A stretch of 64,000 nt of DNA from the NCBI GenBank assembly GCA_000708835.1, contig DF237343.1, positions 1 to 64,000 of the forward strand, written 5' to 3'. The DNA is from Klebsormidium nitens. Its lineage: Eukaryota > Plantae > Klebsormidiophyceae. This document shows, one piece after another, positions 1 to 64,000 of this stretch. A model generated the notes under the pieces. The model had not been told where the DNA came from. It made no database searches and saw only the letters and a program-made list of their open reading frames with translations. The position numbers were made by a program, and so were the translations under genes. The number at the start of each line of letters is the position of its first letter. The first letter of the stretch is position 1.

Positions 1-365
1 AATCTGGGCCGTAAAAATAATGCCATTCAACAGATGGTGAACCCCATGTGCAGGTTGCATGTTGCAAACTTTCATGGACGTGACTGGCTGTCATCACGCG
101 CGGCGAATTGGGACGCAAATCATTGACGCGCGCGGCGCGCCCAAACTTTGAAATTCTTGAACTTATCGGATCAATGCCGCAAAACGGACAGATGTCAGAA
201 ACTGGCCGCCTTGTGATTTCGACTTTTCGGACACCCCACCGTGCCCACCGTCTGCATGAAATGATCGGAAGGTAACCGTACCGCGTCGACGGTACAGACT
301 CCAGAGGTCGGAAGGTATGTACGCCGCTAGGTACCTCGCCAGGCAACCGGGCACTCACAGTGACA

Positions 366-575
366 TTAGGGTTAAGTCACAACGTAGTGATCAATCGTGT
401 CACGCCACGTACTCCCTCCGACGGTTTGTCGGTTTGTTAGGGCCCCGTTAGGGCTACACCCCTTCCCTGTGACTGCTCCCAGATTAGGTCCCGATTAGGT
501 TCCCACTAGGTACTCCATTTAATAACGGCTAAGCCATTGTTCTTGCTAGGGTTTTGTTGTGTTAGACAGTTAGGG
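366..575 (+). repeat. Degenerate telomere-like (TTAGGG/TTAGGT) motif cluster in non-coding DNA
   Basis: TTAGGG at 366, 437, 448 and 570, CTAGGG at 546, and three TAGGT motifs at 484-510. GTTAGGGCTAC occurs twice (447, 569). This is not a clean tandem array. Confidence 0.35.
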
Positions 576-804
576 CTACCCCGGGCCCGACTGTTGCCAC
601 TGCTGAAACAAAGCCTGGTACCGCTGTTTGAAAGCTCCACCATCCGACGTCCGAAAAAAATGTAAGGAGTTCACGCGGCGGAGGAGTTCACAAGTTTTGT
701 AAGTTTTGTACTGGAAAAGCGTGAGTGGTGGCGCCTGGCCCGCTGAAGGCTCCCGTCACGGCAGTGTCCCCAATGATATGCTGCGGCACGAGCTGAAGAG
801 GACC

Positions 805-1068
805 GAGTCATGCAAGCCGTGAAGCCGACGTGAAGACGACCAAGTACCTAATCCGACCGGGATCCGCCCACTGCGTGCGGGCTGCTTGCCTACGATGACT
901 CGGTCCCTTGAGTCATTCCGACCGTCGGGCGATCAGGCGACTCATCGAGCCTGAGACCCAAGTTTGGTTGCCGGTTGGTGGTCAGTTCGAATCCTCGATC
1001 GATGATAGCCTCCTCCGTAAGTGCGCACGGTGACTCGGCGCTCTGTGGGCGGCCGGCCTTGAGAGTCA
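805..1068. promoter_or_regulatory. Cluster of GCN4/AP-1-like TGACTC/GAGTCA motifs followed by TATA-like boxes
   Basis: Hexamers at 805, 896, 910 (full TGAGTCA 909-915), 1031 and 1063, plus GACTCA at 939. TATA-like runs near 1130, 1305, 1395 and 1487. No downstream ORF was identified. Confidence 0.3.
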
Positions 1069-1962
1069 CGGATGAGAGCCAATTCCGAGGAGATCGGAGG
1101 CATCACAAGTGCATTACAATTGCTGCGGTATTATAGGCAGCGCGTCTCGGTCGGCTTGCATTGGAGTTTGGCCAGCCTGAGCAATCCATCACTAAGTAGC
1201 TAGAAGGGAGCTAGAGCCGCGGCACGACTTAGCAGTATACATCCGGAGCAGATGTGAGGCCAGTCGACTGCTAGATAGGCGTTGTATTGAAGGTTTCGGT
1301 GGTATATATATAGGCCGCGAAGTCGGATCTCAATTCAAGGCCGGCGGCCGTGCTTCCGTTCGTGTATGGTCATGTGCATTGACACCTGAGGTGCTTTATA
1401 TAGCACTCACTTCGATCCACTTCTGATGCATTGAGCAATGTCCGAGCTTGGCCTTGAACGCATGTTGCGTTGGATATCGATGAGAATATATATATATGTT
1501 GAAGTCAACGATTAATATTGTCTTCGTTTTTGATACCTACCGCGGTACCATGGACACAAAAGTAAAACGCAACGATCGCATGAGCAGTGTTGGGCCGGGC
1601 CCATGCACCTCGGACATACATATGTCTCAGTGATCCATGTTTCTTGCATTGGGGCGGAAAGCTTATAGGGGGGGGGGACATCTTTCTTATACATAGTAAA
1701 TGTGACCCTTCTAGAAATAACTTTCCGGTGAAACTTCAACAAAGAAATATTGAACAGCACTACTTAGTATCCCAACCTGTTGCGGCCGAACGTGGTCATT
1801 GCAGTCCAGCCTGCGAATGCAAAGGCCCCGAGTAATTGCAACAAAAGAGCTTTGCTATCTGCCATCGGCTGGGTTACATCCATGACTCCATTGTAAGCAA
1901 ATTGATGTGAAGCCTATATGCATACCTATTGCCATGATGACATTTGTCTTTACTTTTAACTT

Positions 1963-4900
1963 TCAACGTCTGAAAGAGATTGTGTACGACCTTTTTCTCG
2001 AGGACCATCTTTCATCCGTTCGACCAATCTGACTTCCACTAAGTTTTGAGATATTGAAGCGCGCGAATGCACTTACGATGCAACATGACTCCGCACTCGC
2101 CCTGCTTCCACGGGGTTCTCCTGTTGACTTGTTACAATCGAAACAAGTATCGCAACTTGGAGGAACGAGAGCTTGAGGCACACCAGACTCTTTTGCCAGG
2201 TCGAGGCAATATTCAGAATCGCTATCAATCTTTTCGGACTTGAAGGATCTTCGAATGCTTTTGCATCCATTTTCGTCAGACAAAACCCCAAGTTTAGTCA
2301 AGTGACATTCCTGCGACCTGTTTGTTGGTCCAGCTTCACACGTGAACATGTTGCAACCGTCACTCTGTTGACAATAGTCGTCTGCTTTTACACCCCAAGT
2401 CAACCATGGATGGCCGCATATGCCTCCGTCCTGGCGAAGCAACGGAGCGTTCCATCAGGAAGACTGAATTTTCGAACATCCTAATTATGCAAGACAAGGA
2501 CTCCCATAACAAAGAGGGACTGTAAGCCAGCGTTGCGTCTTTGAACTCGTCTTCAGAATCCTTGGTTGAGTGAGTGAGCTGACGGCCGTTCCGACTTATT
2601 GAAACGGGATGTTCTTAAGGACCTAAAATTACTGTTGATGTTGCAGCAGGCAAACCACAGGGACAAGTCCAACAAGCGAGTCATGAGAATGCAACCTTTC
2701 CCGTCCCTTCACAATCTGCCACTCGATTGTCTACTTGATATTGTCGGAGCCCGTTTGAAGCATAGCTATTGAGCTTTTGGAATCAATCCGCTCATACGAG
2801 CCAATCCGGCCAAGCCGCGTCGCCACCTTCCGAACAGCGCTAATGCTCGTTCATCTCGTGGAATGTCTCACGCTGCTTCTCAGGAAATGACCTCGAAATG
2901 CTTCGCCAACTCAGGAGAGGAAGAATCAGGACAAGCTCGGGCAGATTACGCACCTTTTCTCCAATCAAAAGGTACTCGAGCACGCTGTCCGTCCTGCGAA
3001 TTTCTGCGGTCCAGTCGACACCCAAGGGCTGCGATGAATGACCTGAAGGTCTCAGCGGTTGTACAAGAAGGACGCCATTTTGAGTAGCGTGATCCCATAG
3101 AGTGGCATCCGAGTTGAAATAAGGGCAAAATCAATTGGAGAATCAGTAGGGGAGAGGGACCCGTTTTGAATATGTAATATTCCGTTGCTAGACAACTGGT
3201 CGACCTTAATAAGAGTAGGCACTGAAGCTTGACGTTCTGAACTAGAAAGGATTGGGACACGGCCGTCGGCAATGCTCTCGGGACACTGCCTTATAGTCGT
3301 TGCCGGATGGATGCAGGGGCAACTGCCCTGTTGTCAATGGAAGGCATACGTTTCGGGGCGATTAAAAATAGAGGGTATCGTGAAGCCGGAAGAGCCCAAA
3401 AAGCCTACGCCTGCACTGCCTTTCCCGTGGGTCCGGGTTTTCGGGCCCATGTGAGGAGGTACGTTGACCATTCCGGAGGTCCGCTTCCAAGCACCGAACC
3501 CAGAAGCAAGCTATTACTGCAGCGTGCATCAACTGGGAACCTGCCCAACCGCAGGCAACGCACAACGGAAGGGCATGATCATAGCATCTGCACGGTCCGT
3601 CTAGTTCAAACCTCTGTCAACAAGGTACCGAACAGAAAAAGCCAGCCCATAGTTCCATTTTGTGAAGAAGGCAGAACGCTCTGCTGTCTTCAAATCAAGC
3701 ATACCTTTCAGACGAGTTGAAAGTCCTGTCCGCGCTTTACCTGCCAGCAGGCAATCACGATATGGGGCTGCTCTGCTGCGAGGGCCTCCACTGCGTCTTG
3801 CTCGTGCACCTCGTGTCCGTACGGCTGGCCTGATGCCAGGCCCCGCTGTCCGCTGTCCGTGGCGACGATTTCAAAGACCGGTTCCTAAGGGCAGCGAGAA
3901 ACAGGGGTGAGAAAAATCCGGACCGAAAAGGGGACCGGAATTCTGAGCATAAGACGAACATAACGGATGGCTCAAGAACACTGATTGCCTGGTTTCAAGA
4001 ATCAGGGAGCGGCACTTCAGAAAGCGAGCATGACCATAGAAGAGAGGCAAACACAAACACGGTCAATCTGAGATGAAAGTTGGAAGGACCCTCCGTTTGC
4101 ATCTCAGGTAGTTGTGAAGAAAAAAAGCGAGTCACGGGGTTCAGACGGTCTCGTCTTTCCAAATCATTTTCCCGTGGGCTATACTGCCAAGAGCAATGTT
4201 AGGAAAGCAGAAGCTACACCATTGAAACACCTATGATTATCCGTTGCACGCAGTGACTTCACGAATAGCGTCATCTGCATTGGCTCAGTCATCAGTCGTC
4301 TCCTCAGAGCATCCCAACCGTCTTACCAGTGAATCTGGTCAGCAATAAGCCACTTTCCTGGTCTTATTGTTGTCAGGCTGTTCCGAAGCGACTTGCTTAT
4401 CAACCAATGCAAACGAGAAATGGACAAGAAAGCCATGAAGTCTGTACGAAAATAGACGACAAGCTCTTACCTTGCTTGCCTCCCCAGGCATTGGCTCCAG
4501 AAGCAGCCGCAGGTAATGAGAGAGACGCCCATCACCCGCCCCCACTTCTAATACTTTCACCCGCGGCAGGCGGTAAACAGCTGCTCGTTCTCTGCATGGA
4601 TCAGGGGGTTCATCTTATTCTACGCTTTTTGGAAGGCTACAAAGGATGCCCATTTCTGTTGGCTGCTCTGTAGGCTGCCTCTTAACTATACAATGGTTGG
4701 AGAAATTGCCAGCAGAGCGGCATAGGAGGTTTGTCGATATTGTGGTGCTTTAGATACGAATCCTTTTTTTCCATGGGAGTAACAGAAGAAGAATACTGGC
4801 CAGTTACAACCAAGACGCAGGGGCAAAGGTTTGCTGAAGTTATGCATCCAACGGTAGCCCCCCAAGGCGATCGAAAGAATGCACGAGAGTGGCACTGTTA

Positions 4901-5686
4901 AATACTGTCTGCAGGATGAAGATGCGGGCTCCACTTGGCCTAGTTTGAGGCCCACTGCTGACGCCATGCCTCGGCAGAGACAGGTCTTGAACCGCCTTTT
5001 GTCCCCGCTTTCTCTAAGAACTTCAGCAGGACCTAGATTGTATTGCTGCTCTTCTTTCTGCCACTACAGAAGCTTGTCAACCAGTCCTCATGTATGCCAC
5101 TCACCGTAGATAGGCTGCCAAGCCGTGTACAAACTCCCGTGTGAACACTTCGTACTGCACGTGCGTTCCTTCCGGCAACCTCCCCTCAACATAGGAGTGC
5201 CAGCAGTGGCAGTGCAGGCAGGAGCACCAAACAGTCCCATCTGCATTCACCTGGAGATTGGAACTGGGCCATACTGACATGATCATGATCGGTGTGGCTT
5301 CTCAAACATAATAGAGTGCCAGAGCCAACATGTAGGAAGACCCATACCGATACGAAATCTGCAGATCACAGGTTGTTAAAATCAAGAGTTGTGCCAAGCG
5401 GAATAGTGAGGGCCAAATGCTCTTTGAAATACATCAGAAGAGAGGAGCAACGTGAGCTCTGACAGGTTTGGACGGAATTGCATCTGCATTTGTTGTTAAG
5501 GTCGTGAATGCCACTCCCTCATCAGCAGGAAAGAAGCAGACTACAGGCATAACCTGGAATCACCTAGGGAGCTTAGCTGCTCACCTGAGGATTGCACAAT
5601 CCGTCAATTTCGTAGAGCCCAAACCTTGCGACAATGCTCGCGTGCGTGGGCAGTTCATCTAGAGCCGACATTTGCTCATGGCAGTC
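1963..5686 (-). CDS. Uncharacterised class I SAM-dependent methyltransferase-like protein (multi-exon; 5' end unresolved, extends above 5686)
   Basis: Phase-consistent exons 5686-5585, 5250-5105, 4591-4471, 3884-3741, 3028-2954 and 2430-1963. They give ...YEVFTREFVHGLAAYLR...KVLEVGAGDGRLSHYL (motif I)...FEIVATDSG...IVIACWQPLGVDWTAEIRRTDSVLEYLLIGEKDGGICGHPWLTWG...SYTISFRR*. Confidence 0.75.
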
Positions 5687-6652
5687 CTGCATCTTAGTTT
5701 CATCGCATGCATTGGCAACGCCTGAAGAGCTCATAAGAACGTCGTGCTCAGCTCAGTCGAAAGTGCAAAGTGGACTGCTGAATCTTCCTCCTCGTTCTCC
5801 TGGCTTGGAGACGTCTTTTCTGCGCCTCAAATGCAATGAATAGTCATCAGTTTGCTACAACTAAATACAAGCTTTGCTGTGCCCAATGCACATTGCTGCA
5901 GGTCAGTACATTCCTGCATGACATTGAGAGCAGCTAAACCAGGAGTCCGAAAAGTTGGTTAGTCTTGGAAACCCGAGACTTGGAGCCCTCAGTTCCTCAC
6001 CAGCGCCCTCTGATACAATCCTAACCGGGCGCCGGACCGCAACAAAACCTTGTTTCGAGTGTTCAAACCCTAATCTGGACGAGGAAGGCTTCAGCGAGGT
6101 CAACGATTTGCATAATCTGCTTCTTGAACCTCAGGCTTGTGAAGCGCTACTCAAATGTGATTCACACCTCTGGAAGCAGAGGACACGGTCCATGATGGCG
6201 TTCAGGGAAAGCAGATCGACTTGGCACAATTCGTTGAAGGGGCAGCATTGGAGTCTATGTGGAAAGGAAGACACTGCAAGAAACAGGATACTGTCTGTAC
6301 CGAATGCAAGGACGAGGGCATGGGCAGTGCTTCACGGAGGAACATGCCCCTACAGGGCATGCTTTGACTTCCAAAGTACTGAGGGTTTGAAGCAGGATCC
6401 ATCAAAGTGTTGGAAAGGCTGCATTCCGGCAGACTGCAGATGGTTTATTTCTGATTCACGTAACTTGCGCCAGATTCAAATCCAAAGAGCCCCATTTGCC
6501 AGGAAGGGCAGGTGTCGTTTGCGGACCCCATTAGGGATCACGTACGGCCAACAAGTTTCTCTGAGCAATCGTTTTGCGCCCAGACTGGTTTGGTAAGACG
6601 ACATGTACCGCTAAGGTCACGGAGACCGCGAGCAAGATTGGGCACATTCATA

Positions 6653-9600
6653 ATGGCTCTCAGATGGGGCAGGCAAATCCAGGCTGTTGTGCTCCTGGTA
6701 CTGGTGCTGATGCAAGCAGCCTCGTTCGTCCGAGGTGGGCCTACAAAACTTTCTGGAACGAACCACAGATTAGCAGGATTTGAACTGAACTTCCCGTCAA
6801 CTGTTGTTCTGTTTGAAAATTGCGCGACCTTCCCCTTAAGCTTGCTGGTTGTGTTCGGTGTCAGGACCTTGAAGTGAATAGCGCCAGACAAGTTCGTACA
6901 TCTGCATTCAATGAAATCATCAATGTCAACGGTCACGTGGTGAACTGAGCAGCAACTTCCAAGAACACAGTTGATCATCTATACACTCTGGCCATCAATG
7001 CCGGTCGGTAGATGCCCTGCTTCAAAGGACCTTTCTGAGAATTCTCATAGCACTGCCAAACGAGGGTTCCTGATCAGGTTGGATAATCTGGTATGAGCGC
7101 CACAAATCAGAGTTGCCACTGAACAGCTGAGGCAGAGCACGAGCTTTTGAATACTGCTTCCATTGGTCCAGGAGAACTTTGAAAGGATCCGGGAATGCTG
7201 TTTTCTGTTATCCAAAAGTTCAAAATGCTGTGAAGTTCTCACAATCTCGTAGGACTTTGGGCAAGAAGGAAAAGGCATAAACCCCAGCGGCAACTTTTTC
7301 AAAAGCTCCTTAGTGGAAGGGAACCCCGAGCATAAGCATTTTTGATCCTATCCAAATTCTTGAAAACTGCCAGTGACTCCAAGGTAATTGATTACAAAGA
7401 CATGAAAGGACGTACTCCTAAAACATTTTGCATGGGCAACAATCGAGCCGACTACAGAACAAGCATTCTGGCGAAAGTCCACAGGTCCAAGAAGCACTCT
7501 GATCTCTTCAGCCCCTGATTTTGCTACAGGCCAAAGTAACGTGCGGCTGTGCGTGGTTGGCCCAGACGAACTCAAGCAGTGTGAGAAGCTGTTAGCAGTT
7601 CTGGCAGCATCGCCGGGCAAACCCAGCTGGATCTGGTAAGGCCATCAAAAGCCGTGGGCCACTGAGAGCCGTACTCATATCTGAGAGGTCGTTCCACTCC
7701 TCTGTTTGGTCGAGTGTCTATTCGCCCCTGTTAGGATCTCTCACTCAAGCTGACGGCTGACCAAGCAGCTCGTTTGAGTTGAACAAGTTGGAACAAGAAG
7801 CGCAACTACAAACGGGGCTTCTGCAGAATTGAACCTCCAATCCTTTTCATCCCTGGATTCGGAGCTTTGCTTGACTGGTAGACTCCGATGACATGCCGTC
7901 CGACTCTGCTGACGTCACTCCCCCAGCTTGCTGACATCATCAGCCCTGTCTTCTGCGCAGCGTGCAGGAGAACGACCGCGAGGGGTGCGTTCTGGCGGTG
8001 GGCAACAGCGTGGCAGATACCATGGTGGCCGCGCCGGGGGACATTGTACACGCATACCTGCAGTTCGGCATGCGCGCAGCACTTGCCGAGGTATGGCAAT
8101 CCCTTGCGCTTTCTTTTGAGACTTCTGATGCAGAGGTACAGCGTCGAGACTTCTGGTCCGAAACGTCAAACGTCCAGGGGCAGGATGTGTTCGCTTTTGC
8201 CTTCTGGGGGCAGGACGTGCGATTGCAGCTGTTTCGCCTCTTTCTAAGACCCACTATTGCCCGGTGCCCCGTCCTTTGAATGGGCGACAGGAATCTGCTA
8301 TCATTTTAAGGAAAGAATTTCTTGTGCGAGTGCTCACTCAGACCCCATCCACCCCAAAGTTCCCAACCAGAGTTTGTTTTACAACTTTGCCACTCAAGTA
8401 AAACCTTGCGCCCCACGAACCTCCTTCATGTGTAGCCTGTCAAGCGCTTCAGCATACTAGTTGACTGCCTAATTCCAAAGCTCTGCTGAAACCATGCCTG
8501 GTGCTCCGTCCTCTTTCCAACCAACGACCCTTTGCATTTAATGCAAAGTCTTGTAAAAAGGATGACATGCATCAACTTCCGTGTGCTAAATGGGGATAAG
8601 ATGATCTATAAGCACCTACAATCTTCGCAACCGGTGTCTTCTCCCAGATCCTTCTCTATAACGCTTTGTCACACCGTGTCTTCCAGAAGCGCTAATTCAT
8701 GCCACGTGTCACCCCCAGGTCTACTCCCCGAGCCCCTCCTTTGCTGACGTGGCAATCGTGGACAAGGCGCTATGCGACGCCCAGCCCAACTTGAGCCTCG
8801 CCGACCTCGCGGGAAAGCGCGCCTGCTTTGCGGGCTACCGGGATGACGCCGGCTGGGATCTGCTGCTCGGGGTGCTCGTCGACAAAGGCATCCTCCAACC
8901 AGTGAGACGCTCGTTCTTGCCTCTTTTTCACATCCACTTTACGAATCCATAAACTGCAATTGTCCTGTTCCTTTCAGTCTGAAGTGCTCGTGAAAGGCGT
9001 TCACCTTTGACTCGTGCTCCGTCTGTTGGAGCTCGACATTTCGAAAGTGCCGAAACGGTTTACAGAACGACCCCGCACCGTTATCTACGACAAATGTCCG
9101 TCGTGGAAAGCGCCTTCTGGCTTCTGAAATGGGGGGGCCTTGTGTCTTGAGTTGTTCGTTGTTTACCTCTTGGAAATTAAGAGTTGCGAATCGTCGGCGA
9201 AGGGGTTGATTATTTGGTTTCTCGCTCTCGCGGTTTCCAACGCGTTTCTTCCTTTATGGTTCCTCTTTCGGACTGTTTCAGGCTTACGAAGAGTCCGAGA
9301 GGAACGTTTCCAAAACATAGAAACGTCACAACCCAGAGAAGCGCCTTCCATGCTATTGCGCTTCTGTACCGATGACCACGTGCCATACTTCTCTAGAATA
9401 CTTGTAGTAAGCTCAAGTTATAGTAAGGACGAACCTAACACTAAAAACCTAAACCCAAGGAATCACCCGCTCCGCACTCGTACCCACCCTAACCACCATA
9501 CTAAATGTACCCGTCCAGTACTATAACTTGAGCTTACTATTCCTACTCTAGAGAATGATTCACGTGCCCTTTCCGCAGGTGAACCAAGATCCGGCTGTTG

Positions 9601-12600
9601 CCAACGACATCGAGACGGTGGAAGCGTTCTTTTCCAAGGTGTGCGCTCCGGGGCCGGCCGACGGCGAGCGGGTGTGCTCTGGCTGCATCGGCGACTGCTC
9701 TACCGCGGTAAGCCACTTCTCGCCTCTTCGTGTTCTCAGCGACATTCCCATTTTTCCGACTTTTGATCATCTTTCGCTTGTCGGGCTTCGTTACTTTTTG
9801 GGATTTGAAGTTGCTTGTGTTCAGCCCTTTGTGGGCATGAGGTCGAGCCAAGTTGTTCAAGAACGAGCCACCCTCGTGGGGATTGGTGTCCCCTTTATTG
9901 AATGGGTTTCCAGCAGCAGTATGCACTTCCAAGTTTCGAAAATTGGGGGTTCAGCAGCTTTGAAATTCCTTCTATTATGCATCGTCTCATATGAGGTACT
10001 TTGCTGTTCAGGCGGACATTTACAGCGGTCAGGAGGGCGCCCTGCAGTGCGTCAGCGACAAGGCTGGTGACGTGGCCTTCCTGCGCAGCGACACGTTGCA
10101 GGCCTTCCAAGCCAACAACCTTGCCACGGGCCGCACGATCCGGGCTGCATCCGAGTTCAGGTGCGCTTCAAGCGTCCAGATTAAAGCTACAGCTAGCTTT
10201 CTCAGGCTTCGTCACTCTGTCTTTTGTCTCTGATCTTGAGAATTTATCTGTGTCTTGTTTCGCCCGTTCTGTTCTCCTTCCGTTTCCTCTCGTACTCCCA
10301 AGTTTTTCAGAATAACCGGAGGTCGTCAACCTCGACGACGACCCGTTTTCCACCTGTGACGTTTGACGTCGTCCGATTTGCAGTCGCCCCTGGCAAGGAT
10401 GCGAGGCGCCATACCCAGAAGCAAACTCACTCGAAGTTTGACCGGCCACGTCACCCCCCACCCATGACGTCACATCTTGACGTCATCCCCGGTCGCTGCC
10501 CGCAGGTATCTCTGCCCGGGGGGCGGCTGCCAGTCGCTGGACCAGGGCCTCAGCGGCTGCTATTTGGCGCCCATCCCGGCCTCCGCGCTGCTCACGCGCC
10601 GCTTCTACGACGCGTCTGCCATCCAGGCCACGCTGACGTCAGCAGCAGCTGACGCGGGCTTCCAGGTGCGTCAGCGACGATCGTCCGAGGATCTGCGCTC
10701 TCAAGCTGACGTTGCGTCTGACCGGAGTGGATTTGCGCTCAGGCGCGGAGATCTGCGGAAGCGTTTGGACAGGCTCCAAATCTTGAGAAACTGCAGCAGC
10801 ACTTACATTAGGATTGGTAAAGCGAAGCGTGAATCTCCGGCTGGAAAGTCCGAATACCCGGAACTCTCGCAATGTTTGGGGTCTCGAAAACAGAATATTC
10901 AAGGCTCACTTTGCGAACTAGCTTCAACTGAGACCAGTTTGAAAGCATTTGAATAGATAAGAAGCTGTTCTAGATGCATAATAGAGAAATAGAAAGCCGT
11001 TCTGATTCCATCATGTCTCACGACTCCATTTCCCTTTTTTTGCCAGGCGCTCTTCATGAACGGCTCCAACCCTGCCGGGCTCATCTTCTCCCCGGCCCTG
11101 TCGGGCTTCCAAACCGTCACCGCGACCCAGCTCGATTATGTCGGACCGGAGGCCCTGCGAGCCTACGAGGCCTTTGACACCATCGACGGCGCCCCGCTGC
11201 AGACGTCCCCACAGACCGGGGGCGGGGCGATAACAAACTTGGGTGAAGACTCTTTTGCACCTCTTACAGCTTCTCCCGACCAACCTGCCAGTTTTAGTGT
11301 CATCTAAGTTAGACTAGTTTCACTCAGCTACAGGCTGACTAAGTTACACAAATATTTTCCCTAAAACTAGCAGGTTGCTCGGAAGAAGCTGTACCGGTAG
11401 CGAGGTCCTATCACTTCAGTTGTTTGGAATGCTGAGACTCGCAATTTGAAGCGTGTTACGATGCAGGCGGAGCAGTTTCAGCGAAGCAGGCGTTGCCGTC
11501 TTTGAAGTCTTCAGTATAGTCGAGTTCGGGGGATGGTGATACGTCTAGCGACTGTAAGGCCCTGTGCTATGTAGTGGTGTTTCATGGCGACTTGTCCTTG
11601 ATCGTCTGGCCACAAGTCTAGTTGAAAGGTCCGAAATGGCTTAATTCAGTCGTTCTCCTAAGCTCTTCGGTCCAATTGCAGGAGGCTAGACAAAAGCGAA
11701 ATACTTCCGAAACTTCGAGATGTGATTGTGAGAGTGCATAACGGCAGTTCCAATCTTGCCGGTCTTATCGCTATTCCTTTAAACGGATTCTCAACCGACA
11801 TCACAAACGTTTCCCGCTCTTGATCGTGTCCGCAGTTCCCCCGCCGTACATCCTCAAATGGTGCACGACCTCCGAGGAGGAGCAAGCGGTGTGCCTCAGT
11901 ATGGCCGTCATTCTCAGGGTCAACGTCAACCCACATTACGTCTGGGGCTGGTAAGCGCCGCTCCTTGCCTCGTATTTTCGGACAACATCTGCTATTAACC
12001 AGAAGTGTAAACCAGATTTCAGGCAGGTCTACGCAGCGTGATTCGCTGCTGACCGTCAATAGAGTGAATAGATCTCAAGTGCCAGAAATCTTCTGTTTTT
12101 CGCAGTCCATCCATGTCCAACTTGAGCTCGCCGTCTCTTCTTTTGGGCATCCACGAGTCGTCCGTCAAGCGATTTGGATCTTTCAGCTACGACAGCGGAT
12201 TGCTGCATTCCTGTCCTTAAACTTGGTGCCGGTTGGAGGGAGATGAAAAACAAGAGACATCCGAACCACCGCTCCTCTAACAAACATGAAGCCTGATTCC
12301 AAGCCCCATCAGTCTAGGTGGGTACAATGCCTGGAAACAGAATAAGAATAGGTTGGCCGAAACCCGCTTTGTTAAACCCGCTCACGTTTAGAGTTGCAGT
12401 CGCCACGATCTCTTTTTACTTTGGTACCACCCGTCTCCAAGTTCAGACAATCTCTTCTTCTCGTTTGCATCAACAACCGTCCCTCAGGCATCTCAGGCCT
12501 TTGCAGCCACTCTCCGCCGCGCTTACATCTGAAGGCGGCAGCGCCGCGTCGGATACTTTCTTTCTATTCCCTCTTTCTCGTTCAGAATGCCTTCCGTCAG

Positions 12601-15600
12601 CATGAGCAACCCTTGACTCACCCTTGCTTTTCCTCCGCCAACACGACGTTTCTATCCTCTTTCAAATCTCGGTCACTGCATCGGTGCACCATTTTTCTCT
12701 TTTTAGGGATTTCGGGATGCCGGGTATTGCCCTAAGCTTATTAGATTCCGAGCCACCGTCCAAGGGGATAATGCATGCGAAGGAGAGGAGAGGACGCAAT
12801 GGAATACGTACAAGAAAGGTCCGTTATGTTGGCTCCTCATTGTCCCCTTCTGTCGTCCGTGTGCAGCGTCCAGATGCCATCCCTTGCTGATTGCATTCTG
12901 GCGATCCAGAAAGGGATAGTGGACTTCGTGACGCTGGATGGTGGGGACGTGTTCTTGGGCTCTGCATATTACCAGCTCAAGGCGTTCGTTTCCGAGGTGA
13001 GTCTGTTAACGACTGGATTAAGGTACTGACGCTTAGAAAACAAGTCACATGTCTGGAAGCTCAAGGGTTCGTCGTGTTTCCAGGATGTCGGGACTGCGAT
13101 TGGGAAGACTCTGGCTTTTCAAAAGAGGGTTGAGTCAGGCTTCTTCCATCCGTTGACGAGTTGGGGTGGCCTGAAGCAGGATTCTTGAAGTTATCCAAAG
13201 CATCCAACTGGTTTCAAAAACTGGAGCATGCCAGAACGCAATTCTTCCAGTATTTGCGTAGGGCAACAACCGACCCCCTCTTTCCACTTGCAGGTGTACT
13301 CCCAAGGCTCCGCTGGCGCCGTCAGCAGTGACGTCATCCGCGCGGTGGCCGTGGTTAAGAAGGAATTGTGCGACGCAAACCCATTTTTGAACTTCGCGGC
13401 CCTGCAGGGCAAGACGAGCTGCCACCCCTACTACCGACAGGAAGCCGGGTATGAAGACGTCACCTCTCGTAACCCGGCTTTTTGACGATCGGTGGTTTGA
13501 CCCTCACGCACTTCCAGAAAGTGTCTTGGATGACATCCTAGATTGGCGGTTCATCTTGCACTCACAATAACTTTAGAACTCTTCACCGAACCCCTCGTAC
13601 TCTTTTCTGATCACAGCCCTCGTCGCAAACCTTTCGAGAACACCCACTTGAGGCTTGACGCTGACCCTTCTTGCGGCCTCCTTTTGCTGTCTAACCACCG
13701 CCAGCCCGTTCCTAACCCACAAATATTCCTCAATTTTCAGGTGGGTCGCACCGGTTGGTTTCCTGCTCGACTCGGGCTTCCTCCCGACCATCAACACCGA
13801 CTTCAGCAAGCGCAACGACCTGGAGAGCGTGCAGACGTTCTTCGCCCGGGTGTGCGCCCCGGGGAACGAAGCCGACAGCCGCGTCTGCAGCGCGTGCGCG
13901 GGGAACTGCTCCATGCAGGAGCCGTTTGCGGGAGACGCAGGTCAGCGTTGCCCTTTTTCCGGATGGCAGATCAAGTTTAACGGCCCCATTATGTAAACAC
14001 GTTGCTTGGACAAGAGATTCAACGAGAAGGGGATGATTGAAGTTTTGAGCAGTGTAGTGGGTCGAACAGGGGTCCTTGTCGCTTATCTAACGCGCAGTCA
14101 AGGAGGCAGGGGTTGCGCCCTGATTTGCAGTCTTCATTTGTGCAGCGAAAGTCTGTTTTTCTGGAGCCAGTCTTTGGAGTACGTTTGACCATAAAATCTG
14201 TCCTTAAAAAAAGACCGAGAGAAGAAAACGGGACCCGCAAGGAAAGGTGGTAGACGTGCCCAGGAAAGCTTACAGTGCAGTCGATTCAGAGTGCGCTCCT
14301 CTTGTGTCTCCATTGCCGGCCATTTCGCCCTTCATACAGCCCTCTTCTCCAACTCTTTCCCGCAACTTAAGATCCTAAAAGCCAATGTCCTCGCACAGGT
14401 GCCCTCAACTGCCTGATGAACGGGGGCGGCGACGTGGCTTGGGTGGACGCAAACGCGGTGACCAATTATGCGAAGGGCGGGCCGCTCGCACAGAAGTGGG
14501 CCAACACCACCGTCGATGGCCTCCGGTGAGCCATCGACGGCTCCTTGCTGTGCATTCATGCAACGTGTCTTACCATGGTCAAGTGCCTGCTTCATGAATA
14601 CGATTTGCATTCGGCCGAATCTGGAGGGACATGGCCTTCTCAAATCCGTGCTGGGGCTCTGAAAAGAGGAAGCGAAAACGAGAAACTAAATATTGCTTTC
14701 GATATCAAAGGGATTGTAAGCTTGCACTTGAAGTAAATGGCCCTCGTTTGACAGGAACCAACTTTGGACCATGCGGTTTATAGATTCCTACGTCTCTCAC
14801 TTTCCTCCCAAGACCCTGAATCTTTCTACACCCGCCCTGCCGTAGCCGAGGCTCCCGTAAAAGTTGCCGAACCCAAAACTCTCAGAATGCAAAATGCTAC
14901 AAACCCTAACCCTCTCCTAACCCGTCGCTTAACCCGCAGGTTGCTGTGCCCGGACGTGGGCTGTGTTGAGGTGGGCCGAATGACGGCGGACTGCGTGCTC
15001 GCGAGCGTCCCGCCGCGCGCCGTGGTGACACGTGGCGACATGGCGATTGCCATACCGGGGCAGATCCTGCTGAATGCAACGCGGGACAAGGCCTTCCAGG
15101 CGCTCTTCTTGGGGGGGACCAACACCGGGAGTTTCGTCTTCAGGTGGGGGGCCAGGAAAAACGATTACCTTTCTCCTCCGGCCCCAAACGTCGTGGAAGA
15201 AGATGTTGGTACTCCAAAGAGTGACGTCCCTGCTTCTTTATTGGAGCGTCAGCTTCTTCCATTGAAAATAAAAGCAGAAGAATCGTGCTTGACTTTCAAT
15301 AGCTTGGTCGCTCAGCGACGCCCCTTCAGAAAGTTAGTGCATTTGGAACCCTTTGCTTAAGCACCGTTGATGTAACGTCGAGCTTATCGAACTGATTGTA
15401 GTGTTTCGAACGCCGGTGCAAGGATGGCAAGGGTCGTTCTTGACTTGATATAGATGTTCCTCAGCATAGCGCCCCTTCGGACAGGAACGTTCGCAATTAG
15501 GACCCTGTCATTTCGGATTACAAGAGTCTTGTCCAGCGCTCTTGGACTGACCTTCGTGTTTCGGACGCCGGCGCAGGGCGGACACGCGCGGTCTGGCGCC

Positions 15601-18600
15601 CATTACGACGAGCACGGACGACTTTCTGGGCGCGAGCACGCTCGAGGCGTACAGCGCGCTCTTCGAACTAGACGCGGCGCCCGTGGCCACCAGTGAGCAT
15701 GGATTCTTTTTGAGAAAACGCGAGAGGAAAAGCTTGGAAGTTCAATTGCTATAGGAAGGATTCATTTTCGACGGCTGTGGTGCTCTTCGGTCACGTTCTG
15801 GTCACCGCCGTTGCTTGAGGCCGTTCGAGTTGGACACTTGTTCGTTCTGATCAAACTTGGCAATGAGCCGCCATGCAGAGGTGAGAACTCGATAGAGCAA
15901 TAGATCTCGTCTTGCCGGATGATCGAAGTGATCTCCACGAATAGAAGTTTCTTCTTGCGCGGAATCTCCAACCGTTTCTGGAGTAGAGGAAATCTTATAA
16001 GACCTTCACAAACCAATAACCTTAACTAAAGGAAGACACAAAGTAAGACACAAACAAGAATAAACCAGAGACAGAAACGGACCTATAACCTGCAGACGTG
16101 ATTCGGTGGTGCCTCCCCGGCCGGCCCGAGTACCAGCAGTGCCTGCTCATGCTCCCCGCACTGCAGGCCACCGAGCCGTCCCTCAACTGGCAATGGCAAG
16201 CACCGCCTCTCGTTCGCCTTTTCGATTTGTTCCGCTTCTTCTGGACACTCACCCTTGTTTTTCGATCATCCATTCCTACATTCGTTCTGTTGGTGCACTT
16301 CTTGCGGCATTGATGGAAGCTTTAGCATTTGCTTTAGGCAGAGGAGTCCGGGCTTCTTTTCTGCTTGTTTGCTCTGTCTCTATGACCCTTCTCATGTCCC
16401 TTGCTCCGGTCCTTCTTCCCCAGACTCTGCCTCTCTAGTCCTTCTCGTGCAACCCGTTTGGCGGCTTTACAGAAAATGCCCCGTCTTCTCCACCTTCATC
16501 CTCCGCTGCCCTTCAGCTATGCCGCTTGACACGTGGCACGCCGTGCAGCATCCTGCGCAACACGACGCAGGCGTGCATCGACGCGGTGACGTCAGGTGAC
16601 GCCGAGGTGGTGATGCTGGACGGGAACCACATGTTCGAAGAGGTCAAGTCCGGCAGGGTGAGGTTTCTGCCCCGTCTCTAGTTCGCCCGTTCTTGCAGCT
16701 ACTCGTGCTGCTTATTTGAGCAAGGAAAACTCAAAGCTGCTCCAGATTCAAAAGTGCAACAGTATTTTTGGCTTTCTCGGCGCACCGCCTTTTGGTTGCT
16801 TCAAGAGTGCCACAAAACGAAGCCTTTTACAGAATCTAATTGCAGAATCTGACTCCCGCGAGGCCCATGTCCGTAGCTGGACACTTCGCAGCCCTTGCTG
16901 CTATCATCACGCTTGATTTTTTCCCTCACCACCGTTGCTTGGTATTTGTTGTCCTTGTTTCGTGACGTTTGTTTTTCGTACAGTCCGTTCGAACCCTGAC
17001 CTGACACTGACGAGGCCCTGTTTTCCATCGGGCAGCTGACGCCTACGGTCTCCGAGAGCTACGACGAGCTCCACTCGCTGACATACAGGGCCGTGGCCGT
17101 GGTCCGGAAGGAGTTCTGCGACCGCGAAACGATCCCGACGCTGAAAGACTTGCGCGGCAAGAACTCGTGCCACGGGAGCACGCTCTCCGCTTACGGCTGG
17201 ACCGTTCCGGTGGGCGACATGCTGCGGAGCGGAGCGATGTCGCCGATGAACGGGGACCCGCAGGTGAGTTCCCGCTGACGATGCGGGCTTTTTTAGACTT
17301 ACGTGCCAGCGATGCAGCATCGTTTACACTCAAAGAGACAGAATCGAGGTTGCAATACGGATCATTTGAGCAGCCCAATAGCCGGCCAGTGTAGGCTTGT
17401 TGTTCTTACTCGAAACGTAAAACAAATGTTAGAAAGGCTTGATCTTGATTCAATCAGTTTCCAGTGTCATTGATATAGGGAATTGTAAGGCTATTCGGCC
17501 AGGTTGTATCACGTCTTCAACTCAGGAAGCTGCTGGTTAGCATCAAACTCAAGTAAGGCAATGCTTGGGGGAGGTTCTACGCGTCACTTAGAGCAAAACT
17601 GTTCATCATTGTTCCTGAGAGGATTGCGTTGCTTTTGAACCCCTCGAGGAGGCTTCCTGAAGCATTGCCAGAAACAGAACGCGATGGTCAGGTTGTGCGT
17701 CACGCTTCCAACGTTCCTCAGAAAGATGGGTCCAACCGAGCAAGAATCAAGTGCTCGTCCTTGCCCCCGCAGTTACCGAACGACATCGAGTCGGTGGAGC
17801 AATTCTTCGGCAAGAGCTGCGCCCCGGGGGAGGTCGACTCGCAGCGCATCTGCACCGCATGCCCCGGGGACTGCGGGCTGCACACCGATCCTTATTTTGG
17901 CACCGTGGGGGCCTTCCGGTGCCTCATGGAGGGGGCGGGGGACGTCGCCTTCGTGCGGCACACCACGCCCGGGGAGTACGCGCAGGGAGGCCCGGGGGCT
18001 CAGGTGAGAGTAGAAAGTTGCTGAGAACCGCGATAAGAAGTATGATTGCTGTGAAAATTCGCCGCTGATCCTGACGTCGTAATGGGTGCCTCATGTAAGG
18101 CAGACAGAGTCGCGGCGGTCAACTTCTGTATTTGTGCCAAGAGCTTGCATCAAGCTGGACTACGAGGCTTTCATTGGTGTCATGATTTCTTAGTCATGAT
18201 CCATATAGGATCGGGTCTCACAATCAATCCGCCCTCACTGTCTTCACTTTGTGACCTCCTAAGCTCTGATGGGCTTGATATTCTAACTTATACTTCCCTT
18301 TCCGCAGCCGTGGTCCACTCTCCCGGCCTCCGAGTTCCGCCTGCTTTGCCCCTCGGGGGGCTGCGCGGCGATCGGGCAAGAGGCCACGTGTGCGTTCACA
18401 AACGTCCCCGGCGCGTCGCTGCTCGCGCGTCCGAACGTGGCCGCGAACGCGCTCGCGCTGCTCCAGGGCGCGCTCGCGCGGCTGGGCGACGGAGCGAGCC
18501 CGCATTTCAATTACCTCTTTGAGCAGAGCAAGAACACGGCCGGCCTCATCTTCGACTACAAGTGAGGCGCCGCAGCCTTTCCTCAAGGGAACGCTCGATT

Positions 18601-19784
18601 GCCTTTCCCGACGTCGCCGTTCGAGCAATGTTTTCAGTGCCGTTCGGATCTTGATGTGGTCGCAGAAAGCGCTTGGCAGACCCATAGACTCGTTCTTTGT
18701 GACTTCGATCACAGCCAGCAGGGGTTTGGAAGCGCTGGTAATCCCAAAGACGGTGTTTTAGCGCAACATGCCGTTCCTTTGCCCTCGAATCTCGTTAGGA
18801 GGGTCCGGTTTGTTGTGAGACGACAACAGCGCCGTCAGCCTTTCCGACAATTCTCACAGCACATTAGCGAGAACCGATTGTCCCGAGAAGCGGAATAACT
18901 CTGCGTCTTTAAGGCTTGGCACGCCTCCTCTTTTCCGCATTGTCACCAGTGGCTTCGTCACACACTCCGGGGAACTTTCAGAACAAGTCCTGTTGCTTCT
19001 CGCCCGCTGATGCTGACGGTCACTGTCCGTCCGTTGTGCAGTCTGCACTCCTTGAACCCGATTAACGAGACGGCCGAGGTCTTCCTCGCGTCGACGAGCC
19101 TGCAGTTCGCCTCGTTTGGAGCGCTGAGCGAGTTGGCACTGCAGCAGGGGGTCCCTAGCAAGCGGGCCCAGCACGGGCTCGGTAAGCTTACCCCGACCCA
19201 CGTGTCCTCAGCATGACCGTTTTGAAAAGACAAGTGTCCCTCGGATGAAGGATCCCCGGGCCTTCGACAGGGGTGTCCAGGGTTGTACACTGGGGCTCAT
19301 CCGAGCGAACAGGTGTAAGATTCGTCGTTTTATCCGGCAGAAAGATGTGACGTCTCGGGCCGACGGCTATCTTTGAGCAGCTGTTCGATGCAGATATTCT
19401 GAAGTGCAGTCGTTCTGCGGTGTGTGGTGATTTGAGGCTGGTCATGGTGCAAGGTCAAATGTGGGCGTTGTCGATAGCTGGTTTCACGAAGTTGACAGTG
19501 TCAATTAGGTGATTGATCTTCTCCCTAACATTTGATAAAGCTAACGAACCGAGTCAGATGTCCTCCCTTGGCCGTCTCCTATCATAGAACAAAGTCTTCA
19601 AAGGGAAATTTTTCTGTGCGTTACAGGTGCAGGTGCGATTGTGGGCATTGTGTTTGGAGTGCTGGGCGGCGTTATGCTCATCCTGGGTGCTTCCTTCTTC
19701 GTGTGGAAGAAGAAGTTCCTGCAGAAGAACCGGATGTATCGGTATGAAAGGTCCGAGAGCAAACTGAAGCTGACAGCCCTGTAG
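6653..19784 (+). CDS. Three-lobed transferrin-like protein with signal peptide and C-terminal transmembrane anchor (~1133 aa, 22 exons)
   Basis: Exons 6653-6734, 7530-7635, 7961-8090, 8719-8901, 9579-9707, 10012-10160, 10506-10665, 11047-11242, 11836-11950, 12867-12996, 13294-13448, 13741-13940, 14399-14525, 14940-15143, 15577-15692, 16096-16195, 16549-16657, 17036-17263, 17773-18003, 18308-18561, 19042-19181 and 19627-19784 sum to 3402 nt with all phases consistent. Each lobe shows transferrin motifs (VRLC/LKWC/IRWC; VAIV/AVAVV; GKxxC...GW; FFxxxCAPG; GAxxC...GDVAF/W; LCP...C). N-terminal MALRWGRQIQAVVLLVLVLMQAASFVRG; TM segment AIVGIVFGVLGGVMLILGASFFVW followed by KKK. Confidence 0.92.
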
Positions 19785-21947
19785 ATACGACTGACATAAT
19801 GCGGAAGCAGCTGTAGCATAAGGTTGCCACCTTTGCTTAGAGATCAAGCTCGGCTCTTGTAGTCCTCAACCAGCTTGTGAAGCTACCCTTGTTGGGATTT
19901 GCACCAGAAATATTGTCACTGAAGTGGAGTTGTTTGTAGATCGATTTAGCAGTACAAGTTGGCATGCGAGCCTTTGTCAAACATTGAGAATGCAGTTTGG
20001 GTTGGACAACCTAGGGACAACGTCAGAGCAGCTAGATAATGTCCGTTCGAGAAGCTTTGCGGTCGTCTCCGCCATTGTGGAGACGTACATTTCCTTTCCG
20101 GGCCGCCTGGTTAATTCAGTTGTCACCACAAAACTTGCATCAGTGCGGTTCTGCCAGCTACGTTGTGCACAGTCAACTAGCTGTTGGCTATATAGATGTC
20201 AGGCCCTTGAGTCAAACCAGTCCAGGCCGGGCGTTTCCTGATTGTGGACCGTACGATGTATAGCACTGAGGTTCTCATGCTGAGCGGCTGGATTCATTTG
20301 ATTGCCAGAATTACGATTGAGACAGCGTGTTGTGGGCTGGCTCCGCATGCCAGGTCTCTCCACCCACACCTATCATGCTTCATATGTTAAACTTTGTCGA
20401 ACCCGATCATGGGTACACCGCGTTCCACTAATTACCTATAGCACATGACCGGAGTTGGCACATGGGCGGCATGCGGCATTCAGTGCTAGCTTGCCACATG
20501 GTCACTGATTGCCTTCACGTGCATGTGATCGGACAATCATATAATGTTTTTAAGCCGCGCACGTGTTAGCAAGCATGCATGCCAGCCGGACGATCTAGGC
20601 CGTGTATCAAAATATAGCTTTTCAGTGTTCTAAAAGCTTTGAACCTTTCGAAGCTTCGACGCAGGTTATCATGGAATAATAGCATTCAACGTTATCGTGA
20701 CCGTTGTAAATCAAAGCTCGTAGAAGCAACCACAATTATTGCAACCCGGCCAACTTGAAAATACTATTCGAGCCACCTCAGTTCACCTATACTCATACAT
20801 TCAACCGCCCGGCCATGCATTGCAATGCTTGGCTGGGCGATTGAACGTATGAGTATAAACGGCACTGCAATGCACCGTTCCATGCATGATCCAATCCAGC
20901 ACCTTGCTGCAAAGAACTTCGCAGCGGCGCAGATCGAGGTTTTAATCGTTTCCCATGAAAGTGGAGCGCCTCAGCGCGTTGTACGAGCATGGTGTTTTGG
21001 CACAATTGTCTGCACTTGGTCCTCTGCTCTGGTTCGGTGCAACGTCAAACTGCTGCCGTGCGACAGTGGTAGACAAGTTCTTCTGTTTCAATTTCGGCAA
21101 GCTTCACTTTCTACCAGATTCTTTGATTTGGAGTGACAGGGGCAAGCATTGCTGCCCAGTTTGACCGAAGAGTACATACTTGGGGTTCTTGAGGCTTGGG
21201 GAAGTTGTTGGTGAGCAGCAGAGTACGTACCATACCACAAAGAAAATCTGTAGTTTTGTCGATAGAGTACGCAAGTATCACACTAGCGCTCTTCAAAGAA
21301 GTGGTACAGCTTGCCTCGCACGAAGAAGTCACTGTCCTGCTGCATTGGAAATGTCTATGCATCTAAGTCCAAGGAGAGGTTGAGAAAGCAATCAAAGACT
21401 CCAGATGCCTGTCACCTTGAAGAACTTGTCCAATTTGCGCAACAGATTGGCAACTTGCTTATATTATTATTGTTGACTTCGAAGGAGGGGCTTGACGACA
21501 AGAGCAAAAGTCAGTGTGCCGCTACACATAGTGCCGATGATTGCATGCCTCAAGCTTTGCAAGTTTAAAGCACTCCACTGAAGTAAGTAAGACTTGGCTT
21601 TCTAACTTCCGCCAAAAGAGCGCATGCCACTAGCTCTCTCAACTTTGTCCTACCTAGCGGCCTAGCCTGGGTCAGGTCCTACTTCCCGCTTGATTGTGCT
21701 CTGGAACGATAAATGAACTCAGAAGCTGCGGACATGGCAAGGAGGATCTTTGCTTTACACAACCATCCTTTCCTTGCATCGAAACAAGTTTCCATTGAAG
21801 CAGGTTGCCCCCCAAGCACATTCTACAGACAAATCCTGCCCAGGCCTATGCGCAAGGTGCTACCTTGCTGGCTATAGCATCCTTCAATATAAGATCATAA
21901 TGTCCCATCACGAAACCACACAGTTGGATAAGCTTCTGAAAGGAGGT

Positions 21948-21963
21948 GGTGTTAGAAAACACC
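21948..21963 (-). promoter_or_regulatory. Histone mRNA 3' stem-loop
   Basis: Minus strand reads CCAAACT-GGTGTT-TTCT-AACACC-ACCTCC: a 6-bp stem opening with GG, a 4-nt U-rich loop, a U-A closing pair, and CCAAA and ACC flanks, 66 nt downstream of the H4 stop. Confidence 0.8.
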
Positions 21964-22029
21964 AGTTTGGTTGGCTGGGATGGTTGTTGATGAGAAACAC
22001 CTCCCTTCCCGGTGCAGCGACGACACCGC

Positions 22030-22801
<772 letters not shown>

Positions 22802-23733
22802 GAAAGTGCCAAATCAAGAAAGTTCTGTCTCACTTACACACACCGTCCGATAAGATCAAATTCTTATCCGACGGTACAAGAGTCTCATCAAGGGTACCGC
22901 ACGGGGTGGATACTCAGCGCGAGCAGCCCGCGATTCGCGGCCGGCTGTACACCGGCGCCCGCCGGCCGCGGCCCGGGCTGGCAAGGAAGGTTCGTGCGCG
23001 ATTGTGACGCGCATACCAAACAGAGCCGGCAGTTTCGCTGTGCATCATTGCATGTGGGCAGCCTGTCGTAATCCGGTCGGCGCACGGACGGTTCTACCGT
23101 CCGATGAAATGTCTTGCGTTCAGCGACCGTCGATAAAGCAACCATGTGACATTCCGCGCTTCTGCAATTGAATTGCCGCAGACTGCAACTTCAGGTGCAG
23201 TACCGTATGTGACAGCCATGAGCTAATCATGGAGTGGCTCCCAGCTTCTCGCTGACTCTCAGCGTGTATACGGTAGAAAAGACGCGAGCTCTTGCCAGCT
23301 CAATGAGGATGCATATGCAAGGGTGTAATGCCGTGAGATCTAGCACGCTGAGCTGATCAGGAAGTCACCTGAGCGAATCCAACTGTAATGCTGTCAATCA
23401 GCAAGTCATATAGCGCATCTGCAAGGCACCTTACTTATGGTAGGTTCTTGCAGTTAGTCTGGGGTTGACTCTCAACTCGTACACCCTCGGATCTTTGATG
23501 CTTTAACACCTAGATTGGTGTGTGTGATTAACGTATCTGAAGTCATACCAACTATAGACATGTTTGAAGAATCACTAAACCCATTTTTCGGAGCAGCTGT
23601 AACCATCTTGAAGCAGATCCTCAACCAATCCTTGGCAAGTGGCATAGAAGTGCAGAGAGTCTTTCCGCGAATCTTCAGCTCTTTGGCACTGCCGCTTGCA
23701 CCGCCGTTTGTCCACCCACCAGCAGAACTAGAA

Positions 23734-26574
23734 ATGGCAGAGAGTAGTGCAAACACCACCATGATGGGCGTCGCAGCTGCCGTAGTAGATGCGTGCGCTG
23801 TCGCTGAAGAAGAGGAAGGCACCTGCTATGACCCCTACCAAGCAAAAGTCCTCAGCATTGTATCAATCTTTGTCATTTTGGTAGCGAGCGCTATTGGCGT
23901 GTTCTTGCCGCTCTTTGGGAAGAAGTGCCTCAAGAGCTGCCAACCTGGGAGCTTCGTGTTCATTGTTGGTGAGCGACGTAGAGCAATTGCTGTGTTTCCT
24001 TCTCGGAAGTCATGAGTATTGAATGTCATGCAACTCTCTTAGATAGCGCCCTAGATAGAAAACATTCAAATGATGACTGGGGGGAGAAATTCGGGCGTGG
24101 ATCAGATCTGAGGGTATGCGTATTCCACCACTAAGTTTTGATCAAGATACAAGAGTCGCCTCCACACTGCCTAGTTGCTGCACGGAGTATAGCACCTCTG
24201 TAATGGTGACCGCTTCTGGGGTTTATGTCCATGACCCTTGTAAAGGTTATCGGACCCATGTACCCAGCATTCCTAAAGGCTTGATGACAAAATCAAATAG
24301 TCCAAAGTAGACGCAATCGGTTCTACTGTCCCAGCTTCGAATTAAATTGACTGGACCTTCTTCTCATACAGGAAAATGCTTCTCCTCCGGGATCGTCCTT
24401 GGGCTCGCCTTCACGCACGTCCTCTTTGACGCCGTTGAGAAGCTCCAAAGCGAGTGCCTAAGTGACACCTGGCACAAATTTCCGTGGGCCTTCTTCATTG
24501 CCGCCCTTGGAGTAGTTGGCAGCCTCGCACTTGAATTGTTAACCGTCAGTTTCCACGAACTGATCACCGGTAACGAGTCCCTAAACATTCTCGCCAAAGC
24601 GCACCACCATGAGGCGGGACAGTCCACGGAGAAGCAAGCAGCGGTGGTTAGCGCTGAGCCAACCGATGGCATCTTCGAACAGGTGGCAGTTGATGAGAGG
24701 GGGTGGACTAAAGAGGAGGCCGCCGCAGCAAAGGCGCTTCGGCGGAAACGAGTAATTGCTGAGGTGAGGTCTATTGTCTGCTTGCTTCATCCCATGACAC
24801 TTCCCTCACGACAGCTTGTTTGTGGGCACTTCACACAAACATCCTTGCTGTTTGCTTGCGGGGTTTGTTATCTGGTCACGTTGCTTCTTCACCCTTTGAT
24901 CTTGGTGGTAATTTTCTTGTATTGAGTCCGAAAGAGTTCTGCACACCAGGCTCTCAAGGCAAACGGAGTCTCTGCTAACGTTAGAGGCCAGGAAACTGCA
25001 TAACGTTGAAAGCCAAACTTTCCCAGGAATGGAACGATTTCCAATGTGAAGTCAAAGTTCCTACCAACGAAGCCCAAGGCTCATTTGTCTGTTTCTAATC
25101 TCCTTCCAACGGCCCACTTTAGAACCAAGGAAAGTCAGAATTAGCAGGTAGCTGCTAGCTTTGACACATTGACCAGAGGGACGGTCCCTTTTTGGGGGAC
25201 CCTGGGCACAAACCCTCGACCATGACCAAAGTCTTCTCAGAGTCTTCTCAATAGCAACCCTTAAGGCCAGTGCCGATCAAGCACCAGACAGCGGGACTTG
25301 TGAAAGGTCGCCCTTCCATTGAAGCTCCACCATGCCACATCCGTCTTGGTTCGACTTCCAAACCTACTAAATCGGCCACCCCTTGCGTTGACCAATCTCC
25401 GAACTTCTTCCTAAGTATCTCTGAAACCTCAAACCGTAGGATCTGCGATCCCCGAAGCTCTTGGAACGCAAGGTCTCCGACGCTCTAAAAACTTATGAAC
25501 CAAAGTCTTATACTGTCGGCACTCGTCTTTGACAGGTCCTCGAGATTGGCATCGTGACGCACTCAGTCCTTGTCGGGCTCGGCCAGGGAACTAGCACCAA
25601 CAAGTGCACCGTCACGACTCTACTGGTCGCCCTCATTTTCCACCAGATCTTCGAAGGGATTGCACTTGGCAGCTGCATCGTAGAGGCAGCGTACAGCCTT
25701 ACGACCACTCTGTTGTTCGGAGGGCTGTTCGCGATCACGACACCCTTTGGGATTGCTCTGGGGCTTGCGATCAGGTAGGCATGGAATCCCTTTTTGCATC
25801 CCTTTTGCGGCTTTCTGTAACCGTCCAACCGTTTGACTGCGAACTTTCTTTGGAAATGTAAAATGGAGTGCGACCAGCTTCCGAAGGTTTTGGTGAAGGC
25901 AGTCAGATTCGATCCAGCGCCCTACGTTGAAGGAAGTCAAGGGACCCTCTCACGTGGGATCTCCTTGCCAATCGTAAGAGAAGCAACTGCACAACTCTCT
26001 ATCTCTTCTTGCCGTACATAGAACAGGATTAGTCTGGCTTATGCAGTTGGTTAAGTTGATGTTCGCTCACCACACTCACCAGTGCTAACAGAACCGTACT
26101 CAGCAGTTGACCGTGGTCCATAAACAAGTTCTCCGAAAAGTCCAAAAAGTCTGCCTTTCATCAAACTGTTGTTAAGCTCTCACATCGAGTAAACTTGGAC
26201 GTACCAGACTTCCAACATTTGCACACGGGATGAGTTTCGTTGCCGTCTCAGTCCAAGGTCAGCAACCCCAACTCCAAGTAACACAACGTTCCATCTGCAT
26301 CTTCGTTCGTGCGCATCAGGGTGATCGGTCTCACCCAATGGCTCGCTTCGACTGCAGGTCCTCTTACAACGACCTGTCCGCTTCGTCCCTCATCACGGAA
26401 GGCATATTCAACTCGGTGACTGCCGGCATTTTGGTATACATGGCGACCGTGGACCTTATCGCCCACGACTTCTTTAGCGAGACCATGCTCAAGAGCCGAA
26501 AGACGCTCTGGTGCAGCTACGGCGCGCTTGTGGCGGGGCTTGGCTGCATGTCGGCAATCGCGTATTGGGCTTGA
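23734..26574 (+). CDS. ZIP-family (ZRT/IRT-like) Zn2+/Fe2+ transporter (~360 aa, 4 exons)
   Basis: Exons 23734-23968, 24372-24763, 25536-25774 and 26358-26574, all phase-consistent. Motifs: KCFSSGIVLGLAFTHVLFDA; TM4 VLEIGIVTHSVLVGLGQG; TM5 ALIFHQIFEGIALG; TTPFGIALG; GILVYMATVDLIAHDF; C-terminal MSAIAYWA*. Confidence 0.95.
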
Positions 26575-27918
26575 TATGGCATGGCGTATGATGTCCATCT
26601 GCACGTACAGAGGGTCCGGCGGCACCTGGGGGAGCCGCTTTCCTCGTACTCAGATCTGGTTGTTTTGAGTCATTTAGAATCAAGGGTCTGTCCGACTCTG
26701 GGTCTGCAAGAACACGTAAATCATTATCCTCTTTTGAAAGTTAAGTATGGTATACATCAATGTCCAATTAACGTTGGCTACTTCAGTTGGTCGGGTCGAT
26801 GCTGGCATGCAAGCATTGTGAATCTTGGGCCTGACTACATACTACATATAGCCAACGAAGGCTTGTCGGAAGGCTCAACAAGAGTATAGTTCATTGTCAT
26901 GGTCCATGCTTTCCGAGCGCACACTATCAATCAAAGAGCTACTACCGTACTGTAAGACTGTGGATTTGAAGAGCGAAGAGTTGTACGTATATCATCAAAA
27001 TAAGACTTGATCGACCATGCAGCCTTACTCAATTAAAGTCACCTGCAGCTCCAAATTTTATTGAGTGAAGCGGGTGAGCGGGACGACGTAAGTATACGTC
27101 CTTGGCACGCACGACGCATGCAGACCAGGGCGGGCCCGTCACTGTGACACATGTGTGATTGAAAGATCCGGGGTCGACGCAACGCGTTGCACCGTTGCGG
27201 TGCACCGCCAGGGCGGCGCGCCTATCTAGCTCACTCGAATTATTGCAGCCGCGCCAGGATATATCGAGATCCGTTTCGTTGAGCTGTTTATAAAACAATC
27301 CGAATGATCGTTGTACATATCATATCAGTCCGCGGGCCGCGCTGCCATTTCCACCGGATGGCGGACGCTGCTATCGCACATGGCGGCTTCCCTATCGAAT
27401 TTCATTGTCAGTATCACATGTCATGATTGTGCAAGCATCTCTTAATGAGGCCAAACCACCCCAATCACCGGATGGTGGCGTCAGCAGATTCATAGTTGCC
27501 GTGAATTTTGATTGGCAGGGAACGCAGTCCCAAGATTGCGAGGCATTAATTCGAAGTAATGAAACCACGTACGTAATTCCTCAGGATCGAGGGGTCATTG
27601 TGCAAATGACCTGTGAAGGTTAACTGACGAACCACTTCCATACTATCTGCTGATCCGAGTCACCAAGTTTTGAGCCGCTTGTAACCGTTCATCTCTGTGT
27701 GCAGTCCACATAAGCAGCTCGCCAATCAAATTCCATCACTTGAGAACCAGGATGTGGCTTTTTCATTGATGCCAGCTAAGACTGGGCCTCTGCAAGCCAC
27801 GAGTCTATCTGCTCACTCAATCAGCGACTCAGTCAAGCGCGTGCAACTTCACAGTCATCAAAAACATCACGGCAGATCATCGCAAAATCAGGCTCTTGCC
27901 AACGGTCCTGACAACAAC

Positions 27919-30900
27919 CTAGCCCCCGAGCCCCTTCTCTTGGTACAATTTCACCAGATCCTTTTTGCTAATGTTCTTGACCGCCAGAATCTCGGTGGCA
28001 TACCCCGCCGCCGTCAGCTCCATCTTCAGTTGGGCGACCGTCTTCTTGATGGGATCGCCCCCGCCCTTCGCGGCGACTGCGGCTGCCGGCGCGGGCCCTC
28101 CGGCTGCAGGTTACAAAAGCGACCGGTATGTCACAGTACAAGCGTATTATACTCCCCAAAAACGGGGAGGCCCGGTAGAAAACCTGGCAACGCTTGCTTA
28201 TTGCGAAACCAAATGCGAAAGGAGTCTCGTTCGCGTCTGGTTTGACTAGCGCACCTAGACCCCGCCCTAGCCGCTCTTAAACCGAGCCTTCCCTTTCCAG
28301 CTTTCGATGACAACCGGTTTCACACACTCTAAGACCGATTACCATTTTCGCTCCCCTCTGACGATACTCTGTAGCCGTGTCATTCAGCAGCGAAGCAGAT
28401 CACCCACCTGCTTCAGTGCGCGCGCGTTTTCGCGGCACTTCGGGGGTCTCCATGTCCACGTCCATTGGCCCCCCTCCTACAGCGGCCCCGTTCGCCTGCG
28501 CCTGCGCCGCCTCTCGCCCGTGACGCGCAATCCGCTCGTCCAAAACCTGCCGTTCAGCCGTCAAGGTCTGCGCGCAAGCGTGACAGGCAAGGATGAGCCT
28601 CGCTACGTCCTCCGCTTTAAAGAAACATTGCCTTGGCGATGTAGCTGCCCGGTATCGGTAACTAACAGAAGCTTCTCCGTCATATATTGCTTGTTCCAAG
28701 CACGGCAAGGGCAACAAACAGCGTCTGCTGATTACGAAATTTTGTCAGCATTGGAGCACATTCTGAAGATGGTCATCTGCTAGACATGAACCAGCTAAAA
28801 CGTCGTCATAAAATCGCGCACACCACGTGCAACAGTGTGGCAACAGAAGACGGCGAAGCAGCCCACCTTCATCCCCTTCCCTTCTTAAACATAATTCTGA
28901 TTAGATTGCTTACTCGTTGGGATGTGTATTTATTAGCAGAAATCTTCGGTCGACGTTGCTTGCGAAGATACTACAAAGCCTTCGGATTTGTCTCAAACGT
29001 ACGGGCTCCAGAATTCTTTCCCCTTCACGTCTTTCAATACCCCCTCGTTCCCCTCACCTGCACCTGCTGTTCGAGCGCGGCCCGCGCCTGCGTGGCGGCA
29101 CCCAGCCGGGCGTTCAGGTCGAGTTGCTCGGCTTCCCGCGCGCGCTGCTCCTCCTGCAGCCGCGCCACGTCCGCGCGCAGCCGCTGCGCTTCGAGTTCGA
29201 GGCGAGTGACACTGGCGCGTGAGTCCTGGATACGAAACGAGCTTGGTTGAGAATAAGGACACCTGTGAAACGAGCTTGGTTGAGAGTTGGGATGCCAGTG
29301 AATCAGGCTTGGTTAGGAGTGAGGATGCCTGCCGAGCAGCCTGCTAGGCAAAAGCACAGGCTAAATCATCTTGCATGAGACTCCAGGAAGTCGATACTGA
29401 TGCGGGCAAGGCCTGAATAGTGACCGAAGGTAGGTAGGAGTGACGAACGCGTCTTTGTCAAATCAGCGCTTGTCTAAAGCAATCATGGGAACACTTCGAC
29501 TTGAGTGAACCGAGCCTGAACCCGGAATCCAAGCACCAATACCTAGTCCTCTGGAACCACGAAACCGGGCACCCAAAACACTTAACCAAACTGCAAAGCT
29601 CTAGGGTTCCGAACAGTTCTTGCTCATTTCCCTTACCTCTGGCGTCGGTGCACTACGGTTCTAATTTTGACTTCGGGAGCAATCCAGAAACAAAATAACC
29701 AGGAGAAACCAGCACCGCAACCCCACTTCTTTTCAATCACAACTCCTGGTAACCAGTATTCCAAGACTCTAGCACCCCTGCGATCCCCACCTGCAGGTGT
29801 TGCTCCCCTTTCGCGACTTTGGCGGCCGTGCAGTTTTAACGATTCAAGATTCCAAAAGCACTACGTCATTACAATAGCAAGACCAGAGCCGGATAATATT
29901 ACAGAAACCCGATTTCAAGACCACGAACCCTGAAAAGCAGATGCCAATATTTTACCCTCCGCGGGCTCCGCACCTGCAGTTGTTGCTCCACTTCCGCGAC
30001 TCTGGCGGCCGTGCGTTGCACCCCCTGCCCCCGCGCCGCTAGCGCCTCCATGTCCTTCTTCATCTCCGACAAGCGCTGCGCGGAGGCCCGCTCGGCCGCC
30101 TCCGAAGCCGCCAACGAGTCCTGCGCAGTCAGCAGCAGAACGTGAGCTCTATGACTGTGACCCTTTCCTGTCGCCGTGCCCAAGGATCGCCGGACGCAGT
30201 CGAAGAGAAAACTGCGTTTCGGAAAAGCGAAGAACGCTAATGACGACGCTCAATCCCACGATCGGCGTTCATATGGACTGTTATAGAGGATTCAAACCTG
30301 GCGAGAAAGAAAAACGCCTAACCACTTACAACTTTTGCGGCGTTTTCAACCACGCGACATGCTGCCGTAGACACAACGCAATGTCGGAAATCGCTTTTCA
30401 GACCAAGACAGGAAGCAAAAGATAAGAAAGGGCCCCCGTTCAGCAGCCGACAGAAAACCAGCTTCTAAGGTCGTCCTTCGCAAAGAAAGAACCATAGGCC
30501 GCTTCCCCGCACCTGTGCGTCCTGCTTCTCCTGCACGAGCCGTGCCTTATCCCCCTCTAGCGCGCGGACCGTCTCCTCGAGCCGCGCAGCGTCGTCGCGC
30601 GCCCGCCGCAAGCCGCTCTCCGCGGCCGCGCGTGCGCCCTCCGCCTCCGCCTTTTCCGCCGCCAGTTGCGCTGCCCGCTGCCGCGCTTCGTCGAGCGCTT
30701 GCCCGCTAGACCGCTCGCGCGAGGCTAAACTGGTCTCCAGCCGCCGGACGTCGCCCTCTAACCCCTGGAGCACAAAGAAAGAACGCCAAGGAGTTCAGAA
30801 CTGATGGCGAGTCGCCCCGTGCTGAAGACAACTAGCGTTTGCACAAGTTGTTGCTACCGGCAGGGTGCGAATCTTGCATCCTTGAGCAACTCATGGAGTA

Positions 30901-33900
30901 GCCAGGTCTGGTTTTAACTCGTAACAGAAACGCCAAAAAGGCGATGGTCGGCAATGTGTGCAAAACTTGCACACGATGTTCATCCAAGATTATTCTGATC
31001 AGGCGTACAACCCGTGCTCGGCGCCGGTAAGGCAACCGTCAGAGTCAACCCCCTTCTCCTTTTCAAATATTTTCCCCTTCGTCAAATTTCTGTGAAAGCA
31101 CTAGGACGCGGGGTGCAGACTGCGGACATCGGAATGCGATTCGGGGAGCGGAGCAAGGAACGCTGACACTGGGAAGATGGATGCAGTGCTGACCTTGAGC
31201 TGCGCTGCCAGGCTGGCAACCTCTCCCTCCTTTTCCCGCAGCCGCGCGTTTGCACTTCGCAGCTCGCTCTCCTGCGTCACAAGCACGCAGAATTCAGGGT
31301 CCGCTTTGCTGGGAAGTCAAGGGCGAGCTTCGCGCCCCAGGCACAAGCATAAGACGTCCTTCTCGTGAGGCCGCGACAACAAGCTCCCCTCATGACAGGG
31401 TGCGATCAAGATAGATCAGGCTTCAGAAAGCGCCGCCTTGAGAGCGCGGGAAACGTACGGACTGGACGATTCCTCGGCAGCTTTTAAAATGGAAAGCCGG
31501 CATTCTCCTTGCGCCACACGCAATGAAAGCTTTTTTATTGTTCAAGCGCAGAAGAACTGAGAATATCTGAAAGTCAGGGCGTGCACTTTTGCATCTGATA
31601 AATGGTGAACCTTTGCTGGCTCGTGGTACGATAAACGGTGCCACAAGCAAACGAAGGGATGCGTGCGGTTCCAGAAGCGATTAACTGTTTATAGCGTCAT
31701 GACTGGGCCTCACGACCGCCGTACCTTCCCGGCCAGTGTCTGGTGGTGACCCGTCGCCTGGCGCTCCTCACGCTCGCGCGCCTCCTTGTGCGCGCGCTCC
31801 AGAGCCGCTGCAGCTCGGGCCTCCGCCTCGCGGCGCGCGCTCGCCTCAGCATCCCTAGACCAATAACTTTCGTTATCAAGCTAGCCAGCCGAGAAGATAA
31901 TTCCACGGCGTTCCGCGAAATTGAGCCGCTTAGAAGACAGGAAGACCCAAAAGCCCCCCGGGAGTGGTCCAGTGATGTCAAAAACCCGGGGAAATGACGA
32001 GGTCGAAATCTTGTAGAGTAGAAGGGCAGGAGCAGGGACCGTCGGCTGAGAACCCTAGCCGGCGATGACAAAGATAGCGGGCGGCACCACACCAAAGTTA
32101 TTTCAGGGTAAGATTGCTTGCTGCTCGTATACACGCGATCATGTGCAGGCCTCCTGTCCGGTAACTCTAGGCTCCCCCTGGAACCGCAGCCTTAGACGGA
32201 AAAGAGAAAGGTACATGAAACTTAGATTTCCCACCACTGCCTCCTCGCGTCTTCCGCCGTCCCGGCGTTCGCCGCCGCCTCCTTCTCCGCCGCGTCACGT
32301 GCTGACGTCACGCTCCGCAGCTGCGCCTCCAGTGCCTTGTATGCATCCGTTGCCGCGGCACGCTCTTGCTCGACCACCCGATGCAGAGGTCCTCGGGCCA
32401 AACTGCAATCGGACGAAACAGATTGGTCGTCGGCTGACGCAAGACGTTCAGACCGTCTCAGCCACGTTTAGACCAGTGGCCCGGCCGATCAACATATCAA
32501 CGTCGTCATCACTCAACGCCTTATGCGAGCTCGAGTGCAACCTACAACAAGCCCTAACAGCAGTTACTTCGTCAATGAACCATCTCACGAACGCATCTTT
32601 CCGAACGACCCGTCACAAATACGTCGACGCATTCCTTCCGCTGAAAGGTGCTTCTAGGGCTTTCCTTGCGACTGTCTGCACATTCATCACGAGAGTCGAC
32701 AGCCGTGAACCGTATGAATGCGCCAGCGTCGTTTTACTTTCCCACCATCGCTCACCTCTCCTGCAAATATGTCACCACCGCTTGCGCCTTCCCCGGCCCC
32801 GCCGCCGCCCGGTCGTACTCCTGCAGCGCTGCCGCCAGCGCTGCTACGACCTGCTCGAGCCGTGCCCCCGGCGCGCCCGCGGCCGCGGCAAGGCGCGCGT
32901 CGAGTGCGCTTATGGCGCGCGTGCACGCCAGCTCCGCTTCCACCAGAACACGCCCCCGGTACTCCTGGACGGAGGATTTGTTGAGAACATTAGAGTCGGA
33001 CGAGAGCAAAGGACTTGATCAAAACCAGGTCAAAGGATTTCGCTTAGATGCTTCTCGTTCGTGTGCAGACCAGCTACGCCTCCACCTGGACGCGCCCGGA
33101 CAAGAGAAAGGGTCCAAAAGATATTAGACTCGGACTTGAAGCAAAGGATTGGCTGTTCACTTGAAGCAAAGAAAGTTTGGCTTCTGGCTGAGGCTTCCAA
33201 CACCCTCTCACTTCGTCGAAGCGTTTGGTCGCGTGAAGCACGGTTCGTCAAAATTTCGATCGGATTTTCGAATGATATTGTCCGAACCTGTCAGAACGTG
33301 TCAACGTTGAATCTTTGCTAATTTTCAACCGGCGATACTGAATCCACCTTGAGGTCTCCTGAATAAAGGTCACCCAGTCTCGTCCAAAAAGTCAGGGTCT
33401 GCTCGATTGGATAGTCAAAACTGGAAACGAAGGCTAAACTCAGGCTTCCAAGGCTCATCTCACCTCAAACTGCTTCCCCAGCTCCGCCCTCAGCCTCGTC
33501 TCGAACGGTTGCCGCACCTCAGCGCTGCCCACGGCCTCCCTGGAGAATGCACCGAGCGCTGCGTCGACTGCGGCGCTGTGAGCGGCCGCCAGGGGTCCCT
33601 CCTCCGGGGGAGTGCTCCGGTCGAAAGAGGTAGAGTATGCGGCGAGCGCGGAGTCGTAGGCGCGCCGGCACTCCCCCTCGGCAACACTCTGCACACGGGG
33701 GGCGTCGACAACTTAGATGAAGCGGGATCAGGCAAACGGTGGGGTGCGTGACGGTCGGTGGTTCGAGGTGGCTCCATCCGTTGGGAGCCTTCAAGCGGAG
33801 GAGCTCCAACTCCTCAACATACTGCCGAGTATTATGTTCGTGGTTGAATGTGATTGATCCAGAGAATGCTCAAGCCAAACGTTTTACACTTGAAACTCAC

Positions 33901-36416
33901 GTACTCACACAAACTCTTGAATAATCCCCCCAAGCCAAGAAACCACAAATCCTAGAGAGTCAGCCAGTGAGAACATATTTGAGATCCAGAGATGCGTTGT
34001 GAACACACCTGCCATGCTGTCGCAATTGTGGGCACAGCCCCCTCGTTAATCGCCCCCACGAACGACTGCGCGAGCGCCGCCAGCATGGGCCCCGTCAGCA
34101 TGGCGCCCTCCATCTGCTTCGGCCGCGTCTTCTCGAAGATGAGTGACGTCAGCGCCTCCAGACCCGCCTGGAACTCGGGTCGAAGGACGCCCGGGGGAAG
34201 GGAGTCGAGGCGCTGCAGCTGCTGCTCGTCGTGCACGGGGCGCACGAGCGTGAAGCAGTCGCGGCGAGGAAAGAGTGCGCGGATGGACTCGCGGATCTGT
34301 GGAGAAGAAGAGTGATGCATCAATGGAAGAAGAAAGGTACCGGAATGAAGGGAGTCTGACAAGTTTAGAGTGAGAACAAACGCGAGCAGGTGCCGTGCGT
34401 GCAAGAAAGCGCGCAATTGCACGGTTGGATGTAGGACGGGGTGCAAGAGATGGAGTGTTTGGACAGAGAGAAAAAATAGCGGCAGGCACGAGCAGGCGAC
34501 AGACTGTGATTACATGTTGGCAAGAATTCGAAAGCACAACCTCGCACGAGCGGCCAACGTTCGTTCCTGTATGGCGGCAACTGTATGACTTCAAAGTTGG
34601 CACGCTACTCTTGATGAATTGTTCAAACATTCGTCGTCCAATTCAGAGCAACCCCGTCGATAAATGTGTTGGCTTTTTGAAACACCCAGTGCAAGATGTT
34701 CTGGGAACATGTTTAGCTTTATTTTGTGCCTTTCAACCTTTCTTTGAGCATCCTGACCAGGAAGCCCTGCACTGATGCTTCACTCTGAGCTGGGCCCATG
34801 ACCCAAACTTAAGCTAGGCTGGCTAAGTTTGCAATCTCCCCACATCGAACGTGAGCCAAATTCAGCCAGAAGATGGCTAGTGGACCCTCAAAGTTTGTTA
34901 AATTTGCCACTCCGAACCCCTGAAAAGGCCCACCTGGTTCTTTGCATGCACAGCCTTGCTGTTCCCTGGCGTCGGCTGCAGCGCACTCTCGAGGTAGTCG
35001 CGCGGCGTGATGGCTCGGCCATCTTCCGACAGGTCCAAGTAGAAGTCCCGCAGCAGCCACAGGAAGGAGGGGGAGAAGGGGCCAAGTTCTGCAGGATCGG
35101 CGTCCCCTCCTGCGGCCTTGACTCGGATGTGGTGCGTCATCTCCGTGACCAGCGAGAGGCGGTCCAGTGCGGCCTCATCGATACCGCCCATCTGGAAAAC
35201 AGTCGGCAAGCTCAGTTTACAAATTACGGGGGACGCACTCAAGTTTGAGAATCACCCTTGTGCATAAGAAGCTGCTCCCCAGCTGATTCCCAGTCGGTGC
35301 AAAGTTGGACGTGCGAAAAGAGTGAAGCGCCTACACATCGACCTGAACCATTCTGTGTTCCTCGTATCACTACTTCTTCCAATGTGCTTTTTGCGCCCCA
35401 ATAGTTCAAAATAAGTTCTCTGCCACCACTTCCAGATCAGATTCACCAGAACTCCGTGGTGAGTTCGAGCGTTTGACAAGTGTTTGACACGGCGTCTTGG
35501 CAACCACAACGACAGCATTTGAAGCGAAGGAACTGGCATCAGAAACCAAGAATGAAGAGCACATAGGGCATCAGGATGGGCTGCTGCCTGACCTGGTTGT
35601 AGACGAACATTGATGAGAGCAGCACCGCCAGGCTGAAGATCTGCACGCTGTATGTCCCCGTCTGGTCATATGCATCAATGCCCTCGCTGTCCAGCAGAAC
35701 AAGGTGGTACGTGCTCCCGTCCGCCGCAGTGCGTGCCACCGGCTGGCTCCACATCCACAGGCCCTTGGTGCATGGCCGGTGCGTAGGAGCAACGGCAAAG
35801 CCCGACGTGCGGCCCAGCAACTGGGGGGAACGGCGAAGAAGGAGGTCTGTTTTACTATACCACTGCAATAGCTCTCCTCAGAGTGGATTATCGATGACAT
35901 CTCAATGGGTGCTGCACCTTGTGCCCCACGATCTGAAGAAACGCCTCCGATCGGAATAATCCTCATCATGACAACCGCCACCATTTGCCAAAGAGTAGGA
36001 AGCTTTGCCAAATCCGTTTCAGCAAGCGGAGAACACAGAACGGTTGCGAGATAAAGCTTGTCACGAGGCAAAGCGTGTCTATTCGCTCAGGTGGGCGCCA
36101 ACTTGGCACCAGCATGATTCCAAGTATCATCTATTCTTCACCTCACCTGATTGAGGATGAATGATTTCCCCTGCCTCGCCCGCCCACAGACCGCCACCAC
36201 TCCCACCGGGCCCTTCACCGCTTGCAGCGCTCTGATGGCAGCAGGCTCCACCACGAACTTCCCGCTGTCGTCACAGTACAGCAGGCGCAGAGGCTGTGCG
36301 ACAGCAGGGGTTTGCGACGCCGGAGGCTGCTTGGCCTGCTTGCCTGGTGGCCGGTTGGGTGTCCCGGGCATCTTGCTAGGGGTGGACTGTTGCCCCCCGC
36401 GCCCCCAGCCAAACAT
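27919..36416 (-). CDS. GBPL3: Guanylate-binding protein-like GTPase, GBPL3-type (~920 aa, 14 exons)
   Basis: Exons 36416-36147, 35820-35593, 35191-34934, 34296-34009, 33688-33464, 32964-32756, 32402-32235, 31854-31725, 31271-31194, 30764-30513, 30120-29974, 29225-29058, 28567-28408 and 28103-27919 (2766 nt). G1 VCGRARQGKSFILNQ, PCTKGLWMWS, G3 LLDSEGID, WLLRDF, an Ala/Glu/Arg coiled coil, NLS-like PRKRAR, and C-terminal KKTVAQLKMELTAAGY...NISKKDLVKLY resembling the plant GBPL3 C-terminus. Orthology was not tested. Confidence 0.9.
29234..29285 (-). repeat. 19-bp direct repeat duplicating the 3' splice-site region of GBP intron 11
   Basis: GAAACGAGCTTGGTTGAGA at 29234-29252 and 29267-29285. Confidence 0.8.
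29788..30014 (-). repeat. 44-bp intronic copy of the 3' end and donor of GBP exon 11
   Basis: 29788-29831 matches 29971-30014 at 40 of 44 positions, including the CTGCAG|GTG donor. Confidence 0.8.
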
Positions 36417-38317
36417 GGGCTTGGGTCGGGGGTGTCCCTGCGGAGGTGATGGACAATGTTAGAGAAGAGTGCGAGTTGTGAAAGGGTTGAAGTGGAAGAA
36501 GAAGATATTGATGCTGTTGATCTTGGCAATGCTTGTTGAAGAAAAGAGTCAGAGAGCAAGAAGCTGCAGTATGAAATAGGTGCACTAGCGACAGCGTCTG
36601 TTTGTGCTTTGGGCCATGGCTTTGACTATTGGACCACCACGCGTCCGAGCACCAAGCAAAGACTGATGTAACACATGATTGCAACAAGATCTCTTTGAAA
36701 ACATCAGAGAATCATTCACTGCATGGGAAGTTATGCAAACATGTTTGTTCTCGTAAATTTCTCCAATGTCCACTTAGTAGCACACACTTATAAAAAAAGG
36801 TGTGGGAAAGGCGCGCCATCAACAATGGTCCGTCAAATCAGTGTCTCTTCTTCACCAAAACCACGTACCTTGTCTGTTGGCAACACGAGAAAAGCCAAAG
36901 GCTCTCCGTCGAGTGCGGTGGCCACTGGACCGAGCGACCTTGAAGCAATCACACGCAGCTTTCTGTCAAGGGCCACCTTGCTTTGCAGAAACAAGACGGG
37001 TCACCGCAGAACCTTTGCAACAAGCTCAGCCCGAGCTGTGAAGAAGGACTAGCAACTAAAGCAGCGCTTCATCTCAGTGCTCCCCGAATGTTCTGACAAC
37101 CATGTTGACCGCATGCATGCAGTGATGAAGGGGTCCCTTGAGGCTCGAGTCGTGACGGGTTGCGATCGCCGATATACCAGCGGAGAGATGAGCTCAAGCC
37201 TAAGGAGAAGTTTGAATCAAAAGCGCGGGCGAAGTTGCGAGTGCCCGGTAAGGTCGTTAAAATTTAACCCATCTCCAAAGAGTTGCATCGTTTCCCCGCC
37301 CGCTCCGCAGAGTCTCTTGTCAAACCAGTCGAAACTCGCAGTTTGAGTAATACTAGACCCGATATCCAGGTCCCGGGCGGTCTACTTCCAGGCTTCAAAC
37401 TTCAGAGTTCACTGCCTTCTTCCTTCCTTCAACTTGCACCACGCCCGGGCAGAGAGTACTGCTTTGGACCTATCGTCAAACTCGATTATATATTGCCATC
37501 TGGTTTGGTCGTCCTTTCACATCCATAAGGGCTTAGCTTCAAACTGCTGGAAAATTTGAAGCGAGGAATTCCAAATAGACCTAGGTCCTATAGGTACCGC
37601 CGAGGTCCTGCCGGGTCTGCCGTACGATTTACGCGGGGCGAAATCAGGTACCTAGATACCGTCCCAGGGTACCTCAATTCAGGGTTTCGGCAATAATATT
37701 CATAATATCGCCCTGTTCTTGCCCGGGCGAGTTGGGGGCCTGTTATGCATAAGGGGTCCACCCTGTCATCCGGTCGTGCCCGGGAGTAATCGGGGACAGC
37801 CCCGCCCGGAGGCCTCAGTGGTACGTACTGGGATTGCCGTCGAAGGTGGCCGGTCCCGACTTGCAGTTACCAGAGGACGTTCCCGGTCCGATACTCTTTA
37901 GATGTCCCGGCGTGTCAAAGTCTAGCGCAATTCAGACCTCCTGCTCGTAGAGGCGCTAGCTAGCTAATGGAGAAGCCTCAACTTAACCGTCGGCCTGACT
38001 GAATCTGGTCAATGGATGTCAAAGGGGTGCGCTGCTGTGATTGGCTCGGTTCACGTGCCCCGGTCCAGATTCGTGGATCAAAGCACGCGTACGGCTGCAT
38101 GTCGGTGCTTGGCGAGGAGCGATCCCCTTGCGCGCCCTCCGACCCCTTCCCAACCAATTCTCTGCCGACAAATTCAACTCTGCTCCGAGTCCTAGGATAC
38201 TCTGCACTGACTGCAGCTTCCGCTCTTGAATCTTCACTCAAGTGGTGGACACGCATAAGCGCGAGCAGAAGCCTGAGAAGGAGAGCATACCAATTTGTAT
38301 CAACCCTATAAGGCGTC

Positions 38318-41300
38318 ATGGCTCTATGTGGACGATTGGAGACCTCTTCTGTGGGCAATGAGTCACATCTGCTGTCAAAGTCAGGTGCAAGTGCTTTGCG
38401 AGACTCTTTGCAACGTGCTCAATGTAGATGGGCATGGTCACCGGTACGACGCCACAGAGTGGAAAGTCTGTTCTGCTTGCGTCAGATGTACACCACCGAT
38501 CATCGGGCAAATTCTGCACATCTGGCTCCCCTAAGCAATCCAGAGATTGCGTGGCCCCAGAAACCCTCTACAACCAACGTCAACTTTTCCTATGAGTTGG
38601 GGACCAAAATGTGGCCTGTTGCAGGCAAACGCAGTAAGCCAAGTCAGCATCAGGTGGTGGCATTTGCTGCCAGCACCTCTGGGAGAGGCTTCGACGCTCC
38701 ACTTAGTGATAGGGTCAACCCAACAAAGGAGGCACGAACTGCAAAGGAATACTTCAAGGTGCGCTTTTTTCAAAAGTGGCATTACATTGGCAGTACGCTC
38801 TATGGATGGTTCTATGGAAGCTTTTCAAGGGCTTTTGTTGAGTGCTGTGATGAACTGAGCCCTTGGTGCAAAGTGTTGAGATGGGCGACAGATCGTTCGC
38901 GTGGTTGGATTAATTGGCTGAGTGTCTGCCACTTTGACCGAAAGGGGAATAGAATGCTTCTCAGATATACATTTTGAGACTTGCGAACGTGACAATATGG
39001 CGGTCAGATACGACTGAGACCTTCAACAACAGGGCAGAAAAGCTGCTAGAATTGTGCTGAAGGCCCATGAACCTCACCATGAGATACTCTGCAGATGCTT
39101 GGAGACACCGTTGGAAAGATGTTGAAGGGCGTCCCTGTGTACCTCGTTGGTGACGATGGCGATGGCAACGCTGCGGTGGCGGAGGAAGTGGCCCCCGTCC
39201 TGGGGTAAGGTTGTTGCCAGGTCCTGAGCTTCTTTGTTGTTTCAGTACACCACCTAGCATCGCACGTCTGGCGTTAGTTAGCGAGGTCCTACTTGCTCCA
39301 CTAAACAATCATGCTTTCCACATCAATTCTGAGCAAAGGAATTCTTTCTTTAGAGACTTTTGAAAGCTTCATCGCCAAGGATTCTCCTGAGGTTTAAAGT
39401 GTCCATCTGCTAAGCCTCATCCTGAAACATGTGCTTTGGCTAGATCAATTTTTCTGCCGCCCGGAAGTGTGCGCCTATGGCAGCTCATAAAGCACTTCAG
39501 ATGGACAGCTCTTATCTACAGAGTTTGTTTCCTCTTGACCTCATCTGGATACCTCAGGCCTGAATACATCGTCATTGAAACACCTTCCTTTTCCAAACAC
39601 ACAAGTGGTCAACTATGTAGGCTTGGTTAGCAGCAATCGTATTCTCCGTTCCGCTGTCCTTGTTTCAGCAACAAGTCTCTCCTCTGACAGATACGTACCT
39701 TTCCAGAGCGCCAAGCTGATCCAGCAGACCACCGGAAAGGGCCTGGCATCCATTGCGGCTGAAGAAGGGCTGGAGGGCGTTGCAGAAGCGGAGGCGTCAA
39801 TAGTGCGGGAGCTGAGCACGTAAGTGATTCAGGGCAAGAAGCTTTTCGAGAGTCTCAAGTGGGTTTTAACACGCGTGCTCTTCAATTTCACTTGCTAAGA
39901 AAACTTGCACCCCAGTACCCTGAAGTGTCCAGAATGGAAAATGGACGTATGCATTTGAGAAGCGTGGAGGTTTCTCCAAGCCTCTGAACCGAACAAAAGT
40001 GGGTGACGATACTCCGGCGAAGAAGCGGTGACACTGGCCTTTTGCTTTTCTCGGGGGGCTGCCTCGTCCAAATTTAGCCGTACTCGCATGCTAAATATAT
40101 TTCAGAGTTTTGTAATGTAGACGCCAGCTCTTGTTTGATCCCAGTTTGAGGCCGGTTAACGCAGTAGGAAGCTCACATCCATGCTTGAACGGCTGGAATT
40201 ACGGGAATTACATCTGACGGGACACAATCGAAGTGAAGACCACGAGGGGCACAGCATCAATCGGTTCCGCTGATGAATATGGTTGGCTTTCCCTTGAACC
40301 GAAGTCGTATGACGTAGGGTATCTGGAGTCGTTGTCGAGTGGTGGGGGACCTGTTACTACACTTCCCCTGCAGGTTCTGAGCCTTTTACACTTGGTTACT
40401 GCTTTGCCGCAGGCGATTTGTTTTACGCCGTCTTGTATATTGCCCGGACATTTACTCTGTCTGTTTGAGCTTTCTGCTTTTCAAGGCTTTCTTCCAGGTC
40501 AGCCCTTATTCGCAGCAAGGCCCTGGGTCATACCTCTCGGCCATACTTCGGTAAGGCACACCCGACAGCGAAGGGGTGTCAATTTCAAAGAACCTCCCAT
40601 TGCCTAAGTCGGATTAGGAATGGGCCTTTTCTTCTCCAAAGGCCGCCAGCTTCAAACGGCAATCTCATATCATAAACTTCCCTTACTCAGAGGTGAGCAA
40701 CGCATTAACCGTTGGCAATTTTTCCCGTCAGGTTCGTGCGCTGTGCAGTCGGAACAATCGGCGGCGGCCAGGGCGCCGCAGCAGATCCCGCGCGGTGGAA
40801 CCACTTGCATGGAGGGGTCAGTGTCTGGCTGGATTGTAGTTCTTCAGGTACGAACAAATCATCACCGATTGTGGAGCTGCCGCGCTGCCGTTTTGCAGTT
40901 ACAAACGGGGACCTGCCGGGCTTTGATACTTCCCCCTTCTTCTCCGTGCGCTCTATGCGTCATCGCACGAAATGAACGACGATTCTGCTGGTCGTTATTT
41001 CTCTCCAACTTTGTCGCTCGGGGCACCAAAAGGACGTGTTTGATGTTTGACTGAACGGTGACTGTTGGAGCACCTTTTGGTATAGGATTGAACCTGGACC
41101 GTACCAAAGCTTGGGTCCAGGACGTATGAAAGGTACATGAGACCGCTCAAACTCATTAGGGGCCGCAATGGCATCGAAAACGAGCTTTGGCAGCTGTCGT
41201 ACCCGTTGTTAGTTCCAGGGAGGCCTTGCCTGGATTACCATAAGAAGGAGAAAAGCCCATACTTTTCACTGTGGACCGACAGACCGTTAGCTGTCTCCAA

Positions 41301-42447
41301 GTAGCTCAACGCGAAGGTCAAGTTGAACATGTTCACTGCCTTTGCCAAAGCGGGCTTCTGGTCTCTGGTCTTTTCTTTCTGGTCTTCAAAGCCAAATTGT
41401 CTTGCACTTTATCTCCCATGCGCTTCGGTGGTCAGACTCCTTTTATTGTATCATCAAAGTGGCATACGGCACATTCAGTGTTGGTTTCTAACGTCTGTGT
41501 CCTTTTTGCTCGTTGCAACTTGGCCGTAAATACTGCCGCAAGCCCTTGCCTGCGAAGAGTCCACGATGTCGAGCAGATATGCCTCAAGCACTCCCGGATC
41601 GAAGTGCCACGTCAGCAGCCAATCACAGTGTCGATACCTTAGGATTTTCGAAGGTCGTTGAGGCCAGCCGCCGATCAGCATGGAGGCCCTTTCTCGTCCT
41701 GAATGATCTTTCTGTTTCGCCTTCTGTAAATTCCCGATTGTGGGCGAAACCGTTGTGCAGGTTCTAAAAGGGACGACTCCTTGAAAGGCCCGCAGCACCT
41801 CGGCTACACGAAGTGCGACATCGTTGTACGATTCAGCCTACCAGAGGGCGCCACGTGGCAGCCTACGGTCACGCGGGCCGTGTCGGAAGGCGTGCTTGAA
41901 GGGATCAAAAAGCTGCTAACAGAGAACGAGAATTATGCAGGTAAAATTGCCTCCCCTCGCTCTCGTTTTGGATTACTCAGGCGGCTTTGCGTGGCTTGCT
42001 GATGTTACTGTCATGGGGGGTTCATATGGGACCTCGGGCCAGGCTCTGACAGGATATTGGGTTGTCAAGCGAGGGTCGTTTCCGGCACTCCGATATCAGA
42101 GTGGGCGTTTTCGAGCTGGATCGCCCAGACGCTTCGAGCCGGCAGAGATTTCCCATAACTCGCACGTTTACCATTATTGCAGCCACGTTGCACAGCTACT
42201 ATATTCTCTTCATAGAAATCTAGATGATGCAGTGCGCTTGGCGGCCACTTGTTGCGCTGAAGCCGACAATGAGTCTTGTGATGACAGATCCTCCCATCTT
42301 GCAGGAAAGAAGAGCTTGTATATACGTTCGGGCTGCCGGGGTGACTGGCCGGATCTAGCAGAGCCTGGGGCAGAGGTAACGCCGCAATCAGTTTCGCAAA
42401 ACAGCGGTCCGGTAAAGGAGGTTTTGTTAGGTCAGCAAAATGCATAG
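38318..42447 (+). CDS. SKL1: Shikimate kinase-like 1, probably plastid-targeted (6 exons; start codon uncertain)
   Basis: Exons 38318-38758, 39095-39204, 39691-39819, 40732-40847, 41761-41940 and 42305-42447, phase-consistent. Motifs LKGVPVYLVGDDGDGN, GYVPFQS, EGLEGVAEAEASIVRELS, VGTIGGGQGAA...WNHLHGGVSVWL, and the SKL1 signature GKKSLYIRSGCRGDWP. Long Ser/Ala-rich N-terminus. Confidence 0.88.
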
Positions 42448-43670
42448 GCGACAAGGCTCAAAAGGGACGGAACGTGTTACACTCTCCTCGGTCGGCTTTC
42501 TCTAATCAGCATACGGGTTAATATTGTGTGCTGCAATCCTATGTCACAAATCAGCTTCGATGCTGAGTTGCACGATTAAAACAGCCGGTATCATATCAGA
42601 GTGCCACATACTCTCCAACTGATGCATTTGATATCAGTGTGTGGGGGGCGTCTTTGGGCCTATGGGTTTGTGGGTCTTTTTAGGATCTGCATCTATTCTT
42701 ATAGCCGCTGTGTCTCTTTCGTCTGTGACCGCACTGCGGCGGTCCGCTGCAACATCATATGCACTGGCAGTCATGGTGATGCAGCCTTGTGTATAGTACG
42801 TATGCCACCATGATGCGCGGCAGCCGACTAATGTTTATATGTAATCTAGATGTAGGGTCAAACGTTATAACTCGTTTGTCCAAGTTTGGCATATACCCGC
42901 GGCGTATACGTTCAACTTGAGTATCAAAAGGCCCGGCGGCATACTAATATGGAACTTATGCTGCGCAAATGCATTTCTGCCGCCGGTGAGTCCGCGGGGC
43001 GACGCATCATGAACTCATCTAGTTTCGGACTTCGGCCGGAATTATTGGAGTGCCAACCATTTTCATACTATTGAATGCACTACGTATGCGTTAATTAAAA
43101 CGCGAATTTGACTTCACATGAATCATTGATCAGAGCCGATATATATTTGCCCGATCCTTTCAAGTTAAGGCAATCAATCATGTATGATAGCATACAAGCG
43201 CGGCACAGTAATTTATCGGTCCTAAATTCTCCGCTAATGGCCGGGTCGACTCGGCCGCCGATCCTGGCAGTTCAATGACGGACTCGATCAGGCCAGATTT
43301 TGCGAGCAACGGTATACTTTGAATGCGCGGCGCCTGCATGTTGATGCATGCAGTCGTATATATAACAACCTATACATTTTGTGCAATCAGGCTGCAGTCG
43401 CGTACACGCTTTTTCGGAACGATCTTAAGCTTTGAGTTCCATCAATCAGCCTAGGTAATATGTCTCAAAGGACGAGACTTGTAAACCCTGCTTGGGCCTC
43501 TTCGCAATCTGTTAACATCGGTGAAACGAAATCTTGTTTCACCGGCTACATTTATTGAGCTGTCGGCAGTTCTCCTATACATTTCGTTCCGTATACTGTA
43601 CGCGCGTTTATCGATCAGGGTTGAGACGCATTCGGCTTGTTCAATGGTAGCGTCATAACTGGAACCGTCG

Positions 43671-45392
43671 TCATTGGCACGTGCGTCTGTTCTGGGAGTG
43701 GCCTGTCTCCGTGACGTTGTGTGTGTCACTGGTTGTGACGTTGTGTGCGTGGCCCGTCTCGGTGACGTTATGTGATGTACCGTTGTGAGCCGGGCCGCTT
43801 TTCAGAGGATGCAGATAGGTAAGGGTGACGTTTCCGTCAATAGCCTGCAGGGGGAGAGACTTCGTGAATCAATCTCTCGGTAACGGACTTTTTGAGGCTA
43901 CCCAGAATCGACGGCCTCGTGAACGTCAACTCGAAAAGTCAAAGCAAGAATCTGAACAGATGACATCGAAAGCATGCAAAATTTATTGAGAGCCGGAATC
44001 CCCCGCTTTTGTCCTCCTTGCGAAAGTCTTCTCCTTCGACAGTGTCTCCTAAACCAATGACAAGGAAAGTTTCACTTGCAGAACAGAATGCGAAGCGCAT
44101 TGAAGGAGCATCCTCAGCTGATTTCAGTTGCTTAGAATCAAGTTGTGGGCACTCGCAGCTATATGGTGTCTTGACCCCGGCTTTTTTATTCTTGACTAAT
44201 ACACGAGTTCGGCGGTCAACTGGATCGCTCCCCTGATTCAAGGTTCTTGTATAGGCGGAAACCAATCAGTTTCAGCATCAGTTTGATGCACCTCTGACTG
44301 AAAATAGTACTGTTTTGACCTCCTATTCGTTCATGTCGAACGGTTAGTGAAGTTCTAGTTGCTTTGGAACGGGATAATAAAAGGGGCGTGACTTGCCTTG
44401 AAGACCTCTGCCTCGTAGGCGCGCTTGAAGTGCCTTGCTGCTACTGTCAATCGGAGCACGTAGTTGATTCCAGCTACGACTTGTGTCTTGATGAAGAGAA
44501 TGTGAAACCTGAGGTCGTGGCCAGTGTGATTGAAGCCAGTATGGTTCTGGATTGCAGGACAAAAGAGTCAGTTAGGAAAGACACAATGTCTTCTGCGTGC
44601 CCATGTGTGGTAATTACGTACATTAGTCTGAGCAGATTTTGTCTCCGGCATGTCAACGAGCACAAGCCACGTCAGCCACATCAGCTGTCACCGCTTAAAT
44701 TCTTTGTTTAAATCTAAACTTGAGAAGCTTTTCAGATGGGTTCCTTTATCTGAATTGAATATTGCGACGTTTCGGTCCTAGCATCCATAAATGAGGGATC
44801 CGAAGGCCAAAAAGAACGGGTTGAGAAGAAACTGTAAACCCATGCAAGGCAGGCCTATGGGAAGTGTCGACGGTCACAAGGATCATACAGCGCAGGTCCA
44901 AGAATGACCTTTGGAAAGCTGCTCCAACTGATTCAAAGAAGGTACTACTGTATATTCAAAAGGGTTAACGGAGTGTCCAACCACCTGCAACCCACGACAT
45001 TGCTTCATCATTTCGCCTTGAACAGCTTAAGAGCACAAGTGCTCCTAGCTGTCCCAAACGCCTAACACGTACTTGGCACGATGACAGGGCCTGCTCGCAT
45101 GGTTTCCGAGCTTCAAGCTACCCCAAAGGGCGCTGTGTCGTTCAGCTGTGCTTACCGTCTTCAGTGCAATGGCGTCCAGCGTGAAGTTGACAATCTGCTG
45201 CACTTGGGGGTTCTCATATTCGGATCTATTGAGAGGCGCAAATCCTCCTGGTAGGAAGGTCACAGCTGGAGCCGTCCGAGTCCTGTTCAGCTTGAGGCTC
45301 CTAGCAAACTTGGCGTCGCCCTGGGGTAAGCTGGAAAAGGCGAGAACGACAGTGAAGGCCGCAAGAGCGGCGCTCATCCTGACTTGCGCCAC
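43671..45392 (-). CDS. Secreted cystatin (cysteine protease inhibitor) with His/N-glycosylation-sequon-rich tail (186 aa, 3 exons)
   Basis: Exon 45392-45156 has a signal peptide (MAQVRMSAALAAFTVVLAFSSLPQGDA) and LPGG...NPQVQQIVNFTL. Exon 44546-44397 has the QVVAG reactive-site motif and YEAEVFK. A GC donor AAG|GCAAGT follows. Exon 43844-43671 reads AIDGNVTLTYLHPLKSGPAHNGTSHNVTETGHAHNVTTSDTHNVTETGHSQNRRTCQ*. Without the GC splice the ORF would stop at 44355. Confidence 0.82.
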
Positions 45393-46896
45393 AGATGGAG
45401 GCTGCAGCTGTGCTCATAGTTCGAGGGACGTGGCGTTCAATATGTAGTCGCTCAAAGAAGCAGTCAAGCAGCATGTCCCGCTAAGAAGCACCGGCACTGA
45501 CTAGCATGCAAAGTGCTTTGGGGGCTCCGATCAGCTGGTTCTTATGCGTATGCCTGGCAGCTGCTCTGGCCAGCTTGTGACCGCTGGTTTCAGCGTTGAT
45601 ACAGTGCAACTGCAGCTTTGTCGATTAGGTCAAGGTGTTGCACAAAGACATATGCCCCCCATATGCCTATTGCTCATTGATCATTGACAAGCACCGTGAG
45701 TACTCTTCGGAGGTCTCAGGGATGTCAGAATCATGTCCAAACCCCACTCCCAAAGGAGCTTGCCTTACTTCGTTGGTCCTTTATTTTTGTAGCAAGCCAT
45801 GGACGAAGGTTTGGAACTGCCATTTGTCAAGGTCTGGCAGGCTCATTGCAGTGGCCGGATACAGTAGCATCGTTACATCGTTGTACTCTTGGCAGCAAGT
45901 TAAAATTGCAGATCACGTACGAGATCACGCCCTAATGCAGCCTGGTGTCTAACTTAAGCAAGCCTTTCAATCCAGAAGTAGGTCGGAATTTCGTCCGTGT
46001 CCTTACTGAGTCTAGTACAAGGTTGGACTTCTGTATGGAAGTCACTGCAGGTGTGAATGTGTGAATGTGTCACTGTTCAAGACGTTGGATGCTCACGAGG
46101 AGCTGTCGGATACGCTCCTCAACTCAATTACAGTGCAGTACGACGAAAGCGAAGGCAGTGGGGGCACTGGCAGAGGGCAGCGCTAGCGAAGCCTTAACAA
46201 TATAAGTACTGTACAACCTACCTCGCTAGCTGGATGGAGCGAGTCCGGTTGCGCACTGCAGGAACGGGAACTTCGGCCGGCAACCACCCCTGCCACCGTA
46301 GGAACCAGATCCGTCCGCTCTTCTATGGAATGATGCACGCCGTTCGTGGGAGCATGTGTTTATAAGTGGCGCGCGCGGAGAATCAAAGTGGCTTGCAATG
46401 GTGGATCCAGACTCCCGAGGCCCAGGGCCAGAGGTAGCTTCAATGGACACTCCGGCCAATCAGAAGGAGGTACATACATTATTGTGCCACTCCGGCCTCC
46501 TCCACAACGACTATTCGAAGGTTTGAAATCAAGCCGCGACAGATGTGCCAGACTTAAGTAGAGAATGAACCCTGCTGCAAGAGACTTGCCCTTCAATAAT
46601 TCAAGGTGTGCGACACGGTCAGCTGTAGAGGCTGCAATCTACTGGCCAGCTGGGGGGCGGGACTTATGTATGGGTCTCGGGACCCGGGTCTTGTGCTTCT
46701 CAGCATTCCCTTTTCTGCTGACCCGCCGTGCAACGTAACAGGTGCAACTTTTAAAACCTTTTGACCTGAAGCAACAGTCTGCAGCTCCCCTGCAGCTTGG
46801 GAGCATTGCTAACTTGTTCCTTCGGGAGTTGCGTTAGGAATGAGCATCAGACATCCTTGATCGTCTTCCACGTAGCTGGCAGCCTCTTCATTAATC

Positions 46897-49128
46897 ATGA
46901 ATGCAAGGCAGATGTCTCCCAAAATGGTGAAGCAGCAATTGAGGCCAGAGTCTTGCAGCTCAGGTGAAGAGTACAATTCTTGTACGACTCCTAGCAGGCC
47001 CAATCAGAGCGCTGCGCAGCAAATGCGACAAGTGCACCGGCTGCCTGCACATTGCAGTGCCTCTGAGCTTTCTGCAGCTCTGCACTCTGGGGAGCCTTTC
47101 GTAATCTCCCTTCAGCAGGAAGACGTCCCAGATCAGGAGCTCGCTGCACTGAAGCAGCGGTTAGCTGGAAAGACTGTGCATGGATGGCAGGGGGACAAAT
47201 CGATCGAGCTCAGTATTGACGACGTCGTGGATCTGTGGCTGGAAGACCGGCTTCCATGCAACATTGTTGATAGCTACGTGAAGGTGAGGCAATAGAACTA
47301 CTTGCAAAGCCACCAGGTTTCATGTGTTCCAGTACCTTGTGAGCATCTGCGGCTGTAAAGATTGATCTCTTTCAATCCGGAGCAGGGGTTGTTGAGATCA
47401 GTGCTGGTGATAAGAAACTCTCCACGCTTAAGCAAGTTCTGCTTGATGCTTCTTACCGACTTGGCGGGCTGTGTTGGAGCTTCGTGCATGTGAATGATTA
47501 TGGTCTCCTGTGTTACAAAATTCTTTGAGGAACATCTTGCAGGATTTACTAGACTTAATGTAGTGTGCAGCCGCACGTAGGTATGTCACATTGTATCCAA
47601 GCCCGTCTCCGCTTCCCAGCCTGTTGCATTCAACAGCGTATTTCAGCACCCTCCAAGCATAGAGCTTGCCTGGGTGCTCTGAACGGCAGTGATTTTGAAC
47701 AGACTTCGTTCTTTCTAAAGCCGGACTTCAAAGCGCAAATATCTTTGCTACTAGCTGATTCCAGCTTTTGGGTCTCTTTGACGGTCATCTAGAAGCCTGG
47801 ACTGGACATTTGTTTCTGTCCCATCTACCATTTGAGCATTACATCTGATTGAGTCAATCTTGAAACGTAATGCTTTTGCGCACGTTTTGGAGTTAGGTTG
47901 AACATTGCAGATTCCGCGAGCCTGGCGCCTATCTCTGCAAACTACAACGTGAGAGTGCCGCATGCCTATCTCTGCTCAATCAGTAACATTGACGTCACCA
48001 TCCTTTGTCAACAGCTTTGCTATTGGACGAAGATAGCCAGGGGACTCATCAGGGACCCAGGCTATGAACCAACCTTGCACCTGGACTTAGATGAGGATTC
48101 CTTTGTTGTTGTATACGTAAAGCACCACCACAACTTCGCCACTGGACTTCAATGGGCAGTGGATCTGATTCCCAAAGCATTTTCCAGAGGCACCTGAGCA
48201 GGGCCGTTCAGAATATCAGAAGGCCCACTCGGCAGAATGTCTGACAACTTATTTCTTTCCAGGGAGTCTTCTCCGTTCCCGACTTTCTTGCAGAAACCAA
48301 CCTTCTCTCCAAGCACCCGGACACTGAAGAGAGGACCGTCTCGCTTTACCTGAGCTCCTCGAACGCGTACACCCCCTTTCATGTCGACGCCTACGGTTTC
48401 GCCGGCTGGGCCTTTCTCTTCCGGGGGTCCAAACGATGGGAGTTTGTTCATCCTCAGCACTACACAGAGTTTCACGATGCTGCTCTTGGGGGTCCCAGGG
48501 ACACACCAGGAAATGAGTTGCCAGCAGAAGTCGAACTGTGGAGAACAACAGCGGGCGAGAGAGACGTGGTTTACATTCCCCCCGGATGGCTCCACAGGTA
48601 AGCTGACAGGTTTTCGAAAGATTTGCACAAGATTTGAACAAGGTGTCTATCCTTGCGAATATCAAATTGTTTGCATTCCAGCAAGCTTGCTCGCGAGCTT
48701 CAAGTAATCGACTGGCTGGGGTTATCGGACATCACTCTCAAAACATTGTGAACTCGCCGCTCCTTAGTCTCCCGATTTGCAATTGTCTCGTCCAGTCTTC
48801 TAGGACATGGAGATATTTCAAGACCTCTTCTCAAACGGTCTTTAAATCAGCACTCCTTTTGACAGCTTAAATGTGTCGGCCACCTTTTTTGAGGCTCTTA
48901 TCTTGGTGATGATTACCACCTCATGTAATTTTACTAATCATGTGCAGAGTTTGGACAGACCAGCCAAGCTTCGGTTTCGGAGGAGCATGTGCGATGCCGT
49001 GGGAGGTGGAACAGGTTTTGCAGCACTGGCGGCAAGAAAAGGAATTGGGAATTGCTCTAGAAAAAGATCTGGACGAAATCTTTAGAACAATCAGTGCGGT
49101 CACTATTTCAAAACGAACAGCACCGTGA
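46897..49128 (+). CDS. Stand-alone JmjC/cupin-fold Fe(II)/2-oxoglutarate oxygenase
   Basis: Exons 46897-47283, 48263-48597 and 48948-49128 (possibly also 47571-47580 and 47911-47948). YTPFHVDAYGFAGWAFLFRGSKRWEF...DVVYIPPGWLHRVWT gives the HxD...H triad plus the T/K cosubstrate residues. Start codon uncertain. Confidence 0.82.
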
Positions 49129-49511
49129 TCTACAGCCGTTTCTTGTACTCCCAATATGACGTGGTCTATTGGACTAGTCACCCAGCTGCATCATCTCATT
49201 TCGAATGCTCTGAATCATAAAAGCTTCCTGTAACAGCCAATCAAGCGAACATTTCGAGAAGTCAGCGTTTATGATGCACTATCAAACAACCGAGCTCGTG
49301 ACCTAGTACGGCCAAAGCTCACGTATACTCTCAAATGCTGCAAAAGTTGAAATGTCGTTAATCGAGATTCTGAGAGTTTGACAAGGTGCGTGCACACGCT
49401 TCTTAATTTCCGCGCCTTGGCTCACAGCCGGACCTCATATATTCTGTTATGTTCGACGGAGACCGCCCAATCTGACAGCGAAGCATGATAACAAACTTAA
49501 TTGTGTATTAA

Positions 49512-49864
49512 GGTTGCGCGTCGACCGAAAACCTCCGAGGTCATCCCAGGTTTCTGAGCCAATCAGAGGCCTGCTTTTCATAAATATGGGTTTGTAAGAG
49601 GTTTGCAACACTGAGGTGATTGTGTCGCCTATAAGTATCAAATGAGCATCTTTTCTGCTCAAAGAGGCCTTGCTGGCAATTGCCACCACTCATGGCCTTT
49701 GCCCATGTGCTTTGGATGGAGCATTTTGGTGCACAATTGGGTGATATAGGGCGCATAGATGTGGAGGGTTTGCTGCAAACCACTGCCGAAACCAGGGTTT
49801 CCTGAACCACGTGGTCTGACAACATCATAGTGGGGGGTGGTAGATTTTCGGTCGACGCGCAACC
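49512..49864. mobile_element. PIF/Harbinger (Tourist-like) MITE, 353 bp
   Basis: Perfect 20-bp TIRs GGTTGCGCGTCGACCGAAAA (49512-49531) and TTTTCGGTCGACGCGCAACC (49845-49864), flanked by TAA at 49509-49511 and 49865-49867. No transposase ORF inside. Confidence 0.85.
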
Positions 49865-50708
49865 TAAATCTTGAAAGGCTGAAGTCTACATTTCGAAGTT
49901 GACAATCGGACAGCTAGAAAATCCACCTTGATAAGTGAATTGGCGTGTTCGTCACGATGATGCAAAGCGGATCATTACACGCCTTATATGCAAGCGGATC
50001 GCGCACACCCGGCTCACTTAATTTATAATCGTAGAGGCGGGCGCTTGAAGTTTGCTAGCTGTATCATGACTGAGGCCCAACGGATATGCATGGGCAATTT
50101 CGTACAGAGTCGCTAGCTTATTCTTCCCATGATGCATGTGACCGAGACGCGGTCACAGTTGAAAATTTAAAAGGACGACCATTCGATCGAGTCGATTTTC
50201 CTTTACGCATTGGGCACGCGCGTGAAGCTTCTGCCACCGCGCCTAGATCGAATGGTCGTCTGGATCCAAGCTTGTTCTGATCAGATCTCGCGCCTGCAAA
50301 TATTAAGCGCCCAAGCACGTACATGCAGTGGCACCATGCATGTGGGAGTTCTTAGTATTACCACTCGATCAGCCGTTAATTAGCTAGATACGTCATCGTG
50401 ATTATTGAATGAACGCACGCGCCGAGCCGCGCTGGCCACTGCAGCGGCGCGCGGCTGCAAGCTCCAAAAGGTTTACGGAGTTACCTATATGACGATGTGT
50501 AAAGCTCTGGCAAGTGTTACTGTACTCGGCGACTCCCATTTTGTAAAGCTCCGAGTCCCGGACATCTGCATGACTGGGCAAATATGAACACAATGGAAAT
50601 TTGGCACAAGGAAAAGGCGATCCGGCCGTTTAAGAATACTTCAAATCCACGAGTTCTGCATGAACACGGGATCAAACACGGTATCAAGCATTGCCTTCGC
50701 TATGGCCC

Positions 50709-53011
50709 CTACTTCGAACGTTCTTCTTTTAGTCCGTCTTGCAAAGCAGTGACCTCGGCTAGCTGGTCATTCGTCAATCTTTCCCACTTGATTTCTTCGA
50801 TAAAGCCTTCTTTTAGTTTCTCAACCATTGCGCTTCGGATGAATTTGACCTTGAGATTGCTCCCGTGCATTCCTCTGAGCCAACTAAGCCACGACCTTGC
50901 ATTCTCTTTGGTCACCACCGCAAAGGTATCTATGTCGGAGCACAGTTGCGGCACATCGCATGCATCCGCCAGCTTGAGAAGCTCCTGCAAGATGCAAGGT
51001 GAAGATGGACGTTGGTTCAGGTTCGAGAGCACCTATTCTCTACTCCGACAAGAGGAGCACTCGGATCATGCCAACATGCAGTTTGATGTCGGCCCAAATC
51101 ACGCGCGCTCACCATCAGACATTTTCTCTTAAAGTCAATTAAAGAACGGTGTGACTGTAAGTATGCTCCCAACAGAGCCACCGATTGAGCTTGCAAGTGA
51201 CCACAGCGCTTTGGTCCGGACAACTACTTGTAAACAATGGTCCTCAAATTTGCGTTTTCGTGCAAAGAAAGACGCAAACCAACGTCGCTAGTTATTTCGA
51301 TCATGCTTTGCCCCAGCTTTTTGCGCCTCACCTGTAATCTGGCGGCCCTGGTTGGGGTTATGCGGTACAAAGGACGGCGGTCTCCGTAGACGTAGTACAA
51401 GAAGGCCTCCAAAGCGGACTTGCCAGCAGGGCATGGCACATCTACTTTCAGCTTGTGGCCAGGGCCTCGAGGTTGCCCCTCCCAAACTTGCTTCAATCTA
51501 GTCGAGAAGTAGGGCACGCTCAACAGCGCTGCGGAATGAGCAGCCACTGTTGCGCCATCCTGGAAGTTGGAAAAGAAACTGATTGAAGACTCTTAAAGAA
51601 CAGGCCTGAATTTGAGGCGACTTCGTGACTTGACGAAGCCTGACGAAGGTGCTTTGAAGTATGGCATGCACTTCACTATAAGCATCACGACGTGCATGAC
51701 TTACAGGTAGTGCAGTCAACAAAATGATCAGCTGTGAGGTTTTGTCCAATCATCCTATGGGGCCTCTATGGATTGATACTTGCACAGAAGAAACCTGCTC
51801 CTCAACATCGTTCTTATTTGGCCCCCTCACTTGTAGATTCCTGAGATGAACTTACTTGTATCGTACTTTTGTGTGTGCTACTCTCAAAAGCAGATGGTGT
51901 TTCTACGGTTCATCTTTCGATGCCACTCAGCTAGCTTGGTTGAAAACGTATCCATGCAGTGGCTCCTTAAGTTGCAAACGAAACTGCTTACGCATGTAAC
52001 AGGCCTCGTACCTCATGGCAACAAGCGGATTGCAGAAGGAGATTGCAAATCCTCACTAACCTGTGTAACAAAGTAGACGTCCCCACTTGCTTCTGCTTCG
52101 CCAAGCAGCGCAGACTGTGGTTTCAACTCTTTTGAGCGTTTGAATGCATTCCACCATCTTTCCGTAAAGATCCTTTTCATGCTTACGGTCACAGTCATCT
52201 TAGATGCTAATTGAGAGGAGGAGCGGTCTGGCTGGTCATCATCAGAAGTACACAGATATTCAGCGTCACGGTCCTCTTCGGAGTCTGAGTCTTCGCTCTC
52301 TTCTTCTGACCCGTCCGAGTCTTCCTGAGTGTTGGCGTTAGGTCTGACTTCGATACTAGTGACCTTGCAATGGAAGTCCGGGCCACCATCGTCTGAGACG
52401 ATTCTTTCGTCCACAGTTGCACCAACATCACGCCACCATCCTGGCATCAAGAGATGCAGCACATCTGTTTAGCTATGCATAAACGGTCAGCATCGGTAGC
52501 TTCACCTTTCAAGCGCCAAACAAGACATGGAGGACCACAAACTGCTGCCCGCGATCTGCATCCAAAGAGTAGCCAATCCACTTGATCGTTTTTTTTGTGT
52601 GCTTGCAGTACATTGCCCTCAAGTTGATGTGCTTGCAGCAAACAATGCTTCAAGTTCTCGCAAAAGAAAAGGGTCAGGTTACAAACCTGGGTGAACGGGC
52701 AAATCTCCAGGGCGCCCAGCTTTTTCCCGCACCTCGTTCCCAGTAGTATAAGCGTAACCACATGGAGCTGCTGAGCACCCTGGAGTACCTCTTGGGACAT
52801 CCAGCTCATATTCGTTGTTCAATGGGCCATCAGGTGAGGGTTTCTCAAGGTCAATTTTGAAGCAATGGGTCACTTTTTGGCATACCCTCCCTGCATTCAG
52901 ATCCTCTTTTGAAGAGGTGGAGTTGGTTGTTCGTTTCCGTTTCTTCAGGGTGCGGGTGCTTGTTGCCGTCCTGTAAGGATAGACAGGTTTATCCTTGCCC
53001 CAAGACGCCAT
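50709..53011 (-). CDS. BTB/POZ-domain protein with N-terminal basic patch and acidic insert (~402 aa, 4 exons)
   Basis: Exons 53011-52687, 52440-52061, 51559-51332 and 50984-50709 (1209 nt, phase-consistent). The BTB reads GDVYFVTQDGATVAAHSAALLSVPYFSTRL...ALEAFLYYVYG...ELLKLADACDVPQLC. KKRKR NLS-like motif; D/E/S-rich tract. Confidence 0.8.
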
Positions 53012-53758
53012 TAGGGGCCATGGAGAAAAGGTGCCCTAATCAATCCATGCGCAAGCCCACGCGTCGGGCCTCACCGTGAGCAAGAGTCTGGCAGACTCTT
53101 TCACGGTGACAGGACTCTCTGAAGATGTGCTGAGGGCTGCCTAGGCAAGCAACGAAGCTGTTGATGTATTTGTGTGCTCTGCGCACCGCAATTTTGCGTG
53201 CAATTCTGCCCCTTCTGCCCCTTCATTGTCAACCTCGCTGCATAATGGGATGCGCACACGTTGACAAGGCACCCGGGGGATCTCTACCGGGTGCACCGTT
53301 CCTACCAGCGCCTAACTGTAGTTTACGGACCGGGGCGCCAGCAAGGGTTGGCGAACCCTAAACTGTACGGCTGCTAACTTACATGAGCTAAATGATAATG
53401 CATGGGGGGCATCTAGCTGCTTTCCTCGCATCAAAACAAAAGGTCAAAGTGATAACTCGAATTGGACAGATAAAAGATTCAAGAAGCATGTAGAACTTGG
53501 ATAGCTGCCAATATTAATAAGTCGAGAACAGGTTCCTAGATCATGGCTGCTAGCTTTCCATGTCGGGGCAAAATTCGAAACGGATTCTTGGTGTGCAAAG
53601 GCGGAAATCGAAGGTAGAGCTGGGAAGATTCTGCTAAAAGGTGAATGGTCATGGGAGAATGTGACCAACTGGCTTGCAAGACCAGACCACTCCCTGCTTG
53701 GAGTCCTTTTAAAGGGAAGCTGCTCAGGTCTATTATCTAATCAACAGCTCGACAACCC

Positions 53759-55082
53759 ATGGCAACAACCAGAGACGTCCTTGAATCAATGCTGCCAAAG
53801 CAGAATCGTTTCCAAATAGGTCTCAGCTGTGGGACACAGCTGAAGCCAAGCGACATTGTCATCCGCAAAATGCAGGTTCCTGACATCCCTGAGGCTGTTC
53901 TGCTCTTTGCGGAACACCTTTCCAGGGCCGCAGACCCATTCTATGCCCTTCGGGGCCTGCCCTTCACATATTATCTACAGTACTGGCAGACGGTTGTCAG
54001 CAAATCTGTAGCCAGGGGGCTGGCTACAGTAGCAGTTCTAGCAGACCATAAGAGCATTGCCTTGGGGAATGAGCTGGCATGGACAGATACAGGAGGCAGG
54101 CAGGAAGGGACCGCAATACCTTCAGTAGTGTGCGCAGTCAGCACATTACCAGCAAGCGAGTTTCTGAAGATCGATGAGGAGGACTCCAAGCATGGGGACC
54201 GCGAGGTGGAGGATGCAGTCTACGACAGCCATTTTGAGGCGTTCTTCAGGTATGTATCCCTCAGCTTCCAATCCTATATTGATGAACTTCCTTGCTCTTG
54301 TCGAGTGGCAAAATATCAGACGGGTTTGCATTTTTGCCCCTAAATATCTGATTACGGTTGTCAAAGGTTGACTCCCCAAGGCTGTTCTTGGTTGTGGGGA
54401 TCGTCAAACTCACATCGAGTTTCATTCTGCTGGAGTGGGGCGATAGAAGGAAAGCTTATGTAAATATGCACTGCCAACGGATGGACTTAGATCCAGTATA
54501 TGACACTGCAATTTGAGCTGACAACTCTGCTGTTGACGAACCTGCCCAGTTGTCACGGAAGCCTCCGCAGACATGCCCACATCAGGACCCCTCAAACCAG
54601 AGTTTTGTCTCTTGAACCCCCACGGACCTCTAGTACATCTGACCAGAGTTCACTGGAAGCGCGTAATCTGTGGACACTCGTATTGGACAGCTTGGCATTG
54701 GCCTCCTATTGAATCTTAGCATTAACTTCTAACCTGCAGAAAGCCTCTGTGTCCTCTACAAAAGTTAGTATACATCATTGGGGGTGTCACCAACCCACAA
54801 TTCCACTGCCCTGGCGTTGCGAGGCGAACCACGGATCTTGTTTTGAGATTTGCAGTGGACCAGGGTTTTCTGCATGCCGTTGCCGATTGTCTGAGCAACG
54901 CAGGTAGTAATTTTGCCACTAAAACTCTTGGGGTCAAGCTGTCCAACACAGTGAGCATGCCATTGAGTAAAGTTAAGTTGAAGGACGGAAGGCAACCGTT
55001 TGACGGTCGCACAGACATACCCAACTATGCAATGTTAGCTTGGGTGGACCTTTCAGAGCATCTGCCAAGAAGCCGCTTGTAA
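53759..55082 (+). CDS. GNAT-family N-acetyltransferase (~277 aa, 2 exons)
   Basis: Exons 53759-54249 and 54740-55082 join in phase 2 (834 nt). N-terminal IRKMQVPDIPEAVLLFAEHLSRAADPF, motif-A-like VTNPQFHCPGVARRTTDLVLRFAVDQGF, and C-terminal LKDGRQPF. Confidence 0.65.
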
Positions 55083-55754
55083 GGAAATGTCAGCAATCTG
55101 CTAGGTAAGGTGCATAGGAGGACTGGAGGTACTGAGAAGCGTCATTAGATTCCCGGAGTTTGTATATCAGGACAACACTGAGTAGGATTAAACATATGGC
55201 CACCATAGCTAGTCGATGCGTTAAGTTATAAATCGGTCGAATGGACGCCTGGCATGCGCGCTGAGATTCTGCATACCTCCTCCCATCGCACGAACTTACT
55301 CTATAATGCATAACAAGTAGACTATTGCATGTGCGGTGATGAAGCAATGCAAGATGAGTGAGAACTCCAACTTGATCATTCTGAGCGTCGGATGCCATGC
55401 GGCCCGATGGCGAGCGGGCGTTTACATCTACAAGCCTGGAGGATTGATAGACCCATATGCGATTGTGCGACGTTTAACAGTGTCACGTGAGTGTCTTGCC
55501 GGCGGTTGCAACCGCACATGATGTATAGCGTCACGTGCCTTTATGAAACGAGCCAACAGCTCCCATGCGGCAGGAAAGCACCTATGGCTCTTGGCACACC
55601 GCCCGCTCATGGGCCATATCTGCTTGCAACACTTCGTCTTCTGCAACACCGTGTGTACCTTCTGATTGATGAGAAAAGGTAAATCAAGGTTCAGTACGCT
55701 TCTCGTGCTAGCTCACGAAGTTGAAACACGTCACAGCAGCTTGCTCAGTTCCTT

Positions 55755-58700
55755 TCACTCGTCACGAAGGCTGAAGGCGTGCTCCTTTCCCCGGGCCATA
55801 AAGTTCTCCCGCGCCGCGTATGCAGTCTCCTTTGTAGGCACCTGGGAAGAAAGTGTTGGCTGGTCACGATCGGGATTTGAATAGAGCCATAAAATGTATG
55901 CAGGGAACACGCCGTACATGAGGTCTCTGAACTCGGAAGCGGTTGGAAGATATTCGTGGCCAGAGTGATGCTTTCCTATGTCTGAGAATGATCCAGGGGC
56001 GCTACGGCCTTCCCGGCCACAGTCATCTCGGGACTAAGGAACAGTAGGAGCAATCGTGTGGAATCAAAACAAGCATGTCAAAGCCGTTGCCCTCAGCTTA
56101 CGATGACGACCAGCACTGACCTAGCAAAAAGCGATTGTTTGAAAGAGCCACAACAAGGTAAAAGTGAAGTGAAGGCCCTTGCGCAGTACTCGCGAAGCTG
56201 CGGGGTAAGCCGCTCCCAGTCACTACCCCAACTACATCAGACATTAGTTGCTTCCTGAATTCGGCCTTGAAAGACGGAATTGGAAATACGGACGGGAGCG
56301 CAGCTCCCGTCCGTTTCTGCCGGCCTCTTTCCTGTTGGCTGACTACTTCTCACTGGGAGTAACCAATCATGAAAATGCCTGGACCCGAAGGGCTCACACA
56401 ACGAGGGCCCGCTTTTGAAGGCCAAACTCCAAACCGATGCTCATGCTTGACCATCCACACTTCCGGATCTCGTACATGTGATCGTTGACGATTTGGAACG
56501 ATAGCCTGCTGACTGCTAAATATGCTGACGCTTTGCTCACCAGCTTTTCAATCATCAGATCAATCGGCAGACTACATTTTCGCAAGTCGGGCTGTCTACC
56601 TGAAGGTGGAGCTTCAAACGATCCTCCAAAACCATTGAACATTATTGCCAAAAACCTATGCACCGATTCTTACCGCGTAGCGCATCCCGGTCGGCTTGAA
56701 ATGCATGCCGTCGCACTTCCGGCAGTGCACGTCCGGGTACTCTTTCCCGACGGTGTCCGTCCGCTCCTTGCAGACCGCGCACGCCCAGAAGCGCTTCACC
56801 AGCTTCGGACAGAAGCGGACCGGGTGGTGTTCGGACACGCACAGGTCCGGCTTCTTCTCAGTGGACCGACGGCACTGCACGAGAAGGACTTGGTGTTAGC
56901 GCTTGCCTGCAATCGCTGGATGTAGGCGATCTTTGAAAGGAACAATCGAGTGCGTCTCGACCTTTTGTAACTAGAGCTACTGACGAGTCACAAAGCAAAC
57001 CTTACCGAGTCGCAGGCTGGACATTCACGCTGGACTTCCAGCTCAGAACTTAGAAACCCGCGATCTCGTTGGAAAACGTTCTCCCACAACATTCACGCTT
57101 GATCAAAATCAAGTACGAAAGCCCTGCTCTTCTCGATCTTGCCGCATTCGCTCGGGCTAAAATCAGCGCAGGATTCCTAGTCAAAAGCTGTCAGGTACGC
57201 TCGGGCTAAACGCCGCATCTGGACGCAGAATCCAAGACAAGGAGCCTTTGCTAACCTGGTCGCAGCGCCAGCCCTTGACGGTGACGGACTGGATCTTGTC
57301 CATCTTGGCGGCCAGCTCCTCCTTCTTCTCCAGGATGTCAAACGAGCCCAAGGCGCGCTCAATCTCCTCCTGATGAGGGACATAAATCAGGTTCAGTCCT
57401 GATTGAGATAATAGGCGCAATCAAAGCTGTTATACCGAGATGTTCAGATTAGAACGAGTGGGCGAGCACCAGCGAAAAGCAGTGTAGGCGCCTGCAAAGC
57501 AGCGTGGGTTGGTTGAAGAAACAAAGCTCTCAACGGACGTATCAGTGACGGAGGTTTGGACACGTGTCCGAGACACGGACTCAGCGTACTAATGTCTCGC
57601 ATGCAATCGACAGGTTGGAAAAGCGAGGGTTCCCTTTACACAGGAAGGAGTAGAGGGAGGACTCGGACGCACGGATTGTAAAGATTCGCCGGGATACCCA
57701 CCCCTCAGAAGCATGAACGCCTACTCGAATAATCTCATTTTCTTGACACCTGTACGGGCTTTCACATGCGCATACTTCAAGGTATAGCGCTCGATTCTAT
57801 CCAGGTTCTACGCCTCACCGCATCGCCCATGTCTCTGAAGACAGACTCGCGAGGCCCCTCCTCCATCCCCGCCACGTCCCGAAACGCTGCTGCAAACCCT
57901 TTCTTAATTGCCACGTGTCCGTCCGCGGGCCTGACACGTGGCCCCTGGCCTCCTTCTTGGGGGTCTGCCAGAAACAACGAGGATCGGTGGCGCATTGGAA
58001 TGCATACAGCTTGAAAAGTTGTGGCCAGAAATATTCGAGTGCTGTTTCGAAAGGCGACCAAGTCGCTATATTTCCTCTAGTTTGTGAGGGAGTTCAGAAA
58101 AGTTGAAAGCTACGAAGCGCAAGTATTGGAATGGCCAATATCGCTCTGAAGAGTACTTCGACTGAGCGACTCGGAGACTTTGAGGTATCAATCGATAGCT
58201 CGTCGCCACTTTGCCAGCACACGAGAACTCATATCTGGAAGGATAGACCTTCTAGAAATCGACAATGTTTGAGGGACTTGCTTCAATCCAAACAAACTGC
58301 CTACAATTCTGAAAGCGTTTGGAGCGAAGCGCTGCTCTCGAACCTGGGCCGAAGGATCACTTAAAGCCCTACTCAACAGCCCCCTTATCGCAGAAAACAG
58401 AAATAGATCCTGGAGAAAAGACAACATTATGAAGGCATGAAAAGATAACACAAGCCGCAGATCGTCGAATTAGAGGAGGCCTTCGCGCTATAAGCTCACC
58501 TCTTTCTTTACCCTCGCCGCTTGACGCTGAGACTTTCTTGATGCGCTGACCGGCAATGATCGATCGGCCCTCTGCAACACATTAGTCCTTTTACATCGTC
58601 TGCACCCTAGTGCGCTTCATCTGGACACTTACACCGCTAAGTTTGCTTCTAACTGTTTGCCAGAACTCGTAACATATGTGGTCGAAGGAAAGAGCAGTCA

Positions 58701-61700
58701 AGTGGGTCCGGCTGCATCAAATGCTCGCGCACTTCTGAAAACTTTCAGAATCTAGGAAGTCTGGTCTGAGCCACTTACTTTACCGCCAATTGCACGTGAT
58801 TCCACACAGCGGAAGCAAACCGTTCCGGTTAAAGGGCAGATTTAACATTTGACGGGACGGCGTAGCAAGGTCTATCATAAGGAGCGGGATGATTGAAAGG
58901 CGGAAACACCGTTCAGCTTGGTGCACCCCTAATGTTACCCTCGACATCCGACAAGCTTTCAAAAAAGCTGGGGGCCTTCTATAATCAGAATCGGAACAGA
59001 GTGGCGTCTGACGATAGTATTGGGTTTCAATGACACACCTTTGTTGTTGCTTCTTAGAAGGTCCACGAGCTCCTGAAAAGGAAAGAGAAAGTGGGGAGCT
59101 GAGACCCGGTAATGGGCGGCAGTAGAATCACAGGTTTCTTGGCCGTTGATGATTCCTTTATGGGCTGGTTGAAAAGTTGTTATGTATCCAATAATCAGAC
59201 TTGGACAAAAATGAGCCTTGGAGCAAGATTGACCATCGATCAATTGTCCAAGGATCTGGGAATTGAGCCTGGTAAACAGCCTGCTTAGCAGCCAAAACAT
59301 CCTGTGATTCCTTGATAGTGCTGGGACTTATCGTGTAACGCCCGATTTTCCCCTCTCGCACCGAGGCGAATCAAGCCTCGTTTCACTTAGGTAGCCAGGA
59401 TCGTAGTCTCGTCTTATCCGCTTCGCTCGACATAAAGTTGATTTTACCACCAACAGATGTCGCCCTCAACACCTGGCTGGATCTAGAAGTAAGCTTACGC
59501 GCGAAATACATCCAGGAGGTCACTGGCCTTGAACGCACCTCTTCTTAACTGCGATACTGGCTAATCTGCTTCCTGTTTCACACTTTTCTCGTCTCTCTCT
59601 CGAACAGAATCTTCCTCACCTCCCTTTCTTGCGCGCTGAGCTTTGCGCTCTCCTCCACAATCCTCCGCTTCAGCCTCGCCACGTCTTCCCGTGGAGGCCC
59701 CTCCAGCGTCCGTTTCTGGACACGTGGCCTCATCTCCGAGAATTCCGTAGGAACCCTCTCCTCGACCTTTGGACTCGACTTGGTCGCTGGTTCGACCACA
59801 TCCGGCTTCTGCTTCTTGGCATCACCATGGCCTTCGTTTCCCTTGGCGCTAAGTTCTCTCATAACCTGCTGGTTGATGCAAGTCGCGGAAGTATGCTCAT
59901 GCGATCTTCGTGCCGCTCCAGTCTTGAAGCGCGACTCACAGTACGCGCACTTATAAGGTCGCTCCTTTTCTTGGTCGCCCCCTGCCTCGCCGCCGTCAGT
60001 GGCCCTCTTCCGCGACGCCTCCGCCTCGGCGGCCTTGCTGACGTCATCGCTTGGCCTCTTTCTAGACGCTTCCGCATCGGCGGCCTTGCTGACGTTATCG
60101 CTTGGGCCCTTGGCGCTTGGAACTCCTGTGCCGCTCTCCGGCCCCCTCTCAGTCGCACCATTGTTGCGGCCAGAACCCGTCTTTTCCGAATGAAGCTGCT
60201 CCCGGACAGTTTCTTTCCTCTCCCGGCCAGCCTCTTGTCGGCTGCTGAGACCAGCATTCTCGTCAACCGAAGCCGTTCCGCGACTGGGTTTCAACCCTTC
60301 CCTCTCAGAAGATGTCTCAAATCCCGGACGCTTCGCGGCCTGTTCCACACCGTCCGGTGTCGGGCGCTTCTCGGACGTACCTCCCTTCTCCTTCAGACCG
60401 TTTGACGCTAACCTGTCCACGCTTTCGGGAGCGTTAGGTCTCCGGACACTCCCCTTCAAGCCTCCCACAGCTCTCATCCCTCTGTCGTCCATTTTCGCCA
60501 CGCGCGCGGCAATACGGTGCTTTCGCTGCGTCAGCGTTTCTCGCTCCGGCCTTTCCGTTGGTTGAACGTGGTCTTTTCCTCTTCCTTCCCCATCTGGAGT
60601 CCTCACATTAGGCAACCTCTCGGTTCCACTTCCGGTTTTTAATCTCTCCCCAGCGTTGGTCTTGCTTCCACCTTCTCCACTTGCACCAATGCCACGTCCC
60701 TTCAGACTCTCCTGGCCCCCGTCTTTTTCTGTCCCCTTTCCTCTCTCAGTCCCTGCATCTTTCTGCCTTTCCAACTCTTCCCCTCGCTTCCCAGTCTCAT
60801 TTGTTCGAACTTTCGGCTCAACAACCCCCGCTGCCTCGCTCCGCATCTTCTCGATCCGCAGCCTCGGAGCCTCTTCAGCCTCCCCTTTCAGCGCCGCTTT
60901 TAACGCTTCTTCTGTCAGCTTTCCCCGCACAGCCTCCCCTTTCAGCGCTGCTCTCAACACTTCTTCTGTCAGCTTCCCTCTCGCAGCCTCCCCATTCTCC
61001 ATCTTTGGGGTGCTGGCACCCATTTTCACGCTTCCGCACCCGTCGGCTGTTTGGTGATCCCCCTCGGGTGGCTCATGCAGCGACCCAGCGTTCCCGTCAT
61101 TACTATCTCGTTCCGTCCCCTCTTCATTCCGCCTCGCGTTTTTCCGTTCCGCCGCCTCGGGCACGCCGTCTGTTTCTCTTCGAAGCCCGTCCCGTTCCGT
61201 CCAGTCCCCGTCCGCCTTCGTTCGCTCGTCCCTCCTTTCGGGCCGATTTCCGTCCAGCTCCGTCCGCATGCCGTTCCGCTCCGTCCGACTTCCGCCCGCC
61301 ACTGCCCCGGTTCCTTCCGACCCCGCCCGCATGCCGTTCCGCTCCAACCGGATTCCGTCCGCTCTCAACGGCACTTCGCTCCTTTCCGTCCGGATCCCAT
61401 CCGCACCCGTGCGTACGTCTCTTTGTTCGGTACGGGCCCCGTTTCCTTCGGCTCGGAGACGGTTCCGTTCTAATTGCTGCCTCTTCCGCTCCCGCTCGTC
61501 GAGGCCCAACGTCGCTCCTGCCACCCGCTTCAGGTTCTCCTTTCCGGCCAGAGCTTGCCTATCGAATGCAGACGCCGGCTTCGGCACTGACGTCACTTTG
61601 TCCTTCCTTGTGACGTCAGCGTTGGGTCCGGTGCCAGCTCTGGCCGCGATAGGCGCCTTGGCGGGCCTGCGAGGCGGTAACGAAACCAAGTCAGGTCCGA

Positions 61701-63965
61701 CAAGTTCGTACAGAAATAAATCTTGCGTCCGGTCGTTTCCCCTGCAGGCACGCATTATTGACAGATAGCAAGGGAAGGAAATTGGCTGTCAGCGAGTTGC
61801 AACAAAACTCAGGTCATATAGAACATCAGCAGAGAACCGTAAAGAACCACCACTTTGGCTTTCTTTGTTGAACAGAAATTAGCGGGCACCTGATTCTGCT
61901 TACACTTTCAAACAACAGGCAGAAAAGATGCGGACTCACCCAGGTCTGATCGCACCGTTGGTCATGTGCTTGCTCGGCGCTTTATTACGATCTGCATCAC
62001 AAAGTGTATCGTGATTGGTAAGGCTTCAAAAAAGGTCTTTTGAAACCTCTTACAGGAACGTTCGAGTCCTTGAAGCCTTTCGTCAGCTTCCTTGGACGTG
62101 CTGAACGCTTCTTATAGTTGCACCGACCAGACTCGCACCACGGCCCGGCTCCTTTCTTCTCGCTTCAGGTCCTTTACGTGCGGAAGATCAGCGGGGAAGC
62201 GGAATATTTGATTCAGGCCCCGACTAAGCAGAGAATAGGAACTCCATTAGGACTTCCCGCTGTAGATCTCGATTCTTCAACCCTTCCCGAAAGTACCGAC
62301 TGAGATCTCGACAAAGGAGTGTAGCTCAGCAGACGCATGTCCAGAACCCTGAGACTCTCACAACGATTGATACAAGGGGAGTGATTGGGCGGTCACCTTT
62401 ATCTGCCTTCTTCTCCTGTTGCCGCTGAATCGATGCCGCGACGGCCAGGGCTTGCCGGCTTCCTTGGGAGTTGGACCGCTTCCGTTGCTCCTGCCTGCAG
62501 CACAGCGATGCATGGGCGCTAAACAATTGAGGGACTTCGTTGGGTTTCTGAGACTCGTACAGTTTGGCGTTTGCAGCTCATCACGATTTTCGCAACTGTG
62601 AGACCTTGTAACTGCGGAGGAGTTGCGAAACCAGGAATCTTGGGTTTGCCATTTCAAAAGCAGAAGAGTCGACAACTGATACCTGTTTCTGTGAGACGAC
62701 CCAAAATTCGGAGGTCAAACGAGTCCCCGCTTTGATGCGGAAAGCGTTTCATAGGCGCAAAACAAGTGTGATGAGGAAAAAGAGCAAAAATGCGCAGCTG
62801 GGAAACAACTCCCTAGCAGTCAGTACGCTAATTAAGACAGGCAAAAGGCGACCCCGCGGACGCTCTCCAAAGCGCTGGCCAAATCGGTTGCGTGCTCACA
62901 CTTCAAGCGATTGGTGCAGCTTCTTCCTGGTAACGCACCTGGCAAACAAGACCTTCCCCGAATAGAATTCAAATTTGGAAGACTTGCAAAACAGGCATTC
63001 TTGCGCTCACTCGGCCTGCTCCTGTAGCTGGCCCGGCTTCACGACGTTGACTGCGCCTGACTTGCCGACACGTGGCAGCGGCGCTGGGGGCGCGCTGACG
63101 AACACGTTGTTCATCACCCGGCCGTGAGGCTCCCGGCTCAGCTTTCTGCAGCTCAAGGAGAGAGTGACGTCAGTCTTCCAGGGTCAGATCGGGGGTGGCG
63201 GCTGACGTCATCTTTTGATTTGACAGAACAATTATCCACCTCCTATGCTCGCGGGAGGGCTTCCCTGATGTCCTGCGGTGATTAACTGGATATGCGCACC
63301 GGGGTTTGAATCAGGTGGTAGTCAACGCCTGGACATAGGACATTTTAGCTCCATGGAGCAAGAATGTTCGTGTCTGTTACAGCAGGGGCACCTTCTGCAG
63401 CATACAGTACGCGACAGTGGAAGGCAAAAAAAGCAGAAAGACTTGAGAGACGGCTACGCAAATCAATGGAGTTGAACGGTTGAAAAGTGTCTGAGAAGAG
63501 GAACCAGAGCGAAGCGCTCACCCCTTCCCAAGGTCCATACGGTGCCCTTTCTCCTGCGCCTTCTGGAGCTTCTGCAGCTTCTGATACGCACCCTGCGATC
63601 GAATGAAGGCGCTTTGAAGGTAAGTTTTGAGTCTATTCCTTCGACGGAGCCCAAGAGCGAATCGTTAGCGGCTTCTTGCAGCCTGCAAAAGATGTTGCAG
63701 AACGCTACAGATCCTCAAAGCACTTCATGGCCACTCTGAAGTCAAGAATATCAAGACCTTCTGACTTCTGGTGGTTAACATATTCTTGGGGTGGCAGATG
63801 GGCACCACTCGAATCTTCGAATTTGGAAAGCGACGTTCTGTTGACGGGAGTATCCAAGGCGTCCCTCCTTTTGCAAGAGCAGAGGGCGGCTGGCATTTGT
63901 TCAAGTTATGAAGAAGGCGAACTGAGCTTACCGCCGCATGGTACTGGCAGTATTCGCCCTCAGAC
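55755..63965 (-). CDS. MCM10: Minichromosome maintenance protein 10 (5' part outside window), with a very large internal exon
   Basis: Phase-consistent exons 63965-63932, 63592-63522, 63145-63011, 62494-62397, 61991-61940, 61741-59620, 59072-59039, 58871-58821, 58571-58500, 57964-57819, 57369-57256, 56874-56674 and 55841-55755. SEGEYCQYHAAGAYQKL is the end of the internal-domain CCCH finger. The C-terminal Zn domain reads DILEKKEELAAKMDKI...RCDQCRRST...CVSEHH...VKRFWACAVCKERT...HCRKCDGMHFKPTGM...RENFMARGKEH. Confidence 0.88.
60004..60105 (-). repeat. In-frame 51-bp tandem duplication (2 copies) in the MCM10 large exon
   Basis: Units 60004-60054 and 60055-60105 encode PSDNVSKAADAEASRKR / PSDDVSKAAEAEASRKR. 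Confidence 0.85.
60876..60993 (-). repeat. In-frame 54-bp tandem duplication (~2.2 copies) in the MCM10 large exon
   Basis: Units start at 60876, 60930 and 60984 (partial) and encode GEAARGKLTEEVLRAALK / GEAVRGKLTEEALKAALK. Confidence 0.85.
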
Positions 63966-64000
63966 CTGCACGGAAACTGTGCCTTCAATTACTCGCAGGA

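Follow-up and report, generated by a model that had tools for sequence, protein, structure and literature searches.

A 22-exon gene at positions 6653-19784 (+ strand) of the 64,000-nucleotide window that we analysed, the start of Klebsormidium nitens contig DF237343.1, encodes a 1133-aa protein with three transferrin lobes. On balance, we favor the reading that it is a type-I membrane protein whose three-lobed transferrin-fold ectodomain lacks the classical Fe3+/carbonate site and serves a non-iron ligand and, as part of the same judgement, that it is a Klebsormidium-lineage, triplicated, transmembrane (TM)-anchored member of a streptophyte transferrin-like clade. Transferrins are the textbook carriers of ferric iron, and anchored multi-lobe transferrins are a main route of iron uptake in Dunaliella.

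The coding sequence of the rebuilt gene is 3402 nt long and open throughout (Table 1). All splice acceptors are AG, 19 of them CAG, and the donors are GT with one exception, the GC of intron 16; placement of this GC donor adds WQ to the transferrin protein. Between exons 2 and 3 lies a phase-2 W-x-C intron of the kind also present in lobes 2 and 3. Spliced transcript contigs from four runs in four studies, examined over 13900-19899, bear out all ten introns within 13941-19626. As the initial annotation supposed, the transcripts include the TM exon: the joint 19181|19627 is present in each of the four runs. Lobes 2 and 3 are joined to the TM exon on single contigs (X11 record 7, 4247 nt; X6 record 14, 3794 nt), which rules out a gene-model artefact in which the TM exon is part of another gene. 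The RNA check of the model thus holds for these ten introns, and exons 1-11 are based on splice signals and exon-by-exon conservation in an ortholog.

Table 1 Features of the transferrin-like gene on contig DF237343.1.
Feature	Position	Strand	Evidence and remarks
Exon 1: start codon and signal peptide (MALRWGRQIQAVVLLVLVLMQAASFVR-G), phase-1 end	6653..6734	+	First in-frame ATG after stop; GT donor
Lobe 1 (residues 29-379), exons 2-8	7530..11242	+	PF00405 matches, splice sites, ortholog exons
Lobe 1 exons	7530-7635, 7961-8090, 8719-8901, 9579-9707, 10012-10160, 10506-10665, 11047-11242	+	
Lobe 2 (residues 380-729), exons 9-15	11836..15692	+	Pfam matches; introns after exons 12, 13, 14, and 15 in spliced contigs
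Lobe 2 exons	11836-11950, 12867-12996, 13294-13448, 13741-13940, 14399-14525, 14940-15143, 15577-15692	+	
Lobe 3 and short stalk (residues 730-1080), exons 16-21	16096..19181	+	Pfam up to 7.7e-16; all introns in contigs, four runs
Lobe 3 exons	16096-16195, 16549-16657, 17036-17263, 17773-18003, 18308-18561, 19042-19181	+	
GC-AG intron between exons 16 and 17, donor GCAAGC	16196..16548	+	Contig joint 16194/16548, shiftable by one place to 16195|16549
Exon 22: TM helix (GAGAIVGIVFGVLGGVMLILGASFFVW), KKK, cytosolic tail FLQKNRMYRYERSESKLKLTAL, stop codon	19627..19784	+	Hydropathy, joint in four runs, ortholog
3' UTR, approximate end	19785..20103	+	X11 record 7 extends ~210 nt beyond 19899; end inferred by arithmetic

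The full-length ortholog lies on JGI metagenome contig Ga0590114_0006002 and has the same 22 exons, an intact ORF, a signal peptide, a TM helix, and a tail. Its exon 1 is comparable (MARECHAMWTAVLLGLVLLQGLSSTH, with a phase-1 GT donor). All seven lobe 1 exons are conserved, with a length difference of 9 nt in exons 6 and 8 and none in the other five, and the lobe 2 exons are equal in length. The donor at the position of intron 16 is GT, in contrast to the GC of K. nitens. Exon 22 is 79% identical, including KKKFL and KLKLTAL. A second metagenome contig also carries the ortholog. A metagenome scan with exon 19 gives one unrelated match at 49%, so that the total stays at one ortholog, and an exhaustive protein search with the same exon finds, in place of the protein itself, a fragment of 131 aa that is 86% identical and full-length relatives at ~30%.

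Twelve exon-bearing pieces match the Pfam Transferrin family PF00405 in the profile order expected for three successive lobes, with E-values such as 7.7e-16 (17557-18021), 3.1e-09 (17000-17275), and 1.7e-05 (12772-13026). An in-house lobe HMM, built partly from these same three lobes, finds three full-length domains of 475-523 bits. Each lobe has 14 cysteines, 12 of which fall in the cysteine columns of vertebrate transferrins, consistent with the proposal that the disulfide cysteines are retained; the other two occur in the green lineage only and are common to Dunaliella and Klebsormidium lobes. The signal peptide and the TM helix are called from hydropathy only (Kyte-Doolittle, 19-residue), with maxima of 2.08 at residues 8-26 and 2.53 at residues 1081-1101. 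The TM helix is followed by KKK and then by a 25-aa tail ending KLKLTAL. The protein contains seven N-x-S/T sequons. The order of the PF00405 matches, the hydropathy, and the spliced contigs agree with the architecture first read from the sequence, i.e., a signal peptide, three lobes, a TM helix, KKK, and a tail ending LTAL.

At the positions of D63/Y95/T120/R124/Y188/H249, the residues are A/F/A/D/Q/S in lobe 1, D/I/P/Q/D/R in lobe 2, and D/Y/G/S/T/A in lobe 3. They are assigned by MAFFT alignment with P0018 (a vertebrate transferrin nearest to ovotransferrin), by hmmalign, and in an 18-lobe alignment, and for lobe 3 also by HMMER against ovotransferrin 1AIV; the ligand table of the initial annotation is reproduced residue for residue. 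Its statement that no lobe has the full set is likewise borne out at the sequence level in all alignments: the Asp/Tyr/Tyr/His iron set is intact in none of the three lobes, and none has both tyrosines. The carbonate anchors Thr120 and Arg/Lys124 are also absent from all three, being A/D, P/Q, and G/S in lobes 1-3. By comparison, Tyr95 and Tyr188 are kept by every lobe in our comparison table whose site is canonical or nearly so, including the Dunaliella-type G-Y-T-K-Y-N site. Because each lobe lacks at least one of the two tyrosines as well as the Thr/Arg carbonate anchor, binding of Fe3+ in the manner of transferrin is most likely absent, and these residues suggest that the protein probably binds something other than iron. 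Lobe 3 has a His three residues past Asp63 and a Tyr at the position of Ala126, both kept in the ortholog. The alignment is compatible with a site that may be rebuilt from other residues, e.g., this His and Tyr.

The nearest relatives of the lobes, at 30-35% identity, are streptophyte single-lobe proteins of Chara braunii (GBG78945), Marchantia polymorpha (PTQ29263/BBN15172), Mesotaenium, Spirogloea, Coleochaete, and Durio ('lactotransferrin-like' XP_022744091). In a tree from a quick search, with moderate support, lobes 1 and 3 group (SH-aLRT 90) with the Chara, Marchantia, Mesotaenium, Spirogloea, Coleochaete, and angiosperm single-lobe proteins, with lobe 2 placed in the next larger group, in which streptophytes dominate. 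The three lobes do not come out together in the unconstrained tree, but the AU test does not reject uniting them (p 0.125), and a triplication within the lineage is one possible origin of them. The clade motifs, namely the 14-cysteine pattern, LCP-x-GGC, and ND(I/V)E, are present in the Klebsormidium protein. At the six sites the relatives read E/D-Y-(G/P/S)-(S/T)-x-N. They lack Thr120/Arg124, usually lack His249, and are variable at Tyr188. The loss of ligands is therefore real, as first described, but mostly not special to this gene, since the tree and the alignments place it in the streptophyte clade as a whole. Lobe 3 (D-Y-G-S) fits the clade signature of E/D63, Y95, G/P/S120, and S/T124. 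Lobes 1 and 2 do not fit it and, unlike the streptophyte relatives, have additionally lost Tyr95. The relatives also differ in layout, having one lobe and ~420-500 aa and, in most cases, a hydrophobic C-terminus without a tail that resembles a GPI signal, whereas the Klebsormidium protein has three lobes, a true TM helix, and a cytosolic tail.

The Dunaliella TTf/TFN family (Fisher 1998; PMC10372677) has a similar layout, with a signal peptide, tandem PF00405 lobes (three in TFN1), glycosylation sites, and one C-terminal TM helix; the Klebsormidium protein likewise combines a signal peptide, tandem transferrin domains, and a C-terminal TM helix. A signal peptide and a TM helix occur in each of the 13 Dunaliella transferrins, which have 1-10 domains, some of them 'diverged' (Davidi et al. 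2023, PMC10372677). The anchored multi-lobe algal transferrin of the initial annotation is thus real but not new. The diverged Dunaliella domains, like the Klebsormidium lobes, lack most of the iron and anion residues. The Dunaliella domains that bind iron have Tyr/Tyr and Thr/Lys (G-Y-T-K-Y-N), whereas none of the three Klebsormidium lobes has either pair; the residues named for Dunaliella TFN1 agree with this site (PMC10372677). The identity to the Dunaliella-cluster protein P0009 is ~26%. In the phylogeny, a check proposed at the outset, no grouping with Dunaliella lobes is found: these sit in a separate group of 25 rows, and the Klebsormidium lobes go with streptophyte proteins (SH-aLRT 90).

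By analogy, the service of Dunaliella transferrins in iron uptake would count against a non-iron ligand. The Klebsormidium protein could still be an uptake protein for iron or another metal like Dunaliella TTf/TFN, taking Fe3+ or a ferric chelate at a non-canonical site, for which lobe 3 is the likeliest place, and passing it to membrane uptake systems or being internalised. We regard this as unlikely, though well short of negligible. The family offers a precedent, in that membrane-anchored Dunaliella transferrins are induced by lack of iron (PMC10372677). In both species lobe 3 still has Asp63 and Tyr95, and the pair is widespread in the streptophyte clade. A gene for a ZIP/IRT-like metal transporter (PF02535, 2.2e-11 and 9.7e-12) is located 4 kb downstream in the same orientation, which leaves a possible role in metal acquisition. 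However, neither a ZIP gene nor H4 linkage is seen within the 3.5 kb downstream of the ortholog, where there is little sequence. The start of the TM helix, GAGAIVGIV, resembles GGAIAGIV of other TM-anchored transferrin matches (P0022, P0044, and P0140); that of P0009 is GGVAGIAVG. Against metal uptake stand the absence of paired tyrosines, the replacement of Thr120 and Arg124 in every lobe, and the observation that diverged Dunaliella domains accompany an absence of iron-responsive expression (PMC10372677). A literature match that pairs Klebsormidium with transferrin is false, the word being 'transferring'.

The lobes might instead bind no small ligand and form a rigid, disulfide-rich scaffold on the surface, for protein-protein contacts (cf. 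inhibitor of carbonic anhydrase) or for roles in the cell wall or adhesion. Saxiphilin and inhibitor of carbonic anhydrase, both soluble animal proteins with two lobes, are among the solved relatives of the lobes, and they illustrate the reuse of the transferrin fold for protein binding and for non-iron ligands. Compared by description rather than by residues, they resemble the Klebsormidium protein as transferrin-family members under selection after loss of the iron site. In addition, lobes 1 and 2 keep the cysteines of the fold but have little cleft chemistry. However, the clade-wide cleft signature in lobe 3 suggests a conserved pocket, and the sequence analysis gives no direct pointer to a protein partner; we consider a pure scaffold improbable. 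Melanotransferrin is another animal protein, bilobal and GPI-anchored, and its N-lobe has kept iron binding. It is alike in being a membrane-attached transferrin with one lobe that does not bind iron (MTf/p97, PDB 6XR0), and it is the best solved-structure match of exon 18 (6XR0, 1.8e-19, HMMER).

The gene is functional, expressed, and under purifying selection. Amino-acid identity with the ortholog is 69, 79, and 76% for lobes 1, 2, and 3. The dN/dS is 0.17 overall at a dS of ~1.0, with values of 0.18, 0.14, and 0.17 for the three lobes and 0.22 for the TM helix and tail, indicating a selected gene rather than a relic. The former ligand positions are identical at 11 of 18 sites, compared with ~75% identity overall, and the counts for lobes 1, 2, and 3 are 2/6, 4/6, and 5/6. 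A decaying copy that has lost its function and drifts towards a pseudogene would account for the degradation of all canonical ligands and for these differences between the two species, largest in lobe 1, but it is close to refuted by an ORF of 1133 codons that is intact over 22 exons in both species despite a divergence of about one synonymous change per site, by the low dN/dS in every lobe and in the TM helix and tail, by the conservation of all 42 cysteines, and by correctly spliced transcripts in four studies; on dN/dS and expression, we reject the pseudogene reading.

In the favored explanation, a surface protein with a non-iron ligand, the ectodomain would comprise three tandem transferrin-fold lobes (type II periplasmic-binding-protein-like, Venus-flytrap), held at the cell surface by the single C-terminal TM helix and its short basic tail. 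The streptophyte clade would have given up the classical Fe3+/carbonate site. Lobe 3, with its clade-typical Asp63/Tyr95/Gly120/Ser124 mostly shared with the ortholog, is the candidate working lobe for another small ligand, possibly a metal chelate or an anion, with lobes 1 and 2, which have diverged further, perhaps acting as partners or spacers. Sorting or internalisation could be the role of the conserved tail (KKKFL...KLKLTAL).

The lineage leading towards land plants has a version of transferrin in which the iron and carbonate residues are lost in every lobe and selection on the gene is still strong. Davidi et al. consider a decaying-copy reading for diverged Dunaliella transferrins (PMC10372677). 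Strong selection despite loss of the site speaks against viewing 'diverged' algal transferrin domains as mere decaying copies. In addition, the gene illustrates cleanly how lobes multiply by way of phase-1/phase-1 exon blocks. More broadly, it points to an uncharacterised streptophyte family of transferrin-like proteins that reaches liverworts and some angiosperms. We tentatively suggest, as a possibility on the doubtful side, that a family of surface-attached transferrin-fold proteins, so far unstudied, extends through the streptophytes from algae of the Klebsormidium type to liverworts and certain flowering plants, and that in this family another conserved pocket (E/D63, Tyr95, a small residue at 120, Ser/Thr124, and Asn249) replaces the Fe3+/carbonate site and takes a ligand other than ferric carbonate, the Klebsormidium gene being a three-lobed, TM-anchored receptor form with specialised lobes. 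The identity of the ligand would show what plants reused the transferrin fold for.

Between 6.6 and 19.8 kb, stop-free stretches of the + strand encode three successive series of transferrin-like peptides. Twelve stretches match Pfam Transferrin (PF00405; best E 7.7e-16 and 3.1e-09), in the profile order of three lobes. The 22-exon model of the gene was built from splice signals first, and then adjusted by spliced contigs and by comparison with an ortholog, a full-length counterpart on JGI metagenome contig Ga0590114_0006002. The best database match of exon 19 is a 131-aa fragment (86% identity) from this contig, 24.9 kb of which was used for the comparison. The final CDS has 3402 nt and encodes 1133 aa. 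In the spliced transcript contigs, intron 16 has a GC donor (GCAAGC...CAG), which puts its start six bases 3' of the splice-signal placement and lengthens the protein by WQ; in the ortholog, the matching donor is GT. The merged ortholog sequence has an apparent GC donor of its own in intron 12 (CAG/GCCAGT after 13057), where the window has GT. The ortholog comparison also sets the exon 2 donor at CTG/GTAAGG. The resulting exon 2/3 junction reads W-I-C-V-Q, with a phase-2 intron that splits the Cys codon, an arrangement also present in lobes 2 and 3. The lobe units measure 1053, 1047, and 1062 nt (lobes 1, 2, and 3), each a multiple of 3, and the signal-peptide exon and every lobe unit end at a phase-1 intron. 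This symmetric 1-1 lobe module permits in-frame lobe duplication.

Positions of the features in the window
Feature	Positions	Strand	Detail
Block upstream of the gene	5097-5220		124 nt; 77% identity with a block ~2 kb upstream of the ortholog start
Leader, if unspliced	6127-6652	+	ten upstream ATGs, including a 134-codon ORF
Transferrin gene	6653-19784	+	22 exons
Ends of exons 1, 8, 15, and 21	6734, 11242, 15692, 19181	+	phase-1 introns
Exon 2 donor	7635/7636	+	
Exon 3 start	7961	+	
Intron 16	16196-16548	+	GC donor
Lobe 3 stretch with the Tyr at position 126	17036-17263	+	SCHGSTLSAYGW
Joint into the TM exon	19181/19627	+	
Histone H4 coding stretch	22320-22724	-	between the transferrin and ZIP genes
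ZIP/IRT-like metal transporter gene	23458-26571	+	
Pfam Zip PF02535	24311-24922	+	2.2e-11
Pfam Zip PF02535	26176-26571	+	9.7e-12
725-codon open frame	59578-61755	-	Arg/Glu/Gly/Thr repeats (ERNGMR-like units); C2H2-like zinc finger motif near the C-terminus; in a stretch with strong GC and AT skew, 60-62 kb

A run search finds the gene in 18 sequencing runs from six studies. Four runs from four studies were aligned over 13900-19899. The RNA label of the runs is a guess, but the contigs lack introns, which shows that they are transcripts. All four runs contain an identical set of ten joints, of which nine are GT..AG and one is GC..AG, with no other letters. Single contigs of 3.8-4.2 kb run from lobe 2 through lobe 3 into the final exon. 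The joint into the TM exon is found in all four runs, so the membrane-anchoring exon proposed in the initial annotation does belong to the transcript. By arithmetic, a 4247-nt contig includes a leader of ~526 nt before the ATG at 6653, as well as ~320 nt of 3' UTR. The conserved block further upstream may belong either to the 5' UTR, as an exon, or to a neighbouring gene.

The protein begins with a hydrophobic segment (residues 8-26, KD 2.08). The strongest hydropathy peak spans residues 1081-1101 (KD 2.53) and is followed by KKK and a 25-residue tail ending in KLKLTAL. The start of the TM, GAGAIVGIV, is similar to that of several other TM-anchored transferrin matches. In contrast to this TM with a tail, the C-terminus of most single-lobe relatives is a hydrophobic stretch with nothing after it, resembling a GPI signal. 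The protein carries seven N-x-S/T sequons. Each lobe has 14 cysteines, 12 of which align with vertebrate transferrin cysteine columns; the remaining two are common to all green-lineage lobes, Dunaliella included.

Ligand residues were read at the columns of Asp63, Tyr95, Thr120, Arg124, Tyr188, and His249 in the human numbering of PDB 1A8E. The reference, P0018, is a vertebrate transferrin nearest ovotransferrin (4.9e-230) with canonical residues in both lobes. MAFFT, hmmalign (283 lobes), an 18-lobe alignment, and, for lobe 3, HMMER against ovotransferrin 1AIV all give the same residues. In column order these are A-F-A-D-Q-S in lobe 1, D-I-P-Q-D-R in lobe 2, and D-Y-G-S-T-A in lobe 3, identical to those on which the proposed loss of most iron ligands had been based. 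The alignment is secure at these columns because the flanking motifs AVAVV, SCH..GW, GAF.CL, and LLC...VP are well conserved. In the table of relatives, lobes whose site is canonical or nearly so keep both tyrosines; in the sequence alignments, none of the three window lobes has both together. The Dunaliella type, G-Y-T-K-Y-N, agrees with the residues that Davidi et al. name for TFN1 (PMC10372677). Green-lineage lobes also have a conserved Tyr two residues past position 120 (CH-x-G-Y). In lobe 3 of both species this Tyr is absent and a Tyr is found four residues later, at position 126; this displacement of one helical turn may compensate for the loss.

Full-length relatives share only ~30% identity with the protein. 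They include a Bryopsis protein with seven lobes, a Caulerpa protein with four, and, from transcript assemblies, several with three or four, and most of them have canonical or near-canonical sites. When each lobe is compared separately, its nearest proteins are single-lobe ones from Marchantia, Chara, and related organisms. A maximum-likelihood tree of 78 lobes places lobes 1 and 3 in one group (SH-aLRT 90) with proteins of Chara braunii, Marchantia, Mesotaenium, Spirogloea, Coleochaete, and angiosperms (Craigia/Durio, Stephania), and lobe 2 in the next larger, streptophyte-dominated group. The free tree does not unite the three window lobes; a tree in which they are held together is not rejected by the AU test (p 0.125). 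Proteins of this streptophyte transferrin-like clade read E/D-Y-(G/P/S)-(S/T)-x-N at the six ligand positions. Therefore, missing carbonate anchors, a missing His249, and a variable Tyr188 are traits of the clade and not specific to this gene. The clade signature persists in lobe 3; divergence has gone further in lobes 1 and 2. A literature search found no study on the clade or on this gene.

The angiosperm members P0095/P0161 (Craigia, Durio) and P0139 (Stephania) are named 'lactotransferrin-like', group with Marchantia (P0064) and charophytes (SH-aLRT 98), and carry the green-lineage cysteines. These features suggest that the Malvaceae and Stephania proteins descended vertically within streptophytes. 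Given this grouping, the claim of Bai et al., cited by a review (PMC8401529), may deserve a second look.

The ZIP/IRT-like gene, on the same strand as the transferrin gene, has motifs around HKFPW and at the C-terminus that are similar to those of plant IRT1. No linkage of a ZIP gene to the ortholog is seen in the 3.5 kb of its contig that lie downstream. The main rival reading is that the transferrin-like protein would act on iron or another metal in a non-canonical way: the transferrin family provides a precedent and the ZIP/IRT-like gene (PF02535) lies 4 kb downstream, but the tyrosines and the carbonate anchors are missing. Each of the 13 Dunaliella transferrins has a signal peptide, a TM, glycosylation sites, and between 1 and 10 domains, and the domains have been sorted as 'conserved' or 'diverged' (Davidi et al. 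2023, PMC10372677). Therefore, multi-lobe algal transferrins that combine a type-I anchor with degenerate lobes are of a known kind.

All 22 exons are found in the ortholog, 18 of them of equal length and with splice sites at corresponding places; the exons align and the introns do not. The ortholog ORF is intact, with signal peptide, three lobes, TM, KKK, and KLKLTAL. Amino-acid identity is 69% in lobe 1, 79% in lobe 2, and 76% in lobe 3. By the Nei-Gojobori method, dN/dS is 0.17 over the full length, 0.14-0.18 in the individual lobes, and 0.22 in the TM and tail, at dS ~1.0. Since dN/dS is low in all parts, purifying selection acts along the whole gene. That the gene is a pseudogene is close to refuted. 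Of the 18 residues at former ligand and anion positions, 11 are shared by both species (2/6 in lobe 1, 4/6 in lobe 2, and 5/6 in lobe 3), which is not above the 75% average. This pattern fits a pocket that is conserved in lobe 3 and, in lobes 1 and 2, positions whose ligand function would have ended. In the best-supported reading, the gene is expressed and under selection and encodes a surface protein of the streptophyte transferrin-like clade that would have lost Fe3+-with-carbonate binding; the lobe most likely to be at work is lobe 3.
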